Part shown: positions 1-64,000 of the stretch, piece after piece
Position numbering within the stretch: the stretch's first letter is position 1
Layout: the number at the start of each line of letters is the position of its first letter
IMG/VR virus record: IMGVR_UViG_3300013102_000007
Location: 1 to 64,000 of that record
DNA length: 64,000 nucleotides
Source of the DNA: a virus
Strand: one strand, 5' to 3'
Notes under the pieces: model-generated
Seen by the model: only the letters and a program-made list of their open reading frames with translations
Told to the model about the DNA's origin: nothing
Databases searched by the model: none
Program-made: the position numbers and the translations under genes

Positions 1-83
1 GTCTGATGAAAATATTGAAGGGCGAAATTGGTTGTATGAACAGTTATTGACTTTAGCAGTTTGGATTGACTTTGAATTTAAAG

Positions 84-416
84 ATGGTTTCGGCTATTAT
101 ATTGGTAAAAGAATTAAAAACGATTGATATGGAAAAAGAACAATCAGATATTATCGCCAAACAACTTATGAAAGAGATAATGTATGACAATGGTATGGTG
201 GATCGGTGGCACCCTGAAAAATATCCTAAGAAATATGTGGATAAAATCTCTTTAGTAGCTGGTGTATTCTTTGAAAATAACCCTGACGTACTTACTAATG
301 AGGATATAGAAAACATTTGCTGTGGTGAGTTATCAGAAAATGAAGAAATGTATGGAAAATTACATGGATATGAAAACCTGTCTAAAGCTTTAAACGATTA
401 TTTTAATCAAGAATAA
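84..416 (+). CDS. hypothetical protein
   Basis: Long ORF (track 66-416 begins at TTG; first ATG at 84). Acidic product, no motif recognised. Confidence 0.6.
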   Translation: MVSAIILVKELKTIDMEKEQSDIIAKQLMKEIMYDNGMVDRWHPEKYPKKYVDKISLVAGVFFENNPDVLTNEDIENICCGELSENEEMYGKLHGYENLSKALNDYFNQE

Positions 417-419
417 ATT

Positions 420-491
420 ATGGAAATTTTATTAATACTTTTAGTAGTTATATTCATGGGAATTGGCTGGAAAAAATTTTGGAAAAAATAA
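420..491 (+). CDS. mini membrane peptide (23 aa)
   Basis: ATG 4 nt after the previous stop. MEILLILLVVIFMGIGWKKFWKK has one hydrophobic helix plus a basic tail. Below the ORF-track cutoff. Confidence 0.35.
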   Translation: MEILLILLVVIFMGIGWKKFWKK

Positions 492-777
492 AAATTTTGA
501 TATGTATGTCTAGCTGGGACTGTACCGCGATCCATGCCTCCCCCGCCCATCATGGGGTTTTGATTTCCTATACCCCTCCCCCCTTCGATCTACGTTTTGG
601 AAAGTATTTAATTTCTTTGCTTACCTCTATTCTTTACGTGTGGGTTTTTGTCTAACCTATTTTTGTTTGCTAACCTATTTCGCCCGTTGTTAATTCAATG
701 GGCATTTTTGTTTTAGCTTCGTTCGTTGTGGGTAAATGCCTATGCTATGGTAAATGCCAAATTATTTTCAACTATTG

Positions 778-808
778 TTTGCATATCCAAATATTATTCT
801 TACCTTAG
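778..808 (+). promoter_or_regulatory. promoter candidate TTTG-N19-TACCTTAG
   Basis: TTTG 778-781, exactly 19-nt spacer, TACCTTAG 801-808. The same architecture recurs at 7515-7545 and 60186-60216. Confidence 0.5.
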
Positions 809-856
809 TGCTATGGTTTAGCGCGGTGCTAACCAATTACTAAAATTCTTAGCAAT

Positions 857-1063
857 ATGCCAGTATCAAACATTGAGTACAAACGTGTGATGTTACGTAT
901 CCTGCCACAGGGTACACGTTTTAAAACACATCCTAATGACCCGCGATTATACGTCAAAGGTTATATTATTGGAGCCTTAGATAAGTTCGCTTGTTATAGG
1001 TTAGGTAATATGTCTAAGATTAATTACATGTACGCTACTAGGTACGTATTTGTAAGAAAGTAA
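857..1063 (+). CDS. hypothetical protein
   Basis: 68-aa ORF downstream of a promoter candidate and followed by a hairpin-T-run terminator. Confidence 0.55.
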   Translation: MPVSNIEYKRVMLRILPQGTRFKTHPNDPRLYVKGYIIGALDKFACYRLGNMSKINYMYATRYVFVRK

Positions 1064-1071
1064 CAACTAAC

Positions 1072-1096
1072 GGGGGTGTAACAGCCCCCAATTTTT
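1072..1096 (+). terminator. rho-independent terminator
   Basis: GGGGG(tgtaacag)CCCCC hairpin followed by AATTTTT, directly after the stop of 857-1063. Confidence 0.6.
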
Positions 1097-1116
1097 AAAC
1101 TCTAATTCAAATCATC

Positions 1117-1209
1117 ATGAAAAAATTTGACATTGATTCAATCTTAATGCACACAGTTTTAGGTATAGGCTTAATAGGTGTAGCAATTGTATTTATTTAT
1201 TCACTCTAA
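1117..1209 (+). CDS. mini membrane peptide (30 aa)
   Basis: ATG-initiated ORF MKKFDIDSILMHTVLGIGLIGVAIVFIYSL with one TM helix. Below the track cutoff. Confidence 0.35.
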   Translation: MKKFDIDSILMHTVLGIGLIGVAIVFIYSL

Positions 1210-1220
1210 TTAATAACATC

Positions 1221-1403
1221 ATGAAAATTCAACAACTTATTTTAGCATTCTTTACAGTATGCACATTTATAGTTCTTATTGCTACTATCGGCTTAACTAT
1301 TGCTAACCCTAATAAGGCTGGTATATTAGGCTTTATGATTCTGATCAGCGTAGCTATCTTATCACTACAGATTAGCTTAATCATTAGAAAGGATCGTAAC
1401 TAA
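1221..1403 (+). CDS. small membrane protein (2 TM)
   Basis: 60-aa ORF with two hydrophobic helices and a basic C-terminus. Confidence 0.55.
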   Translation: MKIQQLILAFFTVCTFIVLIATIGLTIANPNKAGILGFMILISVAILSLQISLIIRKDRN

Positions 1404-1489
1404 TGGAACAACTACTAATTATCGGGTACGTATCAGCTTGTTTAGCTATTGGTGTCCTAGTCGTAACGGCTTACTTTAATATTAAATAA
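1403..1489 (+). CDS. mini membrane peptide (28 aa)
   Basis: TAATG stop/start overlap with the previous gene. MEQLLIIGYVSACLAIGVLVVTAYFNIK has a single TM. Confidence 0.4.
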   Translation: MEQLLIIGYVSACLAIGVLVVTAYFNIK

Positions 1490-1573
1490 TTATTCACTTC
1501 TATTGCTACCCTTATTAATTGGTTAAAGCTTATCACCATAACAACGGCTAGCAATACATAATAACTTAACATC

Positions 1574-1708
1574 ATGGAAAATATATTGACATACAAAGGG
1601 CATTCGATAACAATGCGAAGTACTAAGGGATTTTTTGTTACCCTTAAAACTGGCCGTCACGTATTCAGCACAATTCTACAGGCTATTAAAGCTATTGATT
1701 TAGATTAG
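1574..1708 (+). CDS. hypothetical small protein (44 aa)
   Basis: ATG ORF MENILTYKGHSITMRS..., followed by a terminator at 1733-1764. Confidence 0.4.
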   Translation: MENILTYKGHSITMRSTKGFFVTLKTGRHVFSTILQAIKAIDLD

Positions 1709-1732
1709 CCAGCTTGTTTAAATAGTTATTAT

Positions 1733-1764
1733 GCCTCTGCTATTAATTTGGTAGAGGCTTTTTT
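1733..1764 (+). terminator. rho-independent terminator
   Basis: GCCTCT(1733-1738)/AGAGGC(1753-1758) hairpin followed by TTTTTT. Confidence 0.65.
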
Positions 1765-2590
1765 ATGCCCAAATAGGTAGTAAAATACACTAAGGGTTTT
1801 TATATCGCCCGCTGTAAAAGTTTATTCACGGTATCTTAAACGCGGTTTTCATTTTTGGCTATTTTGATAGGTTTTTACACTAAGTGGAGATTATTTTTTG
1901 ATTAAAGTGTGTGTTTAATCGACATAGTACCTAGCTTAATAATGCCATAATCCCTATTTAACCACATCTAAGCGCACATTTACACGTTAACAGGCTAAAA
2001 CCCCGATTTACTGGCAAACCCTGTTTATCTTACTTATACTTCTTTATTATTATCTATTGTTATAATGCTATTGACCATTACTATTTGGGTAGCAATTCTA
2101 CAGATCATGCAAACAGATTATAAACCTTAATTAGTGTTAACGTACTTTCAATCTTAAGGTTATCTATATAATTTAATATATACTATCATTCGGCTGAGTT
2201 GCGTATCAATTTACTACACTACGTATGTGTGCGGTGTTAACTTTGCTTTCTTACTTACTTGTTATATTGTATTATATACTTTTGACCTTTTATAATGGAT
2301 AGCAACCTATTTGCCAAAACTAATAAAATACTATTTCGCGTTTAAGCCACTTTTTAAGCGATTTAAGACACTTTGTACCGTTTTGGTACTAACATACCAC
2401 CCAAAGGCAGATCGTTAAAAACAGCCTTCACAGTAGTTTAAAGGCACTATTTTTTCATACTTAGCCAAATCATATCATTTTCATACACTTTTGGCCTGTT
2501 ATAAGTCAACATATAGCTTTACTTTATGCATGCAATAGTTAAGTTATGACTTTACATTAAAATTTTTCTCCCTGATAATCAGTCAGTTAC

Positions 2591-2616
2591 AATTTATTTT
2601 AAAAATAATTTCATAA
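2591..2616 (+). repeat. 26-nt promoter-upstream repeat, copy 1
   Basis: AATTTATTTTAAAAATAATTTCATAA is identical to 57522-57547. Both copies lie just upstream of TTTG/-7 boxes. Confidence 0.85.
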
Positions 2617-2620
2617 AATG

Positions 2621-2651
2621 TTTGGTATTACAAATAAAGTTTGCACCTTTG
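2621..2651 (+). promoter_or_regulatory. promoter candidate TTTG-N19-CACCTTTG
   Basis: TTTG 2621-2624, 19-nt spacer, CACCTTTG 2644-2651 (near TAnnTTTG). Homologous in layout to the 57553-57584 promoter. Confidence 0.5.
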
Positions 2652-2911
2652 AAGTGTCGGAAGTGACAAACACAAAAATACTACTCTAGTATAGAAAGTC
2701 ACTAAGTATCTAAACTAACCCGATAAGCGGTAATAAGCTTTACACCTGTTTAATTATTACACTGGTTAGCAGTTCAACTAATTATATTTACAACGTGCCG
2801 TGATGGTTAACAAAGGTAAATGTACAGTTCTTTGAAGGTCGGGAAGTTTAAATAGAGTTCGCATATCTAACAAGGTTACATAATGCTTGAGCCATTTAAA
2901 CGAGTATAATA

Positions 2912-2986
2912 TACGGGTTAACTCAGCGGTAGAGTGATACTTCAATTCGAAGTAACAAGTCATAGGTTCGAATCCTATACCCGTAG
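2912..2986 (+). tRNA. tRNA-like gene with aberrant anticodon loop
   Basis: Perfect 7-bp acceptor TACGGGT/ACCCGTA, D arm ACTC-AGCGGTA-GAGT, T arm ATAGG-TTCGAAT-CCTAT. The anticodon arm is TACTT(C)-AATTC-(G)AAGTA with no U33 and no 7-nt canonical loop. Confidence 0.55.
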
Positions 2987-3012
2987 CAAACGAAAACAAA
3001 AAATTTAAAGTT

Positions 3013-3246
3013 ATGAAAACACTATTGTTACCTGTAAATTTACAGCAGGGTCTATTTATTGATGAAAATAACATTGTATTAGGTGTTTACACTCATCACA
3101 CTAAAATAATTGTTCCAAAATTTCCTTTTACGGGCAATGATTTAACTATCCCCGACAACATGCGGGATTATGAAATTAAAGAAAATTATGCAGATAGTTT
3201 TGGACTTAATATGTGGACTAATAAAGGCAGAAAGGAGTTATACTAA
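3013..3246 (+). CDS. hypothetical protein
   Basis: 77-aa ORF, first gene of a tightly packed plus-strand array. Confidence 0.6.
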   Translation: MKTLLLPVNLQQGLFIDENNIVLGVYTHHTKIIVPKFPFTGNDLTIPDNMRDYEIKENYADSFGLNMWTNKGRKELY

Positions 3247-3248
3247 TC

Positions 3249-3419
3249 ATGAGCAACAATAAAAAGAAACAAATACAGGAACGTTTAGAATATCTAAGGC
3301 ACGAAATTCAAAACGAACAAATCAGCTACGGGGAAATTGTAGAACTGCAAGGTTTAGCAGACGATATAGAACCAAACGATTTTGAATTATTGGAATGGGC
3401 ACAACCTAATTATAACTAG
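3249..3419 (+). CDS. hypothetical small protein (56 aa)
   Basis: ATG 3249 to TAG 3417-3419 fills the gap between neighbours exactly. MSNNKKKQIQERLEYLRHEIQNEQISYGEIVELQGLADDIEP... Confidence 0.55.
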   Translation: MSNNKKKQIQERLEYLRHEIQNEQISYGEIVELQGLADDIEPNDFELLEWAQPNYN

Positions 3420-3421
3420 TT

Positions 3422-3682
3422 ATGGCAGATCAAACAAATTTTAACCTACTAACATTAAAAACTTTATTGTTAGATACAATCACATATTTAAAATTTGGTA
3501 GTCATTTGGCACCAAATTACAAGGCAGCAAAATATAGCTTATGTGATTTGTCAGGACAAAAACGAACTATTACAAATAAACAATTACTTCACTTAATAGG
3601 AACCGTGTATAAAGACAATGACAAAGAGTCTGATTTTTGGGCTGTCATTGATAAGTTTAACGCGGCTAAATTTTTAAATTAA
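3422..3682 (+). CDS. hypothetical protein
   Basis: 86-aa ORF in the packed array. Confidence 0.6.
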   Translation: MADQTNFNLLTLKTLLLDTITYLKFGSHLAPNYKAAKYSLCDLSGQKRTITNKQLLHLIGTVYKDNDKESDFWAVIDKFNAAKFLN

Positions 3683-3690
3683 AAACTATC

Positions 3691-3789
3691 ATGCAAAATA
3701 TTTTAAACTCAGACCAATTTAAGGCAGCTACAGTTATACTAAGTATAGCTTATGCCGTATCTATTTACCTTTATTTAATCAACTGGTAA
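3691..3789 (+). CDS. mini membrane peptide (32 aa)
   Basis: MQNILNSDQFKAATVILSIAYAVSIYLYLINW with one TM. Its stop overlaps the next ATG (TAATG). Confidence 0.4.
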   Translation: MQNILNSDQFKAATVILSIAYAVSIYLYLINW

Positions 3790-3932
3790 TGGTTACACAG
3801 GAATTAACAATTAGTCAAAAGACTTTTACCGATATGATTAGCGGACTAATCGCAAGCGGTGTAACGTTTAAGGCGTTCGAATCAACAACAAACAAAAATT
3901 ATATAATTATTCAATTCTTAGGAGGTTATTAA
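3789..3932 (+). CDS. hypothetical small protein (47 aa)
   Basis: ATG overlapping the previous stop. It ends 1 nt before the ATG of 3934. Confidence 0.45.
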   Translation: MVTQELTISQKTFTDMISGLIASGVTFKAFESTTNKNYIIIQFLGGY

Positions 3933-3933
3933 A

Positions 3934-4401
3934 ATGAAAAACACAGTAACAAGCTTTAAAGAAAAAGCAGAGCAAAACGGGGCAATAGATGCAATTGCAA
4001 TTACAGACGAAAAAGGTAATCGTGTAGGTATTTCTAAATATGAAAACGGTGAGGCCGTTATTTCAGTAGATTTTAAAAATGTAGGTTATATGGCCTCATT
4101 AAATAATGAAGGTAAACAAGCTATAATAAAATTCTTAAGTGAAGAGGCTACAGAGGTAAAAACTAAACGGGAACTATACGTATTAGTTGGTATACCCGCT
4201 GAAAATGCACCCGTTCTTTTTTCAAATACGCATTTTCTAGTGTATGCTGATAAAAATGAAGCTGATCGAGCTTGTAAAATGTTCAACGATTACTTAGTAG
4301 AAAACAATAAAATGGATATGGGCAAGTTTGTAGTTGATACGTTGGAAAACGCTAAACTATCATTCCCAAATGGTAAGTTTGATTACAGCTTACTAAATTA
4401 A
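3934..4401 (+). CDS. hypothetical protein
   Basis: 155-aa ORF. Confidence 0.7.
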   Translation: MKNTVTSFKEKAEQNGAIDAIAITDEKGNRVGISKYENGEAVISVDFKNVGYMASLNNEGKQAIIKFLSEEATEVKTKRELYVLVGIPAENAPVLFSNTHFLVYADKNEADRACKMFNDYLVENNKMDMGKFVVDTLENAKLSFPNGKFDYSLLN

Positions 4402-4408
4402 GGCATAT

Positions 4409-4470
4409 CCCTGCAATTATGGTAAAGGCTGAAATAATAAGGCTTAACTGTTCGAATCAGTTTGCAGGGG
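4409..4470 (+). ncRNA. 62-nt tRNA-like element lacking an anticodon arm
   Basis: 7-bp acceptor-like stem CCCTGCA/TGCAGGG. Canonical T arm AACTG-TTCGAAT-CAGTT. One further hairpin AUUAU-(GGUAAAGGCUGAA)-AUAAU with a GG-containing loop. No anticodon stem-loop. Confidence 0.55.
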
Positions 4471-4511
4471 CTAAGGTTACAATGTCGTAGCTTTAATTAA
4501 AAATTATTACA

Positions 4512-4790
4512 ATGAAAAATAACTCATTAAACAGCATTTTAGCTGCATTTTTAACTGTAGCAAGTACAGAGGCCGAAACAATTGAAAGATTAGAAAAAAC
4601 TTTATCAGATTATAAAGCTAATCCAAATTTAGAAACTCTTTCCACCCTATCTGCGGCTGCACATTTAGTAGATTTAAAATGGCAACATTTGAAATTTGAG
4701 GAATTGCAAAAAGAAAACCCACAACCTACAAAAAACACTGACGAATCAGACACTGAATTTCTTAAAAAATTTGGTTTCAGTGCAAATTAG
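4512..4790 (+). CDS. hypothetical protein
   Basis: 92-aa ORF. Its stop at 4788-4790 lies 1 nt before hammerhead HH1. Confidence 0.65.
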   Translation: MKNNSLNSILAAFLTVASTEAETIERLEKTLSDYKANPNLETLSTLSAAAHLVDLKWQHLKFEELQKENPQPTKNTDESDTEFLKKFGFSAN

Positions 4791-4791
4791 A

Positions 4792-4849
4792 GTTTATCTG
4801 ATGAGACTTTAATAGTCGAAATAGTAGTGTAAAAGCTACTATCATAAAC
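4792..4849 (+). ncRNA. hammerhead ribozyme, type I (HH1)
   Basis: Stem I GUUUAU/AUAAAC. Core CUGAUGA 4798-4804. Stem II GACU-UUAAU-AGUC. GAA 4818-4820. Stem III AUAGUAG-loop-CUACUAU. C17 at 4843. Confidence 0.85.
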
Positions 4850-4866
4850 AAATAAAAATTAAAATC

Positions 4867-5094
4867 ATGGAAAATCAAACATTTAAATCAACAGAATTAA
4901 TTAAAGGCACTAGATATTTTTTAGATGGTCTTAAAGATGTTAGTGGTGTATTTAGTCACATTAAGGACGGTCGGGTTTATTTTACCGATTTCAAAGAAGA
5001 GAGGCCACAAATTATGCCATACTTAGAGAAAAACGGAGACGATACAGATTTCAATCAACAACTTTTTGATATTTGGGCAGTAGAAAAAGTTTAA
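4867..5094 (+). CDS. hypothetical protein (TRYxLD..KDVSGV family)
   Basis: 75-aa ORF, paralogous to 13954-14154 and 14157-14363. Its stop codon lies inside stem I of HH2. Confidence 0.65.
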   Translation: MENQTFKSTELIKGTRYFLDGLKDVSGVFSHIKDGRVYFTDFKEERPQIMPYLEKNGDDTDFNQQLFDIWAVEKV

Positions 5095-5147
5095 CTGATG
5101 AGGCTTAAAATAGCCGAAACACGGGGTGAAAATCCCCTGTCTTAAAC
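5089..5147 (+). ncRNA. hammerhead ribozyme, type I (HH2)
   Basis: Stem I GUUUAA/UUAAAC. Core CUGAUGA 5095-5101. Stem II GGCU-UAAAAU-AGCC. GAA 5116-5118. Stem III ACA(C)GGGG-loop-CCCCUGU. C17 at 5141. Confidence 0.85.
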
Positions 5148-5164
5148 AATATAATCACGAAATT

Positions 5165-5641
5165 ATGAACAAAGAAGTAACAAACGGGTATGCTAACCTA
5201 AGAAGGTTAAAACCTACAGCACCATTTAGCCAACGTTTAAACGATTTTATTAATGATCGGGCAGAGGGATTAAGATATATAGATGGTGCTTTTCCTGAAC
5301 TATCATTTGAGGAATTTAAAGCAGAATTTAAAAGCAGTGGTGTAATGCCTATCAGTAACGAACATTGTGAAAACAATATTTTCGGGGACATTGAAACAAA
5401 CATAGCTTTTAGGGCTTGGCATGACTCAATACATTTAGAACTAAACGAAGGTTTTGAATATTTTTCTGAAGCTATTGTAGCATTTAAACAAATGAACGAA
5501 TTGCCTTTAGATTGGGTTTTTGAAAGAAATTTAATTTATTGTGAAGTTATAGGGCAAGCTGCCTACCATAGAAACACAGGCAATTTTGTTGAAGATCAAA
5601 GAGAATTTACAATTAACTTTTTAGAATCGGAAAAATTTTAA
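5165..5641 (+). CDS. hypothetical protein
   Basis: The track ORF 5126-5641 starts at a GTG inside HH2. The first ATG (5165) lies 23 nt after the predicted cleavage site. Confidence 0.65.
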   Translation: MNKEVTNGYANLRRLKPTAPFSQRLNDFINDRAEGLRYIDGAFPELSFEEFKAEFKSSGVMPISNEHCENNIFGDIETNIAFRAWHDSIHLELNEGFEYFSEAIVAFKQMNELPLDWVFERNLIYCEVIGQAAYHRNTGNFVEDQREFTINFLESEKF

Positions 5642-5645
5642 AGCT

Positions 5646-5831
5646 ATGAAAACTATAAAAATAACAGATGAAAACTTTTTAAATCTAAAGGAATTTGGTC
5701 ATGTAGTACCGAAAGATTACAGCAAATTTAAAGTATCTAAAGAGTATTTAGTTTGTGGCTTAGATGAAACTGATTTATTAAAAGTAAGATGTACTCAAAA
5801 TTGTCCAGTTAATATAAAAATAGTAGATTAA
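5646..5831 (+). CDS. hypothetical protein
   Basis: 61-aa ORF in the packed array. Confidence 0.6.
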   Translation: MKTIKITDENFLNLKEFGHVVPKDYSKFKVSKEYLVCGLDETDLLKVRCTQNCPVNIKIVD

Positions 5832-5835
5832 AGCC

Positions 5836-6072
5836 ATGCAAAATATCGAAATTAAGCTGCCACAACTCAACAAAGGTAATTGTTTATTATTTACCACTCT
5901 GTTTAAATTAAAGTATCCTAAAGCTAAAGTAATTGTTTGCTGGAATAAAAAGAGTAATATAGTTTCCTTTAGTGCTGTCTTACATGGTAAGAGGTATTTT
6001 TACAAACGTAAAGATAGGAAACAAAGTAAATTCTGGTTTAATGGTCATGTAGTTCCAATGGAACATAAATAA
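5836..6072 (+). CDS. hypothetical protein
   Basis: 78-aa basic ORF in the packed array. Confidence 0.6.
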   Translation: MQNIEIKLPQLNKGNCLLFTTLFKLKYPKAKVIVCWNKKSNIVSFSAVLHGKRYFYKRKDRKQSKFWFNGHVVPMEHK

Positions 6073-6080
6073 AATCTGTT

Positions 6081-6302
6081 ATGAAACAAAAAGAATTATT
6101 ACAGCATATAAAAGACAATTCTATTTGTCTAAATCAATTAAGTTATGATAAATTAACTGGCAACTCTTATGAATTAAGAGCAAAAACAGGGGGATTTAAA
6201 ACCTTTATCCTTTACCAAAATCCAGAGTCTGATTATTGGAATATTTATTTATCAGAGGGTAACGAAATAGCTAAAATAGAAAACAATTTTAACAACTTTT
6301 AA
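6081..6302 (+). CDS. hypothetical protein
   Basis: 73-aa ORF in the packed array. Confidence 0.6.
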   Translation: MKQKELLQHIKDNSICLNQLSYDKLTGNSYELRAKTGGFKTFILYQNPESDYWNIYLSEGNEIAKIENNFNNF

Positions 6303-6311
6303 AAACTGGTT

Positions 6312-7508
6312 ATGAAAAATATTAAAATCTATGGTGATGCTATATCGGCTAACCTTTACCTAATCACAGACTTTTTAAAACGAAGCTCTATACAATTTAG
6401 TTGGGTTAGTTCTCTAACAAATACTAATGCTATTCGCTTTGAAGATGGAACTATCATATATAACCCTACAGTTAACGAAGTAGCAGATAAATTGGGATGG
6501 GTAGCAGAGCCAAAATGTACTGAATATGATGTATCTATTTTTGGCGGTGGTGTAGCTGGTTTAAGTGCAGCTGTTTACGCAGCATCTGAGGGTTTAAGAA
6601 CGGTAATAGTTGAACGTGAAACAATAGGGGGACAGGCCGGAACAAGTTCTTTAATCGAAAATTATTTAGGTTTTCCAAAAGGTATTTCGGGCGCTGAACT
6701 GGCTTTAAGGGCAAGGGAACAGGCTTTAAAATTTGGAGTTGAAATTCTATTACTAAAAGAAGGTATTAAAGGAGTTTCTAAAGATAATAATATTAACATT
6801 CAATTAGCTACAGGTGAAACAATAACCTCTAAAACTACAATCTGTGCTACAGGTGTAGAATACGCAAAATTGAACTTAGCAAACGAAAACAAGTACCTTA
6901 ATAAAGGTTTGTATTATGGTGCTGGTGCAAGTGAAGCTCCATTTTGTAAACACAAAGATGTTTATGTTGTTGGAGGTGGTAATTCAGCAGGTCAGGCCGC
7001 TGTCTACTTTTCTAAATTTGCTAAACGTGTCTACATGGTAATTCGAAAAGGAAATTTATCTGAAACTATGTCAGATTATTTAGTAAAACATATTTCAACT
7101 ATCACAAACATTTCAATACTATATAATTCAGAGGTTACAGACCTTAGCGGTAAAAAAGGTTTAGAAGCTATTAAAATATTTAATAGCAAAACTAATCAAA
7201 CCGACTTTTTTAAAACATCTAAATTATTTGTGTGTATAGGTGGAAAACCAAATACAGATTGGGCTAAAGATACTGCAATTTGCAGGGATCGTAACGGCTA
7301 TCTTTACACTGGAAACGATTTAATAGAATTAGACCAGTATAAGGAATGTTGGAAACATGACAGACAGCCTTTTCATTTAGAAACTAGTGTTGCAGGTGTG
7401 TTTGCCGCTGGTGATGTTAGATTTAATTCTGTAAAAAGAGTAGCTTCAGCAGTAGGCGAAGGGGCTATGGCAGTAACACAAATACATCAATATTTATCAA
7501 AATTGTAA
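6312..7508 (+). CDS. thioredoxin-reductase-like FAD/NAD(P)H oxidoreductase lacking the redox CxxC, with N-terminal extension
   Basis: FAD Rossmann GGGVAGLSAAVYAA, second dinucleotide site VVGGGNSAGQAA, C-terminal GVFAAGDV. The position of the TrxB CATC site reads YGAGASEA. Confidence 0.8.
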   Translation: MKNIKIYGDAISANLYLITDFLKRSSIQFSWVSSLTNTNAIRFEDGTIIYNPTVNEVADKLGWVAEPKCTEYDVSIFGGGVAGLSAAVYAASEGLRTVIVERETIGGQAGTSSLIENYLGFPKGISGAELALRAREQALKFGVEILLLKEGIKGVSKDNNINIQLATGETITSKTTICATGVEYAKLNLANENKYLNKGLYYGAGASEAPFCKHKDVYVVGGGNSAGQAAVYFSKFAKRVYMVIRKGNLSETMSDYLVKHISTITNISILYNSEVTDLSGKKGLEAIKIFNSKTNQTDFFKTSKLFVCIGGKPNTDWAKDTAICRDRNGYLYTGNDLIELDQYKECWKHDRQPFHLETSVAGVFAAGDVRFNSVKRVASAVGEGAMAVTQIHQYLSKL

Positions 7509-7514
7509 AAAACA

Positions 7515-7545
7515 TTTGCATAAGCAAATAATTTATTTATCTTAG
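7515..7545 (+). promoter_or_regulatory. promoter candidate TTTG-N19-TATCTTAG
   Basis: TTTG 7515-7518, 19-nt spacer, TATCTTAG 7538-7545, 24 nt upstream of ATG 7569. Confidence 0.5.
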
Positions 7546-7568
7546 CATTATATTTAAAAACTAAAATT

Positions 7569-7991
7569 ATGAATGTACAGGAAATTATTAAAAGAGCTAC
7601 TGCAAATGGTGGTGGCCTAACGTTTAAAGCTGATTACAGTGCGCCTAAATCTGGCTATATGGTAGCCTTAACAGGTGGTTTGGTTTGTAAAGAGTCAGAA
7701 CTTGAAAAGGTTATGTTTAGGTATTTACATGACCATCATCACATTACAACAGGTGAAAATTATTACTTTGGTTTATGGTTAAAAGATGGTGTTGCTTACT
7801 TAGATGTTAGTCAAAACATTCAGGATAAAGAATACGCTGTGTTTCAAGGTATAGCCCGTGGACAAAAGAGCATTTACCATATTGATAGCAATAAAATTAT
7901 TGATCTACCGACCGGACAAAAAACCGGAACTACAGAACAACAACTATCATACGCTCGTCAAAAAGCTGAACAAATATTTCAAACTCTATAG
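7569..7991 (+). CDS. hypothetical protein
   Basis: 140-aa ORF downstream of a promoter candidate. Confidence 0.65.
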   Translation: MNVQEIIKRATANGGGLTFKADYSAPKSGYMVALTGGLVCKESELEKVMFRYLHDHHHITTGENYYFGLWLKDGVAYLDVSQNIQDKEYAVFQGIARGQKSIYHIDSNKIIDLPTGQKTGTTEQQLSYARQKAEQIFQTL

Positions 7992-8037
7992 CCATGCAAC
8001 TATTATTATTAATCCTAGTGCGCTGTGCCTGTGTGGC

Positions 8038-8205
8038 ATGGTGTGCTTTAATTTTATCTTTCTTATGAAAAAGCTAAGCCCAAAATTTTATCTTATGCTT
8101 AGGAAGCTATTAATTATAGACCTTCTTTTGCAAATACCTCAGATGATAATTATTATAGCATTAATGTTTGCTATGTTATTAGGTCATTTTATTTACATTC
8201 GTTAA
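8038..8205 (+). CDS. possible small membrane protein
   Basis: In-frame ATG within track ORF 7858-8205, lying after the end of 7569-7991. Very hydrophobic product. Start uncertain. Confidence 0.3.
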   Translation: MVCFNFIFLMKKLSPKFYLMLRKLLIIDLLLQIPQMIIIIALMFAMLLGHFIYIR

Positions 8206-8223
8206 CCTTTAAAATTTAAAGTC

Positions 8224-8862
8224 ATGTTACAACTAACAAACTCAACAGACACATTAAAATTTGTAGCCTTTATTCAAGAGGCAATGAACTACGTTAGCTA
8301 TTTAACTCCTACTAAAATAAATTCAGGTGGGTGTGGTATTTTTGCCAGAGCGTTACATAAACTATTATCAGATAATAATATTGAGTCTGAAATTATAGCT
8401 TTATACTTTGATGAAAAAAGTGATAAGGCAGAGAAAAATTTAATAGATTACGTAAATAATAACAATAAAAAAGTATTGAGTGAAGCTGGTGCCGATCACA
8501 TAGTTTTAAAAGTTAATGAAATTTATGTAGATTCTACAGGTTTAGTAAATATGGCCGCTTTAATGAGTAGAAATACTGTTAAGTTAACATTAGATCAACT
8601 AAACGACATAATTGATAAAGGTGAATGGAATGAAGTATTTGATAGGGAACAAGAACCTTTTATAATTGAAAAATTACAGGAAGTTTTTAATAACTACGAA
8701 AATTATCATTTCGGTTTGTATATTAACAAACAATTAGCAGAAAGAAAAATCAGATTGTCCGATCATACTATTAAAACCGCTAAACGTTTACAAAGGGAAG
8801 CCATGAGTAGTATGTTTGGGTTTTCAGGTAATATAAATAACAACAATAATAGTCCATTTTAA
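8224..8862 (+). CDS. hypothetical protein
   Basis: 212-aa ORF with an Asn-rich C-terminus. Confidence 0.65.
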   Translation: MLQLTNSTDTLKFVAFIQEAMNYVSYLTPTKINSGGCGIFARALHKLLSDNNIESEIIALYFDEKSDKAEKNLIDYVNNNNKKVLSEAGADHIVLKVNEIYVDSTGLVNMAALMSRNTVKLTLDQLNDIIDKGEWNEVFDREQEPFIIEKLQEVFNNYENYHFGLYINKQLAERKIRLSDHTIKTAKRLQREAMSSMFGFSGNINNNNNSPF

Positions 8863-8888
8863 TTTTCACATTTTAACAAACTAACGTC

Positions 8889-9197
8889 ATGAGAAAGATT
8901 TTCATCGTAGCAATCTACAAACTATCATCGATTCAAAAAACAGTAATCGGTACATTATCAGAACATTTAGTAGGTGATAACCACACAGTTCACCACAAAA
9001 TTTGCACAGGTCTTATTATAGGATTTATGGGCGTACTTTTAAGTAAAACAGGGGATGGTGCTTGGCATGTAGTGTGCGATTGGGCTGGCTATGGTTTACA
9101 CGGTGTAGGTATGTTACCATTTGTTGAGCCAGTGGCAAAAGCCTATGCCAAACGAATTAACAAAATTGATAACAAAGGGGGTAATAGTGGAGACTAA
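8889..9197 (+). CDS. hypothetical membrane protein
   Basis: 102-aa ORF with hydrophobic segments. Confidence 0.55.
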   Translation: MRKIFIVAIYKLSSIQKTVIGTLSEHLVGDNHTVHHKICTGLIIGFMGVLLSKTGDGAWHVVCDWAGYGLHGVGMLPFVEPVAKAYAKRINKIDNKGGNSGD

Positions 9198-9342
9198 TCC
9201 AATTCAAAAACAGCGCACAAAAGAAAGTGTAGAAGTAAGAGGGGTATGCGCGGCCATTCAAGCAATGGCGTACCCCTCATTTGAAGACTTAAACAAACAG
9301 TTAAATATATTTGGTTATCACCTAGTTAAAAATGCAAAATAA
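9121..9342 (+). CDS. hypothetical protein (start uncertain)
   Basis: Track ORF overlapping the 3' end of 8889-9197. A GTG at 9187 would reduce the overlap to 11 nt. Confidence 0.4.
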   Translation: MLSQWQKPMPNELTKLITKGVIVETNPIQKQRTKESVEVRGVCAAIQAMAYPSFEDLNKQLNIFGYHLVKNAK

Positions 9343-9811
9343 GATGAAAAATTTCGGTTTAATTCCAGTTAAAAATTTTGGACAGGTTAGCGATTTGGTT
9401 TTCAGATCAGCACAACCTATTTACAATTATGAATATCAGTGGCTTAAAAATGTTGTAGGTATTGACTTAATTGTCAACCTACGTGCAGAGAAAGATAGGG
9501 ATGCAAAGTATGCTCCGGTGCATGGCATTGACAGTGTTACAATTCCTGTAAAGGATCATCAGGCACCAAGCTATGATAATGTAGAGGCTTTTAACCATGT
9601 TTTAATTAAAGCTATGGCAGAAAATAAAAAGGTACTCATACATTGTGAACATGGTCATGGTCGGACGTCTACATTTAGTGTTATAGCTAAAATTTTATCA
9701 GGTAGCACTTTTGATGAAGCTATTAATCAGGAAAAAGAAGAATTTAATTATACATTTAAATATCAGTCACAAATTGATTTTTTAAGTGATTACGCTAAAA
9801 CTATTAACTAA
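9332..9811 (+). CDS. dual-specificity / tyrosine protein phosphatase (Cys-X5-Arg)
   Basis: Signature HCEHGHGRTS (C-X5-R-T/S P-loop) with an upstream Asp candidate in VKDHQAP. Size is typical of DSP-fold phosphatases. Confidence 0.8.
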   Translation: MQNKMKNFGLIPVKNFGQVSDLVFRSAQPIYNYEYQWLKNVVGIDLIVNLRAEKDRDAKYAPVHGIDSVTIPVKDHQAPSYDNVEAFNHVLIKAMAENKKVLIHCEHGHGRTSTFSVIAKILSGSTFDEAINQEKEEFNYTFKYQSQIDFLSDYAKTIN

Positions 9812-10020
9812 TGAATAAGGATATTAAAAAATCTATTGTTAGGATTGTAGTAACAGTCCTAGCTTTAGTCGGTCTAAAAATCGCGGAACACAAAGTTGAA
9901 TTTGTAGAAATTGAACTATCATTAGCCATTTTGTTTTGTTGGGTATTGTTAGTTTGTTTTACATTGGTTTTAATAGCTGAGTATTTAAAATATTTGGAAG
10001 ATGAAAAAGAAAGAGATTAA
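9811..10020 (+). CDS. small membrane protein
   Basis: 69-aa ORF with two hydrophobic helices. ATG overlaps the previous stop. Confidence 0.55.
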   Translation: MNKDIKKSIVRIVVTVLALVGLKIAEHKVEFVEIELSLAILFCWVLLVCFTLVLIAEYLKYLEDEKERD

Positions 10021-10435
10021 AGTAATAAGGATAGCTCAACCTAATGGTGGTGAAGGTATATTTAATGCGACTTATAATAATTCCCCTTATGCAGAAGACA
10101 GAATTATATTAAATCACTCTAAAGCCAGAGAGATTTTAAAACGTCATGCAAGTTTTGATGGTTATGGAAAGAAAATATTTCCTAATTATTATTGGGATGA
10201 TGAGTTAAATAGTCAAATATCTGAAAGTGATTTAGAATCTTTAAAGTATCGTTTTGCATTCAATACAATAGAAAAAGTTAAAATTGGTTTTACAAAAGAC
10301 GAACTAAAAGAAGCCATTAATAGGCTAGGTTTTAGAGTTTACGAATATACTGTGGATGATTATTTTCAATCCTCATATCAGACTCTTTTTAGAAATCCTA
10401 TAAAAGAAGAGGATATAACAGAATTATTTATTTAA
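10001..10435 (+). CDS. hypothetical protein
   Basis: 144-aa ORF. Confidence 0.6.
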   Translation: MKKKEIKVIRIAQPNGGEGIFNATYNNSPYAEDRIILNHSKAREILKRHASFDGYGKKIFPNYYWDDELNSQISESDLESLKYRFAFNTIEKVKIGFTKDELKEAINRLGFRVYEYTVDDYFQSSYQTLFRNPIKEEDITELFI

Positions 10436-10446
10436 AAATTAAGAAA

Positions 10447-10713
10447 ATGAAAAATTTAAAATTAGAATTAAAAGTAGTGGATTTTCATGGAACACATTTC
10501 GAAGATAATTGTGATTGTGCAATTTCAAAGGCGATTAAAAGACAGCTTAAAGCTGAAGAAGTGTGTGAGTGTGTGGATAATGTAACAGTAGATGGTAAAC
10601 GTTTCACACATGAGTTTTACGGTTGTGATGAATTTAAAGAAGATCGATTAAAATCGGAATCTCTTTTAAATGACGAGACAGTAAGAATAATTAACCTCAT
10701 TAAACTATCATAA
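10447..10713 (+). CDS. hypothetical Cys-rich protein
   Basis: 88-aa ORF with CDC and CEC motifs. Confidence 0.6.
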   Translation: MKNLKLELKVVDFHGTHFEDNCDCAISKAIKRQLKAEEVCECVDNVTVDGKRFTHEFYGCDEFKEDRLKSESLLNDETVRIINLIKLS

Positions 10714-10715
10714 AA

Positions 10716-10934
10716 ATGTATTTAGACACAGAGATAAAGGGGCACAAATTAACGTGGGTAATGTGGTTAAGTATGTTTAAAGTTGGTGAAAAAAGAGAAG
10801 CCGACTACAATGACCGGAGTAAGCTTGCGGTGTCAATATCTAACAATTTCCATAAACATGGAATAGCAAAATTCAAAACCTACGTAGAAACCGTAGACAA
10901 AGTAAAACACTTATTTGTAGAACGTATAAATTAA
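10716..10934 (+). CDS. hypothetical protein
   Basis: 72-aa ORF. Confidence 0.6.
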   Translation: MYLDTEIKGHKLTWVMWLSMFKVGEKREADYNDRSKLAVSISNNFHKHGIAKFKTYVETVDKVKHLFVERIN

Positions 10935-10940
10935 AATAAA

Positions 10941-11336
10941 ATGAAAAAAGAAATATTTTTGGATGCAGTTAGAAAAGAAGCTAGTGCATTAAGAGAAAAT
11001 TTAACTGATTTAGAGAAATCAAAATTGGACATAAAAACTTTAGATGTTGGTAATCCAAGGTGTTGTATCTATGGACAAGCTACTGGTGATTGTCTTAGTC
11101 CTAGAGCTTTAGATTTAATGGATAAAGGTTGTATTTTTGGTATTGATGGTGGATTTCACACTAAAAATAACATCAAAAATGTAAAGTATTTTTCAGAAGA
11201 AAAAGGATATTTTAAAAATAAACGTGTTATGTATCTTGTAACTTCTCCAATTGAAAACTACATTACTTTCGAAGAAGCTAATAATGAGAATTTAATTTCC
11301 TACATTAAAGGAGAAACTAACACATTAGAATTATAA
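10941..11336 (+). CDS. hypothetical protein
   Basis: 131-aa ORF. Confidence 0.6.
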   Translation: MKKEIFLDAVRKEASALRENLTDLEKSKLDIKTLDVGNPRCCIYGQATGDCLSPRALDLMDKGCIFGIDGGFHTKNNIKNVKYFSEEKGYFKNKRVMYLVTSPIENYITFEEANNENLISYIKGETNTLEL

Positions 11337-11338
11337 AC

Positions 11339-11767
11339 ATGAAAAGTTTTAAAGAAAAAGTACAGTCAATGACTGGAAAAGAAATTGTAATGGCTATGGT
11401 TAATGGCCTACAAAAGGAATGGGTTAAAGTAGATATGAGTACATTTGGTGACTCAAACACAGATACTTGTTTTGGCTGTGCAGCAACGAATTCTATTTGT
11501 CAGATTGAAGGTTGTTTACCTTTTAATACAGAATCTATAGTAGATAGGGATAGGAGAGCAAGTGTGTTAAATGTAGATGAAGATTTCTTATCAGATTTTG
11601 AAAATGCCATTGATTTTTTAAGAAGGGGTGACGTTTATTTATATAATGCCAGAGCTCGTAGAATAGGTATTGCAGAACTCCCATCCACTTGTGATTTACC
11701 TGATTTAGTTACTAAAAAATACAAAAGACAATTACAAGCTTACATTGATTATGCAAACACTTTATAA
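11339..11767 (+). CDS. hypothetical protein
   Basis: 142-aa ORF. Confidence 0.6.
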   Translation: MKSFKEKVQSMTGKEIVMAMVNGLQKEWVKVDMSTFGDSNTDTCFGCAATNSICQIEGCLPFNTESIVDRDRRASVLNVDEDFLSDFENAIDFLRRGDVYLYNARARRIGIAELPSTCDLPDLVTKKYKRQLQAYIDYANTL

Positions 11768-11769
11768 AA

Positions 11770-12174
11770 ATGAGAAAACTAATTCAATCGGTTAAAGCTT
11801 TTATAGTATTAGCTTTTACCAAATTAAAACACTTTTACATTGATAGCACTGTAAAACACAAAGAGCCTGAACTATACAGTAAGGAATGGTTTATTCGTAA
11901 GTTTGAAGCTATTCCTGAAGAAGAAATTGGAAGTGGCTCAGTTCAAGAGCATTGTGCTTTATGGCATGTAGGTGTTAGAATTGATGATGTTGTAGTAAAT
12001 AAAACTGATGAGTCTACTGCCTTAATAAAACTATTTGGTGGTGAAAATGGGGATCAGTGGAAATATGTTTTTAATGTTAATGATGGTTTTAATGAAAATA
12101 GTTGCTTAGGATCAACTCCTAAAGAAAGAATTTTAAACAAACTTAAATATTTACCAGATGTACAAGCTACTTAA
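11770..12174 (+). CDS. hypothetical protein
   Basis: 134-aa ORF. Confidence 0.6.
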   Translation: MRKLIQSVKAFIVLAFTKLKHFYIDSTVKHKEPELYSKEWFIRKFEAIPEEEIGSGSVQEHCALWHVGVRIDDVVVNKTDESTALIKLFGGENGDQWKYVFNVNDGFNENSCLGSTPKERILNKLKYLPDVQAT

Positions 12175-12349
12175 TATAACATTCAAATTGGTGCTATTTC
12201 TTACATTGGGGATAGCACCCTTATTATACTATTACAAAATTGGTATACTGACAGAAAGTCATGCACTTACACTAAGTATTTATCACTTATTGATTGGTGT
12301 TATTCCTGCTTTAGCTTATAATTTACCTAAATTTAAAACTGATGGATAA
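12158..12349 (+). CDS. small membrane protein
   Basis: 63-aa hydrophobic ORF. Confidence 0.5.
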   Translation: MYKLLNITFKLVLFLTLGIAPLLYYYKIGILTESHALTLSIYHLLIGVIPALAYNLPKFKTDG

Positions 12350-12545
12350 TTTAATTCAAAGAGTGGTAGTTGTAGAAGCTTACATAAACCACTGTACCGG
12401 AACACAAATCACAATTAACACACAGCAATTTGTTGATGATCCTTCTAACATTGTTAAACTAAATATAGCATATAACTTTGCGGTTGAGTTTATGGCAAGA
12501 AACAATGGTGAGTATATGTTATATCCTTATCCTCCAACAGAATGA
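12342..12545 (+). CDS. hypothetical protein
   Basis: 67-aa ORF with overlapping start and stop. Confidence 0.55.
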   Translation: MDNLIQRVVVVEAYINHCTGTQITINTQQFVDDPSNIVKLNIAYNFAVEFMARNNGEYMLYPYPPTE

Positions 12546-12757
12546 GAACAGCTTTAAACATATTTATAACTATCATAATTACGTATACCGTAGTGCAGAT
12601 AGGTAAGCTTTATTCGTGGTACAATAGAGGTAAGACTAAGGGTTATACTTGGGCTTTAAATCGACACTACGTAATAGCTAAAAGAAAAGATGAGTTAACA
12701 CGCTATCTATTTTATATAATGGTAGCAATTATTTTATTAATTATAAATAACAATTAA
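12542..12757 (+). CDS. small membrane protein
   Basis: 71-aa ORF with N- and C-terminal TM helices. Confidence 0.5.
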   Translation: MRTALNIFITIIITYTVVQIGKLYSWYNRGKTKGYTWALNRHYVIAKRKDELTRYLFYIMVAIILLIINNN

Positions 12758-12758
12758 A

Positions 12759-13058
12759 ATGGATAACATAGTAAATGTAATTGAAATTGTAGAAGAGGGT
12801 AGTACTTTTACCCTAGAGTTTAGGGTATCTAATCCCCTACGTGTAAGTTATAAAGGAAAACACTGGCCTAAAACAACTCAGTGTCTTGTTTATGCTAATG
12901 GTCGTTTAATAGGTTTTAGTGAAGTGATTAAACATGTAAATGATATTGATAATCAAAAATTAGCTAATAAATTAGCAGCAAAAAAGGCTTTTGATGTAAC
13001 ATATCTTAAAAATTGGAAGTCATTGAGAACTAAATTTTGGAATAAAATTTTAAATTAA
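12759..13058 (+). CDS. hypothetical protein
   Basis: 99-aa ORF. Confidence 0.6.
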   Translation: MDNIVNVIEIVEEGSTFTLEFRVSNPLRVSYKGKHWPKTTQCLVYANGRLIGFSEVIKHVNDIDNQKLANKLAAKKAFDVTYLKNWKSLRTKFWNKILN

Positions 13059-13066
13059 ATAAAGTC

Positions 13067-13954
13067 ATGAAAAATAAAAATGAAATTTATGTAGAAATTA
13101 GTTCAAAAGCAGAGGCACAAGAATTAATAAAAATTTTAAAAGAAGCAAAAGAAGAAATTTTTAGTAGCTCAGATTTGAATGATGTTAATTTTAAAGATTG
13201 GCCTAGAATGGCATCCAAACATTATTCTGATGGAGAATGGGGTTTTTATGTAAATTTACGTGATAAAACAAAGGTAACTTTACACGAGTTAGCAGAAATT
13301 TTAGGTGTAATCAAAGAATTTAAAGTTGGAGATAAGGTTGAAATTGTTGATTTACCTGAAATAGGTAGTGAATTTGAAGGATTCTCTTTTACTTATTCTA
13401 CACATGTGGCTGATGACTTAAAAATTGGGGATATAGTAACAATAACTTCAATAGGTGATAATAAAAGTATCAGAGTTGATACTATAAGTGGTAACAATTG
13501 GGTATTATCTCCATCTAGTGTTAAATTAATTAATAAAATAGTTCAAGTTAATCCAACTGTTACTCGTGAAGCTTTAGCGGAAGTTTATCCTTTAGTTTGT
13601 TCAGAATGGCAAAGTTTAATATCTTTAGCCTTAAGTGAGAAAAAGAGTTTATTCTCTAACACAATTGAAGTAGTCCCTTTATTTTTAGAAAGAGCTTACA
13701 AAGAATGGCCTACCGGAGCACACTCTGAAGAGGTAAAAGCTTGGTTAGATAAGTATTTACCTAAGCCTAAAGTTGAGGTTGAGAAAACTATAACACTTTA
13801 CGGTGTAAGGAATACTAAAGAGGATACAACTTGGGCTACTACTTATAAAACTAGAGTTCTGGCTGAAGAAGCTATATATCGTAGACGTAGTACTCAATAC
13901 AAAGAATCATTAGAGATTGTTAAATTAACAGGAACTTATAAAACATTTGAATAA
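13067..13954 (+). CDS. hypothetical protein with MKKEEIYV-type N-terminal domain
   Basis: 295-aa ORF. The first ~80 aa (MKNKNEIYVEISSKAEAQELIKILKEAKEEIF...VTLHELAEILGV) are paralogous to the N-termini of 16546-17028, 20578-21156 and 63176-63427. Confidence 0.7.
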   Translation: MKNKNEIYVEISSKAEAQELIKILKEAKEEIFSSSDLNDVNFKDWPRMASKHYSDGEWGFYVNLRDKTKVTLHELAEILGVIKEFKVGDKVEIVDLPEIGSEFEGFSFTYSTHVADDLKIGDIVTITSIGDNKSIRVDTISGNNWVLSPSSVKLINKIVQVNPTVTREALAEVYPLVCSEWQSLISLALSEKKSLFSNTIEVVPLFLERAYKEWPTGAHSEEVKAWLDKYLPKPKVEVEKTITLYGVRNTKEDTTWATTYKTRVLAEEAIYRRRSTQYKESLEIVKLTGTYKTFE

Positions 13955-14154
13955 TGAATGTGAAAACAAAAGATTTAGTAGTCGGTACAAGGTACTGGTT
14001 AGATAAAATGAAAGATACTTCAGCCGTTTTTGTTAGGCATGATGTACACAACACTCAGGTGTTTAACAAACAAGAAGGTAAATGTGATTATCCTGAATGG
14101 GGTAAATGTATTTATTTTGAAAACAACAATCACGATTTTTATTCAATTGATTAG
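13954..14154 (+). CDS. hypothetical protein (TRYWLD..KD.S.V family)
   Basis: 66-aa ORF, tandem paralogue of the next gene and of 4867-5094. Confidence 0.6.
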   Translation: MNVKTKDLVVGTRYWLDKMKDTSAVFVRHDVHNTQVFNKQEGKCDYPEWGKCIYFENNNHDFYSID

Positions 14155-14156
14155 TT

Positions 14157-14363
14157 ATGAAGGTAGACGAGAATGATTTATTGATCGATACTAGGTATTG
14201 GTTAGACTACCAAAAAGATGTTAGTGGTGTCTACGATGGAAGAGACGACAGAGCTATATATTTTAAAGATATAGAAGGTAATAATCCTTATGCATTTGAT
14301 GAAGATGGTCGTGTACCATTTCCCATTTACTATGACAAACAACATAGTTTTTTAACACTTTAA
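14157..14363 (+). CDS. hypothetical protein (TRYWLD..KDVSGV family)
   Basis: 68-aa ORF, tandem paralogue. Confidence 0.6.
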   Translation: MKVDENDLLIDTRYWLDYQKDVSGVYDGRDDRAIYFKDIEGNNPYAFDEDGRVPFPIYYDKQHSFLTL

Positions 14364-14379
14364 TTTTTAATTGATAAGA

Positions 14380-14411
14380 GCCTCTAGCATTAAGTTGTTA
14401 GGGGCTTTTTT
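14380..14411 (+). terminator. rho-independent terminator
   Basis: GCCTCTA(14380-14386)/TAGGGGC(14399-14405) hairpin with one G.U, followed by TTTTTT. Confidence 0.7.
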
Positions 14412-14428
14412 ACGTCCTAACTTTTATG

Positions 14429-14436
14429 TATATTTG
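14429..14436 (+). promoter_or_regulatory. -7 box TATATTTG (TAnnTTTG)
   Basis: Perfect TAnnTTTG ending 5 nt before ATG 14441. No clear -33 TTTG. Confidence 0.4.
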
Positions 14437-14440
14437 CCTT

Positions 14441-14920
14441 ATGAAAATTTGCTCATGCGAAGGGTGTACGTACCCTGTATTTAGTCATCTTTATTGCCAA
14501 AGGCATCAATCTATGCGTACTGATGGTAAGTGGCTTAGATCGTTAGAGCGTAAAGCTTCAACTATCATTAATCCGATTAGCAATAAACCTTCAAAATCAA
14601 TCAAACGTACCTCAATAAAATCAAAGTTTCCTAAACCTACTGGTGAGTTACAGCTATTCAAAGAAATTTGGGAAGAACGTAAGCACGTATCAGAAATTAG
14701 TGGTCAGCCTTTAGGAGAATTTAATGTGCACATGTTTAGTCACATTTTGACTAAAGGAGCTTATAAAAAATTCAGACTTAGGAAAGATAATATTAAATTA
14801 GTTACTCCTGAAGAGCACGATCTGTGGGAATTTCACAGAGATAAGATAAAAGAAAACCCAGCTTGGGGCTGGGTCTATACTCGTTATGAGGAATTAAGAT
14901 ATGAATATTACAATTCTTAG
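14441..14920 (+). CDS. Cys-rich protein, possible HNH/His-Me-finger nuclease
   Basis: The track ORF starts at 14426, inside the -7 box, so the second ATG at 14441 is preferred. N-terminal CSCEGC...YCQRH. C-terminal H...N...H spacing (FSHIL..DNIKLVTPEEHD). Functional call is weak. Confidence 0.5.
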   Translation: MKICSCEGCTYPVFSHLYCQRHQSMRTDGKWLRSLERKASTIINPISNKPSKSIKRTSIKSKFPKPTGELQLFKEIWEERKHVSEISGQPLGEFNVHMFSHILTKGAYKKFRLRKDNIKLVTPEEHDLWEFHRDKIKENPAWGWVYTRYEELRYEYYNS

Positions 14921-15171
14921 TAATCCCCTGAAGCTCCACTTCCTGAAAAGTCACCTCCACCAAAGTCTGTACTTCCTGAATCGCTTGAACTGCTACCAGA
15001 GTCATAATTGTCAGAGCTAGGTGCATCGTAACTAGAGTTATCAATTGGTGTCCATTCAATACCAGTTTTAAAAGTATCTTCAATAACTTTTTGAGTAAAA
15101 CTTTTTCTACACTCGTGAGTGTGTTCATACATTGGAGGAATATATTCCCCACATAATTTACAATAATTCAT
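14917..15171 (-). CDS. small zinc-ribbon-like protein with Ser/Gly/Asp-rich tail
   Basis: CKLCGEY...HTHEC motif. Preferred over the overlapping 14802-15152 ORF because its start at 15171 lies 3 nt downstream of the stop (15174) of the upstream gene 15174-15428. Confidence 0.55.
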   Translation of the reverse strand: MNYCKLCGEYIPPMYEHTHECRKSFTQKVIEDTFKTGIEWTPIDNSSYDAPSSDNYDSGSSSSDSGSTDFGGGDFSGSGASGDY

Positions 15172-15173
15172 AA

Positions 15174-15428
15174 TTATCTTTTTTCTATACCGTGAACTTC
15201 AAAACAGGCCACGCCTAATGTTACAACTTTTCTTAATTCATTTAAACCACCAGCTGCACCTTTTTGTGTAGATATGGCTTCAATGGCTTTATTCATATAG
15301 TGCTGCATATATGTTATGAATGCTTCAACTTCATGGTAGTTATCATGATCTTTACCACCCCACTTAGCATCTTGGTAATCTCTTTCTGAGTCTATAGCTT
15401 CATAGACCTCTTTCCTTGTATTTCTCAT
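15174..15428 (-). CDS. small all-alpha protein, weak MazG-like resemblance
   Basis: Internal ATG (M48 of track ORF 15174-15569) lies 2 nt after the stop of the upstream gene. ERDYQDAKWGGKDH motif resembles phage NTP-pyrophosphohydrolase-like proteins, but there is no clear EExGE. Confidence 0.5.
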   Translation of the reverse strand: MRNTRKEVYEAIDSERDYQDAKWGGKDHDNYHEVEAFITYMQHYMNKAIEAISTQKGAAGGLNELRKVVTLGVACFEVHGIEKR

Positions 15429-15429
15429 C

Positions 15430-15657
15430 TTATAACCCGTTAATTTTGTTATCAATCTCATACCAAATAGCACTAACACCAATACGATCTTCAGATGTAA
15501 CTTTTGGTTTATTAGTACCTTCAGGCAAACCTTTTTCAAATTGTGAAGAGTTTTTATTAAATGCTGCATATAGCATTTCTAAATCTCTATATGATTCAAC
15601 TACAATACTAATTGTAATTGGAATAAATTCCATATCTCTTTTTGATGTAACTTTCAT
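15430..15657 (-). CDS. hypothetical protein
   Basis: 75-aa ORF. Confidence 0.55.
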   Translation of the reverse strand: MKVTSKRDMEFIPITISIVVESYRDLEMLYAAFNKNSSQFEKGLPEGTNKPKVTSEDRIGVSAIWYEIDNKINGL

Positions 15658-15670
15658 TTTAAACTAATAA

Positions 15671-15697
15671 GGTTAGCACCCATAAAGAATGCTAACC
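15671..15697 (-). terminator. hairpin (possible terminator/attenuator)
   Basis: GGTTAGCA/TGCTAACC 8-bp stem between 15706-16542 and 15430-15657. T-rich but interrupted tail. Confidence 0.4.
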
Positions 15698-15705
15698 GAT
15701 TAAAC

Positions 15706-16542
15706 TTATTTTTTCTCTCTCACAGCTTCATAAACAGCTTTAATTCTATCAATAGGTTCAGCTGCAACAAATTCACCAACTGATACATAACGTAATTTTT
15801 CAACCTTTAACAAGTGTGCTAAAACTTTAGCTGCTCCAACTTTGTTTAAATAGTTTAAAAGAATTTTACGTTTATCTTCTTCAGTTTGTTCCACCTTATT
15901 TTCTGGCGCTTGTGTAGCTGGCACAGTTGGTTCATCAAAAGATGCATTTGGAGTAATACCAGCTGCCGGAGTACCTGTTAATGCTTTAGAAGCCTCTACC
16001 GATTTAGGTGGATTAGCTATACCTTGAGCAGTTTTCTTTAAAACTTCAGATTGAGCTTTAGCAGGATCAATAGTTGTCGTTTTAGCGGCAGGTGGCGTTG
16101 GTTTAGGTGGTAATTGTTGTTTAGGTTTACCTGTTTGTAAGCCTTTAAACACATCAATACCAATTTCAAGGTAAGAGCAAATTTTAGTAAAGGCATCACT
16201 AGTAGCACCTTTATATGCATCACCTAAATCGAAATTTTTACTACTTTGACCAGAGTTGTCATTACCACCATAACTTTGTAATGTGATGTTGTAATCAGGA
16301 ATGGTTAAAGTTGATTGTACAACTATCATTCCATCGGCACCTACACTAAGCACTTCGCTAATTAAAGTCCATTTACCAATACCAAACACACTGTTTAAAC
16401 GTTCTGCAACGTAAATAGGTTTAATACTGCTTAAAAATGTTTTGGTAGGGTGTTGAGTAACAGCTTCATCTGGAAGTGGTGCAGATAATTCTGCTCTTAA
16501 TTGTTCTTGAGATTTTAATACTTTTTCTTCTTGATTTTCCAT
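15706..16542 (-). CDS. Rad52/Sak-like single-strand annealing protein
   Basis: ERLNSVFGIGKWT and DLGDAYKGATSDAFTKICSYLEIGIDVF match Rad52/22-family hallmark blocks. Pro/Ala-rich linker and C-terminal tail. Confidence 0.75.
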   Translation of the reverse strand: MENQEEKVLKSQEQLRAELSAPLPDEAVTQHPTKTFLSSIKPIYVAERLNSVFGIGKWTLISEVLSVGADGMIVVQSTLTIPDYNITLQSYGGNDNSGQSSKNFDLGDAYKGATSDAFTKICSYLEIGIDVFKGLQTGKPKQQLPPKPTPPAAKTTTIDPAKAQSEVLKKTAQGIANPPKSVEASKALTGTPAAGITPNASFDEPTVPATQAPENKVEQTEEDKRKILLNYLNKVGAAKVLAHLLKVEKLRYVSVGEFVAAEPIDRIKAVYEAVREKK

Positions 16543-16545
16543 TTT

Positions 16546-17028
16546 TTATTCTTTTATTTTTGTGTAAGTAAATGTTGCTGTAGCTGGCCAAAAACCATTA
16601 ACTAGTTCTTCTTTAACGTCTATTACTAACTTTGGCATATATTCATCAGGATCAGCATCTTCAGGAAATCCTAAAAATAAAGTATTACCATCAGCAGTTG
16701 TTAAAGATTGCATAGCTTCGTTAAAGCTTTTATAGTCTTTAGTAAATGTAATAATAACATTTCCGTTTAAAATGTTTTCTAATTCTTTTAGAGAAATTTC
16801 AGTTTTTCCTTCTAAACAACTTTCTTCAAAAGTCCTAACCCATAATGACCAATCTGAATCCTCAAGTTCAATATCAAAATATAATTTATCACCACCACTT
16901 AATCTAGCATTAGATAAACTATCAGCTGACACACAGAATATGGGTTCTTTAGCTTCAGTTAAAATTTTATAAGCCTCTATACATTTTTCAGGTGTATCAA
17001 CCTGTACATAAATTTCTTCTTTTTTCAT
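16546..17028 (-). CDS. hypothetical protein with MKKEEIYV-type N-terminal domain
   Basis: MKKEEIYVQVDTPEKCIEAYKILTEAKEPIF...ISLKELENILNG, paralogous N-domain. Confidence 0.65.
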   Translation of the reverse strand: MKKEEIYVQVDTPEKCIEAYKILTEAKEPIFCVSADSLSNARLSGGDKLYFDIELEDSDWSLWVRTFEESCLEGKTEISLKELENILNGNVIITFTKDYKSFNEAMQSLTTADGNTLFLGFPEDADPDEYMPKLVIDVKEELVNGFWPATATFTYTKIKE

Positions 17029-17081
17029 GTTTTTTTTTATTTATACTACGAATATACAGTTAAATTAATTACTGTGCAAAT

Positions 17082-18152
17082 TTATTTTATTTGAAAGTAA
17101 GCTTTTTTAAATTGAGTAGCTCTTCTATTAGTCATACTATTAGTTGTACCTTTAATACCTTCAAATGATCCACAAGATTCAAGTAATTTAACGCGACAAA
17201 GTGTTTTGTATTCCTCGATCTTGTTAGCTAATTTAATGCATTTTAAATACTGAGCCATATTAAAATCATCATTTTCATCAGCAACTTTAATATTTACATC
17301 TGAGTCAATTGGTTCAGCATAAATTTCCTGCATCAACTCTAAATTATCTTCAGTACCAACTGGTTCCGGTGTAACAGACTCAAGTATCGCATAAAACGCT
17401 TGTGCTGTTTCAATATCTCCTTCAGCTTCAGCCTCTTTCATACCTTTTAAAGCCATTTTACCAACCTTAACCTTCTCAGCAAATTCATTAACCTGTCTAA
17501 GAATCTCCTTTTGCATTTCAGGATCAGCATCAATTTCTTTTATTTTAAAATTAACACCATCAATCATTACAAGTAATAAAGCTTTGTCAACATTAGCAAT
17601 CAACATTTGATATTGAATTTGCTCCATATATTGACGAGCACAACCATTAGTCCATTTAATGTAATATTGCTTATTGGTATGCTTCAATTCGATAGGCATA
17701 TTTTTAGGATACAATTCACCTGTTATTGGAGAATAAGTTACACCTTTAGTGGTATAATCCAAAGATACAAACGAATTTGGATAAGCATCATTAACTAAAA
17801 AATAGTTAGCTTTAGATGCTTTCCTAACACTTACACCATTCAAACTATTATTTAAAGATTCTTGCTCATCATTGTGTACATAAGCTTCATATCTTTTAAT
17901 CGTAGTAGGCTCATTTAAGTGTCCGGCCAAGGTAGTTTCTGTTATAAAGAAACTATGATGATAATTTATCAAATGATAAAAAAGTCTCTGTTTTGACTTC
18001 CAAGGATTACTACCAGTAATAACTGAAACATCACTAGCACCAATTCTGACAATTTCATCATCATTAATGCCCTCCATTTCTGATCGCATGGCAGCCCAAG
18101 CATTCATATCTGCTCCTTTGCCCCACACTATTTTTCTTGGTTTATTTTTCAT
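17082..18152 (-). CDS. YqaJ/lambda-exonuclease-like recombination exonuclease
   Basis: IGASDVSVITGSNPWKSKQRLFYHL matches the YqaJ N-terminal signature. Partner of the adjacent annealase. Confidence 0.7.
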   Translation of the reverse strand: MKNKPRKIVWGKGADMNAWAAMRSEMEGINDDEIVRIGASDVSVITGSNPWKSKQRLFYHLINYHHSFFITETTLAGHLNEPTTIKRYEAYVHNDEQESLNNSLNGVSVRKASKANYFLVNDAYPNSFVSLDYTTKGVTYSPITGELYPKNMPIELKHTNKQYYIKWTNGCARQYMEQIQYQMLIANVDKALLLVMIDGVNFKIKEIDADPEMQKEILRQVNEFAEKVKVGKMALKGMKEAEAEGDIETAQAFYAILESVTPEPVGTEDNLELMQEIYAEPIDSDVNIKVADENDDFNMAQYLKCIKLANKIEEYKTLCRVKLLESCGSFEGIKGTTNSMTNRRATQFKKAYFQIK

Positions 18153-18642
18153 GTTTAAAATTTAAGTTTGCAAATTCTTTAAAATGTTTTTTAGCAAATT
18201 TATCATACGCTTTAGCTGCTTCATGTTCTGTACTGTAATAACCTATATGCATAACTTTACCTTCTATAGTTATTCTAGCTCTCCACGGTTTAGTTACTTT
18301 GCCACTGGCAAAAACTACCCCTTTGTAAGTTGAAGTTGATTTGCTTATTCTAGCTTTAATTTTGTTCCTTGAGTTTTGCATATGATTACAAATTCGAATA
18401 TTACTTCTTCTGTTATCTAATCCATTTGCATTTTCATGATCCACAATAAGATTTTTGTCATAAATATCTAATATAAATCTGCTTAAACGAATATTTTTTC
18501 CTTTAATTTTAGAAGTTGCATACCAACTCCTATTCTTATCAGGCTTAATGGCACACCACTTATGTTGTGATACTTTGTCATAATCTTTTTTATCAATCAA
18601 AGCAACCTTACCCTGAGTTAATTTTATTTCAACTGTTTCCAT
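18142..18642 (-). CDS. HNH homing endonuclease with AP2 DNA-binding domain
   Basis: VDHENANGLDNRRSNIRICNHMQNSRN (HNH_3-type) plus YKGV..WRARI..G....IGYYSTEHEAAKAYD (AP2). Overlaps both neighbours. Confidence 0.85.
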   Translation of the reverse strand: METVEIKLTQGKVALIDKKDYDKVSQHKWCAIKPDKNRSWYATSKIKGKNIRLSRFILDIYDKNLIVDHENANGLDNRRSNIRICNHMQNSRNKIKARISKSTSTYKGVVFASGKVTKPWRARITIEGKVMHIGYYSTEHEAAKAYDKFAKKHFKEFANLNFKHEK

Positions 18643-19685
18643 TATACGAATATATTTGTACTATCATCATCCCAATTGTAATTAGGCTGAATAGCACTTG
18701 ACGTGCTAGTATTTTGAGCTTCGTATTCTCCACAATAATACTTTATACCTCCTATAATTTCATAGAACTTCTGAGCAGGTACGTCATAGTACAATCTAAA
18801 GGCTCCTGTGTCTCCGGCACCAAATACTTTATTTTTTTGAACTAAAAAATCTGTAGCATTGGCTGGATAGGGGGTGCCAACTGATCTTTCCATAACACCT
18901 TCAGGACAGCGCCACAATCCAAACATAGTTTGAGCAGTCCTCCAAACATTCATACCATTAGCAATCTTAGACGGATGTGGTTTACCCATATACTCAACAC
19001 CTGTATCTTTGTCAGTAATTAAATCTTCTCCTTGCAAGTGCATACATATCTGAATATGCATATTCATAGAATCAGCTACATGATTTATATAATAAAGGTT
19101 TTCTAAAATATAATCAGCAATTTGCTTTTTTCTTTCTTCATCATCTTTGGCCACCATGTTGTGAGGGTCAATCAATAAAATATCAATTGGTTCACCATAC
19201 TCTTTGGCTGCTCTAAATATTTGTGAAAACATTTCTTCAGTAGTAAATCTAATTTTATCTTTACCAACAACTTTAGGCGCTAAAAGAATAAAATGTTTAT
19301 CAATAAAAGCTAATGCTTCCATCCACTCTTCATCTGTAGCTTCTTGTTTAAATGCACCATGAAGCTTTTTACCAAGATATACCTGAACTAAATAAGATAC
19401 TAAATAATTTCTACCTCCGGCTTCTGGTGAGTAAATAGCAAACACAGCACCATATTTACGGGCTATATACATATAAATGTCAAATACAAAAGATGTTTTA
19501 CCCATAAAAGGGTGGCTGTAGAGAAAACTTGTGAATCCTTTTTTAAGTGAAAGATACGGTTTAGCTGACTCAAATCCTATATCATAACCACCTTCGAAAA
19601 CTATATTTCTACTTTCAAGTACTTCATTCTGAAATTCGGACACTCTGTAGTATGATTTAGGTGTAAGTTCTTTCTTTTTTTCCAT
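18642..19685 (-). CDS. DnaB-like (RecA-fold) replicative helicase ATPase
   Basis: Walker A SHPFMGKTSF resembles DnaB RPxMGKT. Walker B ILLIDPHN. 347 aa, corresponding to the C-terminal helicase domain only. Confidence 0.6.
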   Translation of the reverse strand: MEKKKELTPKSYYRVSEFQNEVLESRNIVFEGGYDIGFESAKPYLSLKKGFTSFLYSHPFMGKTSFVFDIYMYIARKYGAVFAIYSPEAGGRNYLVSYLVQVYLGKKLHGAFKQEATDEEWMEALAFIDKHFILLAPKVVGKDKIRFTTEEMFSQIFRAAKEYGEPIDILLIDPHNMVAKDDEERKKQIADYILENLYYINHVADSMNMHIQICMHLQGEDLITDKDTGVEYMGKPHPSKIANGMNVWRTAQTMFGLWRCPEGVMERSVGTPYPANATDFLVQKNKVFGAGDTGAFRLYYDVPAQKFYEIIGGIKYYCGEYEAQNTSTSSAIQPNYNWDDDSTNIFV

Positions 19686-19686
19686 A

Positions 19687-20064
19687 CTATTTTAATGGAT
19701 TTATAGCACCCATAACGTTTTTAAACTTATTAATTTGATTTTTTTGTGCAAACTGTGTATTTAGTCTTGCAAAGGTTGCTAATCTACCACCTATCTTAAA
19801 AACTTTTTCCTCTTGAAACTTAAACTTTCCAGTTGGTTCAAGCCTAGTCCAAACACTCAAAAAAGCATTCAACATTTCATTCGTGTATTTATTTTTAGCT
19901 TTAAAGTTCCAAGCATAAACATCCCTTCTAAATTTTTCAAAAATTTCTTTACGATCAGCTAAAGCCTTATCTTTAAACAAAGCAATCACTTGTTGCGTTG
20001 CATCACCTATATTTAACTTATTTAACGAAAAAGCTAAAAAAATTGAATTGATTTTCTCTTCCAT
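19687..20064 (-). CDS. hypothetical protein
   Basis: 125-aa ORF immediately downstream of the helicase. Confidence 0.6.
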   Translation of the reverse strand: MEEKINSIFLAFSLNKLNIGDATQQVIALFKDKALADRKEIFEKFRRDVYAWNFKAKNKYTNEMLNAFLSVWTRLEPTGKFKFQEEKVFKIGGRLATFARLNTQFAQKNQINKFKNVMGAINPLK

Positions 20065-20067
20065 AGT

Positions 20068-20154
20068 TTAAAGAATTTTAGTTAATTTTAAAAATCCGTA
20101 ACCAACAACTAACACATAGATTAGCAATCCTAAAATTTGCAATTGAGCCTCCAT
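20068..20154 (-). CDS. mini membrane peptide (28 aa)
   Basis: MEAQLQILGLLIYVLVVGYGFLKLTKIL. ATG 20154 is 3 nt after the upstream stop, and the stop at 20068 is 4 nt before the next ATG. Confidence 0.4.
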   Translation of the reverse strand: MEAQLQILGLLIYVLVVGYGFLKLTKIL

Positions 20155-20156
20155 AA

Positions 20157-20576
20157 TTATTGATGATTAATATATAAATTCTCAGGATTAAAATACATCA
20201 CACAAGATGGATAATAATCATTAGTATTATCAGTACCAATTTCCATTATTACTTTACCAGTTAGTATGTCTGTAAAAATGTAAATATCACACCTTCTATT
20301 CCATCCATCATCTTCCTCTTCGTACCTATCTTTATGTGTAATATCAACTTCATGTGGCGCAAATGTATTTTTTAACTTCACTTTATCACTAACTTCTACT
20401 ATATCACCAGAGTATGATCTATAACCGTCACTTGGGTCTTCAATAGCCATATAAGTTTTACCATCAAGAACAAATGATATTGATTCAGCATCCCTATCCC
20501 AATAATCATCTTCAGATTTGGGTACAACACCCATTTCAACACCAGATAATATGTGTCTACCTAATAAATTTTTCAT
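20157..20576 (-). CDS. hypothetical protein
   Basis: 139-aa acidic ORF. Confidence 0.6.
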   Translation of the reverse strand: MKNLLGRHILSGVEMGVVPKSEDDYWDRDAESISFVLDGKTYMAIEDPSDGYRSYSGDIVEVSDKVKLKNTFAPHEVDITHKDRYEEEDDGWNRRCDIYIFTDILTGKVIMEIGTDNTNDYYPSCVMYFNPENLYINHQ

Positions 20577-20577
20577 A

Positions 20578-21156
20578 TTATTTTGTTTTTAATTTATTGT
20601 AAAAATGATCAATTGCTACACCATCACGTTGTTGATTTTGCATTACAAGCTGAAGACCAAAAATAATGGCCGAAGCGTGATCTTCAGACTTGTCCCCAGC
20701 TTCTAATGATGCTAAGTGACGATGAATACTTTCAAAGCTTGACTTGTCAGGTTGACCCAATTCAAAGTTACCTTCACCATATTTTTCAGCACCAAGCAAC
20801 ATGTGATAACCAAAACGTTGTCGTGTATATGGTAATAAATCAGCTACACGAGGTTTACCTACATTACTATCTCTTACAGAGCCTGTTTCGAAAGAACGTT
20901 GAGTTGATTTTGTTATTTTTTCACTAACACCAAGTATCTCAGCCAACTCTTCAATTGAAACTTCTTTTAATGATAATCTAGGCTTATAACTCCAATCTTT
21001 ACTATAGGCTACAGAGAATCCAGATGAACCATAAGGTTCACCTCTAAATATACAGCTACTAGGCCATATTGATTCACCAGATTGTTTTAAGATAGATACA
21101 ACTCTTTCACAATCTTCTTTAGTTTTAGGGGCTACATAAATTTCTTCTTTTTTCAT
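20578..21156 (-). CDS. MKKEEIYV-domain fused to dATP/dGTP-diphosphohydrolase-like domain
   Basis: N-terminal MKKEEIYVAPKTKEDCERVVSILKQSGESIW...IEELAEILGV. C-terminal GKPRVADLLPY...GAEKYGEGNFELG...SIHRHL...EDHASAIIFGLQL resembles the phage dNTP diphosphohydrolase N-domain family. Confidence 0.65.
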   Translation of the reverse strand: MKKEEIYVAPKTKEDCERVVSILKQSGESIWPSSCIFRGEPYGSSGFSVAYSKDWSYKPRLSLKEVSIEELAEILGVSEKITKSTQRSFETGSVRDSNVGKPRVADLLPYTRQRFGYHMLLGAEKYGEGNFELGQPDKSSFESIHRHLASLEAGDKSEDHASAIIFGLQLVMQNQQRDGVAIDHFYNKLKTK

Positions 21157-21191
21157 ATTTTAATCTTTAATGTCCAAATATATAATTATTT

Positions 21192-22793
21192 CTAATACAA
21201 CGTAGTATATTTACCTTTTATGATGTTAATGTGACTGATTTTACCATTAGGATACATAAGAATATTAGTATTCATCCAAGAGGTAGCACCATTATTGTAC
21301 CCCACACGTATTTCAGTCAATGTACCTACAGAGGCATGACCCTCAACCCTAATAGGTGAGTGAGTGTGTCCGGTTATGGTTTTAGTATTTAAGTTTTTAA
21401 ACTGAATAGCTGTACCCCTAGAACCATTAGCGCCTAAGTGACCATGTATACCAGTTTCCCAACCTAAAATTCTGTGTGAATCGTTAATACCTAAAGCTTT
21501 TACATTTTTACAACGATCTTCAAGAACATAAGGAATCACTCCTTTTGGCGCGACACCAGTAGCAGTGGCCATAGCAAAGAATAAAAATGCTTCACGATTA
21601 GGATTTTTTCTCCAATCAACATTAATAAGCCACCTATCAAGAAAGTCATCGTGATTTGAACGTACTGCTATAAAGTTTAAATTCTTATGCTCGTTAAAGA
21701 ACTGAACTATGTTTTCAATTTCATTCATTAAATTGCCAGTACCATTACGTTCATTTTCAAGTTGAAGAAATGGATTGTTTATTTCATGGTGAGAGACACT
21801 TTTCCCATCAAAAATATCGTGCACAATAACTTCCTTAACATTAAAATCTTCAGCCATATCTACAGATACTTGTAGTGCACGTTCATTGTGGTGTCCGTAG
21901 TGAACATCGCCCCAAACAATAGCAGGGCACTGTGCTTCATAAGACACAACAAAACCATCAGCTACATGACTTTTAAGGTCATAAAAACTACCATCTTCTG
22001 TAGCCTGTATCTGTCTTACGTGAAATATATCTCCATCTAGTTCAACTATCACAAAACCGAATTGATGATTAAAAGCACCTTTCGCTCCGGCTTTAGTGTC
22101 GGTGTAGTTTGGATAAGTTAAGGCACCAGTAGTTAGTAGTAATTTATTAGGATAACCATCCAGTACAGGTAAAGAGGCCATGTGTACAGCTGGGTGTCCA
22201 ATAATACAACTTTCTAAAGAGCTTAGACCATTTAAACCACTTAGCGGTGTTGATGCTGTAGGTTGTATTTTAAGATCAGCAAATATAGATAGATATTGGT
22301 GAATGTTTTGACGGTTAGCATCTAAATAAGGTTCAACAGAAGTGTCCCAAAAACTTTTATTTCTTTCTTTATTCTCCTGTTTTTCTGAAGCTTCTAAAGA
22401 TGTAGGGTTTTTGTAACGGCCAGCTATAACGTGTATCTCTGCATCTATAGCTTCAGCATAAGCTTCGATATTATTTAAAAAATCTTGGTTAACTGGTGTT
22501 TCAGCTTGTGCCCAAGTAATAATGAAACGTTTTTTGGATGGATCAAACTCGCGTTTTTGAGCAGCTTTAAAAACCGGATTGTCTTCGAGTTTTACGGTGT
22601 TATTAGTTATTTCAGCTTTTTGTAAAATATGTCTGTAGTGTCTTCCTACAGTTTCTCTATACTGCAAGTCAAAGTGGTTACACATTTCACGTGCAGCCAC
22701 CGTAACTTCAGAGCCTTTTTTAACTAAATCAATGACGAATTGGATATTCGCCTTTTTATAGTAGGGATTCCTACTTTCTGATTTTTTGCCCAT
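21192..22793 (-). CDS. calcineurin-like metallophosphoesterase with N-terminal extra domain
   Basis: Ordered motifs GDVHYGHH, HDIFDG, SNHDDF, HGH, GHTHSP in the C-terminal half. Confidence 0.75.
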   Translation of the reverse strand: MGKKSESRNPYYKKANIQFVIDLVKKGSEVTVAAREMCNHFDLQYRETVGRHYRHILQKAEITNNTVKLEDNPVFKAAQKREFDPSKKRFIITWAQAETPVNQDFLNNIEAYAEAIDAEIHVIAGRYKNPTSLEASEKQENKERNKSFWDTSVEPYLDANRQNIHQYLSIFADLKIQPTASTPLSGLNGLSSLESCIIGHPAVHMASLPVLDGYPNKLLLTTGALTYPNYTDTKAGAKGAFNHQFGFVIVELDGDIFHVRQIQATEDGSFYDLKSHVADGFVVSYEAQCPAIVWGDVHYGHHNERALQVSVDMAEDFNVKEVIVHDIFDGKSVSHHEINNPFLQLENERNGTGNLMNEIENIVQFFNEHKNLNFIAVRSNHDDFLDRWLINVDWRKNPNREAFLFFAMATATGVAPKGVIPYVLEDRCKNVKALGINDSHRILGWETGIHGHLGANGSRGTAIQFKNLNTKTITGHTHSPIRVEGHASVGTLTEIRVGYNNGATSWMNTNILMYPNGKISHINIIKGKYTTLY

Positions 22794-22852
22794 AATAAAA
22801 TTTTACTTTGGGCAAATATACTAAAATTAATTAATACTAAACAAATTAAATA

Positions 22853-23110
22853 TTAATTATTAACAGGAGCATCACCTGTTGCTGGATCGGTAGGGGTAGG
22901 ACTTGTGTTTAAAAATTTAGAATAGTCAAAAGAGGCTAATCCAAAGAAAGCTACAGTAAGTCCAGCCATTATAGTCATAGGCTCTGTTAGAGCTAAGAAT
23001 CCAAATGTTATAGCAAATGCTAAACTGATAAACCCACCTACTCTTTTAGAGCTATAAGTGAGTCCATCTGGATTAGAAAGAATGTCAAATATTATTTTTG
23101 GTAGTTTCAT
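22853..23110 (-). CDS. putative holin
   Basis: 85 aa with two TM helices. Its start overlaps the endolysin stop. Confidence 0.5.
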   Translation of the reverse strand: MKLPKIIFDILSNPDGLTYSSKRVGGFISLAFAITFGFLALTEPMTIMAGLTVAFFGLASFDYSKFLNTSPTPTDPATGDAPVNN

Positions 23111-23616
23111 TATAAATTTACATATTTAAGACCATTTGCATCAACAAATGTATCACCTTTATTCCATTTTGCTAAACAAGTTTGCCAAGTATTACCTAAA
23201 GTAAGTTCTACATGTGGGTAATCTTTAAATGATTTCCAATCACCTCCCCAAACAAAACCATGTTTCTTAAAAATATCGGCCACTAGTTTCCAGTTTTTGT
23301 CTACAACCCAACTATCTTTGCCATTTATAATTAACATAAAGTCTAGTGCTAAACCATAATTGTGTAGGCTTTGGCCAGCTTTAGCATTTGATACTTTTTC
23401 ATCAGGCTCATCAATCTTACCATCACCATCATTATCTTTACCGTCTCTAGGTTGATTATAAAGGGCTGTAGAACGTTCAAAAGAACGGTAAGTTTCAGTT
23501 ATAAAGGGGTGTACACCTTTAGGAGTCTTAGCTACAGCCTCATTGTAAGCTGCTAAAGCTTTTAACCTTATTAAGGGGTGTAGTTGTGATATTCTGTTAA
23601 TTGAAGTTTGTTCCAT
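23110..23616 (-). CDS. endolysin, peptidase M15 (VanY/L-Ala-D-Glu peptidase-like)
   Basis: SLHNYGLALDF (H-x6-D) and GGDW...YPHVE zinc-ligand motifs. Asp-rich insertion DGKDNDGDGKIDEPDE. Confidence 0.8.
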   Translation of the reverse strand: MEQTSINRISQLHPLIRLKALAAYNEAVAKTPKGVHPFITETYRSFERSTALYNQPRDGKDNDGDGKIDEPDEKVSNAKAGQSLHNYGLALDFMLIINGKDSWVVDKNWKLVADIFKKHGFVWGGDWKSFKDYPHVELTLGNTWQTCLAKWNKGDTFVDANGLKYVNL

Positions 23617-23635
23617 ATCTTAATTATTTAATTTA

Positions 23636-24838
23636 TTACCAAGTTACCTCAACCGCTGATCTTATCCATGTATTAGCAGCTGTACATTCGTATCGGTATC
23701 CACCTGTAATTATTGTTTGACCTTTTATTCCTGCTCCTGTTGGAGTTGGAGCTGTACCTCCAATAGCTGGTAAAGTTGCTAATACACTATTATACTCAGG
23801 AAGATATGTATTTACATTAGTTGTTAGAGTATTTGATTGTAGTGTATTTAAAAATCCTGATTCAGAATAAGCGCTATAAGGTTGTATGGCACCATTAGTT
23901 AAAAGCTGTAAACCTATAAATGTATTACCTCCTGATAACTTAGCAAAAGTACTTAATGACCATTGCTTAGTTATGTAGCTAAAAGCTGTTTTATTGGCAG
24001 AATAATCATCTATATCACCTAAACCTCTATTAAATAACTGATCTAGTATAGTTATACCTGTACTAGAATTTAAAGTCATACTCATTCCTCCACCAGAAGT
24101 TCCTATACCAAGAGAAGCTGTATTGGAATTATCGTCAAAATTTTTACCAATTGTTAAATTAGAGGTTCTTGTAGTAGTTGGATTGGTGTATACAATTTGA
24201 GCACCTGCGGTAGAAAATAAATCTATGGAAGCATTTGTTGTAGCCCAACTACCATTGCCACCTAGTCTAAAATCTTTACCTACTTTAGTTATACCATTAG
24301 AACTAGTAAAATTAATAGAGTTATCTAACATTTGTTTAGTTATATAACTAAAAGCTGTCTTATTAGCCGAATAGTCTTGAGCATCACCTAAACCTACTCC
24401 AAATACTGTGTCTTCTATTAGAGCACCTAAAGTAATTGAAGTAGTTAAACCTACAAAATCAAAACCTCCTACATTACTACCAAATGATGTAGCTGTATTA
24501 GATAAATAAATTCTACCTTTATTAGACCCTCCAATTATAAGATCATAGGTATCAGTATCAATAGTAGTGTCTCTATCTAAAGCACCCCCTAATACAAAAT
24601 CTCCTGATGGTATATCAATTGATAAACCGTTTTTAACTGATTGACTGCTACCTCCACCAGTAGCACTAGTGCCTGTATCAACTAATCCAATCCACCAGTT
24701 ACCGTTTATACCAATGTAAGGTGTTAAACCATCTGCACCATCGTCACCTTTGGCTCCGGCTACTCCTACATTGTAACTTTTAACAACATTAACATCTTTT
24801 ATATGACAGCTGCAACCGTTTGGATTATTTTTACACAT
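23636..24838 (-). CDS. tail fibre protein
   Basis: Cys-rich N-terminus, short collagen-like GAKGDDGADG, internal duplication of GLGD..DYSANKTAFSYITKQ. Shares modules with 26625-29129. Confidence 0.6.
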   Translation of the reverse strand: MCKNNPNGCSCHIKDVNVVKSYNVGVAGAKGDDGADGLTPYIGINGNWWIGLVDTGTSATGGGSSQSVKNGLSIDIPSGDFVLGGALDRDTTIDTDTYDLIIGGSNKGRIYLSNTATSFGSNVGGFDFVGLTTSITLGALIEDTVFGVGLGDAQDYSANKTAFSYITKQMLDNSINFTSSNGITKVGKDFRLGGNGSWATTNASIDLFSTAGAQIVYTNPTTTRTSNLTIGKNFDDNSNTASLGIGTSGGGMSMTLNSSTGITILDQLFNRGLGDIDDYSANKTAFSYITKQWSLSTFAKLSGGNTFIGLQLLTNGAIQPYSAYSESGFLNTLQSNTLTTNVNTYLPEYNSVLATLPAIGGTAPTPTGAGIKGQTIITGGYRYECTAANTWIRSAVEVTW

Positions 24839-25109
24839 TTTTACTTAATTTTAAAATTTTTGAATACAAGTTCCTAACATCAACATCAGACATAAAATTA
24901 CTGTATTCTTCATTAGTGAATTTACTTTGCTCCCAAGTGTTAACCAATAGATTTCTAATATAACAAATTGTACGGGTAGCATTTAACTTCTTTACTGAAA
25001 AAGGCTTACCTAAATCAATAGAACGTGAGTAAGTTTTAACACATTTTAATGTTAAAGGTCTTACTATATTGATAATTTCATTAAACTCTTCTTTTGTTAG
25101 TACGTTCAT
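24831..25109 (-). CDS. hypothetical protein
   Basis: 92-aa ORF between fibre-module genes. Confidence 0.5.
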   Translation of the reverse strand: MNVLTKEEFNEIINIVRPLTLKCVKTYSRSIDLGKPFSVKKLNATRTICYIRNLLVNTWEQSKFTNEEYSNFMSDVDVRNLYSKILKLSKNV

Positions 25110-25115
25110 GTTATT

Positions 25116-25871
25116 TTAAGGTAATGGTAAAGGTGATGGTGGTGATTGTAAGATTATTTGAGAATCGTCAGAACAACTACACCCATTTGATAGTAATTTT
25201 GAAGCTGTACTATAGTCTTTTTCGGTAAAGGCAATTTCTGCAAATTCCTTTAAACCTAATAATTCTAGGTCTTTACAATTAACGTCACAGCAAAGCGCGT
25301 ATCTACTAGCTTGTTTAGATAATTTATAAGAAATTTGTGTAGTGTTTAACACTTTTAAATTCGATCTATAGGCGGGTAAAAATGAAGTAGCATCTTCTAA
25401 AATATCTTCTACCAATACTAAATTAGATAATGTTGTTCTAGTTTTATCAATATTGTAAACTGAAGAACCAACGATAATACTATCATAAATCTTATAGTCT
25501 ACTGAATTACCAGTCATATTTATAGATATTTCTCCTTTAGTTATGGTGGCAGTAACAGCTGAACCCACAGCCACATAGTAATCTACATTCAACACACCAT
25601 CTTCAAAAGGTAGAAATCCATCTAATACATCTTGTCCTAAAGAAATAGAACTGACTGTAAAAGGTACATGATTAACCTTATCTGTTTTATCTTGTAAAGT
25701 TGTAAAATCTTGTTTAAATATTTCGACTTCATCAAGTTGGGATAAAGTCAACCTGATAAGTTGTATTTGGCCGAGTGATGGGTTAGCACCACCATAAACA
25801 GAATCATCCCTTAAGGTTAAAAGAGAACCTGTTTTATCGAAGCCTAATGAGGTTATAATTGGAAAAGCCAT
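25116..25871 (-). CDS. hypothetical structural-module protein
   Basis: 251-aa ORF. Confidence 0.55.
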   Translation of the reverse strand: MAFPIITSLGFDKTGSLLTLRDDSVYGGANPSLGQIQLIRLTLSQLDEVEIFKQDFTTLQDKTDKVNHVPFTVSSISLGQDVLDGFLPFEDGVLNVDYYVAVGSAVTATITKGEISINMTGNSVDYKIYDSIIVGSSVYNIDKTRTTLSNLVLVEDILEDATSFLPAYRSNLKVLNTTQISYKLSKQASRYALCCDVNCKDLELLGLKEFAEIAFTEKDYSTASKLLSNGCSCSDDSQIILQSPPSPLPLP

Positions 25872-25910
25872 TCTTTATTGTTTTACACAAAGATAGCTTT
25901 AAAATAAGTT

Positions 25911-26315
25911 TTATTTACGCGAAGGTTCCTTTGCCCACAATACTAAATCACCTACTGTACCCCATTTGATGCCGTTTTTAGTAGACCAAATAGCGTAAGT
26001 TGTTTTTGAACTTTTTGTTATTTTAGTGTTAGGGTTTTGAAATACCATTCTAATATCTAAATCTGGATTTTGTTTTACAACTAACAACATTTTTTTTCTA
26101 GTTGCAGCATCCATATACCCCTTCAGTTCACATATAATACCATTCTCTAAAATTATATCAGGAGTATATTTATGTGGAGTAGCTGGTATTTCATATTTCA
26201 ATACAACACTTTCGTAAGTATGATTTATTTTAGCTAAATTTAACCCTTCTATAACAACATCCTCAAATTCCGATCTGTGGAGTAAAATGTTTTTCTTTTT
26301 CTTTCTAATTGCCAT
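25911..26315 (-). CDS. T7 endonuclease I-like Holliday junction resolvase
   Basis: HKYTPDIILENGIICELKG...RKKMLLV..QNPDLDIRMVFQNP aligns with the T7 gp3 PD..E.K core. ATG 26315 is preferred because 26333 lies inside the upstream terminator hairpin. Confidence 0.8.
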   Translation of the reverse strand: MAIRKKKKNILLHRSEFEDVVIEGLNLAKINHTYESVVLKYEIPATPHKYTPDIILENGIICELKGYMDAATRKKMLLVVKQNPDLDIRMVFQNPNTKITKSSKTTYAIWSTKNGIKWGTVGDLVLWAKEPSRK

Positions 26316-26349
26316 AAAATAAAAATACAGCACTCTTTTGGAATGCTGT
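26316..26349 (-). terminator. rho-independent terminator
   Basis: On the minus strand, ACAGCA/TGCTGT hairpin followed by ATTTTTATTTT, just after the stop of 26379-26579. Confidence 0.5.
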
Positions 26350-26378
26350 TCAAAGTTACTAATAAATTAAAGCTTATT

Positions 26379-26579
26379 TTAATCTACTTTTTTAAGTTTC
26401 TTATTAGCTTTTTCTACAACTTCTTTTTCAGTATCAGGAGCTACAGGTGCTGGTTTTGGTTTTATGAAAACTCCTACTGCTTGAGCCACTTGTGCAGCTT
26501 CTTCTAATTTAAAGGCTCCACGACTTTGAGCCACTTGTGCAGCTTCTACTAAAATTTGCAATGCTACTTGTTCATTCAT
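26379..26579 (-). CDS. hypothetical small protein with internal repeat
   Basis: Second ATG (M13 of the track ORF); the first ATG lies inside a TATATTTG -7 box. Repeat EAAQVAQ appears twice. Confidence 0.5.
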   Translation of the reverse strand: MNEQVALQILVEAAQVAQSRGAFKLEEAAQVAQAVGVFIKPKPAPVAPDTEKEVVEKANKKLKKVD

Positions 26580-26624
26580 CTTCTTTTCTCTTATTTTATT
26601 TATACAAATATACAAAAAATTATT

Positions 26625-29129
26625 TTAATGTACTACTTTTAGTAAATCACCTGTTCGATAAAATTGTCCTGCTACTAACCCACCTGTTAATGCTGCTGCA
26701 TTATCTGCATATTCATCAACAGCCAACACACCTAAAGTACCATCTGCTGCTGCTGCTACTGGCCTAGTTCCTGTGCCTGATAAAGAAACTGTTTTAACCG
26801 AACCTCCTTCTGGATTAAGACTTAATGGCTTTACAGTAACACCATCTCCTTGATAAGCTTGAATGCCAGAAATAAGGTCAGATATGTCAAATGAAAGAAC
26901 ATTGTCTGACTCGGGGTTTTTTAAAGTAAGATTTCCGTTAACTATGCCACTGCTGAAAGACCCCCAAGTCCCATCTGTGTGTATATAAAAAAGTTCTTGA
27001 CCTGAACCTGCTGCTCTATAAGATATGTTTTGAAACATTCTAAAAAATGTTTCCCCTCCTATTTGACCAATAGTTAATAGCCTTTGATCCCCACTTAAAG
27101 ATTTATTGGCTAATATCAAAACACCACCTGCATCAAGATTAGATGGAGAAGCACCTAATGATGGGAAAACCAAGGCTGTTCCGTCTGTTTCAAAATTACC
27201 TAAAGCAGTAAAATCTCCATTTGAACCAAACGAAAAAATTGATGCTGAGTCAGATGCGTTTCTTATTACAAACGCATCTTTAAATAGCCTCATAAAAGCA
27301 TTATTATTTCTTTGTCCTAGTGTAATGATTCTAGTCTCTGGATTTACAACACCTTCTTGTATGTAAGAATTATTATTTAATGTTAATAAAGTTCCTGTAT
27401 CAGAATTTATAGGATTAGTACCTAGTGATTTTGCAGATGATATACCTTCTGAAATTATTAAGTTTTCTGATATTAGTTCTTTTGTATCACTTGAAAATGT
27501 AATTCCTGCTTTTTTAAACACAGATGGAATACTTTTACCAGTCAATAATCTATTATCTTCTCTAAATAGGTATTGAAAGTTATCTACAACAAACTGAGCA
27601 GCTAAAATATTGCCTGCTGAGTTCATGTGCGTTTCATCAAACATTAGTGAAGGGGGAGGTACATCCCTACTATGAGCTAACACATCAGCAGGCAAAGATG
27701 GATTGTATTGTGATATAATAAAATCTCTAACATTTAAATAGTGATCACCAAATTCTACTTCTAAAGCTGCATTTAAAGCTAATATAGTATTATAATCAGC
27801 AGTTCCTTGGTATTGGGTTGGTATATCAGAATTAAAAACACTCAAAACAATATAATTGTTATGATCTAATAAATCAACCATGCTTCTTATATCTGATACT
27901 ATTGTAGATATCTGATTAAAATTATTCTTTCCACTCCATATCAATACAGCATTATCCCTTTGGGAAGTATTAGCTATAAATTGATTTTTAATATAAGTAG
28001 AGGTTTGCCCAGGGAATCCATTGTTGGCTGTATAAATCCCACTATTATTAGTTAATGCATTTGGGAACCTTAGTATGGTTACATCTCCTACACCACCAAT
28101 GAAACTGTCCCCCCATGCTGCTATTCTTAAGTACTTTTCAAGAGAATTACCACTTGCAGATAAAAGCCCAACATTCCCCGCCTGCACATAGTCTTCTGGG
28201 TCTGTAATTGTGAATAATTCTGATCCTGTTAATCCTCTATGTAATACATCATCTTTTATAGTAATTGGATTATTTCCTTGTAAGAACGATATAGACTGTT
28301 CTAAACTATTCCTAATTTTTTTTAGATTAAGATTATCTCCACCAAATCCAAATGAAGTATTGCCAGATCCATCACCATTCGTAGCTTGACCTGCAATTCC
28401 TCCATTAGGTATTAGTGCAAATACAGTCCCATTATTAACATCTGCTATAATAGTAGGTTCAGTTATAATACCACCTAATTTTACATTATCACCAGTACGA
28501 GTTAGTCCATTATTGAATGTTAAATTACTTCCTACACCAAAAGTATCTAATGCCCATTTTTTAGTAATAAGAGAGTTATCTGTCCAATTAGCTGAAAAAT
28601 CTTCATCATTTTCTAAACCTTTAAATCCTATAGTATCAATCACTTTCATGACACCAGTTGTACCTATTGGAGCGTTTGTTAATGTAATACTTCTTCCTTT
28701 TAGATTAACATCTTGAGCAGCTATTGAAACTTGACTTACTGACAAGTTAGGTACATCTTGTACCAATACTGAAGCATTACGTCCACTTAACTTACCATTA
28801 CCTAATACACCTAGAGTAAATGTATCAGTACTACCTGCAAATGCAATAAATGGTTTATCACTATTAGTAATATTACCTATAATAAAAGCTGTACCATCAT
28901 TGCCAAAACTATAGTCTCCACCTATTTGTACATCACCACTAGTGAGATCAACATGAAGTCCTTGAGAGGCTGTAACAGAGCCAATATCCCCTTTGTCCCC
29001 CTTATCTCCTTTCTGTAATATTATAGAAACAGGTTTATCAAAAATATCCCCATCACCACAATTACAAGAATCTTTACAACCACACTTTTTAGTGTTGTAC
29101 TCTACTGTTGTATTTTTCTTTTTAAACAT
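26625..29129 (-). CDS. tail fibre with collagen-like segment and SGNH/GDSL esterase domain
   Basis: N-terminal CGCKDSCNCGDGD, then KGDKGDKGD. Central AAWGDSFIGG (block I), SGKNN (block III), DETHMNSAGN (block V D-x-x-H). Confidence 0.75.
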   Translation of the reverse strand: MFKKKNTTVEYNTKKCGCKDSCNCGDGDIFDKPVSIILQKGDKGDKGDIGSVTASQGLHVDLTSGDVQIGGDYSFGNDGTAFIIGNITNSDKPFIAFAGSTDTFTLGVLGNGKLSGRNASVLVQDVPNLSVSQVSIAAQDVNLKGRSITLTNAPIGTTGVMKVIDTIGFKGLENDEDFSANWTDNSLITKKWALDTFGVGSNLTFNNGLTRTGDNVKLGGIITEPTIIADVNNGTVFALIPNGGIAGQATNGDGSGNTSFGFGGDNLNLKKIRNSLEQSISFLQGNNPITIKDDVLHRGLTGSELFTITDPEDYVQAGNVGLLSASGNSLEKYLRIAAWGDSFIGGVGDVTILRFPNALTNNSGIYTANNGFPGQTSTYIKNQFIANTSQRDNAVLIWSGKNNFNQISTIVSDIRSMVDLLDHNNYIVLSVFNSDIPTQYQGTADYNTILALNAALEVEFGDHYLNVRDFIISQYNPSLPADVLAHSRDVPPPSLMFDETHMNSAGNILAAQFVVDNFQYLFREDNRLLTGKSIPSVFKKAGITFSSDTKELISENLIISEGISSAKSLGTNPINSDTGTLLTLNNNSYIQEGVVNPETRIITLGQRNNNAFMRLFKDAFVIRNASDSASIFSFGSNGDFTALGNFETDGTALVFPSLGASPSNLDAGGVLILANKSLSGDQRLLTIGQIGGETFFRMFQNISYRAAGSGQELFYIHTDGTWGSFSSGIVNGNLTLKNPESDNVLSFDISDLISGIQAYQGDGVTVKPLSLNPEGGSVKTVSLSGTGTRPVAAAADGTLGVLAVDEYADNAAALTGGLVAGQFYRTGDLLKVVH

Positions 29130-29797
29130 TATTTTTTAAGAATAAATTTTCTATAAGACCAAACTCCACCAACGATTAAAATTATTAAACCAATCGCTAT
29201 AAATATTATGGTTAAAGGCTTAATAGTAGAAATAATATCTTTTGAAGAATTTATATGTTCATAGCCTACAGTAGAATTGCTGTCTACTTTACCTGATTTT
29301 ACTTCTAATTTTTTACTTCCGGTATCTACTTTAGAGGTATTTTCTTGATAATTTCTTTTTATCTGTAATTCTTCAAAAGGTACTGTTCTACTAACACCTC
29401 TGCCAGTAGAAACTTTTGCCATTAATTCATTTGTTTTTTTATTTTGAAAAATGGATACACTCACACCATTGTTGTTCACATCCACCAATTTAATAGCTGT
29501 GTCCCCTTTTAATGAACTGGAAGTGTCTAATCTAAAGGTCGCACTTAATTCAATGGGAGCTAATTCATTAGAACCTTTTCTATAAGTTATTTCCTCTGAT
29601 AAGACTTTCGAAGTTGTTTCTGACAATCCACTTTTTTCTAAAAGTGCAGAATCTTTAAATTCTTTTTTAACTGCTGTGTTACTGTTGTACTCAACTTGAT
29701 CCAGTTTTTTATTAACTGTTCTAGTTTTAAATAAACTACAGCTGTGTAAAAATACTAGTGTAAATACAAGTAGTGCTGTTATAATTGAACGTTTCAT
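29129..29797 (-). CDS. lipoprotein with C-terminal TM anchor (u-spanin-like architecture)
   Basis: Signal plus lipobox LVFLHSC, Ser/Thr-rich body, C-terminal helix LTIIFIAIGLIILIVGGVW followed by basic residues. Confidence 0.6.
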   Translation of the reverse strand: MKRSIITALLVFTLVFLHSCSLFKTRTVNKKLDQVEYNSNTAVKKEFKDSALLEKSGLSETTSKVLSEEITYRKGSNELAPIELSATFRLDTSSSLKGDTAIKLVDVNNNGVSVSIFQNKKTNELMAKVSTGRGVSRTVPFEELQIKRNYQENTSKVDTGSKKLEVKSGKVDSNSTVGYEHINSSKDIISTIKPLTIIFIAIGLIILIVGGVWSYRKFILKK

Positions 29798-30117
29798 TAT
29801 TTCTTTGGTTTAATAGTAATCGTACCTCTATTAGATTTAATATCTAAAATTTCCTTTAATTCTTCAAAGCTTTTCGAGTTGTCAATAATTCTAAGACCTT
29901 GTAAACTATCACTTTTTGCATTTGCTTTTGCTAAAGCTTTGAGTAAATCTTTCTCACGTTGGTTACTTATATCTTTTTCTTCTTTTCTAACTTTTTCTAT
30001 ATCTTGTACGCGCAGATTTTGCAAAACGGCAACATAACTACTAAGCATGAGCAAACCAGCCCAAACGCCCCTTATTACCCATTTTACAAATCCATTGTTT
30101 TCATTTGTAGTTGCCAT
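29797..30117 (-). CDS. N-terminally anchored coiled-coil protein (i-spanin-like)
   Basis: TM VWAGLLMLSSYVAVL followed by a charged helical region. Its stop overlaps the start of the lipoprotein gene. Confidence 0.55.
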   Translation of the reverse strand: MATTNENNGFVKWVIRGVWAGLLMLSSYVAVLQNLRVQDIEKVRKEEKDISNQREKDLLKALAKANAKSDSLQGLRIIDNSKSFEELKEILDIKSNRGTITIKPKK

Positions 30118-30184
30118 TAAGATTCCTATATTTTATACCTACAAAAGTAGTGTTAATTAGGAATTAATTTTTGTTAAGGTATGC

Positions 30185-30484
30185 CTACTTTTTAGTAGAC
30201 TTACCTCCTTGACCATTACGTCCTCTGTTAGTTTTTTGTGATTCTGATACGAGATTACCTTTCTTAGTGTGACTCATATCTTTTTTATCACCAACTTTTG
30301 TTTTACCAGCTGCTTGAGATTTGCGATTAGCTGCATTAAGGCTTTCACGATAATTAACTCTAGCAGGTGATTTCTGATACTCAGAGTCATATTTTTTCTT
30401 AGCTGCTATTTGAGCAGCAGTTTTACCTTTATAAGATGGATGCTTTCCGGCATTCCTATTTCTTTTATTTATATCTATGGCCAT
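30185..30484 (-). CDS. highly basic Lys/Arg-rich small protein
   Basis: 99 aa dominated by K/R/N/G, with no hydrophobic core apparent. Confidence 0.55.
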   Translation of the reverse strand: MAIDINKRNRNAGKHPSYKGKTAAQIAAKKKYDSEYQKSPARVNYRESLNAANRKSQAAGKTKVGDKKDMSHTKKGNLVSESQKTNRGRNGQGGKSTKK

Positions 30485-30486
30485 AA

Positions 30487-33400
30487 CTATTTATTTTGAT
30501 AATCTACTCTTGTTTTTCTCTCATTTGCTTTAGCTTTTAAAGCTTCTACAGCGGTTTCTTTCAAAGCTTCACCTTCTTCACCCATAGATTGTAGTGTCAA
30601 TTGTTCGGCCATTTTATCAGCAACATTTCTAATAACCTTCTCGTATTCTTCTTTAGTAAGTCTATTTTTATATTTTTCAAAAGGGTACTTACTTTTTATT
30701 TCATTTAAAGATTTATCTCTTTGTTGAAAATAAGTAACTTGTTGTTCAGGATTCAAATCATAGTCTTGTTTCAAAGTTGTTATTTTATCTACAATACCTG
30801 CATCCCTAATAGCTTTATCTAAATCTTTTGTTTTTTCACCACCTCTATCTTGTTTAACAAGTTCTTTTGTAATTCTGGTAGCAATACGTCTCATATTACC
30901 AACTTCTTGAGTAGTTGCACCAAACATACTAACACTTGCTGAAAGAGCAGAAGCATAGTTTATAAATCTATCATATTTAGGTACACCGTACTGCGCTTTT
31001 CCCTCTTCAGTTAATCTTTGCTCATCAACTACAATATCGTTGAGTTCCGCGTTTAAAACGCCATAACGTTTAAGAATAAAATCCTTATCGGTCTGAGTAG
31101 CTGCTGAAAAAGCTTTAAAAGCATCAACACCTCTTATTATAGGCAATCCAGCTGATCCTAGCGGTAAAAGACCTACTTTTAAGGCATTTGGTGTCATAGT
31201 TCTACCTAGCTCTGCATCCTTAGCTTCTTTATCAGTGTAAATAGCTTCTGTAGTCAAATCAATAACAGGGTTAAAAATTAATTCTAAGCTTGCACCACCT
31301 ATACCACCGTATAAAAAGTCTCTTAAAAGATTTTGAGTTCCAGAAACTTCTGCTTTGGTTAAAGCCACATCTGTTTCTTTTGTAACAGTCTGATTTAATT
31401 TTTTCTTTTTATTTTCATCATCTACCATAGAAGAAATAACACCTTGAATGGCGGCACCGGAACCTACTATACTTGCATATTTTAATCCTTGGGATACTTT
31501 ATTGAAAGCGTATATACCAGCTAAATTACCCATCATATTTCTAAGAGCATGACCTTTCGAAACACCATCTTGAGAACTTAAAGCTCTGTTAGTATTTGAT
31601 ATAAGTTCCATTTTACTATTGATAGCAAATGAAGAGAATAAAAGATAAGTTTTAACTAAACTATTTTTACTGAATTTACTTTTCATTGTAGCATCAGACT
31701 CATTCAATGTAACAGAAGTCATATGATTAGCGTAGTCCATAGCTTTTCTATCTACGTTTGTAGGACTTAAGTCTACACCAGCTTCGTTATTTTTCTTTTG
31801 ATAATCTATATAAAAACTTAACCAACCTATTTTAGCAGTTAATTTATCTACGCTTGCTAAAGGTTTTAAAGATAATTCTGTACCTCTGTCAATAGTTTTT
31901 TCAACACCCTCGCCTAAACTTCTTAGTAATGTTCTACTATTTGTACCATCAAACTGTCTTTGTTTTATATTACCTTGAGGCAACTCACTATATATAGCAT
32001 CCCTCCATTTAACATTAGATTGATCTATAAGTGCAACTGCATCTTTAGTATTCCCAGCTAAGTGTGATAAAGCTTGAACAAAGGCAGTATTAGTTTTCAA
32101 GCCAATATTTACAACCTCAACAAATTGTTTAGGGGCTGCAAATAAACCACCTAATGTTTGAGCTATACCTAACTTAGCAGCGGTTCTCCAAGTTCTTTTT
32201 AAAGTTTCAGGATTACTTTTGCCGTACTGCATAGCAGCAACAGTTTCAAAAACTTTTTGTTCAGCTAAAGCACTGTAAGTTTCAAACAGTCCAGTATCTG
32301 AAAATTTTTCAACAACAGGTGAAGATTTAAGGTCTAAAGCATTTTTAATATAAACTCTATCTGATCCTGTAAAAGCATCATAAGACATAATAGATAAATT
32401 CGGTAAAAAATTATCCATAAAATTACCATTCAAAACAGATTCACTAGGTAATTGATTACCTTTTAACTGTCTTGTTTTACCTGATCCTGATTTAGCAGTG
32501 TTTATACTAGAAAATGATTGACTGCCATAAGGATCAATACCTGCTGCTTGTCCTGATAATGCCTCTAATTGATTGGTGTTACCACCTAAAAAATCATATT
32601 TCCTAGTGGTATAATTTTGCCAATCAGCTTCAATATCAATATTACTATTAACACGAGCATTAAAAAAGAAATCATCTTTTATACTATCATGACTTTCTCT
32701 AGAAAGTTTATAAAATTCTTTGTGGCCTTGATCGAATAAACCAAATAAATCGCGAGAACTTATTTTAGGTTCAACACTTACAACAACACCTTTATCATTT
32801 CTTTCAACATTACCTATAATAGGTTCTAGAGCTTTTTCTAAATTTTTAATATAGTTTTCATTTTCAGCTTTAAAACTTGAATTCTGTTCAGCTCTTAATT
32901 TTAAACGCTCCAAAGTATTTTGCCAAGCGGCTAATCTATTGCCATATTCGGCAGTTATTTGTTCTGGTGTCCAAGAATTTCTGTATTGAACAACATCCGC
33001 ATAAATACCTAATTGAATATTTTTTACAACATTTTTAAAATCTTTAGAATATTTTTTATTTAAACTAACTAATTTTTGTCTTACTCCATCTACAAATTTA
33101 TAATGTTTATTATTAGTATTAAATACTAAATCAGAAAGACCTGTTACATTTTCAATTTCAGGTATTTTCATCTGATTTTTAAGTCTTAAATCTTTACGTT
33201 GACTACCAGAACCAAATTCATCAAATTGTTTTTGTAACCAAACTTTAGGTACAAGAATTGCTTTTTGAATAGTGCCTATTAAATTTTCATCTAAAGATTT
33301 TTTATAAACTTCATTTTTAGCAACTATATCACCTAATCCAGTCACGCTACCATAATTAACTAAATTAGTCAATCCGGCTACTAAGCTAGGTAAATTTGAG

Positions 33401-36400
33401 TCTTTAACTCCGTCAATGTCTATATTTTTAACTTTGTCATTAATAAAATCAATTTCTCTTTTAGTAAAATCCACATTGCCATTTTCATCAATAACAGTCA
33501 AATCAATATCTTCAACCATATCTTTTAAAACCTTGGCTGTTTCTCTATAGGCATCAACCAATTTAGGTTTAGCATCTTCTAAGGTTTTTGTTAATTTTTC
33601 TAAAAGCGCATCAGGATCGCCTGAGTAGAGATTATCTATTACAGAAGTATCTACACCCATTTCATCTAATCTCTCTTTTACAGCCTCTATTCTTGCTTCT
33701 TTATACTCTTTGGTTAATTTTTCAGCATCAGAAAGTATTTTTTGTGCATTTTTATATGCATCACTTACTTTAGCCAAATCACTACCATTTCTAAGTTCAA
33801 GTGTTGGACTTTCTAAAAGTTTAGCTATTTCTGAAGTAGATTTAACTAAATCATCTATGTTGTTTATATATTTTGGATTAATCGAAATAATTTCCCTTAA
33901 TTTAGTTTTTAAATCAGCCGGAATATTTTTATTTAAAAGAGATTTAATTTTTCTTTTATTTTTACTAACCTCATCTAATTTATCTAAATATCTAGCATCA
34001 CCTACTACTTTAAGTAGTTTTTTACCAAAATTTTGTAATGTAGCTAAAGTATTGGCTTTAGATAACTCAGTTACTAATCTTTGGTGAGTACTATTGCTAA
34101 TTTTATCTTTACCGTTAGATGTTAAAAGATTATTAAGTATTTTACCCAATTCTTTGTTTGCTGTTTTAACACTTTCTCTTGTATCTTTAACACCTTTTTT
34201 TATACCTTCTCCAATACCACTAGACAATGTTTTTAAATGTTGCACTAAAGCATCACGATTAGATATTGTGGTTGTACCTGTTATTTTACCCTCTGTTTTT
34301 GCTTTAACAACTTCTTTAATAGGAGCTTGTGTTGAAGTTTTTTGGGCTTCTACACTGGCTTCAACTCCCCCTTTTACAGCTCTATTAAATGCTTCTTCTG
34401 TAAATTTGTTTTTAACTCCTATAAAATCTTGAAAATCTTTAACGGTTTTAATAGTACCACCATCATAAACTTTTTTAGCATAATCTACTAAAGGTTTAAT
34501 ATCAGTTTCAGCATTAGCTTTTTTAGCTAAATCTTGCATGTTAACTAAAATTTCTCCCTGTCTTTCTTTAGCACGTACGAAATCTGGATTAGTCGCTTCA
34601 TATTCTTTAGCAGAATCTACAGCTTTATAATAAATATCATCTATTTCTTTAGAATGTTTTAAACCTAAAGCTGTAGATAAAGCTTTGGCAGATTTAATTG
34701 TACCATCAGCTATACTTAAAACAGCATATTCTAATAAAGCTTTTACACTCTCAGGGTTGAAGCCTGATGTAGCAGTTCTTCTGGATTCTTTTATACCAGC
34801 TAACAATCTTTGTTTAACAACTTCTTTGTAGTCAGTAATACCTTGTTCTCCACCTTTAAAAGCTTCTAAAATATTTTTAGGCGCAACAACTGGTGCCCCT
34901 GATTGTTCAGCAACTATTTTGTTTAATTCATATTGATCTTGTTGTATGTTTGCTTCAGCTTCTTGTTTTTGAACTTCTAACTCAGATTTAGCAACAGGAT
35001 CATTAGAAATTTTAGCAGTTTGTTCAGTTTGCTCTATAACTTGTTCTGATTCTTTAATACGATCAGCAATTTCTGTTTTTTGTACTTCCGTAGGGTTATA
35101 TAAGCGATAAACTTGTTCAACCTTTGCTTCTAGTTGAGATTTAACTTCATTAGGTAAATCAGAACTACGTATGCCCTCAATAAATTTACTAGGGTCTTTT
35201 GATATATTGGCAGTTAATTCTTTAATATCAGCTGCATTTTGCAATGCAACTTGACTTAAGTGTTGTTGATTTTTAGTAGCCTCATCTTTTGCATCAATAG
35301 CTTTAACACCAAGCTCTACAGATTCAGCTCGTAAGTCATCTGCTGATTTGTTTAATTTGAAAATAGCATCAATCTGATCGGGAGTAGCTTTGATAAAGTT
35401 TGCAATTTTATTTTGTTTATTTCTTTCTGCTATATCTTTTGAGACCTTAGCATCTAATGCAATTTTATTACCAATTGCTTTACCAACAGCCGGAGCCTCG
35501 AAAGCAAACCCTGTACCAAATTGTACAGCAGCATCCCTCCAATTTATAGGTTGGCCATTTAACAAATTATCACCAACTGAAGTAGCCCCAAAAGTTGATC
35601 CTACACCAATAGCTTGAAATAATTTTTGAGTTACTTCTCCACCTTTTAAATAACCTTTTTCAAATAATTTTTGAGTTACGCCTTTACCAAGCATCATTTG
35701 AGCTTCTATTGTGTAACCTTCTACAGCACCTTTAAGTCCTTCTTTACCAGCAGCAACCAAAGATTCGCCTGTTGTAGCTCCTTCATTTCTTGAAGTACCA
35801 TAACCTGACAATGCTTTAGAAGCAGTTAAGAATTTAACTAAACTTGAAAAATATTGAGGTGTCGCTGCTGCTATACTTTCTCCACCAGTGGCTGTTGTAG
35901 CCATAATTAAAGGAACAGCTGATACAACACCATGACCTACATCTAATAATCCTCTACCTAAATCTGAAGATACTGTACCATCACCCAATGAATTTGCGCG
36001 TACTGTTAATGATCTTTCTCCATCACGTCTAGCATTTTCTGCAAGATTATCAAACAAACCACCTTTTTGAGAAGTATATTTTTTACCAGTTACACCAGTA
36101 TAAATATCTCCTATTACATCATCAACAAAAGTTGTAGCACCAGCTAAAGGCTCATAAATAAATTTACCAAAACCTTCTGACAAAGTTGATATACCAGCAG
36201 CATCAGCAAATTTAGTTAAACTATCACGACCTGCATCACCCTCTGAAATTTGTGCTTCATTAGCTAAATGTTCATTGAGAGTTGGTAACTTCACATTAGG
36301 ATTGGCAGCTTGATAAGTTGCTAAGGCATTTTGTAATTGATTTTCTGATAAACTATATTTATTTGGATTACTGAAAACAGGTAACTTAACATCAGGATTC

Positions 36401-36825
36401 GCAGAACTGTAAACACTAGATGCGTTTTGTAATTGTTCTTGAGATAATTGAAATTTTTCAGGTTTTTTCGCAGTAATCTGCACTTCATCTAACTGAGTAG
36501 CCGGAATGGTTTGTTCAATAAAATCAGGTGTAGGAAATCCAAAAGGATTATTATTAACACCTTGTTCAGGAAGTTTACCTTCAGGATATTGACTTAAGTC
36601 TACTTTTGGCTCTTCAGTTTTAGTAAATTCAGGAAATTTAGCATTTACCTCAGAAAGGTTTTTATACTTACCACTATTCGCTGTAGCTACGTAATCACGT
36701 AAAAGTTCCTTATCATAAGAATGAAGTTCAGGAAACTTACCATAAACTTCATCCAAATTTTTATACTTACCACTATTCGCTGTAGCTACGTAATCTCTTA
36801 ATAATTGTTCTAATTTTTCGTCCAT
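30487..36825 (-). CDS. giant virion protein (tape-measure / internal ejection protein-like), 2112 aa
   Basis: Uninterrupted 6.3-kb ORF with long coiled-coil stretches and Gly/Ala-rich hydrophobic segments. N-terminal 17-aa motif LLRDYVATANSGKYKNL is duplicated. Confidence 0.8.
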   Translation of the reverse strand: MDEKLEQLLRDYVATANSGKYKNLDEVYGKFPELHSYDKELLRDYVATANSGKYKNLSEVNAKFPEFTKTEEPKVDLSQYPEGKLPEQGVNNNPFGFPTPDFIEQTIPATQLDEVQITAKKPEKFQLSQEQLQNASSVYSSANPDVKLPVFSNPNKYSLSENQLQNALATYQAANPNVKLPTLNEHLANEAQISEGDAGRDSLTKFADAAGISTLSEGFGKFIYEPLAGATTFVDDVIGDIYTGVTGKKYTSQKGGLFDNLAENARRDGERSLTVRANSLGDGTVSSDLGRGLLDVGHGVVSAVPLIMATTATGGESIAAATPQYFSSLVKFLTASKALSGYGTSRNEGATTGESLVAAGKEGLKGAVEGYTIEAQMMLGKGVTQKLFEKGYLKGGEVTQKLFQAIGVGSTFGATSVGDNLLNGQPINWRDAAVQFGTGFAFEAPAVGKAIGNKIALDAKVSKDIAERNKQNKIANFIKATPDQIDAIFKLNKSADDLRAESVELGVKAIDAKDEATKNQQHLSQVALQNAADIKELTANISKDPSKFIEGIRSSDLPNEVKSQLEAKVEQVYRLYNPTEVQKTEIADRIKESEQVIEQTEQTAKISNDPVAKSELEVQKQEAEANIQQDQYELNKIVAEQSGAPVVAPKNILEAFKGGEQGITDYKEVVKQRLLAGIKESRRTATSGFNPESVKALLEYAVLSIADGTIKSAKALSTALGLKHSKEIDDIYYKAVDSAKEYEATNPDFVRAKERQGEILVNMQDLAKKANAETDIKPLVDYAKKVYDGGTIKTVKDFQDFIGVKNKFTEEAFNRAVKGGVEASVEAQKTSTQAPIKEVVKAKTEGKITGTTTISNRDALVQHLKTLSSGIGEGIKKGVKDTRESVKTANKELGKILNNLLTSNGKDKISNSTHQRLVTELSKANTLATLQNFGKKLLKVVGDARYLDKLDEVSKNKRKIKSLLNKNIPADLKTKLREIISINPKYINNIDDLVKSTSEIAKLLESPTLELRNGSDLAKVSDAYKNAQKILSDAEKLTKEYKEARIEAVKERLDEMGVDTSVIDNLYSGDPDALLEKLTKTLEDAKPKLVDAYRETAKVLKDMVEDIDLTVIDENGNVDFTKREIDFINDKVKNIDIDGVKDSNLPSLVAGLTNLVNYGSVTGLGDIVAKNEVYKKSLDENLIGTIQKAILVPKVWLQKQFDEFGSGSQRKDLRLKNQMKIPEIENVTGLSDLVFNTNNKHYKFVDGVRQKLVSLNKKYSKDFKNVVKNIQLGIYADVVQYRNSWTPEQITAEYGNRLAAWQNTLERLKLRAEQNSSFKAENENYIKNLEKALEPIIGNVERNDKGVVVSVEPKISSRDLFGLFDQGHKEFYKLSRESHDSIKDDFFFNARVNSNIDIEADWQNYTTRKYDFLGGNTNQLEALSGQAAGIDPYGSQSFSSINTAKSGSGKTRQLKGNQLPSESVLNGNFMDNFLPNLSIMSYDAFTGSDRVYIKNALDLKSSPVVEKFSDTGLFETYSALAEQKVFETVAAMQYGKSNPETLKRTWRTAAKLGIAQTLGGLFAAPKQFVEVVNIGLKTNTAFVQALSHLAGNTKDAVALIDQSNVKWRDAIYSELPQGNIKQRQFDGTNSRTLLRSLGEGVEKTIDRGTELSLKPLASVDKLTAKIGWLSFYIDYQKKNNEAGVDLSPTNVDRKAMDYANHMTSVTLNESDATMKSKFSKNSLVKTYLLFSSFAINSKMELISNTNRALSSQDGVSKGHALRNMMGNLAGIYAFNKVSQGLKYASIVGSGAAIQGVISSMVDDENKKKKLNQTVTKETDVALTKAEVSGTQNLLRDFLYGGIGGASLELIFNPVIDLTTEAIYTDKEAKDAELGRTMTPNALKVGLLPLGSAGLPIIRGVDAFKAFSAATQTDKDFILKRYGVLNAELNDIVVDEQRLTEEGKAQYGVPKYDRFINYASALSASVSMFGATTQEVGNMRRIATRITKELVKQDRGGEKTKDLDKAIRDAGIVDKITTLKQDYDLNPEQQVTYFQQRDKSLNEIKSKYPFEKYKNRLTKEEYEKVIRNVADKMAEQLTLQSMGEEGEALKETAVEALKAKANERKTRVDYQNK
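36659..36696 (-). repeat. 38-nt perfect direct repeat, copy 1 (in-frame)
   Basis: TTTTTATACTTACCACTATTCGCTGTAGCTACGTAATC is identical to 36758-36795, offset 99 nt. Confidence 0.85.
36758..36795 (-). repeat. 38-nt perfect direct repeat, copy 2 (in-frame)
   Basis: Identical to 36659-36696. Encodes the duplicated DYVATANSGKYKN segment. Confidence 0.85.
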
Positions 36826-36826
36826 C

Positions 36827-38284
36827 TTATCTTACATTACCACCTTTAGCTATTCCAACTTTTATTTTTGTTGTAGGTGTTGTGGTTTTTGTTGTAGGTT
36901 GTTTTGTACCTCTAGCTGCCTCTTGTCTATCGTACTCTTGTTCGTATACACTATAAGCACCTCTGGCAGCTTTAGTTAATTTAACTCTTGGTATTACCTC
37001 TTTAGGGTCGGCAAAATAAGTTGTTTTAATATCACCTAAACCACCAATACCTTTATCAGTTTTTACTATAATAGCTTTCTTTTGATAATTAATTTTATCA
37101 GGATTTTTTTCAGCATAATCTTTTGTGACAATACTACCAGCTTTTAAAGTTTTGCTAGAAATGACTTTACCACCTTTACGTTGTGTTTCGGTAGCAGATG
37201 ATTTAAGAACCGGAACTGTAGCAATTCTGGCCACTTTAAATTCATCAGTTGTATTATTGTTAGCGACAGTATTACCATCAGCATCTTGCATTTTGAATTT
37301 ACCAGCACTTAAAGTAGTACCAATTGGTAAAGCAAACGATTCTCTTGCAGTTATTGTACCAGTTTTCTTAGAACTATTCGATCCATAATTAATATCGTAA
37401 TTTGTATCAATTACAGTACCTGTAGTACTTCCATCACCTCCACCACTTTTACTACCTTTACTTACACTTAAAGGACTTAAATCAGTACGTTGTTTTAATT
37501 TACTGGCTTTATCGTATTCATCAACTACATTAAGTATGTATTGGTCTTTAGTCATACCTAGCTGAGAAGCTACTGTATCTAAAGTATTTTTAAACTTAAT
37601 ATCACCGTTATACTGTCTGTATAAATCTGTAGCAAATTGATCTTTAGGAACTTGTTGTAGTTGATATTGATCAGTAAGTATAGAATTACCTTCTTCGTAT
37701 TTTCTACCAGCTATTCTACGTTTGTCAGCATTTAACAAAAGATTTTTTGCACTTAAGTCAATTGCTTTGTCCAAATAACTTGTATCTCGTGAAGTATATA
37801 AATCTCTTGAAAAAGCATTAGCTGGCAATTTGCTTGTAGGTAAATCGCTGTATTGTTTTATTTTGGTTAAAGCATCTGAAGAAACTAGTCCCATATTATT
37901 AGGATTACCTACCCAATCAGTAAGTTTAACTTGTTGAACACCTCTATCTTTAGAGATATTAACAAATTGCTCCATATCTTCAATCTTTTTTTCTAAATCC
38001 ATTCTTAGAGAAAGTCTGGTTCCTCTATCGGTTGCTTTATTAGCTTTGTAATATGTATCATATACATCATTAAGCTTTTCATTTACTTCAGGTATATCTA
38101 CTTTTTGTACACCATTAGTATTTACCTTTTTAACTATATCAGTTAATTCTTTTTGTTCAGCAGCTAATCTGGCCGCCTCATCTTGTTGTTGTTTAGCGAT
38201 ACGAGCCGCATTACGGGCAAATGCATTGTTTATGCCACTATAATTTAGTATCGTATCGTTTCCACCTTGGTAATCTACAGCCAT
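36827..38284 (-). CDS. hypothetical virion protein
   Basis: 485-aa ORF in the structural block. Its stop is 2 nt before the giant gene start. Confidence 0.65.
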   Translation of the reverse strand: MAVDYQGGNDTILNYSGINNAFARNAARIAKQQQDEAARLAAEQKELTDIVKKVNTNGVQKVDIPEVNEKLNDVYDTYYKANKATDRGTRLSLRMDLEKKIEDMEQFVNISKDRGVQQVKLTDWVGNPNNMGLVSSDALTKIKQYSDLPTSKLPANAFSRDLYTSRDTSYLDKAIDLSAKNLLLNADKRRIAGRKYEEGNSILTDQYQLQQVPKDQFATDLYRQYNGDIKFKNTLDTVASQLGMTKDQYILNVVDEYDKASKLKQRTDLSPLSVSKGSKSGGGDGSTTGTVIDTNYDINYGSNSSKKTGTITARESFALPIGTTLSAGKFKMQDADGNTVANNNTTDEFKVARIATVPVLKSSATETQRKGGKVISSKTLKAGSIVTKDYAEKNPDKINYQKKAIIVKTDKGIGGLGDIKTTYFADPKEVIPRVKLTKAARGAYSVYEQEYDRQEAARGTKQPTTKTTTPTTKIKVGIAKGGNVR

Positions 38285-38322
38285 TTTATAATTTTTTACT
38301 AAGTTACTAAAATATTTTTATA

Positions 38323-38958
38323 TTAGGAAACTACTCCATTAAACCCATAATTAGGAGTTCCATAAGCACCCATAGCACCAAAGAAACCTCCATTACCTGT
38401 TTGTCCACCTTTACTACCATCAAATGCACCTCCTATAGCCATTTGAGTGGCAGAACTTAAACCACCAAAAATATTTTGATTACCAGCATTTCTTAAACTG
38501 GCTACTTGTTGTGCTGTCCTTAAATAGGGTTGAGCAAAATTCCAGTTCCAAACTCTTTGTTCTTCATTAGCAAGCACACCATTCTGTTGTATGGCGAACT
38601 TTTGATTTCCTAAACGTGCAGCTTGATCTTGAGCATTCAAATTTTGTGAAGCTAAATCTGATTGTCTTAAAATACCAGCTAAAGGTATATTTTTACCAGA
38701 CCTAGAAGCAACATTTAAAACGTTCGCTAAATTTTGATCTTGTTGAGTTCTAGCGTTATTATATTGTTGGGATGCTATACCTACATTAGCCATATTATTG
38801 GCAATAGCCGCATTTTTTGCAATATTAGCATTTACCGTAGCAAATGGTAGCTTATTTTTCTTTTCTAAGTTACGAGCTTGTATTTTCTGTACTGCTCCAA
38901 ATCCAACTCCTAAAGCTGCACTTCCTAACCCAAAAATTGATCCTATACCTAAAGCCAT
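38323..38958 (-). CDS. Gly/Asn/Gln/Ala-rich hypothetical virion protein
   Basis: 211 aa with a glycine-zipper-like hydrophobic N-terminus. Confidence 0.6.
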   Translation of the reverse strand: MALGIGSIFGLGSAALGVGFGAVQKIQARNLEKKNKLPFATVNANIAKNAAIANNMANVGIASQQYNNARTQQDQNLANVLNVASRSGKNIPLAGILRQSDLASQNLNAQDQAARLGNQKFAIQQNGVLANEEQRVWNWNFAQPYLRTAQQVASLRNAGNQNIFGGLSSATQMAIGGAFDGSKGGQTGNGGFFGAMGAYGTPNYGFNGVVS

Positions 38959-39011
38959 TATTTTAATATTTTATTGTTTACAAATTTATCGTTTTTTATG
39001 CACCTTATTTG

Positions 39012-39884
39012 TTACTCATTAGGTGTTGAGAGCTGTGATTTAGAGACTATTTTAAATAATTGTAATTTCTTACTACCATCTACTGTAATAAATTCCATAA
39101 CTATAAATCTACCTTTTAATCGATCACCATTTATAATATCTGTTAATTTATCTCTCAAAAAATTAGCATAGTATATATTTTCTTTTTCAATAAAATCTTG
39201 CTCTATTAAATCGGATACATGGCCTAGTTCAGTTTCAATACCATTAAGCACTGTTACAATCATACCATCAGAGTGTATAGCAATAGACTGGTAAGTTTTA
39301 ACACCTACAGAACTAATTGGAAATTTAATTTTAGTTTGAAATTGATTACCATAAAAAGAATTTCTAACATTACCTTCTTTGTGAACGAATAATTGTCCAT
39401 CTTTACAAGTAAACATATCAGTAAACATACTAAAACCTTTTTCCGGTCTGTAGCTTCTAAAAGAAACCCACCTATTAGAGTTTTCTGACCAAGTTATAGT
39501 ATTTTTACTATCATTAGTTTCTTGCTCAATTTCTTTTTGAACTGTTAAAAATCTTACCTCTAAGTAACCACTTCCCCAAAATGAGATTTTCTTACCAGAT
39601 GTTGATGCATTTAAAGTTAAAGTAACATCTTGTGGTGTTGTGTAGTTATAAAGTGGTGTATCAAAACCTACAGCCAAATTTGGACTTTCACTCGCTGCCA
39701 ATATTTTAAAGCTAATTTTATAGTCAACATTTGGTTCTATGTTAAAAGTTACTAATTTTAAAAGATCATTAGTATTACACGCATAATGTATAGCCTTATC
39801 ACCTAAAAGCTCCCAGCCCCTGTCATTAACAAGGTCTTGGAAGTTTAAAATTATAGGTGTATTTTGAATTGTTTCAAATTTCAT
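39012..39884 (-). CDS. hypothetical structural protein
   Basis: 290-aa ORF. Confidence 0.65.
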   Translation of the reverse strand: MKFETIQNTPIILNFQDLVNDRGWELLGDKAIHYACNTNDLLKLVTFNIEPNVDYKISFKILAASESPNLAVGFDTPLYNYTTPQDVTLTLNASTSGKKISFWGSGYLEVRFLTVQKEIEQETNDSKNTITWSENSNRWVSFRSYRPEKGFSMFTDMFTCKDGQLFVHKEGNVRNSFYGNQFQTKIKFPISSVGVKTYQSIAIHSDGMIVTVLNGIETELGHVSDLIEQDFIEKENIYYANFLRDKLTDIINGDRLKGRFIVMEFITVDGSKKLQLFKIVSKSQLSTPNE

Positions 39885-39896
39885 TTTATCTTTATT

Positions 39897-42800
39897 TTAA
39901 AGACCATCATCAGGACAACCTAAAGTATAATTCCAAGCTGTTCCAGACATAGGTGCGTAAACTCTAACTATTGCTACAGTAGGGTTAGCAGTTGTTTTTG
40001 TGAAAGACATAGTACCTGCCCCTACACCTACTATGGTTTCTGACGGTAATCCTCTAGCTGCCAATGCGGCATCCAGTGCAGCTTGGTTAGACGAGTTACC
40101 TCTATATCCTGTATCAATAACTACATCACCATCGTACTCTACAACAAATTTATCAGGTATGTCAAGAGCATCAAAAGTTAATGTTACAGTACCAAGACCA
40201 CTACCTAAAGTTATCATTGTTTCGTTAGGGAAAGATTCTCCACCACTAAAAGCGTTGTCTACACCACATGCTATAATAGGTATGTCTTCTTCTTTTGTTT
40301 CTATATTCCAAGTAGCTGATTTATCACCCATAGTAAGTGTTAAACTAACTGTTTCATCGTTATCAGGACTAGATAATCTTCTAGTTTTTACTAAAGCATT
40401 CGGAGGAACCATTCCTGCAATCGATGTAAAAGCACCACCATTTATGTTGTACTCTCCACCAACTATACTGATAGGAACTGAAATATTTATACCATTAGAA
40501 TAAACAGTATTACTTTCTAATAATGTATTAACTTCTTGGTCAAATAAATCAATAAAAGAGAATACATCTACAGTAGTATCACCTAAAAGTACAGTACCAC
40601 AAGCATTTTTAAATTTCACAACTCCATCTATTGTAAAAGTGACTCCCATAGAATCAGAACCTACATAATCTGTTGTTGGTGTGTACAATAAATCGCTTCC
40701 TAATACGGATAAAACACCATGTGAAGGTTGAACTAAAGTAACATCATCCACATCTATGTCGTAATTATCTTTGTACTCCCAAGCACCGTCACTAGTAAAA
40801 CTAAAAACTACAGGGTGTCCAGATACATCTGTGAAAGTTACATTCCACTCTTTATTAAAATTATCAAAATAACTTACTATTTCAGTTGGTTTAGCAGTTT
40901 TAAGTTTGTCAACAAAGAATTTTTCGTTTTTAACAGTAATAGCTTTCACACCATCATAACCATCCCTACAAGGATAGCCGTTATTTGGATCAATAAAATA
41001 AACTGTTCCATTAGTAGAAACTGCTATAGCTCTTTTTGCTAGTCCGGCACCAAGTTTACTCCCTATATAATTTGCATTATTAAAAAGTTTATTACTAATT
41101 GCTACATTAGCCTGTTCATTTTGATCTTCTAAAATGGATGTATAAACTGGTATATGAGCCACATCTAATTCTTGTAATACAATTAAGTATCTACTTCTCA
41201 TAACCATTTTAGCAATGGCACCATATAAAGAAGTAGTTTCTCCACCAACATCCCCATATATTCTATTTGCATAAAATCTGTTTATGTTGTTGTTAAGGCT
41301 ACCAATACTAAATGTATCTGAAAATCTTAAAGATGCTTTTCTTCTTACTTTACCTACTTCATCATTGTAAGTCCTACCGCGACCTTTACTCCAAAATGCA
41401 CTAGCATATTCATCAGAGAAATTAAAATCCTCTACATTAAACGCAAAAACATCATTTGAATTAGCAACATTAGACAAGAATTTCCTTGGTCTGATGTAAG
41501 AATCAACTTGTTTTATTACTCCTTGAGTAACACTATGTTGTCCATTTACAATATCGTATTGTTCTCCTATTTCATAAAATATTTTAGTATCTATATTTTC
41601 GTTATTTTTCTTAGGAGTATATAACTCTAGTAAAAGCTCTTTACCATTCAAATCACCTGATATGTTCATTAGACTTGACTTTTTGATCTTTAGCAAATAC
41701 TTGGTTATAGCAATAGATGATACAGTTACTACTTTTATTTCAAAACCCGAAATAGCAAAATCCAAAGGTGGTTCATTAAACCATTTTATAGGAGTTGATG
41801 ATCCACTAAAATTATGTATAAAAGCAACCCTATCCCCTTCTGCAAAGTCGTAAGAAACAACCCCACTTTCTGAGTTTTTATTAAATCTATCTAGCGAAGC
41901 TATATTTATAGCTATAAAATCATCTTTACTTTCATCAGCATCATAGATACCAGTTAAATAAAGATTTTTTGCATATTTAGTATTTTCTGATATAAGCCAT
42001 TGATAGCTAACTGCACCTACAGGTGGTTGATGATTAATCTTCCAACCGATTTGAGGAACCAAACCTTCAGTAATGGCGTAATTAGGTGTAGGTGCTACAT
42101 ATTCAGCACCAGTAGCTATAGGCGCAAGTTTACCTTTTGGATAAATATATTCTAAAGCCAATTGATAACTTGTACCAGTTTTAATTACATTAATTGATCG
42201 ACCTTCAACATCGCCACTTCTATTTAATAAAAGAATAGTTGATTTTAACTCATCACCGCTAACTGTTACAAAAAACAATGTTACATGATCTGATGAATGT
42301 ACTTCTCTACGTTTTGTTATACTAAAAAACTGTTCATCGGGTAATCTGTTAAATAAATTAAGGGTAAAAGATTCTAAGTTATTGTCATCAGCTGCTACAG
42401 CAGTATAGTCTATTACAGATGTAGTATCACTAGAATCTAGTGCACCAATATTTATTACTATTCTGTCCCCTGCTTTTGGTGTACCAAAAAAATCTAAAGC
42501 TACATATCTTCTATGTGTCCCACTAATTCTTGATTGTGAAGTATCAACTCTAAAATTTCTTACATCATTTAATACAATTCCGGTGTCCACTTGATATGAC
42601 GTTACTGAAATGTCAACGTCAGTAACTGGCCTATCGTAACCTTCCTCTAAATCACCTAGAACAACTATATCACCATTTACAACTTCTAAAGCACCTGCAT
42701 TATCAGGAATCGCATCATAAGGTTCGTCAGTGTCTAAATCTGATATAGGATCACCAGCACTATTGTTATAAAATATAAATGAATATAAATTGGTAGAAGG

Positions 42801-43688
42801 ATCGTAAGCTTCGTATATTTCATTAGGTATATCAATTGCTGTAGATAAGCTAAGGATATGTTCTCTTGTCACAATTTTAAATTCATACCAAGAGTATTCA
42901 GAGGCTCTCATTGCAAGATGCAATTTCTGAACTCTGTCATCACCAATATTAACTTTTAAAAGTATACCATTTATTTTAGTTGGATCGTTACCAATTGTAT
43001 CAGTTAATTCCAACTCAGGTACAGGTCTTTTAGATATAGTACTCCAAGCAGATTTTTGATTATCATAAAATTCAAACTGTGATCTAAATTGAAAAAGTTT
43101 ACCTTTAATTAAATTAGACTTAGTATTAGGATCATCAATATATTCCGCTAATATTGGTTTTAAGTTTTGTGTCTTTAATAGATTGAAGTCATCTTGCGTA
43201 ATCACTGCACCGTACCCACCATTTTTCAATCTTTCTATGTTGATACAATAGATTAGTCCACTTACACCATCAGTCATCAAAAGATAGGTATCGTGTAAAA
43301 GTTTTACATCATTAAAATAATTGGCCGGAGTTATCTTAAAAACCGGAACACCACCAGTGTCAGTCAAGTCTTCGAATATAACTTGTTCCACTAATGTGTT
43401 ATAATCTAACTCAGTTATCTGATGCCTACCTTGAGAGTTGAATTTAATGTTATACGCTTTTTTTATATTCTTAAATTCGCCTGTGCCTATAACGGTATTT
43501 ATTCCTGAAGGTAACTGTCCATTTGGTGTTAAAAGTGTTGTACTCTCAATATTGGTTCCGTAGCCAGCTTCTTGCTCTGAAGTGCCACCTGTACGATAAT
43601 TAGTTGCGCTAATATAATCGTTAGGAGCTAAATACTCAGGAGCATCATCTGTGTTAAGTCCACCATTTAATAATTTTGTCTCTTGCAT
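39897..43688 (-). CDS. large tail/baseplate-type structural protein (1263 aa)
   Basis: Long beta-rich ORF. The C-terminal part has Ig/cadherin-like segments (e.g. LLYTPTTDYVGSDSMGVTFTIDG). Confidence 0.7.
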   Translation of the reverse strand: MQETKLLNGGLNTDDAPEYLAPNDYISATNYRTGGTSEQEAGYGTNIESTTLLTPNGQLPSGINTVIGTGEFKNIKKAYNIKFNSQGRHQITELDYNTLVEQVIFEDLTDTGGVPVFKITPANYFNDVKLLHDTYLLMTDGVSGLIYCINIERLKNGGYGAVITQDDFNLLKTQNLKPILAEYIDDPNTKSNLIKGKLFQFRSQFEFYDNQKSAWSTISKRPVPELELTDTIGNDPTKINGILLKVNIGDDRVQKLHLAMRASEYSWYEFKIVTREHILSLSTAIDIPNEIYEAYDPSTNLYSFIFYNNSAGDPISDLDTDEPYDAIPDNAGALEVVNGDIVVLGDLEEGYDRPVTDVDISVTSYQVDTGIVLNDVRNFRVDTSQSRISGTHRRYVALDFFGTPKAGDRIVINIGALDSSDTTSVIDYTAVAADDNNLESFTLNLFNRLPDEQFFSITKRREVHSSDHVTLFFVTVSGDELKSTILLLNRSGDVEGRSINVIKTGTSYQLALEYIYPKGKLAPIATGAEYVAPTPNYAITEGLVPQIGWKINHQPPVGAVSYQWLISENTKYAKNLYLTGIYDADESKDDFIAINIASLDRFNKNSESGVVSYDFAEGDRVAFIHNFSGSSTPIKWFNEPPLDFAISGFEIKVVTVSSIAITKYLLKIKKSSLMNISGDLNGKELLLELYTPKKNNENIDTKIFYEIGEQYDIVNGQHSVTQGVIKQVDSYIRPRKFLSNVANSNDVFAFNVEDFNFSDEYASAFWSKGRGRTYNDEVGKVRRKASLRFSDTFSIGSLNNNINRFYANRIYGDVGGETTSLYGAIAKMVMRSRYLIVLQELDVAHIPVYTSILEDQNEQANVAISNKLFNNANYIGSKLGAGLAKRAIAVSTNGTVYFIDPNNGYPCRDGYDGVKAITVKNEKFFVDKLKTAKPTEIVSYFDNFNKEWNVTFTDVSGHPVVFSFTSDGAWEYKDNYDIDVDDVTLVQPSHGVLSVLGSDLLYTPTTDYVGSDSMGVTFTIDGVVKFKNACGTVLLGDTTVDVFSFIDLFDQEVNTLLESNTVYSNGINISVPISIVGGEYNINGGAFTSIAGMVPPNALVKTRRLSSPDNDETVSLTLTMGDKSATWNIETKEEDIPIIACGVDNAFSGGESFPNETMITLGSGLGTVTLTFDALDIPDKFVVEYDGDVVIDTGYRGNSSNQAALDAALAARGLPSETIVGVGAGTMSFTKTTANPTVAIVRVYAPMSGTAWNYTLGCPDDGL

Positions 43689-43691
43689 TTG

Positions 43692-44408
43692 TTATGATTT
43701 TATAGCGGATTTTTCGCTTTCTCTAACAGCTTTATTTAGTTGTTGTACAGTTAATGATTTTATACGAAGTCTAGCTTTTCTTTTTTCATTATAATACATA
43801 CGTTCATTATTTGTTTTCTCACCTAAACCTATTCTTGCATCGTCTAGGCTTAACTGCCAACGAATATAAAATTTCAAAGCCGGAGCTGCTAATTCATTAA
43901 TTTCATACTCACCTTCAACTGTATTATAAGATAAATATTTTAAAAGGTAATTATCGCTGCTACAGTTATTTTTTACGTATATTTTTCTTTCATTCATTTT
44001 AACCATATAGTAACCTATAGTTTCATAGCTACCTAGTCCTAATGACCCCCTGTCATAAACATAATTGATACCGTCTCCCCTAAAATCACCTCTTACATTT
44101 GATGGACTAGAGTTAGTTATTGGTTCACATAAATTAAGATCATCTGTCTTATCAAATGACGAAATTCCTTGACCATTATCTGAATCATTAGCAATTCCAA
44201 AATCTTTTATACTTAAAGCATCTTCAGGTATTTCAACACAACCATCGGAACCTACACATACTGGTTTAGTTCTAACACTACCTACAATATCCCAATTAAG
44301 CTCTCTCCAACCCCATATTGCTGTTGCGTATGTTTTTGCATACTCGGAAGCCCCTAGATTTTTACCATCTAAGTAACTTGCCACTATTTCTGATACACGA
44401 ATATTCAT
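43692..44408 (-). CDS. hypothetical structural protein
   Basis: 238-aa ORF. Confidence 0.65.
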   Translation of the reverse strand: MNIRVSEIVASYLDGKNLGASEYAKTYATAIWGWRELNWDIVGSVRTKPVCVGSDGCVEIPEDALSIKDFGIANDSDNGQGISSFDKTDDLNLCEPITNSSPSNVRGDFRGDGINYVYDRGSLGLGSYETIGYYMVKMNERKIYVKNNCSSDNYLLKYLSYNTVEGEYEINELAAPALKFYIRWQLSLDDARIGLGEKTNNERMYYNEKRKARLRIKSLTVQQLNKAVRESEKSAIKS

Positions 44409-44416
44409 TTATATTT

Positions 44417-45034
44417 TTATAAAAGCGGTATACCATCGTTAGCACGATCTGGTTGTACCATTGGGTTTGTTAATAAAATAAAAGCATTTTGTATTAGCTT
44501 ATTTTCAAATTCAGCTGGCAAAGTTAAATCAGAATTGTCATCAGTTGGTATAGAGTATCTATCTGATATTAAAACTTCTTTTGTCTTAACTTCTTGGTTA
44601 TAGAAATAAAGCTTACCGTCCTCTCTATAAAACATTACAACACATGGTATCTGTGGTTGTAACCTTCTTAGTAAAATTTCTTCTCTTCTGATGGGTACGT
44701 ATATAGTAGAAAACCTATTTACTTGATTAGCATCTGATATTTGTGTGAACCTATTTCCAGCTACACTTATTGTTTTTGCTTTAAGTTCAACATAATTTAA
44801 AGATTTATCAGTGTCATATTTAACTGTAGCCTTGTAACTAGCAGTTATACTATCATCACCATACTTAAAATCTTCTGAATTTCTTTGAAAATTATAACTG
44901 GCCAATAGTCCATCAGCTATTCCAGCTTTAATGTGACCTACAAGCTCGCGATAAGTGTATTTTGAATCATCACTAATGTTACCACCATCTAGTCGTCTCC
45001 ACAAACGATATGTTAATTCTTTTAAAGTACTCAT
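44417..45034 (-). CDS. hypothetical structural protein (head-tail connector region)
   Basis: 205-aa ORF. Function assigned by position only. Confidence 0.6.
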   Translation of the reverse strand: MSTLKELTYRLWRRLDGGNISDDSKYTYRELVGHIKAGIADGLLASYNFQRNSEDFKYGDDSITASYKATVKYDTDKSLNYVELKAKTISVAGNRFTQISDANQVNRFSTIYVPIRREEILLRRLQPQIPCVVMFYREDGKLYFYNQEVKTKEVLISDRYSIPTDDNSDLTLPAEFENKLIQNAFILLTNPMVQPDRANDGIPLL

Positions 45035-45678
45035 TATTCTTTATCTTTGTTTGTGTTACCTAATTGTAGTGCTAAAACGTCTCTCATACTCATGCCAGCT
45101 TTAACTAAAATTCTACTAGTTAATTCGCTTTCTTCATTAGCACCCCACTCATAATGTATAGAGGTATTATTATCATAAACTGCTCTATTATTTACAGTAG
45201 TGTAGCCGTATTTAATTTCAGAAGGTTCTTTTAAATAATGTATTTTAACATCTAAAGAACTTTCACCTAATAAGGTTAGCGTAGAAGCATTTTCCAAATA
45301 ATATTTATCTTGTTCATTTGGACTTGCCAATGGATCATCAAATATTCTGGCGTATCTGTCTTCATCTATTGGCTTAACTGGTATTTTTCCTACAGCCGTA
45401 TAAATAGCTGTTATATTTCTCAATCCCTGTGGAATTGTTAATAGCTCATCAATAAAAGATGCTGATGCAATTTTTCTAAAAGGTCTTAATCTTTCATCAA
45501 CTAGCCTATTTTTTCCATAAACAATTCTTGGGGTAGTTTTAATACCAGAAAAATCATCAAACATTTCTTGACTAGCTTGATTGCCGTATCTTTCGTACTC
45601 TTCTGGTGCTATATAAACACCATTATTTTTAGAAAGTAAATCGTTTACTAAATTATAATTACTGCCTACGTTAATCAT
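45034..45678 (-). CDS. hypothetical structural protein (head-tail connector region)
   Basis: 214-aa ORF. Function assigned by position only. Confidence 0.6.
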   Translation of the reverse strand: MINVGSNYNLVNDLLSKNNGVYIAPEEYERYGNQASQEMFDDFSGIKTTPRIVYGKNRLVDERLRPFRKIASASFIDELLTIPQGLRNITAIYTAVGKIPVKPIDEDRYARIFDDPLASPNEQDKYYLENASTLTLLGESSLDVKIHYLKEPSEIKYGYTTVNNRAVYDNNTSIHYEWGANEESELTSRILVKAGMSMRDVLALQLGNTNKDKE

Positions 45679-45747
45679 GTAGTTATCTATTTTTATTACT
45701 ACAAAGATACTTTATAATTGGCGTAACATTTGAAAATGGTATAAACG

Positions 45748-45775
45748 TAAAAAGCTACCTCCGAAGAAGTAGCTA
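45748..45775 (-). terminator. rho-independent terminator
   Basis: On the minus strand, AGCTAC-(loop)-GTAGCT followed by TTTTT, after the stop of 45802-46731. Confidence 0.6.
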
Positions 45776-45801
45776 GTTGGACAAGAGAGAAAAAGAAGTC
45801 C

Positions 45802-46731
45802 TTATTCAGCCAATTTGGCTTCCATTCTTTCTTTGAAAGCTTTCGCTCCGGCATCGCCTATTAAAACATATTTTGTTAAAGCATCGTCTGCTCTTTCATC
45901 ATCTGAATAGGTTATAATAACACCTTGTGAATCTTTCCATTTAACCATGTTGTTGTCATCAGTTAAAGCACCTTTGGTGAAAAGTTTCTGAATGTTTGAT
46001 TTAATTTCGTGTTTTGGATCAGTAAATTCTTTTAAGAAAATATATGGATCATTTTGAGCTTGTTCATAGGCGAATGTCTTAATTGCATCAGCACTCATAG
46101 AATCAACTGGTTGTAAAAATACAGAACGAATAAAATTCGAAATGTCTTTTGGTGAAGCAGCTCTAATAATTAATTGTGCATTAATTTTAGCATCAACAAG
46201 CGATAATTTTTGTTTATCCTCTTTAACTTCATCAACAAGTCTATACATATCGCGAATATACTCATTTGATGGTAGGACTTTTGATTTTCTATCAAAACCA
46301 TCTAAGGCCAACATAAAGCGTAGACGTGAAGCATCCATTCCACTAATTACTAATTCTCCATCAGTAAAAATAGGAGTTGTTGCATCAATAAGCGCATTTG
46401 GGTCTTGTTCATCCAAATATGGAGATTGCTCACTGCTACATAACCTAATTGATCTTGTAGTTTGAGTTTGTTCGTCCCAAACTTTAGCCTCCCTCGGCAT
46501 AATAGAACGAGGATTAGATTTATGTTTCAGTTTAAATTTGTAGTCTCTTGAAGGATCAATTACTACTCCGTTAAAAACTTCTAAATTGCTTTCACTACCA
46601 GATTCATCATCGGTCAAAGCATCAATTTTTTCTTGTAATTTTTCAACTGTGTTCCAAGCTGGTGTGGGATTTTTACCTGAAAGCTCTTTGTATTTAGCTC
46701 TTAATTCGGCAAGTTCTTCTTTTTGTGACAT
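45802..46731 (-). CDS. hypothetical capsid-associated protein
   Basis: 309-aa ORF bracketed by terminators. Coiled-coil N-terminus. Confidence 0.65.
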   Translation of the reverse strand: MSQKEELAELRAKYKELSGKNPTPAWNTVEKLQEKIDALTDDESGSESNLEVFNGVVIDPSRDYKFKLKHKSNPRSIMPREAKVWDEQTQTTRSIRLCSSEQSPYLDEQDPNALIDATTPIFTDGELVISGMDASRLRFMLALDGFDRKSKVLPSNEYIRDMYRLVDEVKEDKQKLSLVDAKINAQLIIRAASPKDISNFIRSVFLQPVDSMSADAIKTFAYEQAQNDPYIFLKEFTDPKHEIKSNIQKLFTKGALTDDNNMVKWKDSQGVIITYSDDERADDALTKYVLIGDAGAKAFKERMEAKLAE

Positions 46732-46761
46732 ATCTTACTTTTCTTTCTTAGTACAAATTTA

Positions 46762-46791
46762 AAACAAAAAAGGGGTTATTTTACAACCCCC
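46762..46791 (-). terminator. rho-independent terminator after capsid gene
   Basis: On the minus strand, GGGGG-(ttgtaaaataa)-CCCC followed by TTTTTTGTTTT. Confidence 0.7.
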
Positions 46792-46816
46792 TTCTTAACT
46801 TATTTTAAAGCCACTC

Positions 46817-48172
46817 TTACAAGTGGATTTTAGCAAATTTAAACGCTTTAATGTTGTACATTTCAATACCTTTGTAAGAGGTTAAAGCTAAGTCAACAAC
46901 ACGTTTTGTGCTTTTACCAACTAACGCACCGTCAGTATCTAAGAAAGTCATTTGACCACCTTCTGAATCTGATTGGTAACGTACTCTGAAGTAAGGTAAT
47001 TGTCCTTCAGCAGCATCGTTGTAACGAGTACCAATTGGGAAAAATACAGCTGAACCTCTCCAAAAACCTGTGTTCATATCGGCACCGTGGGTACGGGCAG
47101 AGTTGAAGTAAGCATAATTTTTAAGGGTCAACTCAATACCGTAGATTTTAACTGAATCAGAGAAATCAAATACTCCTTGAATTTCTTTAGTTGCAGAATC
47201 TACGTCTACGTTAACTACAATGTTTGAAGCTCCACCACCTAAAGATTGTAGGTAAGCTTGGTAAGCAATCCAAAACTCAGTATCACATAATACCTCGTAT
47301 TTAGTTGTGTAACCATCGGCATCATTCGCACGTTTTAAATCTTGGAAAAAGCTTGTTGATAAAGCTGTTGTAGCTGACAAGTCAGTACCTTCCGCGATAA
47401 TAGTTGGGATAAAACCTCTTGCAGTAGTATTTGCGTTTCCGGCTGCTTCGGTCATGTTATCCATAAAGTCACCAAACATCAATTTCAATTCTTGAGACAT
47501 AATGTGCTCTGGCTCCATTTTTGTCCTGTCAATTGTGTAATAACTTTGGTTTTTGTATTCCAGAATTTCGAATTTGGCTAAATCTGTGTAAGATTTGTTT
47601 GTACGAATGATCTGCATATCTCTGTCACGAGAAGTAAATCCTTCATAGATACCATCTTGTTGTTCAGAACCTTCTTTAACAGAAGTTCTACCTTGGAATT
47701 TAAGGAATGAAGCAGTTGTCAAAGCAGCAGTTTGTGAAGCTTTTGTTGGAGCTAATGTAACTGTGTGAGCACCGTCAGTAGTTTTATTTACTGCACGAAC
47801 CTCGTATTGAATACCGTCTTTGTCATCCTCATAAACTTGACCAACGGATACTGGTGAATACCTTCCAGCTGATAAGTGAGAACCTGAAGTTAATGTAACT
47901 GTTACAGCTGCTCCTGCACTACCACCTGTTCCGGCAGCAGTTACTTTAAATGCTGGCAATGGTTTGTTGTTATCTAGCCATTGTTTCCATTTTTTAGTTG
48001 GGCTATATTTAGCTGAACCACTGGCTTCAGTTTTCATGATAAATGAATCCTTAACCAAGTCTGGATAAGTTGTAATGTAATCGGTGTAATTGTGTGTGTT
48101 AAGTAAGGCAAATTGTGATAAAATGTCATACTTCATAATAGGAACCGAAAACTGATTGGGAATTGTTGGCAT
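46817..48172 (-). CDS. major capsid protein (by synteny)
   Basis: 451-aa ORF directly after the scaffold-like gene, followed by a strong terminator. Order is TerL-portal-scaffold-this gene. Confidence 0.6.
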   Translation of the reverse strand: MPTIPNQFSVPIMKYDILSQFALLNTHNYTDYITTYPDLVKDSFIMKTEASGSAKYSPTKKWKQWLDNNKPLPAFKVTAAGTGGSAGAAVTVTLTSGSHLSAGRYSPVSVGQVYEDDKDGIQYEVRAVNKTTDGAHTVTLAPTKASQTAALTTASFLKFQGRTSVKEGSEQQDGIYEGFTSRDRDMQIIRTNKSYTDLAKFEILEYKNQSYYTIDRTKMEPEHIMSQELKLMFGDFMDNMTEAAGNANTTARGFIPTIIAEGTDLSATTALSTSFFQDLKRANDADGYTTKYEVLCDTEFWIAYQAYLQSLGGGASNIVVNVDVDSATKEIQGVFDFSDSVKIYGIELTLKNYAYFNSARTHGADMNTGFWRGSAVFFPIGTRYNDAAEGQLPYFRVRYQSDSEGGQMTFLDTDGALVGKSTKRVVDLALTSYKGIEMYNIKAFKFAKIHL

Positions 48173-48191
48173 CGTTCTTAATGTTTAATTT

Positions 48192-49334
48192 TTATAATCT
48201 GTTATCTGATTGGGCTTTTGCTGCTTTAAATAAACCTCTATCAAAAGGTTCATCGTTATCCGGCATTTGCCTTTGTTTAGTACCGTCATCAAAGTTTAAT
48301 AAGTCGTTTTTAACGAACTCTTTTCTAGCAGTAGCAGCGGCTTCTTTAGCAACTGTTTTAAGTAGTTTTTTAAAGTGAATTTCTTTAGCTTTATCCTGTA
48401 CAAACCTCTGTAAATCAGGATTACCTTGAGCATCAACATATTTACTATCTCTAGCACTAGCAATGTATTCGTTTAATTCTTCTTGAATTTCACTTTTTTC
48501 TTCTTTACTCAACTTGTAGTCTACATTAAGAACGACCTTGTTCCCATTATCTTCATATTCTACTTGTTCAGTTAGAGATTCAAGAGGATCAATAACTTGC
48601 TTTAATTGTGGTATCCAATATTCTTCTTTATTTTTAATAGCCTGTTCAACTAAATCTTCCTGATACTTTTCAGGACTAAAATTTTCTTGTTGAACTGTTT
48701 CTTCTTCTACCTCAAATTTAGGTAGGGTCAAAGATTGTTTTTGCTGTTCAAAATATTCTGCTGCTTGGGCTGAGTCTTTTTTCAAAGCTCTAGCACCTTT
48801 AGCAATTTCTTTTTCTATCAGTTTGTTTTCACGTTTAGCAGCAGCAACTTCTTCCGGTTCCATCACATCCTCATCTATTTCAATTAAGGATAATCCAATA
48901 CCGTACTTATCTTCAAGCTCGTGAGTAACATCTTCTGAATCAAATTCAGGATTTTCTGCTGATATTTTTCTTTTAACCAATTCTAAAGCTGGTAAAGCTT
49001 TGTAATCAGTATTTTTTTCATTCAAATATTCTCTTAATGTTTTTTCATTTTCAGTAAGAAAACTTGAATAGTCAATTTCTTTTTTGGTTGGTTGGCTTTC
49101 GGCTTTTAATCTAGCTTCTTCAGCATCTTTTTCAGCTTGAATTTCTTCAGCTGTTTTTTCTTGACCTTCAGCAGCCAATCTATCTGCTTCTGCTTTTTCC
49201 TCGGCAGCTTTATCAGCTAAAGCTTGAGCTTCATCATTTGCTATTTTTTCAGCCTCTAATTCTTCTGCTGTTTTAATAACATTTTCTGGAAGTTCAGCAC
49301 CTAATTCTAATGCTTTATCTAAAAAATTTGACAT
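48192..49334 (-). CDS. scaffolding protein (by composition and synteny)
   Basis: 380 aa, very acidic, Glu/Ala/Lys-rich predicted coiled coil, located between portal and capsid genes. Confidence 0.55.
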   Translation of the reverse strand: MSNFLDKALELGAELPENVIKTAEELEAEKIANDEAQALADKAAEEKAEADRLAAEGQEKTAEEIQAEKDAEEARLKAESQPTKKEIDYSSFLTENEKTLREYLNEKNTDYKALPALELVKRKISAENPEFDSEDVTHELEDKYGIGLSLIEIDEDVMEPEEVAAAKRENKLIEKEIAKGARALKKDSAQAAEYFEQQKQSLTLPKFEVEEETVQQENFSPEKYQEDLVEQAIKNKEEYWIPQLKQVIDPLESLTEQVEYEDNGNKVVLNVDYKLSKEEKSEIQEELNEYIASARDSKYVDAQGNPDLQRFVQDKAKEIHFKKLLKTVAKEAAATARKEFVKNDLLNFDDGTKQRQMPDNDEPFDRGLFKAAKAQSDNRL

Positions 49335-49401
49335 AAATATTTTTCTTTTCTTTCTTGACTACAAAATTAATATATTAAAAAATATAATTTAGAACAGGGT
49401 T

Positions 49402-51834
49402 TTACATTAGCCCCTGTTCTTGTGCTATTTTTGTCGCTTCATCTTCGGATATTTCACCTGATTTAACACCTTGTTGCAATTGATCTGCCACTTGCTGTTT
49501 TTGTTCTGCATCTACTTGTTGTTCAATTTGTTGATGAGTTATATCAGCAGATTGTTGAGTTTTTAAAGTAGCATTTTGTATTGCCATTTGAACAAGTGGT
49601 GCGTATGCATCTGGTATAGGTTGTCCTGTTTTAAAAGACTCAGTTATTAAGGTCAAAGCCCCATTCATCATAGCTAAGATTTGGGCACCATTATTTTTTG
49701 CTTCTTCTTTAGCAGCTTCTGCTTGCATGGTAATTTGAGCAGTTTGTTGTTTAGCCTGTTCAACTGCAACTCCGGCCTGTGCAGAATAGTCAGCAGCAGA
49801 TTTTTGATTCTGTTGAGCTTCCTCTTGTTTTTGTTTTCTACGTTTTTCATATAGATAAGCTAAAACTTTTTCCGCTTGAATAGGGTCTTTAATATTATTA
49901 ATTTTAATAGCATCTGGAATTTCCAAGTTACCAGCAGATAAAGCAGTGTTAATATACTGTTCCAAAGTAGCTTTATCCTCATCAGATATTCCTAAAGAAA
50001 ATTCAATATCATAACTAGATGCAGTGATTTCTTTTCTTTTTTGAATAAATTCTACATTTTCTTTACCCAAATATTTAAGATAACCTTTATTTACATCACC
50101 ATAATTAAGTGCATCCCAAATACGAATACCTATTTGACGGATTAATTCTCCTACAGATTTATAGTAAGCTCTGTATATAAACCAAGTAGCTGTATTAGAA
50201 GCTTCATTTTGAGCTTGCATAAATTTAAAACCTGTTCTAGGTGCAGCAGCTGATCCATCACGAAACTCATTTACACCTAAGTAATCTCTTATATTAGAAA
50301 GTTCTTGATTGTACTGAGTAATGAATACATTCATTTTGGCATCTATGGCATTTTGATTTGCCCTAATAGGTGGCTGATTAGTTGGCATCCCATTTTCACC
50401 CTTACTACTCCAATATAAACGTCCGGTTTGTTGGTGAATCTGCATAATATCCAAAGGTTGTAATTCTTCACCATTACCTAAATCTAAATTCATCAAACCA
50501 TCAATATCAATTATGTAGTCATCTGGTGTTGATTTAGCTATCAATTGCTTAATCTTAAGCACAGCAATATCCATATTTCTGACTGAATCAATCAAAAATG
50601 TCATTAAAGATTTAGGCAACATTCTACCTTTATTCATAGGCATGAAGAATATAAAAGGACATAAAAGTTCTTCTTTATCTTCACCTTTTCTCAAAATATT
50701 TTTTTGTTCACCCCACTCTAAACAAATAGATGCATCACTTGTAAAAAATCCTTCGTAAGCAGTTTGAGGATATTTATATCCAACTTTTTTACGACCATCT
50801 GATTTTTCTTGTTTTAAAGGTAGACTGTAGTCAATATCGAATACCTCTCTACCATACCTATCTTTACCTTCTACATAGGACATTACTTTAGAAGTCTTCC
50901 ACCAGATGTGTAGGATTTCTATTGTATAGTCATCATAAGGTCTTGAGTTAGCATTTCTATAGTCTTCTGACCAACTAAAAGTTCTGGATGGATTACCAAA
51001 TCTACCCATACAATCTTTGGCACATGAAAATAAGGCTCTTTCCTGCTCTGGTTTTAATGCGTATTTTCTTCTAACTGAAGAAATAGTTGTTCTTATATAC
51101 CTACCTTTAAACTCCGCATCGTGAGTATCTTCAAAACGAGAATTATCACATATAATATCCTCAGCCATTACAGTATCTACAACAAGTCTACCATTGTCAT
51201 CAATGTAGTTATACAAACCATGATACTGAGCAACGAACTGTTCATCAAGTATATGATTCTTCATAGCCTCAATGTCATTATCTTTTAAAGCGAAAGAAAT
51301 CATTTTTTGCATAAGCAATTCCTCATGCTCTTTATCGTTTAAAGCAGAGTAAACATCCAACTCTTCTTTACTGGTTGGAGTAAATTCACTTTGATCGATT
51401 AATGGTAATCCGGCTTGCTGAGATATTTGTCCCAACTTATCACCGTACTCCATCCTAAATTGAGCATCTGATTTTTTTCTATCTTTTCTTTCTTGAATAT
51501 CTTTTGATGTAGCTATTGCTGAAGGGTACTCATTCCTCATAAGATAACCATTAACAACAACACTTTTAAATTTTGGTGCTATAGGTCTAGCTCTATAAGA
51601 CATATTTGCATACATCTTTTTACCATCAATTTCTAGCTCATCTAAATATTGTGAAATATCTTGATTACCTTCCGCGTATTTTCTGCTCTCCGAAATGGTC
51701 TTACTAAGTGCTTGTCTATGAGTTAATGTAACGCCCAATATGGCACTTGCTACCTGTTTACCGTACTCAGGTGAGTCTTTTACAGATTTTGGTTCAAGAC
51801 CATTAGGAAAATTTACAATTGTATTTGTAGCCAT
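49402..51834 (-). CDS. portal protein (by size and synteny)
   Basis: 810-aa ORF immediately after the large terminase. Gln/Ala-rich helical C-terminus. Confidence 0.6.
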   Translation of the reverse strand: MATNTIVNFPNGLEPKSVKDSPEYGKQVASAILGVTLTHRQALSKTISESRKYAEGNQDISQYLDELEIDGKKMYANMSYRARPIAPKFKSVVVNGYLMRNEYPSAIATSKDIQERKDRKKSDAQFRMEYGDKLGQISQQAGLPLIDQSEFTPTSKEELDVYSALNDKEHEELLMQKMISFALKDNDIEAMKNHILDEQFVAQYHGLYNYIDDNGRLVVDTVMAEDIICDNSRFEDTHDAEFKGRYIRTTISSVRRKYALKPEQERALFSCAKDCMGRFGNPSRTFSWSEDYRNANSRPYDDYTIEILHIWWKTSKVMSYVEGKDRYGREVFDIDYSLPLKQEKSDGRKKVGYKYPQTAYEGFFTSDASICLEWGEQKNILRKGEDKEELLCPFIFFMPMNKGRMLPKSLMTFLIDSVRNMDIAVLKIKQLIAKSTPDDYIIDIDGLMNLDLGNGEELQPLDIMQIHQQTGRLYWSSKGENGMPTNQPPIRANQNAIDAKMNVFITQYNQELSNIRDYLGVNEFRDGSAAAPRTGFKFMQAQNEASNTATWFIYRAYYKSVGELIRQIGIRIWDALNYGDVNKGYLKYLGKENVEFIQKRKEITASSYDIEFSLGISDEDKATLEQYINTALSAGNLEIPDAIKINNIKDPIQAEKVLAYLYEKRRKQKQEEAQQNQKSAADYSAQAGVAVEQAKQQTAQITMQAEAAKEEAKNNGAQILAMMNGALTLITESFKTGQPIPDAYAPLVQMAIQNATLKTQQSADITHQQIEQQVDAEQKQQVADQLQQGVKSGEISEDEATKIAQEQGLM

Positions 51835-51895
51835 TTAAACTGTGTATTATATACTTGCAAAGTTAAGTTATATTTGAGGCTAGTTTTAAAACAGG

Positions 51896-53938
51896 TTAAG
51901 CAATAATTCTACCTTTTATAAGAACTTTGAATTCACCTCTTTTCACTTTTTTCTTTTTTATAGGCATACCTAGCGCCATTAATGCGTAGCCATCCCCCAT
52001 ACAAGCATCAAAATCTGTACGATTATTTACATCAAAAGCCAACCTATCTCTAATCAATCTAATGAAAGGCACCTTAAATACATCGGATTGTGCTACCTCA
52101 ACCATTAAAGTTAAGTGCTCTTCTCTTCCTTCCTTATTTTGTGCGTTTATACCACGTATTATAGTACCATCAGACTTAATTTGAGTTATTATGCAATACT
52201 CTTCAAAATTCTTTTTAAGGTCTTTATCTTTAGCAAATTCAACCCAATCAGAAGGAGCAAGTTCCCCAAGGAGTTCGACTCCATAGTATTGTAAACCCCA
52301 AAATAATTGTTCGTGTACTTCTTTTTTTGTATTTAACCTGCCTAAGAACATAGCTACAGGTCTTCCTGTATTATCGGGGTCTAAGCTAGAGTATCTGTTT
52401 CTAATCATACAGCAAGCATCTGAACCCTTATTTCCCACCATAATTGAGTGAGAATAAGTATCCCATCCAGCTGCTCCAAAAGATTGGTTAGTTGGAAATT
52501 TTTTACCAGCTTTGTTAAACTCAAATTTGTTACTTTCTTCTTCTGGTAAAAGATAATCTATATACCAAAGTCCTGACTTATCATCGACAAATTTTGTACG
52601 ACCATCGTCCATCATAACAAATTTACCTCTACGGCCTAATTCGTCTTTAAGTACATTTTTACCTTCTCGTATAAGTTTTTCTTCTAACTGACCTAATCTC
52701 TCTTTTAATTGTTCAACATTTCTAAAGTGAGATAATGTAGTAGCTGTGCTAAAAACTTCTTCCCAAGTAAATGGAGCTGTACGAATTTCCTCTGCTAAAA
52801 GCTCAGGATCATGTTCATTAAGTTTTCTTTGTAATTCTAAGTATTCTCTGGCACCCATGTGTGGTGCAGGACAACCCATTGATTTAAGATATTCAGATTG
52901 TTCTGGTGTAGGTGTATCAACTACTGAATTACCAAATTGATCTATAAAACCTTCATATCCTCTATAAGCCGGAATAAATATTCTGAACAAACGAGAAGAG
53001 GTCTGGTTAAGCTCATTTCTTTTTGCAGGATCAGAGTCGATCCACATTGTTTTAAAGTTGTCCCCACCTTTATCTCCCCTATTTACAGTTGAAACAATAG
53101 CAGCTTTACCTTTAACAATAGCACCTTTAACAAATACTTTTTGAACAGTTTTCCAATAAAGGGCGATATTAACTTCTTCCCATTTAGCAGCTTCATCAAT
53201 AAGTATTCTCAAGAATTTACCAGAGTCATAAGAGTTGGCGGCAGTTGATCTCCAATCTATTTCATTATTTAAACCTTCCCTTACTCCACCAGTATTTTGA
53301 TCTTTTTTAATACGACCAGCTTGTTTTTTGATACTTAGTTTTGATTTACCAGCCTCATTACCTTCAATCCTTGGTTTTAAGAATACGGGTAAAGCTTGAA
53401 ATGCAGAAACTATAAATTGAAAAATATCACTCGCATCCGTACCTGTCTTAGAAATAGTACCCTGTCTTTTATTACGCTCTATAATACCATTACGTAGCTG
53501 TATACTGGCTTCCATAGATGAAGCACCCAAACGTCTACCTTTTATAAGTATAGTACCTAAACAAAGAAAATCTCTTTCAGCTATTTCTACAAATCTAAAA
53601 TATTCTAATGAAGTATCTCTATATTCTGGATAATATTCATTTTCCAACAAAAACCATTGCAAGAAAAAATAACACATACCATTTAGATATGTGGCCTTAC
53701 CATCTATATAAATCCATTCACCATCATAGATTCTGTCTAGCTCTTGTGATAACCATTCAATTTGATCTTCTCCCCATTGAGTTACATCATTCGGCCAATC
53801 CCAATTTTCATATTCAGTCCTACGAGTCCAAAGTTGTTTACTTCTTGGGAGTCCATAGTTTCTTATCTTTGTTAAAGTTGGTCTTTTAGGGGGTAAGTAC
53901 TCTAAATCGGAAATTATTATTTTTTCCTCTGATTCCAT
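51896..53938 (-). CDS. terminase large subunit
   Basis: 680 aa. Walker-A-like KGRRLGASS and Walker B ILIDEAAKW. Head of the morphogenesis block. Confidence 0.7.
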   Translation of the reverse strand: MESEEKIIISDLEYLPPKRPTLTKIRNYGLPRSKQLWTRRTEYENWDWPNDVTQWGEDQIEWLSQELDRIYDGEWIYIDGKATYLNGMCYFFLQWFLLENEYYPEYRDTSLEYFRFVEIAERDFLCLGTILIKGRRLGASSMEASIQLRNGIIERNKRQGTISKTGTDASDIFQFIVSAFQALPVFLKPRIEGNEAGKSKLSIKKQAGRIKKDQNTGGVREGLNNEIDWRSTAANSYDSGKFLRILIDEAAKWEEVNIALYWKTVQKVFVKGAIVKGKAAIVSTVNRGDKGGDNFKTMWIDSDPAKRNELNQTSSRLFRIFIPAYRGYEGFIDQFGNSVVDTPTPEQSEYLKSMGCPAPHMGAREYLELQRKLNEHDPELLAEEIRTAPFTWEEVFSTATTLSHFRNVEQLKERLGQLEEKLIREGKNVLKDELGRRGKFVMMDDGRTKFVDDKSGLWYIDYLLPEEESNKFEFNKAGKKFPTNQSFGAAGWDTYSHSIMVGNKGSDACCMIRNRYSSLDPDNTGRPVAMFLGRLNTKKEVHEQLFWGLQYYGVELLGELAPSDWVEFAKDKDLKKNFEEYCIITQIKSDGTIIRGINAQNKEGREEHLTLMVEVAQSDVFKVPFIRLIRDRLAFDVNNRTDFDACMGDGYALMALGMPIKKKKVKRGEFKVLIKGRIIA

Positions 53939-54381
53939 TTACCTTCTTGTAATTGTTCCAAAGCATTACCTTCAGCTAGTTTAATTTCTTGTTTTTTAAT
54001 TGACTCAGCTATTTCCGGTCTAAGACTAGCAGCTTTATCAGATACAACACTAAAATCGCCAATCATCTTAATCATAGTTGTGATAGTTGACATAATTGTA
54101 TCATTACCTAAAAGCTCTAATTTAGATGCGCCTTTTATAGTTTTTTCCTTTTTAGTTTTTTCATCAACAAAAGTAAAATCTGGTTCAGCAATATCTCCCC
54201 TACTGATACGTTCAATATCATCAGTCATCACACCCACTACATTATCTAATGCAATGATTAATCGTTTGACATTACTAGCATCAAAGTTCATAACATAGTC
54301 ATGTATTTCATTTAAGTAGTCATCAACTTCTTTAATACCAGATTTTAAATCAGGTCTAATTTTAAATTTCTCTTCAGCCAT
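53917..54381 (-). CDS. hypothetical protein (terminase small subunit by position only)
   Basis: 154-aa ORF overlapping the TerL start by 22 nt. Confidence 0.55.
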   Translation of the reverse strand: MAEEKFKIRPDLKSGIKEVDDYLNEIHDYVMNFDASNVKRLIIALDNVVGVMTDDIERISRGDIAEPDFTFVDEKTKKEKTIKGASKLELLGNDTIMSTITTMIKMIGDFSVVSDKAASLRPEIAESIKKQEIKLAEGNALEQLQEGKWNQRKK

Positions 54382-54383
54382 AA

Positions 54384-54410
54384 AACAAAAAAGCCACGTA
54401 GTTTGTGGCT
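54384..54410 (-). terminator. rho-independent terminator
   Basis: On the minus strand, AGCCAC-(loop)-GTGGCT followed by TTTTTTGTTTT, after the GroES-like gene. Confidence 0.6.
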
Positions 54411-54447
54411 ACATGGCAAATTTACGGATATTATATCTTGTATTTCT

Positions 54448-54774
54448 TTAGTCCTCTATGACTGCATAAATATCTTGATCGTTTTGTAAAAGATAATCTA
54501 ATTCTTTGTATTTGATTTTTGTTCCAGTTCTCTCATTAAAAATGGCAACATCACCTTCTTTTAAATCGTCAATTTTTGTTTCATCAAATCTGTGTATAAT
54601 ACAACGATCAGTTGGAGTTCTTCTTTCTTTTTCTACTATTTCAGGCGCAACTAAATCGGAACCACTAATAGGTTTGCCTCCTGTTAAATTTTCTACGGTA
54701 GAGTAAGTTTCTACATCAAATAATACTTCTATAAGCACACGACCACCGCGAGGTCTAATTTTCAATCTTTCCAT
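54448..54774 (-). CDS. GroES/Cpn10-like co-chaperonin
   Basis: IRPRGGRVLIE N-terminal strand and LKEGDVAIF...ELDYLLQNDQDIYAVIE C-terminal pattern parallel GroES (RPL.DRVLV ... VGD.V.F ... EYLIL.E.DILAV). Confidence 0.6.
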   Translation of the reverse strand: MERLKIRPRGGRVLIEVLFDVETYSTVENLTGGKPISGSDLVAPEIVEKERRTPTDRCIIHRFDETKIDDLKEGDVAIFNERTGTKIKYKELDYLLQNDQDIYAVIED

Positions 54775-54782
54775 TTTATAAT

Positions 54783-55463
54783 TTAATCTAATTTTTCACC
54801 ATGTATAGCATGTAATCTTTCTTCATCAACTCTCCACTCAGGACTGTCCACTATAGCTAATACGTCATCGAAATATGTATCAACCTTCATCCATTCTCTT
54901 CCACCATAATCAAAGTAATAATCCCCCCCTTTATTTAAGAGTACGTAATCACCGACTTTATAATCTGTACAACCTGTCCAAACCTTTTCTACAATAGCAA
55001 TATCTCTACGTTTACCAAAATACTTTCCAGTAGTGAGAACAGTAGTATCCACAAGTTTATCAACCACTGGCTTACAAAGTAAAACTCCTTCTCTTGGTTC
55101 AAGGTCATTATTGACTATACCTGCTATAATATCAAGGTTAACAGCTTTAAAGTACTCAACGTCTGATTCTTTAAAAATACCTTTAGATTTAAAAGTTTCG
55201 TCTTGAAAAGCAAAATGAGTTGTAAGTATACTTGTACCAACTGAAAATTGTGCACCTTCAGTAGCAAAAGCTATTTCACCTGTATTTGGATGTGCATATT
55301 TATGATCTTGAATAGCTTCGGATGCAATAAACAAAACAAACTCTTGTCCATTGTCCCCAATAAACTTATGAGTCTTTTTCTGATCCAAATCAACAGTACA
55401 AAAATATGTATCTCTGAAATAATATGCCCCTTTAGCATTGTAAGATATATGCGCTCTTATCAT
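54783..55463 (-). CDS. hypothetical protein with GroES-like segment(s)
   Basis: C-terminal half LEPREGVLLCKPV...YKVGDYVLLNK...DDVLAIVD follows the Cpn10 pattern. The N-terminal half matches only weakly. Confidence 0.45.
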   Translation of the reverse strand: MIRAHISYNAKGAYYFRDTYFCTVDLDQKKTHKFIGDNGQEFVLFIASEAIQDHKYAHPNTGEIAFATEGAQFSVGTSILTTHFAFQDETFKSKGIFKESDVEYFKAVNLDIIAGIVNNDLEPREGVLLCKPVVDKLVDTTVLTTGKYFGKRRDIAIVEKVWTGCTDYKVGDYVLLNKGGDYYFDYGGREWMKVDTYFDDVLAIVDSPEWRVDEERLHAIHGEKLD

Positions 55464-56296
55464 AATATTGATTTTCCGTAGCTTAAATAGTTTTTATAAT
55501 CTTTAATAAGTTCTTTACCTTTAACAGAAACATACCAGTACTTAGCTGATCCTTTTAAACCATAACTAGAATTTAACCATCCGGCATCTTCAAGTTTATT
55601 TAAAATTACATACTTTGTGTTTACATCGGCACTTTTTACGTTACCTAATAATTCAGCTTGCAAAATTATAGCCATATAATCTAGTGTTATATGATTATCT
55701 TTTAAAAATTTGGCACTACGTATAAGGTATTCTAGGTTATTTACCATCTTATTATCTACACCATTTTCCACCATTCTCTCTAACTTTTTAGCTTCTGGTG
55801 TTAAAGGTTTTATTTCAGACTTTACAATAACTTTTCGTTTAAGGCTTTTAACCTCATTTATTAGTTCATCTTTTTTATCAATTTCTCTATGAAGTTTAGC
55901 TATTTCTCTATCTCTAGTTTTAACAGCCAATTCCATTTTCTCTAATTCTAAATCCAAATCTTCAATTTTATCTTCACGTCTTCTTAATTTGTTAAGGACA
56001 AGTTTACGATTTTTAATTTGTTGATTTGTTTTTAATTTTTGATGAATTAATTTTTGAGTTTTATCATTTTCTTTGTAAAGATTAATTACATATTTTAGCT
56101 TTTTGATACGCACTAATTGGTGGGTTACACAGTTTCTAACATCAGCAACCATGAGTTTTAATTCTTTACCACTTTTTCCTCTAACATCCCATTTGCTAAA
56201 ATCTGCATAGAACCCACCTAGACTACTTTTTTTAGTCTTATCAGTACGTTTATTTTTAGTTTCTTCCATAATAATTAAAAAATAGCTGTGATTCAT
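55460..56296 (-). CDS. coiled-coil protein with C-terminal winged-helix-like region
   Basis: 278-aa ORF (alternative ATG at 56269). Lys/Glu-rich heptad region, then ...ILNKLEDAGWLNSS...YWYVSVKG. Confidence 0.6.
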   Translation of the reverse strand: MNHSYFLIIMEETKNKRTDKTKKSSLGGFYADFSKWDVRGKSGKELKLMVADVRNCVTHQLVRIKKLKYVINLYKENDKTQKLIHQKLKTNQQIKNRKLVLNKLRRREDKIEDLDLELEKMELAVKTRDREIAKLHREIDKKDELINEVKSLKRKVIVKSEIKPLTPEAKKLERMVENGVDNKMVNNLEYLIRSAKFLKDNHITLDYMAIILQAELLGNVKSADVNTKYVILNKLEDAGWLNSSYGLKGSAKYWYVSVKGKELIKDYKNYLSYGKSIL

Positions 56297-56350
56297 GAGG
56301 AATATAAACCCTGTCTTAGATTGCCTGAAGACAACACACCAGCTATTCTA

Positions 56351-56590
56351 TTATCCTAACAAACTATCTAATTTGTGAATAACATTGTTGTGTTTAACAA
56401 CTAATTTAGCGCGATCTTCACTTTCTTTTTGAAGTCTAGCTATAACAGCCTGTGCTTCTTCGTTTTCTTTAAGGGCAGCTTCATTCAAAGAAGATAGTTT
56501 CTTTTGCATAATATAAATGGAATGCAACGCTTTTGAACTTGATTTTTCGTAGTTCTTTTTTCCAAATAGGAATTGAAATAATTTTTTCAT
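56351..56590 (-). CDS. hypothetical coiled-coil protein
   Basis: 79-aa ORF. Confidence 0.55.
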   Translation of the reverse strand: MKKLFQFLFGKKNYEKSSSKALHSIYIMQKKLSSLNEAALKENEEAQAVIARLQKESEDRAKLVVKHNNVIHKLDSLLG

Positions 56591-56594
56591 TGTT

Positions 56595-56750
56595 TTAATT
56601 TAATTTTTCTGTTAATCCAAATTCTTCGGGATGAGCTAGAACCATTTTTATTCCAGCCTCAAAGTCCACTGCTACATGTTTTGCTATATTACTGTTACCA
56701 GTTATATTTAACGCATATTCAGTAGCTAATTGTTTAATGTGTTCTTCCAT
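56595..56750 (-). CDS. hypothetical small protein (51 aa)
   Basis: ATG 56750 is 3 nt after the SSB-like stop, and the TAA at 56595 is 5 nt before the next ATG. MEEHIKQLATEYALNITGNSNIAKHVAVDFEAGIKMVLAHPEEFGLTEKLN. Confidence 0.5.
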   Translation of the reverse strand: MEEHIKQLATEYALNITGNSNIAKHVAVDFEAGIKMVLAHPEEFGLTEKLN

Positions 56751-56752
56751 AC

Positions 56753-57097
56753 TTAGAATGGTAAATCCCCATTGTCATCACTAGTCTCCTGACTTACTTC
56801 TTCCGGCTCACCATCAACACCATCGGCAGCGTTAATTTTCCAAAGAACCAAGCTGTTGTAATAATTTGTATAATCACCTTTTGTAACAGCCCTACCACGA
56901 ATGTTAAAACCAATTGTTACTGTTTGACCTTCTTCAAATTTATCTAGCAAAGACACTTTATCTTGCATAGCTTCAAATTTAATAAATTCTGGATATAACG
57001 GATTTTCCGCATACTCAAGAATTAAATCACGTTTTTTAAACGTATCGCTAACTTGATTTGTTACATCAATAGCATAAATTTTACCTGTAATTTCCAT
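56753..57097 (-). CDS. SSB-like OB-fold protein (DUF3127-type) with acidic DLPF tail
   Basis: MEITGKI...FKKRDLILEY... layout typical of Bacteroidota DUF3127. C-terminus SDDNGDLPF mimics the SSB DDDIPF tip. Confidence 0.6.
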   Translation of the reverse strand: MEITGKIYAIDVTNQVSDTFKKRDLILEYAENPLYPEFIKFEAMQDKVSLLDKFEEGQTVTIGFNIRGRAVTKGDYTNYYNSLVLWKINAADGVDGEPEEVSQETSDDNGDLPF

Positions 57098-57122
57098 TGT
57101 TTTTAAATTTTAATTTTTATTG

Positions 57123-57193
57123 TTTGCTCTGCGAGACTCGAACTCGCATCTACTGCGGAGAAGCAGCTTTCTACCAAATTGAACTAAGAGCAA
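57123..57193 (-). tRNA. tRNA-like gene, anticodon uncertain (UCC if the 7-nt loop UCUCCGC is used)
   Basis: Acceptor TTGCTCT/AGAGCAA and T arm GCGAG-TTCGAGT-CTCGC are perfect. The anticodon arm folds either as a 7-nt loop with C33 and a 2-nt variable region, or as a 6-nt loop. Confidence 0.5.
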
Positions 57194-57349
57194 TCCATTA
57201 GTCTTTCCTAAAAGTCAACCTATCCTCCTTATATCCTCAACAACAATGCTACACTTTTCTACAAAACTTCTACGTCTTTCCGTATATCGTCATGTTGTTA
57301 CGTCTTGAATATATCTACTTTCGGTATTCGTCTATCTGAATTTGTGTTG

Positions 57350-57423
57350 TAGTTCCTGAAGGATTTGAACCTCCGACCAGATGAATATAAGTCATCCACT
57401 CTACCAGACTGAGTTAAGGAACC
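57350..57423 (-). tRNA. tRNA-Ile (anticodon UAU)
   Basis: GGTTCCT/AGGAACT acceptor, D arm ACTC-AGTCTGGTA-GAGT, anticodon arm GATGA-CTTATAT-TCATC, T loop TTCAAAT. Confidence 0.8.
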
Positions 57424-57491
57424 ATGTGCAGGTATATTATTGACGTAACATACCTACTTGAAAGTTTATTAGATTCATCCGAACCGATAAA

Positions 57492-57523
57492 CAAATATAA
57501 TAACAATAATTGAAACAAACAAA
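57492..57523 (-). promoter_or_regulatory. promoter candidate TTTG-N20-TATATTTG (minus strand)
   Basis: Reverse complement reads TTTG (57523-57520), 20-nt spacer, TATATTTG (57499-57492). Divergent from the plus-strand promoter at 57553-57584. Confidence 0.5.
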
Positions 57524-57547
57524 TTTATTTTAAAAATAATTTCATAA
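57522..57547 (+). repeat. 26-nt promoter-upstream repeat, copy 2
   Basis: Identical to 2591-2616. Confidence 0.85.
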
Positions 57548-57552
57548 CCCTA

Positions 57553-57584
57553 TTTGAATATGTAAAATTAAATTTGTACATTTG
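57553..57584 (+). promoter_or_regulatory. promoter candidate TTTG-N20-TACATTTG
   Basis: TTTG 57553-57556, 20-nt spacer, TACATTTG 57577-57584. Heads the tRNA array. Confidence 0.55.
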
Positions 57585-57685
57585 TACTGTGAATAAAAAC
57601 ATGACATATTGTAATTCGTTTAGTTGGGATCAACACCGACAGAGGATTGCTATGTTTTAAGTTTTAAATTACAAAAATATATAGA

Positions 57686-57711
57686 AGCCTCTAAGAAATT
57701 AGGGGCTTTTT
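57686..57711 (+). terminator. rho-independent terminator
   Basis: AGCCTCTAA/TTAGGGGCT hairpin followed by TTTTT. Confidence 0.65.
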
Positions 57712-57719
57712 GCATTTAT

Positions 57720-57792
57720 AGCCGTGAATGTACCAAGGTGGCGACGGAAACTCCAAATCTCTGTGCGTAAGGTTCGATTCCTTAGACGGTTG
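57720..57792 (+). tRNA. tRNA-Trp (CCA), weak D arm
   Basis: T arm TAAGG-TTCGATT-CCTTA, anticodon loop CTCCAAA, 6 of 7 acceptor pairs. The D stem pairs poorly. Confidence 0.5.
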
Positions 57793-57804
57793 CTTTTTTA
57801 AATT

Positions 57805-57877
57805 GTGGGTTAAGCTAACTTGGTAGAAGCACCAGCCTGAAAAGCTGGGGGATTAAGATCGTAACTTAAAACTCACA
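57805..57877 (+). tRNA. tRNA-Phe (GAA)
   Basis: Acceptor GTGGGTT/AACTCAC, anticodon arm CCAGC-CTGAAAA-GCTGG. T loop is ATCGTAA (A54/T58 instead of T54/A58). Confidence 0.7.
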
Positions 57878-57881
57878 CAAT

Positions 57882-57957
57882 GTACAAGTACCTAATATTG
57901 GACTTGGGGTTAGTCCGCAAAACTAATTAAATAGCAGTTCGATTCTGCTCTTGTACT
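57882..57957 (+). tRNA. tRNA-Cys (GCA) with C33
   Basis: Acceptor GTACAAG/CTTGTAC is perfect. Anticodon arm TTAGT-CCGCAAA-ACTAA. T arm AGCAG-TTCGATT-CTGCT. Confidence 0.65.
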
Positions 57958-57966
57958 CGTAAAAAT

Positions 57967-58053
57967 GGAAGATTAAACCGAGTTGGCTTGGTGACTGTTT
58001 GCTAAACAGATCGTAGTTATAAAAGCTATGGGAATCGTGATCTCAATCTTCCG
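57967..58053 (+). tRNA. tRNA-Ser (GCU), type II
   Basis: Acceptor GGAAGAT/ATCTTCC, loop TTGCTAA, long variable arm. T loop is ATCGTGA (A54/T58). Confidence 0.75.
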
Positions 58054-58064
58054 CTTAATGAAAT

Positions 58065-58146
58065 AGTAGATACTTCTCATGGGAGAAAGCAGTCTTGAAA
58101 ACTGTCGGTGCGTGAAAGCGTAGGAGTTCGATTCTTCTATCTACTG
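58065..58146 (+). tRNA. tRNA-Ser (UGA), type II
   Basis: Acceptor AGTAGAT/ATCTACT, anticodon arm GCAGT-CTTGAAA-ACTGT, long variable arm, T loop TTCGATT. Confidence 0.75.
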
Positions 58147-58154
58147 CTTAATTT

Positions 58155-58224
58155 GGGAAAACGCTAAGGTTGTCGGAAGGATTGTAACCCCTAACCGCAT
58201 AAAGTTCGAGTCTTTTCTTTCCCA
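58155..58224 (+). tRNA. 70-nt tRNA-like element without a canonical D arm
   Basis: Acceptor GGGAAA(A)/(C)TTTCCC and T loop TTCGAGT are present. The middle folds best as one long bulged hairpin (58168-58196) with loop ATTGTAA (UGU). Confidence 0.4.
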
Positions 58225-58231
58225 CTAGGTA

Positions 58232-58262
58232 TTGTAATTGTAAAAAATTATTTGTACCTTTG
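58232..58262 (+). promoter_or_regulatory. internal promoter candidate TTG-N20-TACCTTTG
   Basis: TTG 58232-58234 and TACCTTTG 58255-58262. The box ends 5 nt before the first nucleotide of the tRNA at 58267. Confidence 0.5.
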
Positions 58263-58266
58263 TATT

Positions 58267-58338
58267 GCGTGGTGCTAGTAATGGTAACTGGTCAGTCTCA
58301 TAAGCTGCACGATGAGGGTTCGAGTCCCTCCCAACGCA
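58267..58338 (+). tRNA. tRNA-Met or Ile2 (CAU)
   Basis: Anticodon loop CTCATAA, D arm TAGT-AATGGTA-ACTG, T arm GAGGG-TTCGAGT-CCCTC. The acceptor has two mismatches. Confidence 0.65.
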
Positions 58339-58384
58339 ACGATAACGGTTAGCACTATACATGAAACAGAAAGGAAGTGCAATT

Positions 58385-58457
58385 GGGGATAAAGCACAAG
58401 TGGACGTGCACCTGCTTTGCAAGCAGAAGGTTCTCGGTTCAAGGCCGAGTTTCTCCA
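58385..58457 (+). tRNA. tRNA-Ala (UGC)
   Basis: G3:U70 identity pair present, D arm GCAC/GTGC, loop TTTGCAA, T arm CTCGG-TTCAAGG-CCGAG. Confidence 0.8.
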
Positions 58458-58554
58458 CGTAGTAAGAAACAGGGGTTCGAATCCCCTACTGAATCACTTG
58501 ATTGTTGGCTCGGTTCGTTTAGGGGTGAGGACGCTTACGTTGAAATTTTAAAAT
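58458..58554 (+). other. tRNA 3' half followed by tRNA 5' half (permuted order)
   Basis: 58462-58495 reads GTAAG-AAAC-AGGGG-TTCGAAT-CCCCT-ACTGAAT-C. 58508-58545 reads GCTCGGT-TC-GTTT-AGGGGTGA-GGAC-G-CTTAC-GTTGAAA. CTTAC/GTAAG are fully complementary, and the acceptor strands pair at 6 of 7 positions. Confidence 0.5.
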
Positions 58555-58629
58555 AGCTTGTCGGTCTGGTCTGGAACAGATAGCGCATTGTCAGTGCGAA
58601 GAACACGGGTTCAAATCCCGTACGAGCTG
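58555..58629 (+). tRNA. tRNA-Asp (GUC)
   Basis: Acceptor AGCTTGT/ACGAGCT, loop TTGTCAG, T arm ACGGG-TTCAAAT-CCCGT. Confidence 0.8.
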
Positions 58630-58713
58630 CATAATCCCTTCGGTGTAAATCAAAATCCACATTAAGCAAGAGGGCAGTAAGTGGTCTGCCTCATCCGATA
58701 GTGATTTAAAATT

Positions 58714-58786
58714 GCGATTATAGCATAAATGGCAAGTGTTAGGGATTTCCAATCCTTAGATTTCGGTTCGAATCCGAATAGTCGCT
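58714..58786 (+). tRNA. tRNA-Gly (UCC)
   Basis: Acceptor GCGATTA/TAGTCGC, anticodon arm AGGGA-TTTCCAA-TCCTT, T arm TTCGG-TTCGAAT-CCGAA. Confidence 0.85.
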
Positions 58787-58791
58787 CATAA

Positions 58792-58863
58792 GCTTCTTTA
58801 ATTTAACTGGTAAAATCCCTGTCTTGTAAACAGGTGTTCAGCGTTCGAGTCGTTGTTGAAGCT
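58792..58863 (+). tRNA. tRNA-Thr (UGU)
   Basis: Anticodon arm CCTGT-CTTGTAA-ACAGG, D arm ATTT/AAAT, T arm CAGCG-TTCGAGT-CGTTG. Acceptor ends with U6.U67 and U7.U66. Confidence 0.7.
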
Positions 58864-58874
58864 CTTTAAAATTC

Positions 58875-58947
58875 GTATTTGTAGCTCAGTTGGTAGAGCA
58901 AGGCACTGTTAATGCTTAGGTCGTAGGTTCGAATCCTTCCATTTACG
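58875..58947 (+). tRNA. tRNA-Asn (GUU)
   Basis: GCTC-AGTTGGTA-GAGC D arm and loop CTGTTAA. Acceptor GTATTTG/CATTTAC has U4.U69 and U5.U68. Confidence 0.75.
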
Positions 58948-59005
58948 CAAAATCCATAAGGCAATTGTGCTAGGTGGTCGTGGGAGACACGTTAGTCCTC
59001 ACCAT

Positions 59006-59078
59006 ATCTAGGTATCTCAACTGGTAGAGAACCATCCTGATAAGATGGGTTATGAAGGTTCAACTCCTTCCTTAGATA
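59006..59078 (+). tRNA. tRNA-Ile (GAU)
   Basis: Acceptor ATCTAGG/CTTAGAT, anticodon arm CCATC-CTGATAA-GATGG, T arm GAAGG-TTCAACT-CCTTC. Confidence 0.85.
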
Positions 59079-59083
59079 CTTAT

Positions 59084-59156
59084 TCAGAATTAGTTCAATT
59101 GGTAGAACGTGGCTCTTCTAAAGTCATGGTTAGGAGTTCGAGTCTCTTATTCTGAA
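59084..59156 (+). tRNA. tRNA-Arg (UCU)
   Basis: Perfect acceptor TCAGAAT/ATTCTGA, D arm GTTC-AATTGGTA-GAAC, loop CTTCTAA. Confidence 0.9.
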
Positions 59157-59185
59157 CCACATTAGAATATATGGATTATTATATC

Positions 59186-59193
59186 TATATTTG
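59186..59193 (+). promoter_or_regulatory. -7 box TATATTTG
   Basis: Perfect TAnnTTTG inside the tRNA array. No clear -33 element. Confidence 0.35.
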
Positions 59194-59315
59194 TATTACA
59201 AAGAAATTAAAAATGTTTTCAAATTTTTTACATCAGCCGCAACGTCTGCACTTGAATAGTCGAGGTTGTATTGGTATGTAAAATTTTTTAAATTAGAAAT
59301 TTACTCATAGTTTTT

Positions 59316-59344
59316 AGCCTCGGATTTTTATTCGGGGCTTTTTT
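59316..59344 (+). terminator. rho-independent terminator
   Basis: AGCCTCGGA/TTCGGGGCT 9-bp hairpin followed by TTTTTT. Confidence 0.7.
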
Positions 59345-59349
59345 GTTAT

Positions 59350-59423
59350 CAGGATGTTCCAGCAGAGGCATACGGGCTAGACTTGGAATCTAGTGTTCGT
59401 GGGTTCGAATCCCACTATCCTGA
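59350..59423 (+). tRNA. tRNA-Pro (UGG)
   Basis: Acceptor CAGGATG/TATCCTG, anticodon arm CTAGA-CTTGGAA-TCTAG, T arm GTGGG-TTCGAAT-CCCAC. D arm irregular. Confidence 0.75.
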
Positions 59424-59433
59424 CTTTATATAA

Positions 59434-59504
59434 TGCCTTATAGCACAATGGTAGTGCGACCGACTTTGACTCGGTTTATCTAGGTTCGATCCCTAGTAGG
59501 GCAT
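59434..59504 (+). tRNA. tRNA-Gln (UUG)
   Basis: Acceptor TGCCTTA/TAGGGCA, D arm GCAC-AATGGTA-GTGC, anticodon arm ACCGA-CTTTGAC-TCGGT. Confidence 0.85.
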
Positions 59505-59506
59505 CT

Positions 59507-59579
59507 GTGCTTTTGTCCGTATTGGTAGCGGAGGGAAACTGTGAATTTCCTTGAGTCGGTTCGAATCCGACATTGCACC
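59507..59579 (+). tRNA. tRNA-His (GUG)
   Basis: Anticodon arm GGAAA-CTGTGAA-TTTCC, D arm TCCG/CGGA, discriminator C73. Acceptor GTGCTTT/ATTGCAC has U5.U68 and U6.U67. No encoded G-1. Confidence 0.75.
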
Positions 59580-59583
59580 CCAT

Positions 59584-59655
59584 GTTTCCTTCGTTTAACG
59601 GATAGGACATAGCACTACGAATGCTATAATAAAGGTTCGACTCCTTTAGGAAACT
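59584..59655 (+). tRNA. tRNA-Arg (ACG)
   Basis: Perfect acceptor GTTTCCT/AGGAAAC, anticodon arm TAGCA-CTACGAA-TGCTA, T arm AAAGG-TTCGACT-CCTTT. Confidence 0.85.
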
Positions 59656-59661
59656 CTATAT

Positions 59662-59735
59662 GCGCTTATGGTGGAACGGTATACACAATGGCTTTAGAAC
59701 CCATCCAATTCTCAGTTCGAATCTGAGTAAGCGTA
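59662..59735 (+). tRNA. tRNA with anticodon UAG (Leu by code) but short variable region
   Basis: Acceptor GCGCTTA/TAAGCGT, T arm CTCAG-TTCGAAT-CTGAG, anticodon arm ATGG(C)-TTTAGAA-(C)CCAT. 6-nt variable region, no type II arm. Confidence 0.6.
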
Positions 59736-60185
59736 CTAGGCTTTTGACCATATTAATTAGCTACCTTAATTATGGTAATTAATCTATAGTGTGTTAGCTA
59801 ATTTCATAGAGGGAATGTGAAAGAAAATGTAAGTCTACCCTGTAGTCCCTTAATTACAAGTTTTTACTAGATAAATTTACATTTTTTCTTAACTTCATAT
59901 CGGTCATTTAGTTAATCGTGGTAGGTGTAAGTCTGAGAAATTCCTATAATCCACTCTTTGTTTGTGTCCCTTCGCCCGAATACATAATGCCGTTGCTTCC
60001 TGTAAACTTAGCCACATCTTCTAGCTTTGTTCCTCACTCGTTTAGCAATGAAGTTCCCCTGTTTTAAACTTCATGGACACTCTAACTAAGTGTGTTAACT
60101 TTAATTGTTTGGCGTTAACAACCAATAGAACTGCAAACTTAAACATAATTTTGTTATAAAACAAATAAAATAGTTTAAAATAAAT

Positions 60186-60216
60186 TTTGTACCTTCATAT
60201 CCTTTTCCTACCTTAG
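60186..60216 (+). promoter_or_regulatory. promoter candidate TTTG-N19-TACCTTAG
   Basis: TTTG 60186-60189, 19-nt spacer, TACCTTAG 60209-60216. Ends 5 nt before ATG 60221. Confidence 0.5.
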
Positions 60217-60220
60217 TATT

Positions 60221-60394
60221 ATGATTGAAAATAAGAAAAAATTGGAAGGTGCCATACTAGGAGTATCTCAATGTAATTTAGCATCCATTTTAAAAAGAAT
60301 TAATCCCAAACCAATTATAGTAAAATTTGGAGAGGGTAATTATTATCTCGATTCGGAAATTATTAAAAATAATAAAAATGAAAAAATTATATAA
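60221..60394 (+). CDS. small helix-turn-helix-like protein (57 aa)
   Basis: ATG 60221 to TAA 60392-60394. ...LGVSQCNLASILKRINP... resembles a short HTH. Below the track cutoff. Overlaps the next gene by 17 nt. Confidence 0.45.
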   Translation: MIENKKKLEGAILGVSQCNLASILKRINPKPIIVKFGEGNYYLDSEIIKNNKNEKII

Positions 60395-60584
60395 AATCAG
60401 GCATAAACCTACAGGTAAATTTGTATCATTAGGATACAATTCAAAATCAACTTGGAGAATTTATCCATCAGAAGCAATTTCATATTCAAGAGAAATACAA
60501 CAAAACATGCAAGACTACGAGATTGTAGTTTATACGTATGTGGAAGATCACTCAGAACCTCTTAAAGAATTAAAACAAAAATAG
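60378..60584 (+). CDS. hypothetical protein
   Basis: First ATG of track ORF 60327-60584 (the track start is TTG). 68 aa. Confidence 0.55.
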   Translation: MKKLYKIRHKPTGKFVSLGYNSKSTWRIYPSEAISYSREIQQNMQDYEIVVYTYVEDHSEPLKELKQK

Positions 60585-60585
60585 A

Positions 60586-62523
60586 ATGAATAAAAGCACA
60601 AAAATTTTAAGTGAAATTACCATTTTTTCAAAATACGCAAAGTACTTACCTAAATTACAAAGACGTGAGACGTGGCCGGAAATTGTAAAAAGATATACGG
60701 ATATGATGATTGATAAGTATCCAAAATTAAAAGACGAAATATTAGAGAACGCCAAGCTTATTTTAGACAAAAAAGTCCTACCATCAATGAGAGCTTTACA
60801 ATTTGCTGGTAAACCTATAGAAAAGAATCCCACTCGTGTTTACAATTGTGCTTTTTTGCCAATAGATGATTACCGCGCATTTGGGGAAACTATGTTTTTA
60901 CTTTTAGGTGGGACAGGGGTTGGGTATTCAGTTCAATTTCATCATGTAGATAAGCTGCCGGAAGTTACCAAACCTACCAAGCATAAACGATACCTAATTG
61001 GGGATAGTATTGAAGGATGGTCTGATGCGGTTAAGATGCTAATGAAATCTTATCTTGGTAAGAGCCAAGTTAAACCTGTGTTTGATTTTAGAGATATACG
61101 AGAAAAGGGTGCCAGATTGAAGACCACAGGAGGCAAAGCCCCTGGGTCTGAGCCACTTAAAACTTGTTTATTTAACATTGAAACCATTTTAGAGCGTAAA
61201 CAAAACGGAGACAAATTAACTCCTATTGAATGTCACGATATTCTTTGTTATATTGCTAATGCCGTTTTAGCAGGTGGTATCAGAAGAGCTGCAATGATAA
61301 GTTTGTTTAGCTTTGATGATGAAGAAATGTTGGCTTGTAAATCTGGTAATTGGTGGGAACTGAATGAACAACGTGGTAGATCAAATAATTCAGCTGTGAT
61401 AGTTCGAAACAGGATTAAAAAAGATGAGTGGGATTCAATTTGGGCTAAGATTAAAGCTTCAGGTTCTGGTGAACCAGCTGTATACTTTACAAATAATTCA
61501 GATTGGGGGACTAATCCATGTTGTGAGGTAGCACTAAGACCTTTTCAATTTTGCAATCTTTGTGAAGTTAATGTGTCTGATATTACTTCTCAAGAAGATT
61601 TAAACCGGAGAGTATCAGTGGCTGCTTTCTTTGGGACATTACAAGCAGGTTTTACAGACTTTCACTATCTGAGAGATATTTGGAAAAAGAATACTGAAAA
61701 AGATGCTTTGATTGGTATTGGAATGACAGGCATCGGATCAGGTGTAGTAGAACAATATGATCTAAAAGAAGCTGCTAAATTGGTTAGCAAAATTAATGAG
61801 GTTACAGCTAAACTTATTGGTATAAGAAAATCAGCTCGTGATACAGTTGTTAAACCAGCAGGTACAACTTCTTGTGTTCTTGGTACAAGTAGTGGAGTCC
61901 ACGCTTGGCATAATGATTATTATTTACGTTCTATTCGTTTAGGTAAAAATGAATCTTTATATACTTATCTAAGCATTTATGCTCCTGCTTTATTAGAAGA
62001 TGACTTCTTTAGACCAGAGACTCAAGCAATTGTTAGAATACCACAAAATGCTCCTGAAGGTGCTATACTTAGGACTGAATCAGCTTTAGACCTTTTAGAA
62101 AGAACTAAACGATTCAATTTAGATTGGGTTAGAAGTGGACACGTATCAGGAGATAACACAAACAATGTATCAGCTACTGTATCGTTAGGTAACGAACGTA
62201 CTTATATACATGACCATATTACAAATACTTATATGGATAGTAGTTTAGTAGAGCCAATAACAGATAAGACACACTTATTAGATGAATGGGAAATGGCTGG
62301 TGAGTGGATGTGGGAGAATAAAAATACTTTTAATGGGTTAAGTGTTTTGCCTTATTTAGGAGGTACTTATGTTCAAGCCCCTTTTGAAGATATAACAAAA
62401 GAAGAGTTTGAAAGTAGATTAAAATCATTAGTAGACATTGATCTTTCTAAAGTAGTAGAAATTGATGATGAAACTGAACATAATCAAGAAAGTGCGTGTG
62501 CAGGTGGTAAGTGTGAAGTTTAA
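60586..62523 (+). CDS. nrdJ: ribonucleotide reductase, class II (B12-dependent, monomeric type)
   Basis: GTNPCCEVAL thiyl-radical loop (NPCGE-like), GGTGVGYS and GGIRRAAMI blocks, C-terminal redox pair CAGGKCEV. 645 aa. Confidence 0.75.
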   Translation: MNKSTKILSEITIFSKYAKYLPKLQRRETWPEIVKRYTDMMIDKYPKLKDEILENAKLILDKKVLPSMRALQFAGKPIEKNPTRVYNCAFLPIDDYRAFGETMFLLLGGTGVGYSVQFHHVDKLPEVTKPTKHKRYLIGDSIEGWSDAVKMLMKSYLGKSQVKPVFDFRDIREKGARLKTTGGKAPGSEPLKTCLFNIETILERKQNGDKLTPIECHDILCYIANAVLAGGIRRAAMISLFSFDDEEMLACKSGNWWELNEQRGRSNNSAVIVRNRIKKDEWDSIWAKIKASGSGEPAVYFTNNSDWGTNPCCEVALRPFQFCNLCEVNVSDITSQEDLNRRVSVAAFFGTLQAGFTDFHYLRDIWKKNTEKDALIGIGMTGIGSGVVEQYDLKEAAKLVSKINEVTAKLIGIRKSARDTVVKPAGTTSCVLGTSSGVHAWHNDYYLRSIRLGKNESLYTYLSIYAPALLEDDFFRPETQAIVRIPQNAPEGAILRTESALDLLERTKRFNLDWVRSGHVSGDNTNNVSATVSLGNERTYIHDHITNTYMDSSLVEPITDKTHLLDEWEMAGEWMWENKNTFNGLSVLPYLGGTYVQAPFEDITKEEFESRLKSLVDIDLSKVVEIDDETEHNQESACAGGKCEV

Positions 62524-62533
62524 ATAATTATTC

Positions 62534-62577
62534 AAAAAAGAAACCCCGACTAGAGTAATATCTGATCGGGGTTTTTG
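62534..62577. terminator. bidirectional rho-independent terminator
   Basis: AAACCCCGA/TCGGGGTTT hairpin flanked by an A-run upstream and a T-run downstream, between convergent genes. Confidence 0.7.
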
Positions 62578-62579
62578 CT

Positions 62580-62960
62580 TTACTTAGCTTCCATAAGGTC
62601 TTTATGTATTTGCTTGAATAGTTTTTTTCTTTCTGTTTTATTTAATTTTTTATTATTTACCATACCCATGTAATAGGCTTGTTCGGCTGGTGTTATTTTC
62701 CACCAAATATTGTAAGTAGTAAAATCAGATACATTTCTTAAATATGGGGTTAGTTCAAAAGCTCCCATACCACTATGAGTTGCATAGTGTTTAATAATAG
62801 TATTTTTTCCTACTGATTGGGCTTCATATCCAAGTTCTATTAAAATTGACTTTAATAACATTGGATCATTTTCATAATTTTCAATTGCTATTTGCAATCT
62901 TGGGCTTTCCATTAAATCCTCTACTGTAGTATTTAACGTTCTTCCTTTTTTCTGGATCAT
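62580..62960 (-). CDS. hypothetical protein (lone minus-strand gene)
   Basis: 126-aa ORF, opposite in orientation to all its neighbours. Confidence 0.6.
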   Translation of the reverse strand: MIQKKGRTLNTTVEDLMESPRLQIAIENYENDPMLLKSILIELGYEAQSVGKNTIIKHYATHSGMGAFELTPYLRNVSDFTTYNIWWKITPAEQAYYMGMVNNKKLNKTERKKLFKQIHKDLMEAK

Positions 62961-63175
62961 AATTAATATCTTTTAAATTGTATCTGTGCTAGTATATAAG
63001 GAATAAACTCGTTAATGATTAATAAGTGACCTACTACTATTTGTAAAACATTCATTTCTTGCTAAAATTATTAGTCAAAGTTACCACAATAATTTATTAT
63101 TTCCAAATCTGACTTATATGTGACAATAGTTATGACTCAAGTACATATCTTAGCGTTATAATTAAAAACAAAGAA

Positions 63176-63427
63176 ATGAAAAAACAAGATGTTTACGTAT
63201 CTACAGATACACCAGAAAAATGCAAAGCATTATTTGCAGTGTTAGAAAAACACAATGAACCCATTTACTTTCACTCTTTAAATTTAAAAGAAGGTGCTTT
63301 AGAAGGTGGTAATTTTGTTGACTTTGACGATGAAGAATGGATTAGAGGTACTATAGGTTGGTTAGAAGAAAAAACAGAAATTTCTGTTGAAGAATTGGAT
63401 CAAATTTTATCATCACAATATGAATAA
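63176..63427 (+). CDS. stand-alone MKKEEIYV-type domain protein
   Basis: MKKQDVYVSTDTPEKCKALFAVLEKHNEPIY...ISVEELDQILS. 83 aa, equal to the shared N-domain alone. Confidence 0.65.
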   Translation: MKKQDVYVSTDTPEKCKALFAVLEKHNEPIYFHSLNLKEGALEGGNFVDFDDEEWIRGTIGWLEEKTEISVEELDQILSSQYE

Positions 63428-63899
63428 GTATACAGAAGAAGAGTTAGTAGGGATGACTGCTGAAGTAGTTGAGCATCCTGAAATGCAAGAAATTATTAAT
63501 CAAGGTTTAGGTGGATTGTTAGGCTTGGTAGCAGAGTTTAATTTTGTAGGAGAGCAAAATATTTATCCTGCTCCGGTTCAACAAAATGAAAAAGATATAA
63601 AGCTTACTGTTGATTTGATTCAAGAAGAGTTGAATGAATTGAAAGAGGCTTTGGAAACTGGTGATAAAGTTGCACAATTAGATGCATACATTGATTTGGC
63701 TTACGTACTTTTTGGTGGTGTTCATAAAAGTGGAATGATGAAAGAGTTTGTTAAAGGCTTTTTACCAGTTCATATTAACAATATGTCTAAATTCCAAAAT
63801 GGAAAAGCTATTTTTAACGAAGCCGGAAAAATTATCAAACCTGAAGGTTATCAACCTATTGATTTAGGTGTTAATTTTCCTTACTTAAAAAACAAATAA
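63420..63899 (+). CDS. MazG-like / HisE-like nucleoside triphosphate pyrophosphohydrolase
   Basis: LIQEELNELKEAL...AQLDAYIDLAYVLFG...NNMSKF...GKIIKPEGYQPIDL all-alpha NTP-PPase pattern. ATG 63420 overlaps the upstream stop by 8 nt (track start is 63387). Confidence 0.65.
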   Translation: MNKYTEEELVGMTAEVVEHPEMQEIINQGLGGLLGLVAEFNFVGEQNIYPAPVQQNEKDIKLTVDLIQEELNELKEALETGDKVAQLDAYIDLAYVLFGGVHKSGMMKEFVKGFLPVHINNMSKFQNGKAIFNEAGKIIKPEGYQPIDLGVNFPYLKNK

Positions 63900-63900
63900 A

Positions 63901-64000
63901 ATGAAGAAATCTGTTTATTTAGCTGGTGGTTTTTATGCTAATGATTGGCAAGAAACTGTTAAAGATGCTTGTTCTGAATTAGACGTTAAATTTTTTGATC
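63901..64000 (+). CDS. partial CDS, possibly nucleoside 2-deoxyribosyltransferase-like
   Basis: MKKSVYLAGGFYANDWQETV... The N-terminal VYLAGG motif is typical of that fold. Truncated by the window end. Confidence 0.4.
   Translation, partial: MKKSVYLAGGFYANDWQETVKDACSELDVKFFD

Follow-up and report, generated by a model that had tools for sequence, protein, structure and literature searches.

Why a phage gene block whose cistrons otherwise lie close together should leave three consecutive gaps that appear to hold structured RNA, and what such structures would do to the message, is the question raised by the 64,000-nucleotide stretch of IMG/VR record IMGVR_UViG_3300013102_000007 analysed here (the window). 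From the letters, gap 4402-4511 had been read as holding a tRNA-like element and gaps 4791-4866 and 5095-5164 as holding one hammerhead ribozyme each (HH1 and HH2), together punctuating a polycistronic early mRNA. The gaps separate four + strand ORFs, and the RNA elements mapped around them lie on that strand as well: an orphan of 155 aa preceded by AGGAGG (3934..4401), which is upstream of gap 1; an orphan of 92 aa (4512..4790) between gap 1 and HH1; an ORF of 75 aa (4867..5094) flanked by HH1 and HH2; and, downstream of HH2, an ORF of 158 aa assigned to PHROG 7806, of unknown function (5165..5641). The other junctions of the block had been described as tight. Most of them are, at -20 to +11 nt, with exceptions at 7509-7568 (60 nt), at 7992-8066, where the gap holds a terminator-like hairpin, and at 9198-9331.

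The terminase places this phage near Flavobacterium, Cellulophaga and Tenacibaculum phages. Distant homologues of the 5165-5641 product are found in early gene blocks of Autographiviridae phages, one of them being gp01, the first gene of Pseudomonas phage Pf1 ERZ-2017. We infer early expression for the block in the window. A sigma-70 scan was uninformative, returning 70 sites where 73.8 would be expected; in the probable host phylum, promoter signals of other kinds are in use as well. Among 5.8 billion proteins the product of 3934-4401 matched only itself, and a whole-database search with the product of 4512-4790 gave only the window's own contig. IMG/VR searches with the proteins of 5165-5641 and 6312-7508 gave no relatives, megablast of 3000-9000 found nothing in GenBank phages, and Pfam, PHROGs, PADLOC and a PDB sequence search gave no usable function for the flanking proteins. 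The neighbouring genes being orphans, no syntenic relative is available for a comparison of the locus.

Judged from their sequence, positions 4792-4849 and 5089-5147 are complete and genuine type I hammerhead motifs. HH1 (4791..4851, a span that takes in the flanking A(-1) at 4791 and AA at +7 and +8) consists of stem I at 4792-4797/4844-4849 (GUUUAU/AUAAAC), the core CUGAUGA at 4798-4804, stem II at 4805-4817, GAA at 4818-4820, stem III at 4821-4842 and C17 at 4843. HH2 (5088..5149, with A(-1) at 5088) follows the same plan, with stem I at 5089-5094/5142-5147 (GUUUAA/UUAAAC), CUGAUGA at 5095-5101, stem II at 5102-5115, GAA at 5116-5118, stem III at 5119-5140, where one C is bulged, and C17 at 5141. 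Both possess the invariant core C3 U4 G5 A6 N7 G8 A9 with G12 A13 A14, the G10.1-C11.1 pair, and the A15.1-U16.1 pair followed by a residue 17 other than G (A4821-U4842/C4843 in HH1, A5119-U5140/C5141 in HH2). Core and C17 positions bear out the cleavage sites proposed earlier, with cutting predicted at C4843|A4844 and C5141|U5142. Between the two copies there are compensatory differences in stems I, II and III. The minimum free energy folds of 4791-4850 and 5088-5148 are the hammerhead, with stems II and III loop-capped and stem I open; when more of the surrounding sequence is folded, this weak stem I faces competing pairings. HH1 indeed occupies its gap, the TAG stop codon (4788-4790) of ORF 4512-4790 standing 1 nt before it. 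HH2 is likewise a ribozyme motif, but it is not wholly inside gap 5095-5164: the 5' strand of its stem I contains the TAA stop codon (5092-5094) of ORF 4867-5094.

No Rfam hammerhead family reached its gathering score in the window. The best match was RAGATH-1-hammerhead (RF03152), with 30.2 bits for HH2 and 27.3 bits for HH1 against a gathering score of 56.3. The best-scoring members of the phage family described below also fall short of the RF03152 threshold, so that the miss is a matter of model coverage and not of these two copies. HH1 and HH2 share with RAGATH-1 the CUGAUGAG-ACUU...CGAAAC signature, a long stem III and a short open stem I. They lack its additional conserved hairpin 5' of stem I, the corresponding columns being aligned with mismatches or deletions, and, unlike in RAGATH-1, their stem II is a regular 4-bp helix with a loop of 5-6 nt. 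A covariance model built from 19 unrelated IMG/VR copies, all from other phage contigs and with the window not included (R1), scored HH1 at 48.1 bits (E = 1.5e-13) and HH2 at 47.6 bits (E = 2.3e-13). These were its only matches in the 64-kb window, and the next best reached 10 bits (128 kb, both strands).

The comparison adds HH1 and HH2 to a large family of intercistronic phage hammerheads of about 50 nt, for the most part without annotation, that has at least 170 copies in IMG/VR. Often 2-8 copies form arrays between small genes, and some sit inside tRNA arrays (loci L121 and L028). As a rule, the related copies, of which there are more than 150, show the succession of stop codon, hammerhead, short leader and start codon: in most the distance between the upstream stop codon and stem I is -6 to +5 nt, and in over half the next ATG ORF begins 19-29 nt after the cleavage site. 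Its members are confined to intercistronic positions and, with few exceptions, to viruses; the hammerhead pattern gave 13 matches in 185,579 cellular species genomes versus at least 120 viral contigs. Two cultured phages, Elemovirus elemoB and pelagiphage HTVC019P, carry one unannotated copy each, in one case overlapped by a probably mis-called start codon. In elemoB (NC_062741) the predicted site is position 4049 of locus L125, at about 17218 of the record on the minus strand; the copy of HTVC019P is near position 3002.

Several features of the family point to selection on the RNA. Residue A(-1) is present in 97% of copies, stem I is exactly 6 bp and A+7 is present in 92%, all of which hold for HH1 and HH2; 3' of the cleavage site the consensus continues with U+1 (95%), C+6 (90%) and A+8 (68%), HH1 being unusual in having A at +1 (3% of the family). 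In loci L001-L003, stem I, core and stem II are near-identical to those of HH2, and stem III covaries. Across 123 distinct sequences, 99.2% of stem cells were paired, versus 69.5% after shuffling and about 28-35% in slid controls, and double-sided changes numbered 487 versus 117, being seen in 13 of 15 pairs; the alignment behind these figures was fitted to the model, and stem II is partly fixed by the search pattern. The fixed 6-bp stem I and the conserved flanking A argue for selection on a folded, probably tertiary-stabilised ribozyme. Stem I has no loops, and loop II is constrained to CUUNANUAG in the family; together with the flanking A residues and the exact length of stem I, this is a hint of a tertiary contact between stem I and loop II. 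It is very improbable, in our view, that the motifs are inactive look-alikes that do not cleave in vivo. Such a reading could appeal to the lack of a match at Rfam gathering score, to a minimal-looking architecture without the loops for a classical stem I/loop II contact, and to several inactive hammerhead-like RNAs in earlier work (Perreault et al. 2011, PMC3088659). Against it stand a complete core in more than 170 copies, the very strong covariation, and the conservation of flanking A residues beside a stem I held at 6 bp.

Cleavage at the predicted sites would leave leaders of 23 nt in both cases, exactly as the sequence-only reading had it: leader 1 at 4844..4866 (AUAAACAAAUAAAAAUUAAAAUC), before ATG 4867, and leader 2 at 5142..5164 (UUAAACAAUAUAAUCACGAAAUU), before ATG 5165. 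Both are A-rich and have no Shine-Dalgarno sequence. Leader 1 is unstructured (0 kcal/mol for 4844-4900) and leader 2 essentially so, with leaders and first codons open. The same reading had expected relatives that keep the ribozymes to keep this spacing, on pain of its own refutation, and as an exact number it is lost in them. Leader length in the family has a median of 26 nt (IQR 22-34), with joint modes at 23 and 26 nt of 9% each, when only an ATG at or beyond +7 is counted, which avoids TTG and ATG codons inside stem I; in contigs with the same stems I and II as the window, leaders are mostly 13-17 nt. Copies from one genome resemble one another in leader length more than copies from different genomes do. 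The (A/U)UAAACAA shared by the starts of the two leaders is there in the letters, but it is composed of the 3' strand of stem I and the conserved AA, and so belongs to the ribozyme consensus and is not a separate leader signal.

The remaining gap is less clear-cut. What had been called a tRNA-like element in gap 4402-4511 does possess an acceptor and a T arm, but it is not a tRNA by standard tests. The element (4409..4470) is minimal, with these two helices only. Its acceptor, 4409-4415/4463-4469 (CCCUGCA/UGCAGGG), has 7 of 7 Watson-Crick pairs, and the contiguous T arm, 4446-4462 (AACUG-UUCGAAU-CAGUU), has a 5-bp stem and a loop that fits UUCRANY, so that acceptor and T stem form a coaxial stack of 12 bp. 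Residue U4408 stands at -1, and the discriminator G4470 is followed by CUAAG, an N-CU trailer like that of about half of the phage's own tRNAs. The linker (4416-4445) is 30 nt long, begins AUUAUGGUAAA, and contains an AUGGU motif common to elements of the L001, L003 and L143 type. There is no D arm and no anticodon arm with a 7-nt loop in 4409-4470, and the 'anticodon stem' drawn by ARAGORN -mt is almost unpaired. ARAGORN in bacterial mode (default, -ps and -ps80) called no tRNA there, and in a 151-nt search the Rfam tRNA clan gave nothing at E <= 10 and the tmRNA model no match; the Rfam tmRNA and tRNA models do weakly match the analogues in L001 and L003. Other weak Rfam matches in gap 1 (tpke11, RAGATH-30, and, on the minus strand, DUF2693-FD; E 0.3-6) we attribute to chance. 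An origin as an attP remnant was considered and rejected: of a tRNA gene, an attP core duplicates no more than the 3' portion, and here there is a 5' acceptor strand too.

Only two of the three gaps might, then, contain a processing element, 4409-4470 being a tRNA gene decayed by internal deletion or a chance look-alike, and gap 1 perhaps holding some other signal, for example the 9-bp hairpin with 2 G-U pairs that its minimum free energy fold places at 4472..4495, without a U tract, between the element and ATG 4512. We regard this as a serious possibility, if not the one we favour. Besides the silence of the tRNA searches, chance alone should produce a bare acceptor plus T-arm motif 0.37 times in a 64-kb window, and did so in about 30% of simulated windows; no homologous locus was found that shows conservation of 4409-4470; and both linker length and trailer are unlike those of well-supported mini tRNA-like elements, the 41 nt with a hairpin from 4470 to ATG 4512 comparing with 14-nt trailers in L154 and L001. 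Yet the gene block has just three large gaps, and the element occupies one of them, on the same strand as the genes; for the + strand of gap 1 the chance expectation falls to about 3e-4. Its helices are fully Watson-Crick and its T loop canonical, with U at -1 and AUGGU in the linker. Moreover, mini tRNA-like elements are enriched about 8-fold in hammerhead loci (12 versus about 1.6 expected), with 11 of the 12 co-oriented with the hammerheads, and in L154 such an element stands 14 nt before an ATG and a hammerhead cleavage site lies 15 nt before the next. MAFFT did not bring the acceptor strands of the mini-element sub-families into register, and no covariance model was obtained for them. Upstream, a tRNA-shaped gene at 2912..2986 (Rfam tRNA, 44.6 bits; ARAGORN Asn(att)) stands at the head of the gene block on the + strand, precedes ATG 3013 by 26 nt, and has a non-canonical anticodon loop (A33, C37, anticodon AUU).

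We consider it probable, at about 0.7, that the hammerheads, and less certainly the tRNA mimic, cut a polycistronic RNA and thereby uncouple downstream genes from their upstream neighbours. The small-gene block (3013 to ~8016) would be transcribed as one such RNA, and each hammerhead would fold as it emerges and cut itself after C4843 and C5141. By hammerhead chemistry, the upstream piece would be left with a 2',3'-cyclic phosphate end and would still carry, as its 3' structure, stems II and III, and the downstream piece would start with a 5'-OH. The weak, A/U-rich 6-bp stem I would melt after cutting, which would free an open, A-rich leader of 23 nt, about one 30S footprint and similar to the 5' UTR of a Bacteroidota primary transcript. 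Translation and decay of 4867-5094 and 5165-5641 would thus become independent of what lies upstream. The coaxial acceptor/T-arm helix is a minimal RNase P substrate, and in polycistronic RNA, elements of tRNA shape mark the places where cistrons are cut apart. More tentatively, 4409-4470 may be a stripped-down tRNA mimic of this kind, in which that helix is joined by a GG-containing D-loop analogue: host RNase P would cut before C4409 and a 3' endonuclease after G4470, marking a boundary before gene 4512-4790, and the odd tRNA at 2912-2986 may mark the boundary before the first gene in the same way.

Active hammerheads could also serve other ends. In one alternative, which strikes us as unlikely, their effect is negative or conditional, either because cleavage leads to fragment decay as a timed early shut-off, or because cleavage is gated by the terminating ribosome and would report translation of the upstream gene. 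The stop codon does overlap or abut the 5' strand of stem I in HH2 and in most family members, a ribosome terminating there would open both stem I and the core, and the halovirus ribozyme has been suggested to modulate transcript stability (Perreault et al. 2011, PMC3088659). Cleavage is irreversible, however, and one chance to fold is enough, so that ribosome gating would amount at most to a delay, and open leaders of 5' UTR-like length fit productive translation downstream. Slightly more remote still seems the idea that punctuation is not the purpose, and that genes spread as cassettes by way of a conserved 31-nt block, or that excised RNA is re-joined or circularised. The RNA between two hammerheads would have the 3' strand of stem I at its 5' end and a hammerhead body with a 2',3'-cyclic phosphate at its 3' end, and either the ribozyme or an RtcB-type ligase could join the ends; a stem I common within a genome makes such re-ligation or circularisation of excised units a possibility. 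In keeping with this, stem I is cross-compatible in 21 of 51 pairs of adjacent hammerheads on the same contig, versus 7% of cross-contig pairs, while stem III differs in 50 of the 51, and hammerhead-flanked genes are small, variable and mostly orphans. A common stem I would equally follow from tandem duplication or gene conversion, and HH1 and HH2 themselves cross-pair at only 5 of 6 positions, the core-proximal 1.1-2.1 pair being an A.A mismatch. Splicing or circles were also raised by Perreault et al. (PMC3088659), who sought spliced or circular products and found none, and the tight stop-to-start geometry is what an expression role predicts.

Cutting of the message into separately expressed pieces, the reading we prefer, repeats a published hypothesis. 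Perreault et al. (2011, PMC3088659) proposed that hammerheads cut long phage transcripts into gene-length mRNAs, and the hammerheads in the window probably do cut long messages into single-gene pieces. The locus adds no new kind of element. The comparison sharpens the question of what phage hammerheads do, whose role in bacteria and phages when genomically encoded is still called unresolved (PMC6765202): the family is viral and intercistronic, has a 6-bp stem I with A flanks, abuts stop codons, leaves a short leader, and co-occurs with mini tRNA-like elements in equivalent positions. The copies in cultured Elemovirus (Flavobacterium sp. BAL314) and HTVC019P make the processing hypothesis directly testable by RNA-end mapping, and phage annotation pipelines would benefit from a model of the family. 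A broader proposal, that the hammerhead cassette and the tRNA mimic (the latter through host RNase P/RNase Z) are interchangeable 'cistron cutters' of lytic phages in several host phyla, is speculative and on balance doubtful. Were it true, early polycistronic RNA would be converted into single-gene mRNAs with a host-specific distance from 5' end to ATG (~23 nt here, ~14-15 nt in L154-type marine phages), a viral analogue of mitochondrial tRNA punctuation.

The nearest known systems are the type I hammerheads of phages and prophages described by Perreault et al. (2011, PMC3088659), which have the same catalytic core and three stems, are intergenic, and occur as several one-strand copies flanking single genes or short gene blocks; phage hammerhead triplets were found to cleave in vitro and in E. 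coli. The examples tested there were mostly type II or pseudoknot-stabilised and came from prophages of Clostridium, Azorhizobium and Agrobacterium, whereas HH1 and HH2 are of a 50-nt type whose stem I is open, fixed at 6 bp and flanked by conserved A residues, and occur in an uncultured lytic-type, flavobacterial-like phage. The sequence of their sub-family does not occur in the searched part of the supplement text. The HHphage variant of haloviruses HF1/HF2 (PMC3088659) lies 13 nt upstream of an early-gene start codon, and the 5' end of an HF2 transcript maps within 3 nt of the hammerhead site; unlike HH1 and HH2, it is a core variant from archaeal viruses that occurs once, where the transcript starts, and not between cistrons. 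Theta (HDV-like) ribozymes (PMC10879173) are also small self-cleaving ribozymes of phages associated with tRNA-type elements and RNA end formation, but they are of another class and trim tRNA 3' ends, whereas HH1 and HH2 precede protein genes.

The element at 4409-4470 can be compared with RNase P minihelix substrates and with the tRNA-like domain of tmRNA, in which the acceptor strand is followed by a stemless D-loop analogue, a place that AUUAUGGUAAA would take here; compared with tRNA and tmRNA, the element has no anticodon or D arm, G3-U70, tag ORF or encoded CCA. On the side of synthetic biology, RiboJ is an engineered insulator made from a type III satellite-RNA hammerhead and a hairpin, and a RiboJ-type hammerhead placed just upstream of a ribosome-binding region fixes the downstream 5' end independently of the sequence before it. 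The hammerheads in the window may be the natural counterpart of such ribozyme insulators, differing from RiboJ in that the phage family is natural and type I, and in that its predicted 5' end has no hairpin.

Two complete type I hammerhead ribozymes, HH1 (4791-4851) and HH2 (5088-5149), can be read from the window, and the best supported interpretation is that they would cleave their own transcript and thereby uncouple cistrons. HH1 runs from A4791 through GUUUAU, CUGAUGA, GACU-UUAAU-AGUC and GAA into stem III (AUAGUAGU-GUAAAA-GCUACUAU) and C4843, where cleavage is predicted, followed by AUAAAC and AA; HH2 comprises A5088, GUUUAA, CUGAUGA, GGCU-UAAAAU-AGCC, GAA, stem III ACA(C)GGGG-UGAAAAU-CCCCUGU, C5141, the predicted cleavage site, UUAAAC and AA. 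In isolation, each motif has the hammerhead shape as its minimum-free-energy structure, and the predicted post-cleavage leaders with first codons are nearly unstructured (0 and -1.4 kcal/mol). Rfam 15 returned only RAGATH-1-hammerhead at sub-threshold scores (30.2 and 27.3 bits; gathering score 56.3), and independent copies were therefore gathered from IMG/VR. A covariance model of 19 of these 50-nt copies, with the window copies excluded, recovered 4792-4849 (48.1 bits, E 1.5e-13) and 5089-5147 (47.6 bits, E 2.3e-13) with filters off, and no other site above 10 bits on either window strand. The full core and this independent model (E ~1e-13) bear out both hammerhead calls and predicted cleavage sites of the sequence-only reading. 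Its placement of both ribozymes in gaps holds for HH1, whereas HH2 begins inside the preceding ORF, because its stem I 5' strand contains that ORF's TAA stop.

Across all fetched contigs the model found 174 copies. In 123 distinct sequences, 99.2% of cells were paired (69.5% shuffled, 28-35% slid), with 487 double-sided changes against 117 when shuffled (slid: no comparison), in an alignment fitted to the covariance model whose stem II is partly fixed by the search pattern, stems I and III being free. Among 151 non-redundant copies, an A directly precedes stem I in 97%, stem I is exactly 6 bp with G first in 91% and a seventh pair possible in only 4, and the consensus after cleavage is U (95%), N4, C (90%), A (92%), A (68%). 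A hammerhead this short would need a tertiary contact, and the conserved flanking A residues and a loop II constrained to CUUNANUAG may provide it. Three contigs from the IMG/VR pattern scan (L001-L003) have stem I, core and stem II near-identical to HH2 and a stem III unrelated to it, yet self-complementary; a looser pattern matched at least 120 further contigs. Cellular genomes nearly lack the pattern (13 matches in 185,579 species genomes). Arrays of 2-8 copies lie between small genes in many contigs (e.g. L065, L048, L052, L113), and in most copies the upstream stop codon ends -6 to +5 nt from stem I. Unannotated copies occur in two cultured phages, Elemovirus elemoB (L125 3997-4054, 47.6 bits) and Pelagibacter phage HTVC019P (L126 2948-3008, 47.9 bits). 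The annotated GTG start of elemoB (NC_062741) gp69 (L125 4035) lies inside stem III of this hammerhead, and the true start is more likely the in-frame ATG at L125 4077, 28 nt past the predicted cleavage site; a 21-codon ORF there ends with TAG exactly at stem I. Same-family hammerheads are also found within or just before phage tRNA arrays (L121 2595-2653, between two tRNA genes; L028 23-70), which suggests an additional role in tRNA precursor processing. L003, which pairs a hammerhead like HH2 with a tRNA-like element, also shows a sub-threshold Y RNA-like (YrlA) match (43.3 bits; gathering score 69) adjoining a tRNA match with a long insertion (2985-3112, 3180-3303).

Both predicted leaders (4844-4866 and 5142-5164) span exactly 23 nt from the new 5' end to the start codon, ATG 4867 or ATG 5165. 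In the family, the first downstream ATG ORF follows predicted cleavage at a median of 26 nt (IQR 22-34), 48% of leaders measure 20-27 nt, and 23 and 26 nt are joint modes (9% each). Equal length is expected by chance in ~4% of random pairs; adjacent leaders in one contig were equal in 6/44 pairs and within 2 nt in 19/44, against 21% expected. Leader length is thus somewhat genome-specific, a pattern that the window's equal leaders fit. The sequence-only reading named loss of the 23-nt spacing in relatives that keep the ribozymes as a result that would refute it. Among 26 metagenome and 3 viral contigs sharing the GUUUAW stem I and stem II of HH1/HH2, most have 13-17 nt leaders and several 22-33 nt, but L002 alone matches 23 nt; in the cultured Elemovirus copy the leader measures 28 nt. 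Exact spacing, although true of both window leaders, is therefore refuted as a conserved feature, and the conserved trait is a short open leader starting with the stem I strand. Likewise, the (A/U)UAAACAA common to both leaders is the ribozyme's own consensus, since it consists of the stem I 3' strand and the conserved AA (151 copies).

The hammerheads lie among small ORFs densely packed on the + strand from 3013 to ~8016, a block whose label "early" we infer from gene content and position. Between 3013 and 7508, large non-coding gaps are confined to 4402-4511, 4791-4866 and 5095-5164; a seeming gap at 3683-3788 is occupied by a 32-codon ORF. The near-uniformly tight junctions described earlier hold for the rest of this stretch (-20 to +11 nt) but not downstream, where sizeable gaps occur at 7509-7568 (60 nt), 9198-9331 and 7992-8066, the last of which holds a terminator-like hairpin of 13 bp (8017-8047). 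Early promoters are presumably located in 1710-2911, 1.2 kb without ORFs from a terminator-like hairpin (1733-1758) to an odd tRNA; a sigma-70 scan was uninformative for a Bacteroidota-type host. That tRNA-shaped gene (2912-2986, +; 44.6 bits as tRNA) ends 26 nt upstream of ATG 3013, the block's first ORF, and has the anticodon loop C-A-A-U-U-C-G (A33 instead of U33, C37, anticodon AUU); this gene may serve as a fourth element of punctuation and not in decoding. The window has 18 tRNA calls, including a cluster at 57.1-59.7 kb and one (57122-57193, -) that ARAGORN labels tRNA-??? with a 2-nt 'anticodon' (ct); none of this phage's tRNAs encodes CCA. The contig (ENA ERZ27252506, 78.5 kb) is found in one assembly only. 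PHROGs identified portal, large terminase, tail fibre and DNA transfer protein; the terminase shares 28.5% identity with Flavobacterium elemovirus terminases and has further matches in phages of Cellulophaga and Tenacibaculum, a relationship that fits A-rich leaders without a Shine-Dalgarno sequence. Genes adjoining the RNA elements are orphans. Directly downstream of HH2, 5165-5641 encodes a 158-aa protein of PHROG 7806, whose distant homologues sit in early blocks of Autographiviridae (T7-like) phages infecting Pseudomonas and Caulobacter. Pseudomonas phage Pf1 ERZ-2017 has the homologue as its first gene and Caulobacter phage Percy as gp6, in a block also encoding a tRNA nucleotidyltransferase; this suggests a host-takeover or anti-defence role.

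The first gap had been assigned a tRNA-like element (4409-4470, +), of which the acceptor stem and T arm stand: 4409-4415 pairs perfectly with 4463-4469, a 5-bp stem with canonical T loop UUCGAAU directly precedes the 3' acceptor strand, and the element has U at -1 and a trailer G-CUAAG, an N-CU trailer also being found on roughly half of the phage's own tRNAs. However, only 30 nt separate the arms, D and anticodon stems are absent, and neither ARAGORN in bacterial mode (even with -ps80) nor the Rfam tRNA clan calls it; ARAGORN mitochondrial mode proposes a shape that lacks the D arm and whose anticodon stem is almost unpaired. The alternative of a remnant or chance look-alike draws on the bare acceptor-plus-T-arm motif being weak on its own, since it occurs 0.37 times per simulated window; for this particular gap and strand, the chance of an occurrence is ~3e-4. 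Indirect but real comparative support comes from hammerhead-bearing contigs, in which mini elements made up of an acceptor stem and a T arm with an 8-35-nt linker number 12 against ~1.6 expected, 11 of them on the hammerhead strand and many sharing the linker start AUGG(U/A) with the window (AUUAUGGUAAA). The marine contigs closest to HH2 carry the same element at a fixed place, in two acceptor-stem versions, each self-complementary. L154 has the order ORF stop, ~50 nt, tRNA-like element, 14 nt, ATG, three ORFs, hammerhead, 15 nt, ATG, and L001 the order ORF stop, hammerhead, ~60 nt, tRNA-like element, 14 nt, ATG; both element kinds thus stand at equivalent distances before start codons, as a shared end-forming role would predict. 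The window element is unlike the marine ones in its longer linker and in its trailer, which is 41 nt long and contains a 9-bp hairpin (4472-4495). We regard it as probably a genuine structured tRNA mimic, and the odds that it is a processing site as about even. The mini elements themselves form a family of 40-43 nt (7-bp acceptor stem, 9-12-nt linker AUGG(U/A)..., T arm, often an N-CUAA trailer) on the hammerhead strand of phage contigs: L019 12262-12221 and 8449-8407, L035 7814-7855 and 8786-8827, L058 332-290, L001 8800-8840, and L143, L144, L154, L162, L165 and L166, in these six ~700 nt ahead of the hammerhead. In L154 and L001 the element follows ~50 conserved nt (AAUGAGAGUUUUAUA...), so the RNA may be ~95 nt. 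We know of no description of this family.

In the proposed mechanism, the RNA would cut itself co-transcriptionally at the hammerhead, releasing downstream an mRNA that starts with a 5'-OH and a short leader of standard form, and upstream a fragment whose end is capped by the ribozyme body; neighbouring cistrons would thereby be uncoupled. That the window hammerheads are inactive look-alikes is unlikely, given a complete core kept across the family and very strong covariation. The stop codon in or beside stem I would also suit hammerheads that trigger decay or whose cleavage is gated by translation. A cassette, ligation or circularisation role gains from contigs with at least two hammerheads (e.g. 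L065, L113, L102, L116, L018), where stem I is fully cross-compatible in 21/51 adjacent same-contig pairs (41%), compared with 7% of pairs taken from different contigs, and stem III differs in 50/51 adjacent pairs; HH1 and HH2, however, are mismatched at the critical stem I pair when cross-paired. Shared stem I suggests either that the conserved 5' block evolves in concert or that function requires a common stem I, for example to re-ligate excised units. Self-cleavage with cistron uncoupling is still the reading we favour.

Our literature search found no paper describing hammerheads from phages of Flavobacterium, Cellulophaga or Pelagibacter, and none that considers leader length for natural hammerheads between phage cistrons. 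Gene-flanking hammerheads in prophages have been described (Perreault et al. 2011, PMC3088659), three hammerhead triplets cleaving in vitro and one in E. coli, and a halovirus hammerhead lies 13 nt before a start codon, in agreement with a mapped 5' end. The same authors proposed that long phage transcripts are processed into gene-length mRNAs, which a 2019 review (PMC6765202) still gives as an untested suggestion; in a later preprint, type I hammerheads from DNA phages count as previously described. The punctuation interpretation is thus a repeat of a published hypothesis, to which our analysis adds regularities at the family level and cultured test systems at hand.

Follow-up and report, generated by a model that had tools for sequence, protein, structure and literature searches.

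A tRNA-like top half between two genes

The window examined here, a stretch of 64,000 nucleotides from the contig of an uncultured phage (ENA ERZ27252506), carries on its plus strand a 62-nt element at 4409-4470 that lies in the gap between two ORFs. The upstream ORF ends with a TAA stop at 4399-4401, followed by 7 nt (4402-4408) before the element begins, and the ATG of the downstream ORF at 4512 lies 41 nt past the last nucleotide of the element, G4470, a spacing also given in the original prediction. Since the ORFs are co-oriented and no plus-strand terminator is predicted between 1758 and 8000, we infer that the element is situated inside an mRNA. From its 5' end it is composed of CCCTGCA, a middle stretch ATTATGGTAAAGGCTGAAATAATAAGGCTT, the T-arm segments AACTG, TTCGAAT and CAGTT, the strand TGCAGGG and a final G. 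Its parts, and the hairpin beyond it, are:

U4408/C4409, plus strand: predicted RNase P cut, with U at -1
4409-4415, plus strand: 5' strand CCCTGCA of the acceptor-like stem, 7/7 Watson-Crick with 4463-4469
4416-4425, plus strand: unpaired linker AUUAUGGUAA, in which a D-loop-like UGGU mimics G18G19, from the constrained fold
4426-4445, plus strand: middle hairpin AGGCU-GAAAUAAUAA-GGCUU, abutting the T stem, from the constrained fold
4446-4462, plus strand: T arm AACUG-UUCGAAU-CAGUU, 5/5 Watson-Crick, with G53-C61 and a canonical T loop
4463-4470, plus strand: acceptor 3' strand UGCAGGG and discriminator G4470, with a predicted RNase Z cut after G4470
4472-4495, plus strand: 9-bp hairpin starting 1 nt past the predicted 3' cut, dG -8.1 kcal/mol, z = -3.3

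The perfect 7-bp acceptor-like stem and the canonical T arm, with its TTCGAAT loop, had both been read from the letters in the original prediction and are borne out by the pairing. The T arm meets the 3' acceptor strand with zero spacer, as in a tRNA, and only 30 nt separate the acceptor 5' strand from the T stem, a space that holds a single hairpin with a loop of 10 nt (13 nt in an earlier fold). There is a D-loop-like UGGU without a D stem, and no anticodon arm, so that the element cannot decode, a conclusion also drawn earlier; ARAGORN and the Rfam tRNA model make no call, in keeping with the missing anticodon arm. With the acceptor and T arm held fixed, the preferred pairing in the middle is AGGCU (4426-4430) with GGCUU (4441-4445), at -16.2 versus -14.0 kcal/mol, and the tRNA-like fold leaves the leader GGCAUAU without pairing partners. 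The AUUAU/AUAAU hairpin that had been drawn instead (4416-4420 with 4434-4438) is marginal, adding only 0.6 kcal/mol, and probably does not form. The unconstrained minimum-free-energy fold of the element is another, non-tRNA-like hairpin (-18.6 kcal/mol), and such a minimum is common for real tRNAs as well.

On the 3' side, the trailer CUA after G4470 gives the N73-C74-N-A pattern seen in several genuine tRNAs of the same phage. None of 200 shuffles folds as well as the hairpin at 4472-4495, which is followed by a 16-nt A/U-rich leader to the ATG at 4512; it is not terminator-like, because no U tract comes after it, and as a stem-loop it might protect the 5' terminus of the downstream mRNA.

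Structural tests and comparison with known RNA classes

The top-half structure of the element is not a product of chance. An all-Watson-Crick arrangement of 7 plus 5 bp with a TTCRA loop is seen 3 times across 1000 dinucleotide-shuffled versions of the window, whereas the real window contains five, namely four genuine tRNAs and the element itself, and the fold of the 62-mer beats 200 of 200 shuffles (z = -3.0). Even so, no canonical tRNA is called on it by ARAGORN or by RF00005 at the gathering score (29 bits), and RF00005 gives no match to the 301-nt and 82-nt stretches around the element even at E <= 10. These results fit its composition: the 7-bp acceptor, the 5-bp T stem, G53-C61 and the T54-T55-C56-R57-A58 loop of a tRNA are all present, while the anticodon arm (5-bp stem, 7-nt loop, U33/R37) and the D arm (3-4-bp stem) are not.

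The features that define a minimal RNase P substrate are likewise found in the element, with a 12-bp acceptor/T coaxial stack, a T loop, an unpaired 5' leader and U4408 at -1, so that the earlier description of it as the minimal acceptor-plus-T-arm shape for RNase P and RNase Z holds as a structural reading. The 3' RCCA motif, which pairs with the P15 loop, is replaced by G-C-U-A, a difference that does not set the element apart, since most genuine tRNAs here also have no encoded CCA. In fold and location it corresponds to the plant-mitochondrial t-elements, being a non-canonical tRNA-like structure with a conserved T arm, beside a coding region and on the transcribed strand; its T loop fits TTCRANY, and the flanking GG..CC of the plant motif GGTTCRANYCC is absent, the element reading CTGTTCGAATCAG.

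Other classes of RNA were searched as well. ARAGORN finds no tmRNA in the window and Rfam has no tmRNA match, a search of 4300-4600 on either strand against Rfam at E <= 10 returned nothing credible, YrlA, the tRNA-like module of bacterial Y RNA, has no match at 4300-4600, and neither an intrinsic terminator nor a sigma-70 promoter is predicted at the element. Weak matches at 4300-4600 to tpke11, SNORD28, an xrRNA and DUF2693-FD were discarded as chance; the last of these (RF02926), the only match on the minus strand, reached 12.0 bits (E = 3.3 in the 82-nt search) against a gathering score of 44.5, and shares with the element only the outer stem CCCUGC/GCAGGG. The lone weak YrlA match in the window covers real tRNAs at 59371-59493.

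Predicted ribozymes and an odd tRNA in the same operon

The operon that contains the element is tightly packed and carries further RNA features on the same strand:

2593-2651, plus strand: candidate early promoter module for the polycistronic transcript, with a 24-nt box that has a copy at 57524-57547
2912-2987, plus strand: odd full-length tRNA heading the operon, ARAGORN tRNA-Asn(att), Rfam 44.6 bits
4792-4849, plus strand: predicted type I hammerhead ribozyme 1, in the next intergenic region after the element, from direct reading and a descriptor scan
5089-5147, plus strand: predicted type I hammerhead ribozyme 2, from direct reading and a descriptor scan

In the promoter module, the 24-nt box is followed by a Bacteroidota-type -33 TTTG / -7 CACCTTTG motif, and the core block ACCTTTGAAGTGT is kept in a related phage contig, L012. 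The tRNA at 2912-2987 ends 26 nt ahead of the first ORF (ATG 3013), and its anticodon loop, CAAUUCG, has A33 and C37 around an "anticodon" AUU, from which it is probably not a normal decoder.

The two predicted hammerheads lie 320 and 620 nt downstream of the element, at the junctions 4791-4866 and 5095-5164, and are the only two sites found by the descriptor scan in the window. The first reads GUUUAU, CUGAUGA, GACU-UUAAU-AGUC, GAA, AUAGUAG-loop-CUACUAU, C, AUAAAC, and would cut after C4843, 23 nt ahead of ATG 4867; the second reads GUUUAA, CUGAUGA, GGCU-UAAAAU-AGCC, GAA, ACA(C)GGGG-loop-CCCCUGU, C, UUAAAC, and would cut after C5141, again 23 nt ahead of an ATG, at 5165. Both have a complete core (CUGANGA...GAAA, with A15.1-U16.1 and H17) and three helices, and score 27.3 and 30.2 bits, respectively, with the Rfam RAGATH-1 hammerhead model, below its gathering score of 56.3. 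Three consecutive same-strand intergenic regions thus carry candidate RNA-cutting modules, the element and the two hammerheads, and this context argues for a function of the element.

The same neighborhood raises the question of whether the element is some other cis element that merely resembles a tRNA, such as an undescribed self-cleaving ribozyme or a protein-binding or translational operator. New ribozyme classes have been discovered near known ribozymes, which counts in favor of that idea, and the element adjoins two hammerheads and folds as a compact three-way junction with z = -3. We nevertheless consider it very improbable, because the tRNA geometry is exact (7 plus 5 bp, no spacer, G53-C61, UUCGAAU loop) and is joined by a D-loop-like GG, and because no ribozyme family matches even at E <= 10.

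Homologue searches

The element has no alignable homologue in the three public collections searched (viral, metagenome and genome). Its exact T-arm and acceptor pattern has 0 matches in IMG/VR, and the looser pattern CCCTGCA-N20-50-TTCGAAT-N5-TGCAGGG found one IMG/VR sequence, an out-of-register jumbo-phage tRNA, along with eight matches in JGI metagenomes and 11 in GTDB genomes; in none of these does a T stem fall into register with the acceptor that was matched, and all are therefore regarded as chance or out-of-register matches. The 22-nt 3' half of the element occurs 0 times in GTDB genomes, which gives it neither a parent tRNA nor an att-site origin. An attP or tRNA 3'-fragment origin was also rejected on the grounds that the 5' acceptor strand is present and perfectly paired and that no bacterial tRNA has the same 3' half.

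The flanking ORFs are equally isolated, their proteins (155 and 92 aa) matching only themselves among 5.8 billion proteins, with no PHROG or Pfam family and no IMG/VR relative. There is no nucleotide or capsid-region match to the phage in INPHARED, and its terminase shares only 28% identity with those of Flavobacterium and Cellulophaga phages; phages of this group probably infect Bacteroidota.

Short tRNA-like structures in related phage contigs

Elements of similar architecture recur in related phages. A strict scan of related phage loci (160 kb plus 629 kb), in which about 1.15 short matches are expected by chance, returned the element at 4409 and similar "minis" in L028 (1787-1846, 60 nt), L029b (9625-9665, 41 nt) and L033 (15171-15219, 49 nt), with weaker ones in L029a (8472-8523) and L041a (9798-9865). 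Each is on the coding strand, and only L041a, whose overlap with the end of the upstream ORF is ~33 nt, does not lie between ORFs. A second search, keyed on the T arm and trailer alone and not requiring an acceptor, added a 46-nt mini in L086, with a copy in L094 (acceptor 7/7), and a 42-nt mini in L087 (acceptor 6/7). Top-half minis in distantly related phage contigs other than the window's are 41-61 nt long. The T arm in L086 and L094 is identical to that of the element, and this mini comes after an intrinsic terminator instead of between two closely spaced genes. The minis are to be taken as analogues of mostly unrelated sequence that were in part chosen by the same structural criteria, and L041a and L029a are weak. 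One candidate, L033b (10789-10848), was dropped, since Rfam places it within a 106-nt tRNA-like structure with the acceptor strand GATGAGT.

Most minis have a GG close behind the 5' acceptor strand, in the manner of a D loop; it is positioned 1-5 nt past that strand in L028, L029b, L086 and L087 as well, which with the element makes five independent minis. The middles, in contrast to the top half, are not kept, consisting of 10 nt, 11 nt, 15 nt or a hairpin. A variable middle with a kept top half and GG is what would be predicted from selection on the elbow and minihelix that RNase P and RNase Z recognize. The middle-hairpin layout of the element recurs in L029 (8472-8523) and L028 (1787-1846); in the former, the hairpin at 8480-8499 has a stem of its own and a loop, AAAAUAAUAC, resembling that of the element. 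Between L029a and the element the flanking sequences show no homology, and a pattern made of the loop and T arm common to the two gave 12 matches, none structural.

These comparisons bear on whether the element could be an aberrant but functional decoding tRNA, one that lacks a D arm and in which the middle hairpin, with its oversized loop, plays the part of an anticodon arm. Several points count for such a tRNA: the element has an acceptor, a T arm and a 3' trailer like that of tRNAs, the middle hairpin of L028 can be drawn with a 7-nt loop, and natural non-canonical tRNAs reportedly exist. The idea is nonetheless scarcely credible: the loop of the element, at either size, has no U33-NNN-R37 context, the standard tRNA models reject the sequence, and the L029b, L087 and L086 minis have no hairpin at all. 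To our knowledge, moreover, tRNAs without a D arm occur only in mitochondria with co-adapted factors, which also counts against it.

A more serious rival is that the element is a decaying tRNA gene, which lost its D stem and anticodon arm by internal deletions and has no selected function, whatever incidental clipping by host nucleases it may undergo. The phage has about 19 tRNA genes plus aberrant or fragmentary ones, including that at 2912, an isolated T arm (58471-58487) and an unusual tRNA-like structure (57721-57791), the latter two of which look like decayed tRNA pieces, so that tRNA decay appears to occur in this phage. Fragments of tRNA genes are said to be pervasive in prokaryotic genomes, which favors decay; the element is a singleton without homologues, and a 6-nt direct repeat within it, AAGGCT at 4425-4430 and 4439-4444, could mark an indel. 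Set against this, the top half has only Watson-Crick pairs, 12 of 12, and so outdoes several working tRNAs of the same genome. A tRNA has ~10 nt ahead of the GG and the element only 5, and on its 3' side the element is short too; with both sides shortened, at least two separate deletions would be needed that spared every top-half pair. Furthermore, independent phages show the same outcome, an intact top half and GG with a shrunken, variable middle, and the operon is tightly packed, with predicted ribozymes at two neighboring junctions. On balance we judge decay to be rather unlikely.

It may also be that the excised 62-nt RNA, perhaps with CCA added, is itself the product and acts in trans as a stable mimic of the tRNA top half. 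It could, for instance, be a decoy or sponge, or else the cofactor of some phage protein; the targets envisaged for a decoy are host factors or defense toxins that recognize the tRNA acceptor end or elbow. The elbow features (T loop and GG) are kept and the trailer is like that of real tRNAs, the L086/L094 mini does not sit between closely spaced genes, and the resemblance of the loop GAAAUAAUAA to its counterpart at the same place in L029a, despite different stems, hints at a sequence-specific loop. Excised t-elements build up as stable RNAs in plant mitochondria (PMC1920247), which also counts for a released RNA. A trans-acting role seems quite improbable all the same, as no partner protein can be identified among neighbors that are orphans without a Pfam or PHROG family, the minis do not share a conserved middle, and the literature searched held no anti-defense precedent for an anticodon-less tRNA mimic. 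The known defense nucleases that target tRNAs mostly attack anticodon loops, which are absent here, a further point against it.

A candidate RNase P and RNase Z processing signal

The reading that we favor, to which we would give about an even chance of being correct, is that the element is the phage counterpart of the plant-mitochondrial t-elements, a miniaturized tRNA kept as a processing signal for RNase P and RNase Z. Lying within a polycistronic early transcript of the phage, the tRNA-derived top half, in which the 7-bp acceptor would stack coaxially on the 5-bp T arm and the D-loop-like GG could close the elbow, would act in cis as a signal for the host tRNA-maturation nucleases. RNase P would cut at 4408/4409, leaving the upstream message to end 7 nt past its own stop codon, and a second cut, after G4470, would be made by a putative RNase Z-type 3' activity. 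This would give the downstream message a start at C4471, with the hairpin at 4472-4495 at its 5' terminus, the short A/U-rich leader and the ATG at 4512. The element, the two hammerheads and the odd tRNA at 2912 may share the job of separating cistrons and setting mRNA ends shortly before start codons. Transcription through the element, cleavage by both nucleases and any effect on mRNA stability or translation are each presumed in this proposal.

What is known of RNase P counts in favor of such a role. Bacterial RNase P RNA needs no more than the acceptor/T-stem/T-loop domain to cleave correctly (McClain, Guerrier-Takada and Altman 1987, in PMC11143913), a hairpin of this kind being cleaved efficiently at the canonical site (PMC11143913), and the other substrates of the enzyme include phage M3 RNA, phage C4 RNA and operon mRNAs (PMC11143913). 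Two points count against a processing signal: an RNase P cut would leave the 3' end of the upstream mRNA unprotected, and RCCA, a motif that aids bacterial RNase P, is GCUA here.

Relation to known systems

The t-elements of plant mitochondria resemble the element in being non-canonical and non-decoding, in having a conserved T arm and in lying beside protein-coding genes within longer transcripts. Cleavage of t-elements by RNase P and RNase Z is proposed to form the 5' and 3' ends of mRNAs, as has been shown for cox1, ccmC and nad6 (PMC1920247). The element differs in being borne by a bacteriophage instead of an organelle, in being much smaller, at 62 nt (with minis down to 41), in having neither anticodon arm nor D stem and in sharing its operon with predicted ribozymes. 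Minimal RNase P model substrates have in common with it the 12-bp coaxial acceptor/T helix, the T-loop cap and the single-stranded 5' leader, whereas the element is natural, has a 30-nt insert (the GG linker and hairpin) and lacks a 3' RCCA.

Clusters of hammerhead and twister ribozymes in phages and prophages (PMC3088659; PMC6765202) are likewise found between small co-oriented genes, with several modules per operon, and the role proposed for them is the same as for the element, to divide a polycistronic RNA into gene-length pieces. Cleavage has been shown for prophage hammerhead clusters that flank single genes, and processing of polycistronic RNA proposed (PMC3088659). The chemistry differs, since ribozymes cut themselves and leave a 2',3'-cyclic phosphate and a 5'-OH, while a tRNA-like structure needs host RNase P or RNase Z, which leave a 3'-OH and a 5'-phosphate. 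The tRNA-like domain of tmRNA also combines an acceptor, a T arm and a D-loop-like strand with no D stem and no anticodon, and pre-tmRNA is among the substrates of RNase P (PMC11143913); the element, at only 62 nt, lacks a tag reading frame and pseudoknots, and no long helix takes the place of its anticodon arm.

Phage tRNA pseudogenes and fragments are similarly tRNA-gene-derived, non-decoding and found in tRNA-rich phages, yet are typically 5' or 3' pieces or carry scattered mismatches, whereas the element keeps both ends perfectly paired and has lost only the bottom half of the L shape. In mascRNA, the MEN-beta tRNA-like element and mitochondrial tRNA punctuation, RNase P and RNase Z are brought in by a tRNA or tRNA-like fold within a long transcript, and the ends of the flanking RNAs are made in this way. 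Those systems, in contrast to the phage element, are eukaryotic nuclear or organellar and keep a cloverleaf with a (short) anticodon arm.

If the processing reading is correct, it would extend tRNA punctuation and t-elements, so far a matter of organelles and eukaryotic nuclei, to bacterial viruses, and the minis would form a previously undescribed class, the t-elements of bacterial viruses. Most self-cleaving ribozymes of bacteria and phages have no known biological role (PMC6765202), and positions equivalent to those of ribozymes would then suggest a testable function, the definition of mRNA ends, for many such orphans. The element also illustrates how far the trimming of a tRNA can go with the determinants for RNase P and RNase Z preserved. 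Such minis escape Rfam and the usual tRNA finders entirely.

Predicted cut-to-ATG leaders and apparent exchange of modules

The predicted distances from cut to start codon are similar for the two kinds of module, at 23, 23 and 19 nt for hammerheads and 15, 19, 22, 26, 26, 31, 33, 41 and 49 nt for tRNA-like structures, so that the leaders of minis and hammerheads mostly fall within ~15-33 nt. The one exception, L033c, has 155 nt, and there the next feature is another tRNA-like structure and not a gene. The A content of the leaders is mostly 0.5-0.7, with 0.39 for the element and 0.43 for L041b. At 41 nt the leader of the element exceeds most others, which counts against a processing signal. As for the original proposal of a processing site or 3'-end stabilizer, then, the neighboring hammerheads, the minis of related phages at equivalent intercistronic or leader positions and the similar predicted cut-to-ATG distances lend it strong circumstantial support, and we regard it as supported in part.

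The operon appears to employ three kinds of RNA-cutting module together, a full tRNA, a tRNA top half and two hammerheads, and across phages the modules look interchangeable. The gene at 5165-5641 of the window is preceded by a hammerhead, and its family members by a sub-threshold twister-P1 match in L012 (34 bits, E = 8.5e-4) and by a T-loop hairpin or weak tRNA-like structure in L041. Ahead of the first gene past the conserved early promoter block lies a tRNA in this phage, and a type-III hammerhead in L012. Such variety ahead of one gene family amounts to a natural swap experiment, and points to a common purpose, a defined mRNA end near the start codon. We therefore put forward, tentatively and with some doubt, that early polycistronic transcripts of this phage group may be punctuated by interchangeable RNA-cutting cassettes, mostly 15-33 nt before start codons, that are either ribozymes (hammerhead, twister) or 41-62-nt tRNA top halves using host RNase P and RNase Z.

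Two further contigs carry the 5165-5641 gene family. In a more distant one, L043 (34% identity), a full cloverleaf at 7556-7627 has a GAAA tetraloop as its anticodon loop, from which it follows that non-decoding tRNA shapes exist there too. In L026, a promoter-like -7 motif (CACCTTTG) was recognized by eye ~40 nt upstream of the gene.

Structure and rarity of the window element

4409-4470, + strand: window element, a 62-nt intergenic tRNA-like top half (acceptor stem and T arm)

As originally predicted, the element pairs CCCTGCA (4409-4415) with TGCAGGG (4463-4469) at 7/7 positions and carries the T arm AACTG-TTCGAAT-CAGTT (4446-4462), which has a 5-bp stem, G53-C61 closure, and a canonical T loop; this arm directly abuts the 3' acceptor strand with no spacer, and the discriminator-base position is G4470. 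The absence of an anticodon arm was also borne out, as the gap between the acceptor and the T stem is just 30 nt, leaving room for neither an anticodon arm nor a D stem, and both ARAGORN and the Rfam tRNA model passed it over, even when an 82-nt stretch was searched at E ≤ 10. The AUUAU/AUAAU hairpin first proposed for the middle region proved thermodynamically marginal, and when the acceptor and T arm are held fixed the predicted fold instead pairs AGGCU (4426-30) with GGCUU (4441-45) around a 10-nt loop, abutting the T stem and leaving AUUAUGGUAA single-stranded, whose UGGU is reminiscent of G18G19 in a D loop. The element conforms to the structural rules for RNase P, having a 7+5 stack with its T loop, U at -1, and a GG that could serve the elbow, and it shares an N73-C74-N-A trailer lacking CCA with several genuine tRNAs of the phage.

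Membership of the tRNA family was rejected on the missing anticodon arm, the missing D stem, and the lack of a model match, and tmRNA, YrlA, and other Rfam families were likewise rejected. An aberrant decoding tRNA finds poor support in this structure and is hardly credible, while an unrecognized ribozyme or operator, for which both the structure and the Rfam results give poor support, is very improbable.

An all-Watson-Crick 7+5 arrangement with a TTCRA loop occurred three times in 1000 dinucleotide-preserving shuffles of the window, and the real window holds five, namely four bona fide tRNAs and the window element. An outer stem plus T loop pattern gave ~20 matches in public collections, none with the T stem in register with the matched acceptor, which indicates empirically how uncommon the complete arrangement is. 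Exact and degenerate patterns, run against IMG/VR, JGI metagenome contigs, and GTDB genomes (one per species), recovered neither a relative nor a parent tRNA, and the flanking 155-aa and 92-aa ORFs gave self-matches only; judged by these scans, the element is a sequence singleton.

Genome and operon setting

The window (32% G+C) is part of a 78.5-kb metagenomic contig (ENA ERZ27252506 k141_2765687); its minus strand encodes a large terminase, a portal, and tail-type ORFs of great length. It had no DNA-level match in INPHARED, and its terminase is only 28% identical to Flavobacterium and Cellulophaga phage terminases. Promoter motifs of the Bacteroidota type (TTTG ... TAnnTTTG) and the A-rich leaders that precede most genes suggest a Bacteroidota host; ORF 3934 departs from the leader pattern, having AGGAGG upstream. 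The window element sits within small, tightly packed, co-oriented + strand ORFs (~3.0-14.9 kb), no + strand terminator was predicted in 1758-8000, and we infer that transcription passes through it.

The tRNA genes comprise a cluster of ~17 at 57.1-59.7 kb and an isolated one at 2912. Two cluster members lie on the minus strand, opposite to the rest (57122-57193 and 57349-57423), one without an ARAGORN anticodon assignment ('ct') and the other tRNA-Ile(UAU). Three further sites, within the main cluster or next to it, look like tRNA debris or atypical tRNA-likes: a lone canonical T arm that follows tRNA-Ala by 12 nt (58471-58487, +), a tRNA-like of ~71 nt whose acceptor pairs 6/7 and whose D and anticodon arms are not recognizable (57721-57791, +), and another possible degenerate tRNA (~58155-58226, +); neither ARAGORN nor Rfam made a call at these three sites.

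Other features were noted in the window. No credible ORF lies in the ~1.1 kb at 1760-2900, between a strong intrinsic terminator (1733-1758) and the isolated tRNA; a regulatory or origin role, with a long leader that is transcribed, is likely for this region. Two exact copies of a 24-nt repeat, TTTATTTTAAAAATAATTTCATAA, lie at 2593-2616 and 57524-57547 (+), each upstream of a + strand unit opening with tRNA or tRNA-like genes and each with a promoter motif of the Bacteroidota type starting within ~5 nt of its 3' end, TTTG ... CACCTTTG (2621) or TTTG ... TACATTTG (57553); the core, ACCTTTGAAGTGT, is kept in the related phage contig L012 at ~7815. The ORF at 6312-7508 (+) encodes a 398-aa pyridine-nucleotide-disulfide (thioredoxin-reductase-like) oxidoreductase with a ~70-aa N-terminal extension; the PHROGs annotation of its family is ribonucleotide reductase subunit.

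Hammerhead motifs and an odd tRNA in the same operon

Folding the operon's other intergenic regions brought two predicted hammerheads to light (^, predicted cut).

4792-4849, + strand: hammerhead 1, predicted type I, GUUUAU CUGAUGA GACU-UUAAU-AGUC GAA AUAGUAG-UGUAAAAG-CUACUAU C^AUAAAC
5089-5147, + strand: hammerhead 2, predicted type I, GUUUAA CUGAUGA GGCU-UAAAAU-AGCC GAA ACA(C)GGGG-UGAAAAU-CCCCUGU C^UUAAAC
2912-2987, + strand: odd isolated tRNA, Rfam score 44.6 bits, 26 nt ahead of the operon's first ORF

Both hammerhead motifs are complete and textbook type I, and they occupy the next two intergenic regions on the same strand as the window element. Rfam missed both at gathering thresholds; the RAGATH-1 hammerhead model matched them below its gathering score, at 27.3 bits (hammerhead 1) and 30.2 bits (hammerhead 2). 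In each case, 23 nt separate the predicted cut from the next ATG. As modeled, three consecutive junctions (4402-4511, 4791-4866, and 5095-5164) each hold a compact RNA structure of a cleavable type: two belong to a self-cutting class, and one has the shape recognized by RNase P and RNase Z. Clustered hammerheads that flank single genes are known from prophages; their cleavage occurs both in vitro and in E. coli, and they have been proposed to turn long phage transcripts into gene-length mRNAs (PMC3088659; PMC6765202).

The odd tRNA has the anticodon loop CAAUUCG, with A33 in place of U33, C37, and an 'anticodon' AUU, a combination that makes ordinary decoding unlikely; probably this tRNA either does not decode or is very unusual.

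Ribozyme motifs and short tRNA-likes in related phages

The gene 3' of hammerhead 2 (5165-5641, phrog_7806) has homologues at 24-71% identity, and 51 loci around these (~790 kb total) formed the comparison set. In L012, as in L031, a sub-threshold twister-P1 match (L012 9937-9987; 34 bits, E = 8.5e-4) immediately precedes the 5165-5641 homologue, and a perfect type-III hammerhead (L012 8269-8321), whose helix III in L012 includes the next gene's start codon, stands directly ahead of the first gene past the promoter block, which in L012 aligns with window block 2628-2675. Another locus, L041, has a type-I hammerhead very similar to hammerhead 1, and L054 has one of type III.

We scanned strictly for structures that combine an acceptor stem with a T arm in less than the length of a tRNA; by chance, ~0.18 hits would be expected over the first 160 kb and ~0.97 over the remaining 629 kb. 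Outside real tRNAs, the scan returned the following minis, short tRNA-likes without an anticodon arm.

Window 4409-4470, + strand: the window element, 62 nt
L028 1787-1846, coding strand: 60 nt
L029 9625-9665 (L029b), coding strand: 41 nt
L033 15171-15219, coding strand: 49 nt
L029 8472-8523 (L029a), coding strand: weaker candidate
L041 9798-9865 (L041a), coding strand: weaker candidate

All are on the coding strand, and all are inter-ORF except L041a, which overlaps the 3' end of its upstream ORF by ~33 nt. A candidate at L033 10789-10848 was dropped, as it belongs to a 106-nt tRNA-like (L033 10744-10849). Two further IMG/VR scans used the T-arm sequence alone, with or without the trailer, the acceptor stem not being a criterion.

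L086 5002-5047: 46 nt, acceptor 7/7, T arm identical to the window element's; near-identical copy in L094
L087 3273-3314: 42 nt, acceptor 6/7

The middle of the minis varies from a 10-nt strand to a hairpin, and the features retained are the top half of 12 bp and, 1-5 nt past the 5' acceptor strand, a GG (window AUUAUGG, L028 UUUGG, L029b AUGG, L087 AUGG, L086 UGGG); by our estimate, a GG within the first six positions has a ~14% chance in such A+T-rich DNA. The main alternative, that the window element is a decaying tRNA pseudogene, is favored by the tRNA debris in this genome and by the element's lack of a homologue; it would require at least two deletions, both sparing all 12 top-half pairs and the GG, and the same pattern recurs independently in other phages. 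We regard the pseudogene reading as unlikely, with an appreciable residual chance.

L029a has exactly the layout of the window element: next to the T arm, with no gap, stands a 5-bp hairpin closing a 10-nt loop (AAAAUAAUAC against GAAAUAAUAA). The two elements differ at every stem pair, and the genes flanking L029a are unrelated. This similar loop, together with the terminator-proximal minis in L086 and L094, hints at a released small RNA acting as decoy or cofactor, which is compatible with everything seen and not exclusive of processing, and to which we give only a small chance.

L043 7556-7627 is a full cloverleaf (Rfam 44.5 bits) with a GAAA tetraloop on a 6-bp stem in place of the anticodon loop, 31 nt before the next ORF, and is, from its sequence, another tRNA shape incapable of decoding. 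Oversized forms, besides the 106-nt one in L033, include an 81-nt tRNA-like with a second internal T-arm-like hairpin (L041 13736-13817), one with a >100-nt insertion ahead of the T arm (L033 15232-15410), and two 109-nt tRNA-likes whose T arm is identical to the window element's (L088, L092). A phage tRNA at L089 ~1906-1978, with anticodon loop CUCUAAC and anticodon CUA, would be amber suppressor-type. A ~55-nt direct repeat, TTAAGAGGCTAATTATAGCCTTTATATGCTTAATGACTGGCATTGTATTACCTA, lies directly after the L086 mini (5050-5164), at the contig end.

A proposed phage t-element

A hairpin of acceptor stem, T stem, and T loop suffices for accurate cleavage by bacterial RNase P RNA, whose non-tRNA substrates include phage M3 RNA, phage C4 RNA, and operon mRNAs (PMC11143913), and in plant mitochondria non-canonical t-elements with a conserved T arm steer RNase P and RNase Z to generate mRNA ends (PMC1920247). 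Because the window element follows the RNase P rules and has a tRNA-type trailer, and in light of this enzymology, we propose, on an entirely computational basis, that it serves as a phage t-element. Cuts by RNase P at 4408/4409 and by an RNase Z-type activity after G4470 would uncouple the flanking cistrons and give the downstream mRNA a defined, hairpin-capped 5' end. What the analysis shows is the element's structure, its departure from chance, the ribozyme motifs beside it, and the recurrence of such elements; both cuts and what would follow from them are inferences. Plant-mitochondrial t-elements and minimal RNase P substrates are closest to the element in proposed function, and clustered phage hammerheads share its genomic niche. 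We found no report in the open-access texts searched of anticodon-less tRNA top halves as phage intercistronic signals, or of their co-occurrence with self-cleaving ribozymes.

Leaders between predicted 5' ends and start codons

Leaders, counted between the new 5' end that each cut is predicted to leave and the start of the following ORF, are 23, 23, and 19 nt for hammerheads and 26, 22, 19, 15, 26, 31, 33, 41, and 49 nt for tRNAs and tRNA-likes; the outlier, L033c (155 nt), has another tRNA-like and no gene as its next feature. Their A content is mostly 50-70%, with 0.39 for the window element and 0.43 for L041b. The window element's 41-nt leader consists of one unpaired C, a 9-bp hairpin (4472-4495; dG -8.1 kcal/mol, z = -3.3), and 16 A/U-rich nt. 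Known 5' stabilizers are a precedent for hairpin protection of message 5' ends, and by analogy this hairpin, flush with the predicted processed 5' end, would shield the downstream message from 5'-end-dependent decay. In five phages, those of the window (5153-5160), L012, L026, L041, and L043, the phrog_7806-family start codon is preceded at 3-8 nt by a conserved leader motif, AAAUCACGA(A/U), which also follows the L043 tetraloop tRNA; a role as translational operator or as initiation signal is possible.

Follow-up and report, generated by a model that had tools for sequence, protein, structure and literature searches.

Two compact type I hammerhead ribozymes flank a 75-amino-acid ORFan in a tailed phage and probably act in intercistronic mRNA processing

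What does a self-cleaving ribozyme do between two small genes of a phage? The question is raised by a 64,000-nucleotide stretch of IMG/VR virus record IMGVR_UViG_3300013102_000007, here called the window, in which an earlier note had reported one complete type I hammerhead at 4792 to 4849. The window comes from an uncultured, lytic-looking tailed phage with terminase, portal, and tail genes, a GC content of 33%, and a genome of about 78 kb. Its terminase is 28.5% identical to those of Flavobacterium and Cellulophaga phages. A megablast search of positions 3000 to 9000 against INPHARED gave no match, and neither did tblastn with the ORF at 46817 to 48172 (451 aa, without a PHROG match). Searches of viral contigs by gene C (Table 1) or the terminase returned no related loci, and a second lineage of this phage was not found. 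The structural module holds a 2,112-aa ORF on the minus strand (30487 to 36825) without a PHROG match, and a neighboring 1,263-aa ORF (39897 to 43688) has a match to a family of virion structural proteins. Seventeen tRNA genes are densely arrayed on both strands of 57122 to 59736, including one on the minus strand with an undetermined anticodon (57122 to 57193) and a minus-strand tRNA-Ile with anticodon TAT (57349 to 57423).

The element described in the note, HH1, was confirmed base for base in its stems, core, loop, GAA, and C17. Every invariant core base is present, and the three helices are Watson-Crick; stem III starts with A15.1-U16.1 and could be extended by a U4828-G4835 wobble. The type I assignment also stands: loops cap stems II and III, and both RNA ends leave from the open stem I. 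As had been stated, HH1 lies one nucleotide after a stop codon, since the TAG at 4788 to 4790 is followed by A4791 and then stem I. The proposed span of 4792 to 4849 is right for the core unit but overlooks the family-conserved A4791 and A4850-A4851, with which the functional unit becomes 4791 to 4851. The helices are AU-rich (29% GC for HH1 as a whole), and the minimum free energy (MFE) structure of the isolated 61-nt RNA is the hammerhead (−13.0 kcal/mol, z = −2.8).

Table 1. Positions of the two hammerheads, their parts, and the adjoining genes in the window
Feature	Position	Strand	Basis
Gene A, 92 aa, function unassigned	4512..4790	+	ORF list; called gene in public contig
HH1 with family-conserved flanks	4791..4851	+	Sequence, descriptor match, model R1, MFE fold
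HH1 stem I, 5' strand GUUUAU (2.6 to 2.1)	4792..4797	+	Pairs with 4844-4849
HH1 core C3 U4 G5 A6 U7 G8 A9	4798..4804	+	Invariant or nearly so in family alignment
HH1 stem-loop II: GACU (4805-4808), loop UUAAU (4809-4813), AGUC (4814-4817); G10.1-C11.1	4805..4817	+	
HH1 G12 A13 A14	4818..4820	+	Sequence
HH1 stem-loop III: AUAGUAG (4821-4827) with CUACUAU (4836-4842)	4821..4842	+	7 Watson-Crick pairs
HH1 predicted cleavage site, C17 (4843) / A1.1 (4844)	4843..4844	+	Hammerhead consensus
HH1 stem I, 3' strand AUAAAC	4844..4849	+	Sequence
Gene B, 75-aa ORFan between HH1 and HH2	4867..5094	+	ORF list
HH2, second complete type I hammerhead, with flanks	5088..5149	+	Descriptor, model R1, MFE fold
HH2 proper	5089..5147	+	
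HH2 flanks: A before stem I, AA after stem I	5088; 5148-5149	+	
HH2 stem I: GUUUAA with UUAAAC	5089-5094; 5142-5147	+	
HH2 core CUGAUGA	5095-5101	+	
HH2 stem-loop II: GGCU-UAAAAU-AGCC	5102-5115	+	
HH2 GAA	5116-5118	+	
HH2 stem-loop III: ACA(C)GGGG-UGAAAAU-CCCCUGU, one bulged C	5119-5140	+	
HH2 predicted cleavage site, C17 = 5141	5141..5142	+	Hammerhead consensus
Gene C, 158 aa, PHROG 7806 (unknown function)	5165..5641	+	ORF list, PHROG

A second complete copy, HH2, lies about 300 bases downstream of HH1 and had been overlooked. HH2 agrees with the consensus of the subfamily described below at every conserved position, and the MFE structure of the isolated RNA is again the hammerhead (−15.7 kcal/mol, z = −2.5). 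When both copies were folded in 121-nt contexts, the weak, AU-rich stem I competed with alternative pairings. The residue H17 after U16.1 is not G in either copy (C4843 and C5141), and both have the core-adjacent pairs G10.1-C11.1 and A15.1-U16.1 together with A1.1-U2.1 in HH1 and U1.1-A2.1 in HH2. The two copies differ by compensatory changes at 2.1/1.1 (U-A versus A-U) and 10.2/11.2 (A-U versus G-C). Their stem III sequences are wholly different and paired in both, while the stem I strands are identical at five of six positions. Judged by these sequence features, HH1 and HH2 are a genuine ribozyme pair.

A chance origin of the pair is excluded. A hammerhead descriptor, applied to both strands of the window as well as to 300 dinucleotide-preserving shuffles, matched twice in the window versus an expected 0.0033 per shuffled window, which bears out the note's judgment that chance was very unlikely. 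The bare CTGATGA heptamer occurs about six times per shuffle.

The covariance-model check proposed in the note had a divided outcome. Rfam 15 found no hammerhead in the window at gathering thresholds, and in a search of 251 nt, RF00163, RF00008, RF02276, RF02275, and RF02277 did not reach their gathering scores, with no match at an E value of ≤10. The only Rfam family that aligned to HH1 and HH2 was RAGATH-1 (RF03152), in permissive scans, with 27.3 and 30.2 bits, respectively, versus a gathering score of 56.3; its upstream-hairpin columns align to the window copies with noncanonical pairs. For Rfam, the note's refuting condition of no covariance-model hit formally applies. In contrast, our own covariance model, R1, built from 36 nonredundant members from other viral contigs with the window copies left out of training, scored HH1 at 53.0 bits (E = 2.6e−10) and HH2 at 52.1 bits (E = 4.3e−10) with filters off, within the range of 41 to 80 bits across the family. 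Together with the structural features, all of which are present, this supports the hammerhead identity claimed for HH1. Rfam 15 also matched none of about 25 ribozymes of the same design at about ten other loci (L003, L019, L022, L032, L036, L081, L087, L023, L001, L008, and L038), and the best Rfam score of the most consensus-like subfamily member was 21.1 bits, with HH9 (RF02275; gathering score, 52). Since the whole compact subfamily fails in Rfam, the miss reflects a gap in model coverage and is not evidence against the motif.

Elsewhere in the window and in the remaining genome, R1 found nothing above 12.7 bits. The remainder of the circularly permuted genome of about 78 kb is covered by two further contigs (L291 and L292), and as these hold no further copy, the phage has exactly two hammerheads. 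Other classes of self-cleaving ribozymes were absent from the window at an E value of ≤1.

Members of the subfamily were gathered by pattern scans of viral contigs, metagenomes, and bacterial genomes. Among viral contigs, 8 stretches had the close pattern and at least 120 had the general pattern; the metagenomes contributed 35 stretches, mostly marine. Bona fide members by R1 occur in bacterial genomes of Mucilaginibacter, Daejeonella, Agriterribacter, Legionella, Aliivibrio, Parvibaculum, and Bdellovibrionales. The viral set comprises at least 161 strict type I hammerheads (at least 141 unique) in at least 88 loci. At least 36 loci carry two to six copies, always on one strand and with a median spacing of 620 nt among the matches listed.

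The design is compact and uniform. Among the 161 listed members, 150 have a stem I of exactly 6 bp, and 135 have a stem II that spans 13 nt together with its loop; loop II follows U-N-A-N-U and is most often UUAAU, as in HH1. G10.1-C11.1 and A15.1-U16.1 are each found in 160 of 161 and C17 in 145 of 161. A model-based alignment of 143 distinct listed members shows pairing of at least 99.5% in all three helices and 659 double-change cells, versus pairing of 31 to 37% in register-shift controls; this covariation is partly circular because the tools that gathered the members favor paired sequences. The flanking bases were required by no search. Of 141 listed members, 135 have A directly before stem I, and the two positions after it hold A in 124 and 114. 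Loop II opens with U in 119 of 120 members of the listed set. HH1 and HH2 share the 6-bp stem I, the 4-bp stem II, the U...U loop of 5 to 6 nt, and the flanking A and AA, with R1 scores in the family range.

Other arrays of the subfamily vary in size and stem III. One locus (L003) has four hammerheads within 1.7 kb (6776 to 8507), each at the 3' end of a small ORF whose stop is either the UAA of stem I or the UGA inside the CUGAUGA core; L006, L007, L152, and L165 are further examples of such arrays. The stem I strands at L003 are unrelated (GUUUAA, GCAUAA, AUCUAA, and GAUUAA). The densest array among the loci examined is on a contig of an Aliivibrio metagenome-assembled genome (L250, JAAGZR010000219.1), with eight hammerheads of the same subfamily in about 4 kb (533 to 4574), and a further contig of that assembly (L214) has three more. 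A variant with an identical 41-nt stem III (ACUGGCGACAACGAUGGACGAAUACCAACUCUAUCGCCGGU) is found at L001 (8669 to 8750) and at L137 to L167 (e.g., L138, 10932 to 11008), in at least 17 mostly marine metagenome contigs. This recurrence reflects either one abundant phage lineage or a stem III insert with a function of its own.

The family also points to a tertiary contact between stem I and loop II, a kind of interaction that natural hammerheads require to be active under physiological Mg2+. Across 140 listed members, the final base of loop II and the base directly 3' of stem I combine as U·A in 111 cases, A·U in 13, and G·C in 2, with other combinations in 14; the mutual information of 0.32 bits was reached in none of 200 permutations. 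Both window copies carry the U/A combination and the flanking A bases (U4813/A4850 with A4791 and A4851 in HH1 and U5111/A5148 with A5088 and A5149 in HH2). Natural type I and III hammerheads have a conserved reverse-Hoogsteen loop-loop pair (PMC6155905), and by analogy, the covarying U·A/A·U pair fits this contact. This pattern suggests that the stem I junction docks on loop II. A longer pseudoknot between loop II and the flanks was rejected in favor of a single tertiary pair: complementarity of at least 4 bp equaled the permuted expectation (28 versus 26.4 and 25 versus 30). By these computations, the motif is present, nonrandom, and part of a family with structural and tertiary covariation.

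The genes around the ribozymes are small and poorly connected to known proteins. Gene A has no Pfam, PHROG, or PADLOC match and no homolog in related loci. The only database match of gene B is itself; an exhaustive HMMER search returned candidates that are repetitive, low-complexity proteins and were discarded as spurious. Gene C has orthologs with 57 to 71% identity in six contigs (L010 to L015), where gene order differs and no hammerhead is present, so the ribozymes are sporadic and not syntenic. That the ribozymes are not conserved with this neighborhood in the six contigs is a point against a role in processing these transcripts. In several of these relatives, gene C is the first gene after a divergent intergenic region, and homologs of the window ORFs at 3422 to 3682 and 3789 to 3932 are located downstream of gene C in the relatives and upstream of it in the window. 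Judging by gene order, the small-gene module is rearranged relative to L010 to L015.

The spacing between ribozymes and genes is regular. The TAA stop of gene B (5092 to 5094) lies inside stem I of HH2, and the next ATG lies 23 nt past the predicted cut in both copies (4844 to 4867 for gene B and 5142 to 5165 for gene C). A start codon 20 to 29 nt past the cut is found in 73 of 141 listed family members. About half of the upstream ORFs of listed members terminate inside the ribozyme, and upstream stops cluster in three main places: the UAA of stem I (32 members), the UGA of the core (26 members), and just upstream of stem I (18 members; e.g., UAG at −8 from C3). The idea that three-frame stop codons act against non-stop translation was weak and was set aside: all frames are closed in 57% of the ribozymes, and the third frame is closed in 63 to 70% versus a background of 55%.

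HH1 and HH2 sit in a run of small, closely spaced plus-strand genes, and there are no plus-strand terminator-like sites between 1758 and 8017. Neither stem III is followed by a U-tract, and both were rejected as intrinsic terminators. A sigma-70 promoter scan gave 73 matches versus 77 expected, which is chance level, and the Bacteroidota −33/−7 pattern gave 10 versus 6.4 ± 2.3 expected, none of them close to where the gene run begins. Positions 1 to 2900 are poor in ORFs and contain four plus-strand terminator-like hairpins (541 to 557, 682 to 703, 1072 to 1089, and 1733 to 1758); this may be a noncoding or small-RNA region upstream of the small-gene run. A tRNA-like gene at 2912 to 2987 (plus strand; Rfam tRNA, 44.6 bits; ARAGORN, Asn with anticodon ATT) lies 25 nt ahead of the first small ORF (3013) in the ribozyme-bearing run. 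Its anticodon arm is aberrant (TACTT-CAATTCG-AAGTA) and can be read as having A in place of U at position 33 or as a 5-nt loop on a 6-bp stem; the gene could be a processing signal instead of a decoding tRNA.

We consider it likely that two functional type I hammerheads cut a polycistronic RNA and make gene B a separate monocistronic mRNA of 298 nt. Each element would fold into three helices around its CUGAUGA...GAA core within the polycistronic RNA, and the A-rich junction bordering the 6-bp stem I would dock on the U-N-A-N-U loop II. Each would then cut itself 3' of C17 (4843/4844 and 5141/5142) by 2'-O-transesterification, during or after transcription, and the two cuts would release a gene B RNA spanning 4844 to 5141. 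Owing to the type I topology, the folded ribozyme would remain with the upstream mRNA: nearly all of it would stay on the 3' end of that RNA as a compact fold with a 2',3'-cyclic phosphate. The downstream RNA would start with a 5'-OH and a short, unstructured, A-rich leader of 23 nt before the AUG. For gene B, the 3' strand of HH1 stem I would become the 5' end of the mRNA. We infer cleavage, cotranscription of genes A, B, and C, and effects on stability and translation from this arrangement; general knowledge of RNA decay suggests that the three genes would be uncoupled in both respects. The role is probably intercistronic mRNA processing.

The two copies may not be equally active. HH1 has U2.1-A1.1, found in 3 of the 143 listed members, and it is the sole listed member with U15.2-A16.2, giving an AUC triplet instead of GUC, where 140 of 143 have C15.2-G16.2; both unusual core-adjacent positions are still paired. 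Its stem I is displaced by other pairings in the MFE fold of the 121-nt context, another point against the processing role. With these two variants, its AU-rich helices, and this context fold, HH1 could cleave slowly. Carried further, the same features, beside an HH2 that is consensus throughout, would make HH1 a degenerating or slow duplicate, with HH2 the only efficient ribozyme and the main cut between genes B and C. We regard this as unlikely, as HH1 retains the invariant core, the core-adjacent pairs, the flanking A bases, and the loop II U, and its R1 score is not below that of HH2. Moreover, hammerhead cleavage sites are required to follow the NUH rule, and the AUC of HH1 satisfies it. 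That the pair is a chance match or a nonfunctional relic is extremely improbable. The lack of an Rfam match at the gathering score would agree with it, as would the ease with which short AU helices arise in an AT-rich genome, but about 0.003 matches are expected per window versus 2 observed, the family model gives E values of about 3e−10, and both copies carry features that are absent from every search pattern.

Other explanations assign the pair another purpose. The ribozymes could mark the boundaries of a horizontally exchanged ribozyme-ORFan-ribozyme cassette, with RNA cleavage secondary; their conserved 5' halves of about 30 nt would act as recombination or microhomology sites or would merely travel along. 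Genes A and B are missing from the relatives, which carry gene C in another gene order without ribozymes; gene B is also an ORFan, and exactly two ribozymes in 78 kb surround one gene. The genes flanked by hammerheads are described as nonconserved in the literature (PMC3088659, PMC6155905), and 39 homology breakpoints between related loci fall in hammerheads versus 25 ± 5 at random positions. This excess is small, however, and would be expected of any intergenic site, no pair of genomes was found that differs by exactly one ribozyme-bounded unit, and the conserved catalytic core, tertiary pair, and sense orientation indicate selection on RNA and not on DNA. We therefore hold the cassette to be rather improbable. 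We also give a very low probability to an autonomous RNA module, in which an RtcB-type ligase or ribozyme reversal would circularize the gene B RNA into a stable circular phage mRNA. In a milder variant, a ribosome terminating at the stop in or next to stem I would gate cleavage and so time the release of the downstream gene. Cleavage followed by ligation by the same routes, giving gene B as a 298-nt circle or joining A to C in a spliced transcript, is highly improbable. Two hammerhead cuts would leave 5'-OH and 2',3'-cyclic phosphate termini suited to ligation, the route is known from retrozymes and viroid-like RNAs (PMC6155905), the nearly identical stem I strands could form a hybrid stem I, and Perreault et al. 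raised the possibility (PMC3088659). Against it, the same authors searched prophage arrays for circular or spliced RNAs without finding any (PMC3088659), a hybrid stem I would place an A·A mismatch at 1.1/2.1, beside the scissile bond, and the unrelated stem I strands of adjacent ribozymes in other arrays (L003) indicate that cross-pairing is not a feature of the family.

Intercistronic processing, the reading we prefer, is in line with earlier work. Hammerheads that flank small, nonconserved phage ORFs were described by Perreault in 2011 (PMC3088659) and by de la Peña in 2017 (PMC6155905), and processing of transcripts into single-gene mRNAs was proposed for such clusters (PMC3088659, PMC6155905). 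Three tandem prophage arrangements cut in vitro at all sites, and one did so in vivo in Escherichia coli as well (PMC3088659). The biological role of phage hammerheads is an acknowledged open question (PMC6155905, PMC6765202). The locus studied here shares with the Perreault clusters the canonical core, close copies on the sense strand, and a small nonconserved flanked ORF: two sense-strand copies lie 298 nt apart around the ORF at 4867 to 5094 in phage DNA. The tested cases were prophages of Clostridium scindens, Azorhizobium caulinodans, and Agrobacterium tumefaciens, which belong to other phyla and include other topologies. In contrast, this is a lytic-looking relative of Flavobacteriia phages with two copies and one ORFan.

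Among well-studied hammerheads, the Schistosoma Smα and amniote HH9 (RF02275) ribozymes are similar in being type I with a 6-bp proximal stem I followed by unpaired bases, a 4-bp stem II with a loop of 5 to 6 nt, and a contact between the loop and stem I that includes a U·A-type pair. They differ in that the window copies have no distal stem I; the unpaired A and AA begin single-stranded flanks. RAGATH-1 (RF03152) is likewise a bacterial and phage type I hammerhead with a short stem I, but its model calls for a hairpin upstream, with 5 bp in stem I and a minimal stem II. No convincing counterpart of this hairpin precedes the window copies because the coding sequences of genes A and B end there. 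RiboJ is an engineered insulator placed upstream of a gene, derived from the sTRSV type III hammerhead, that leaves a hairpin on the downstream RNA. As in RiboJ, the hammerheads in the window would provide the cistron that follows with a 5' end and leader that are defined and independent of context, but the natural type I topology would leave the ribozyme with the upstream RNA.

Against this background, bacterial and phage type I hammerheads and hammerheads beside small nonconserved ORFs have been published before, and the known picture is unchanged; this locus adds one example and some detail. The phage is an unusually clean case, with two intact ribozymes in about 78 kb isolating one ORFan; the second copy and the layout of two ribozymes around one ORFan are modest additions, as are the definition of the compact subfamily and its absence from Rfam. 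The subfamily supplies a model for the tertiary contact, in which the A-rich end of stem I would dock on loop II through a pair that covaries between U·A and A·U, and a fixed geometry of stop codon, ribozyme, 23-nt leader, and start codon. It is also a blind spot of Rfam 15, whose gathering thresholds miss this abundant subfamily, so that routine annotation underreports phage ribozymes.
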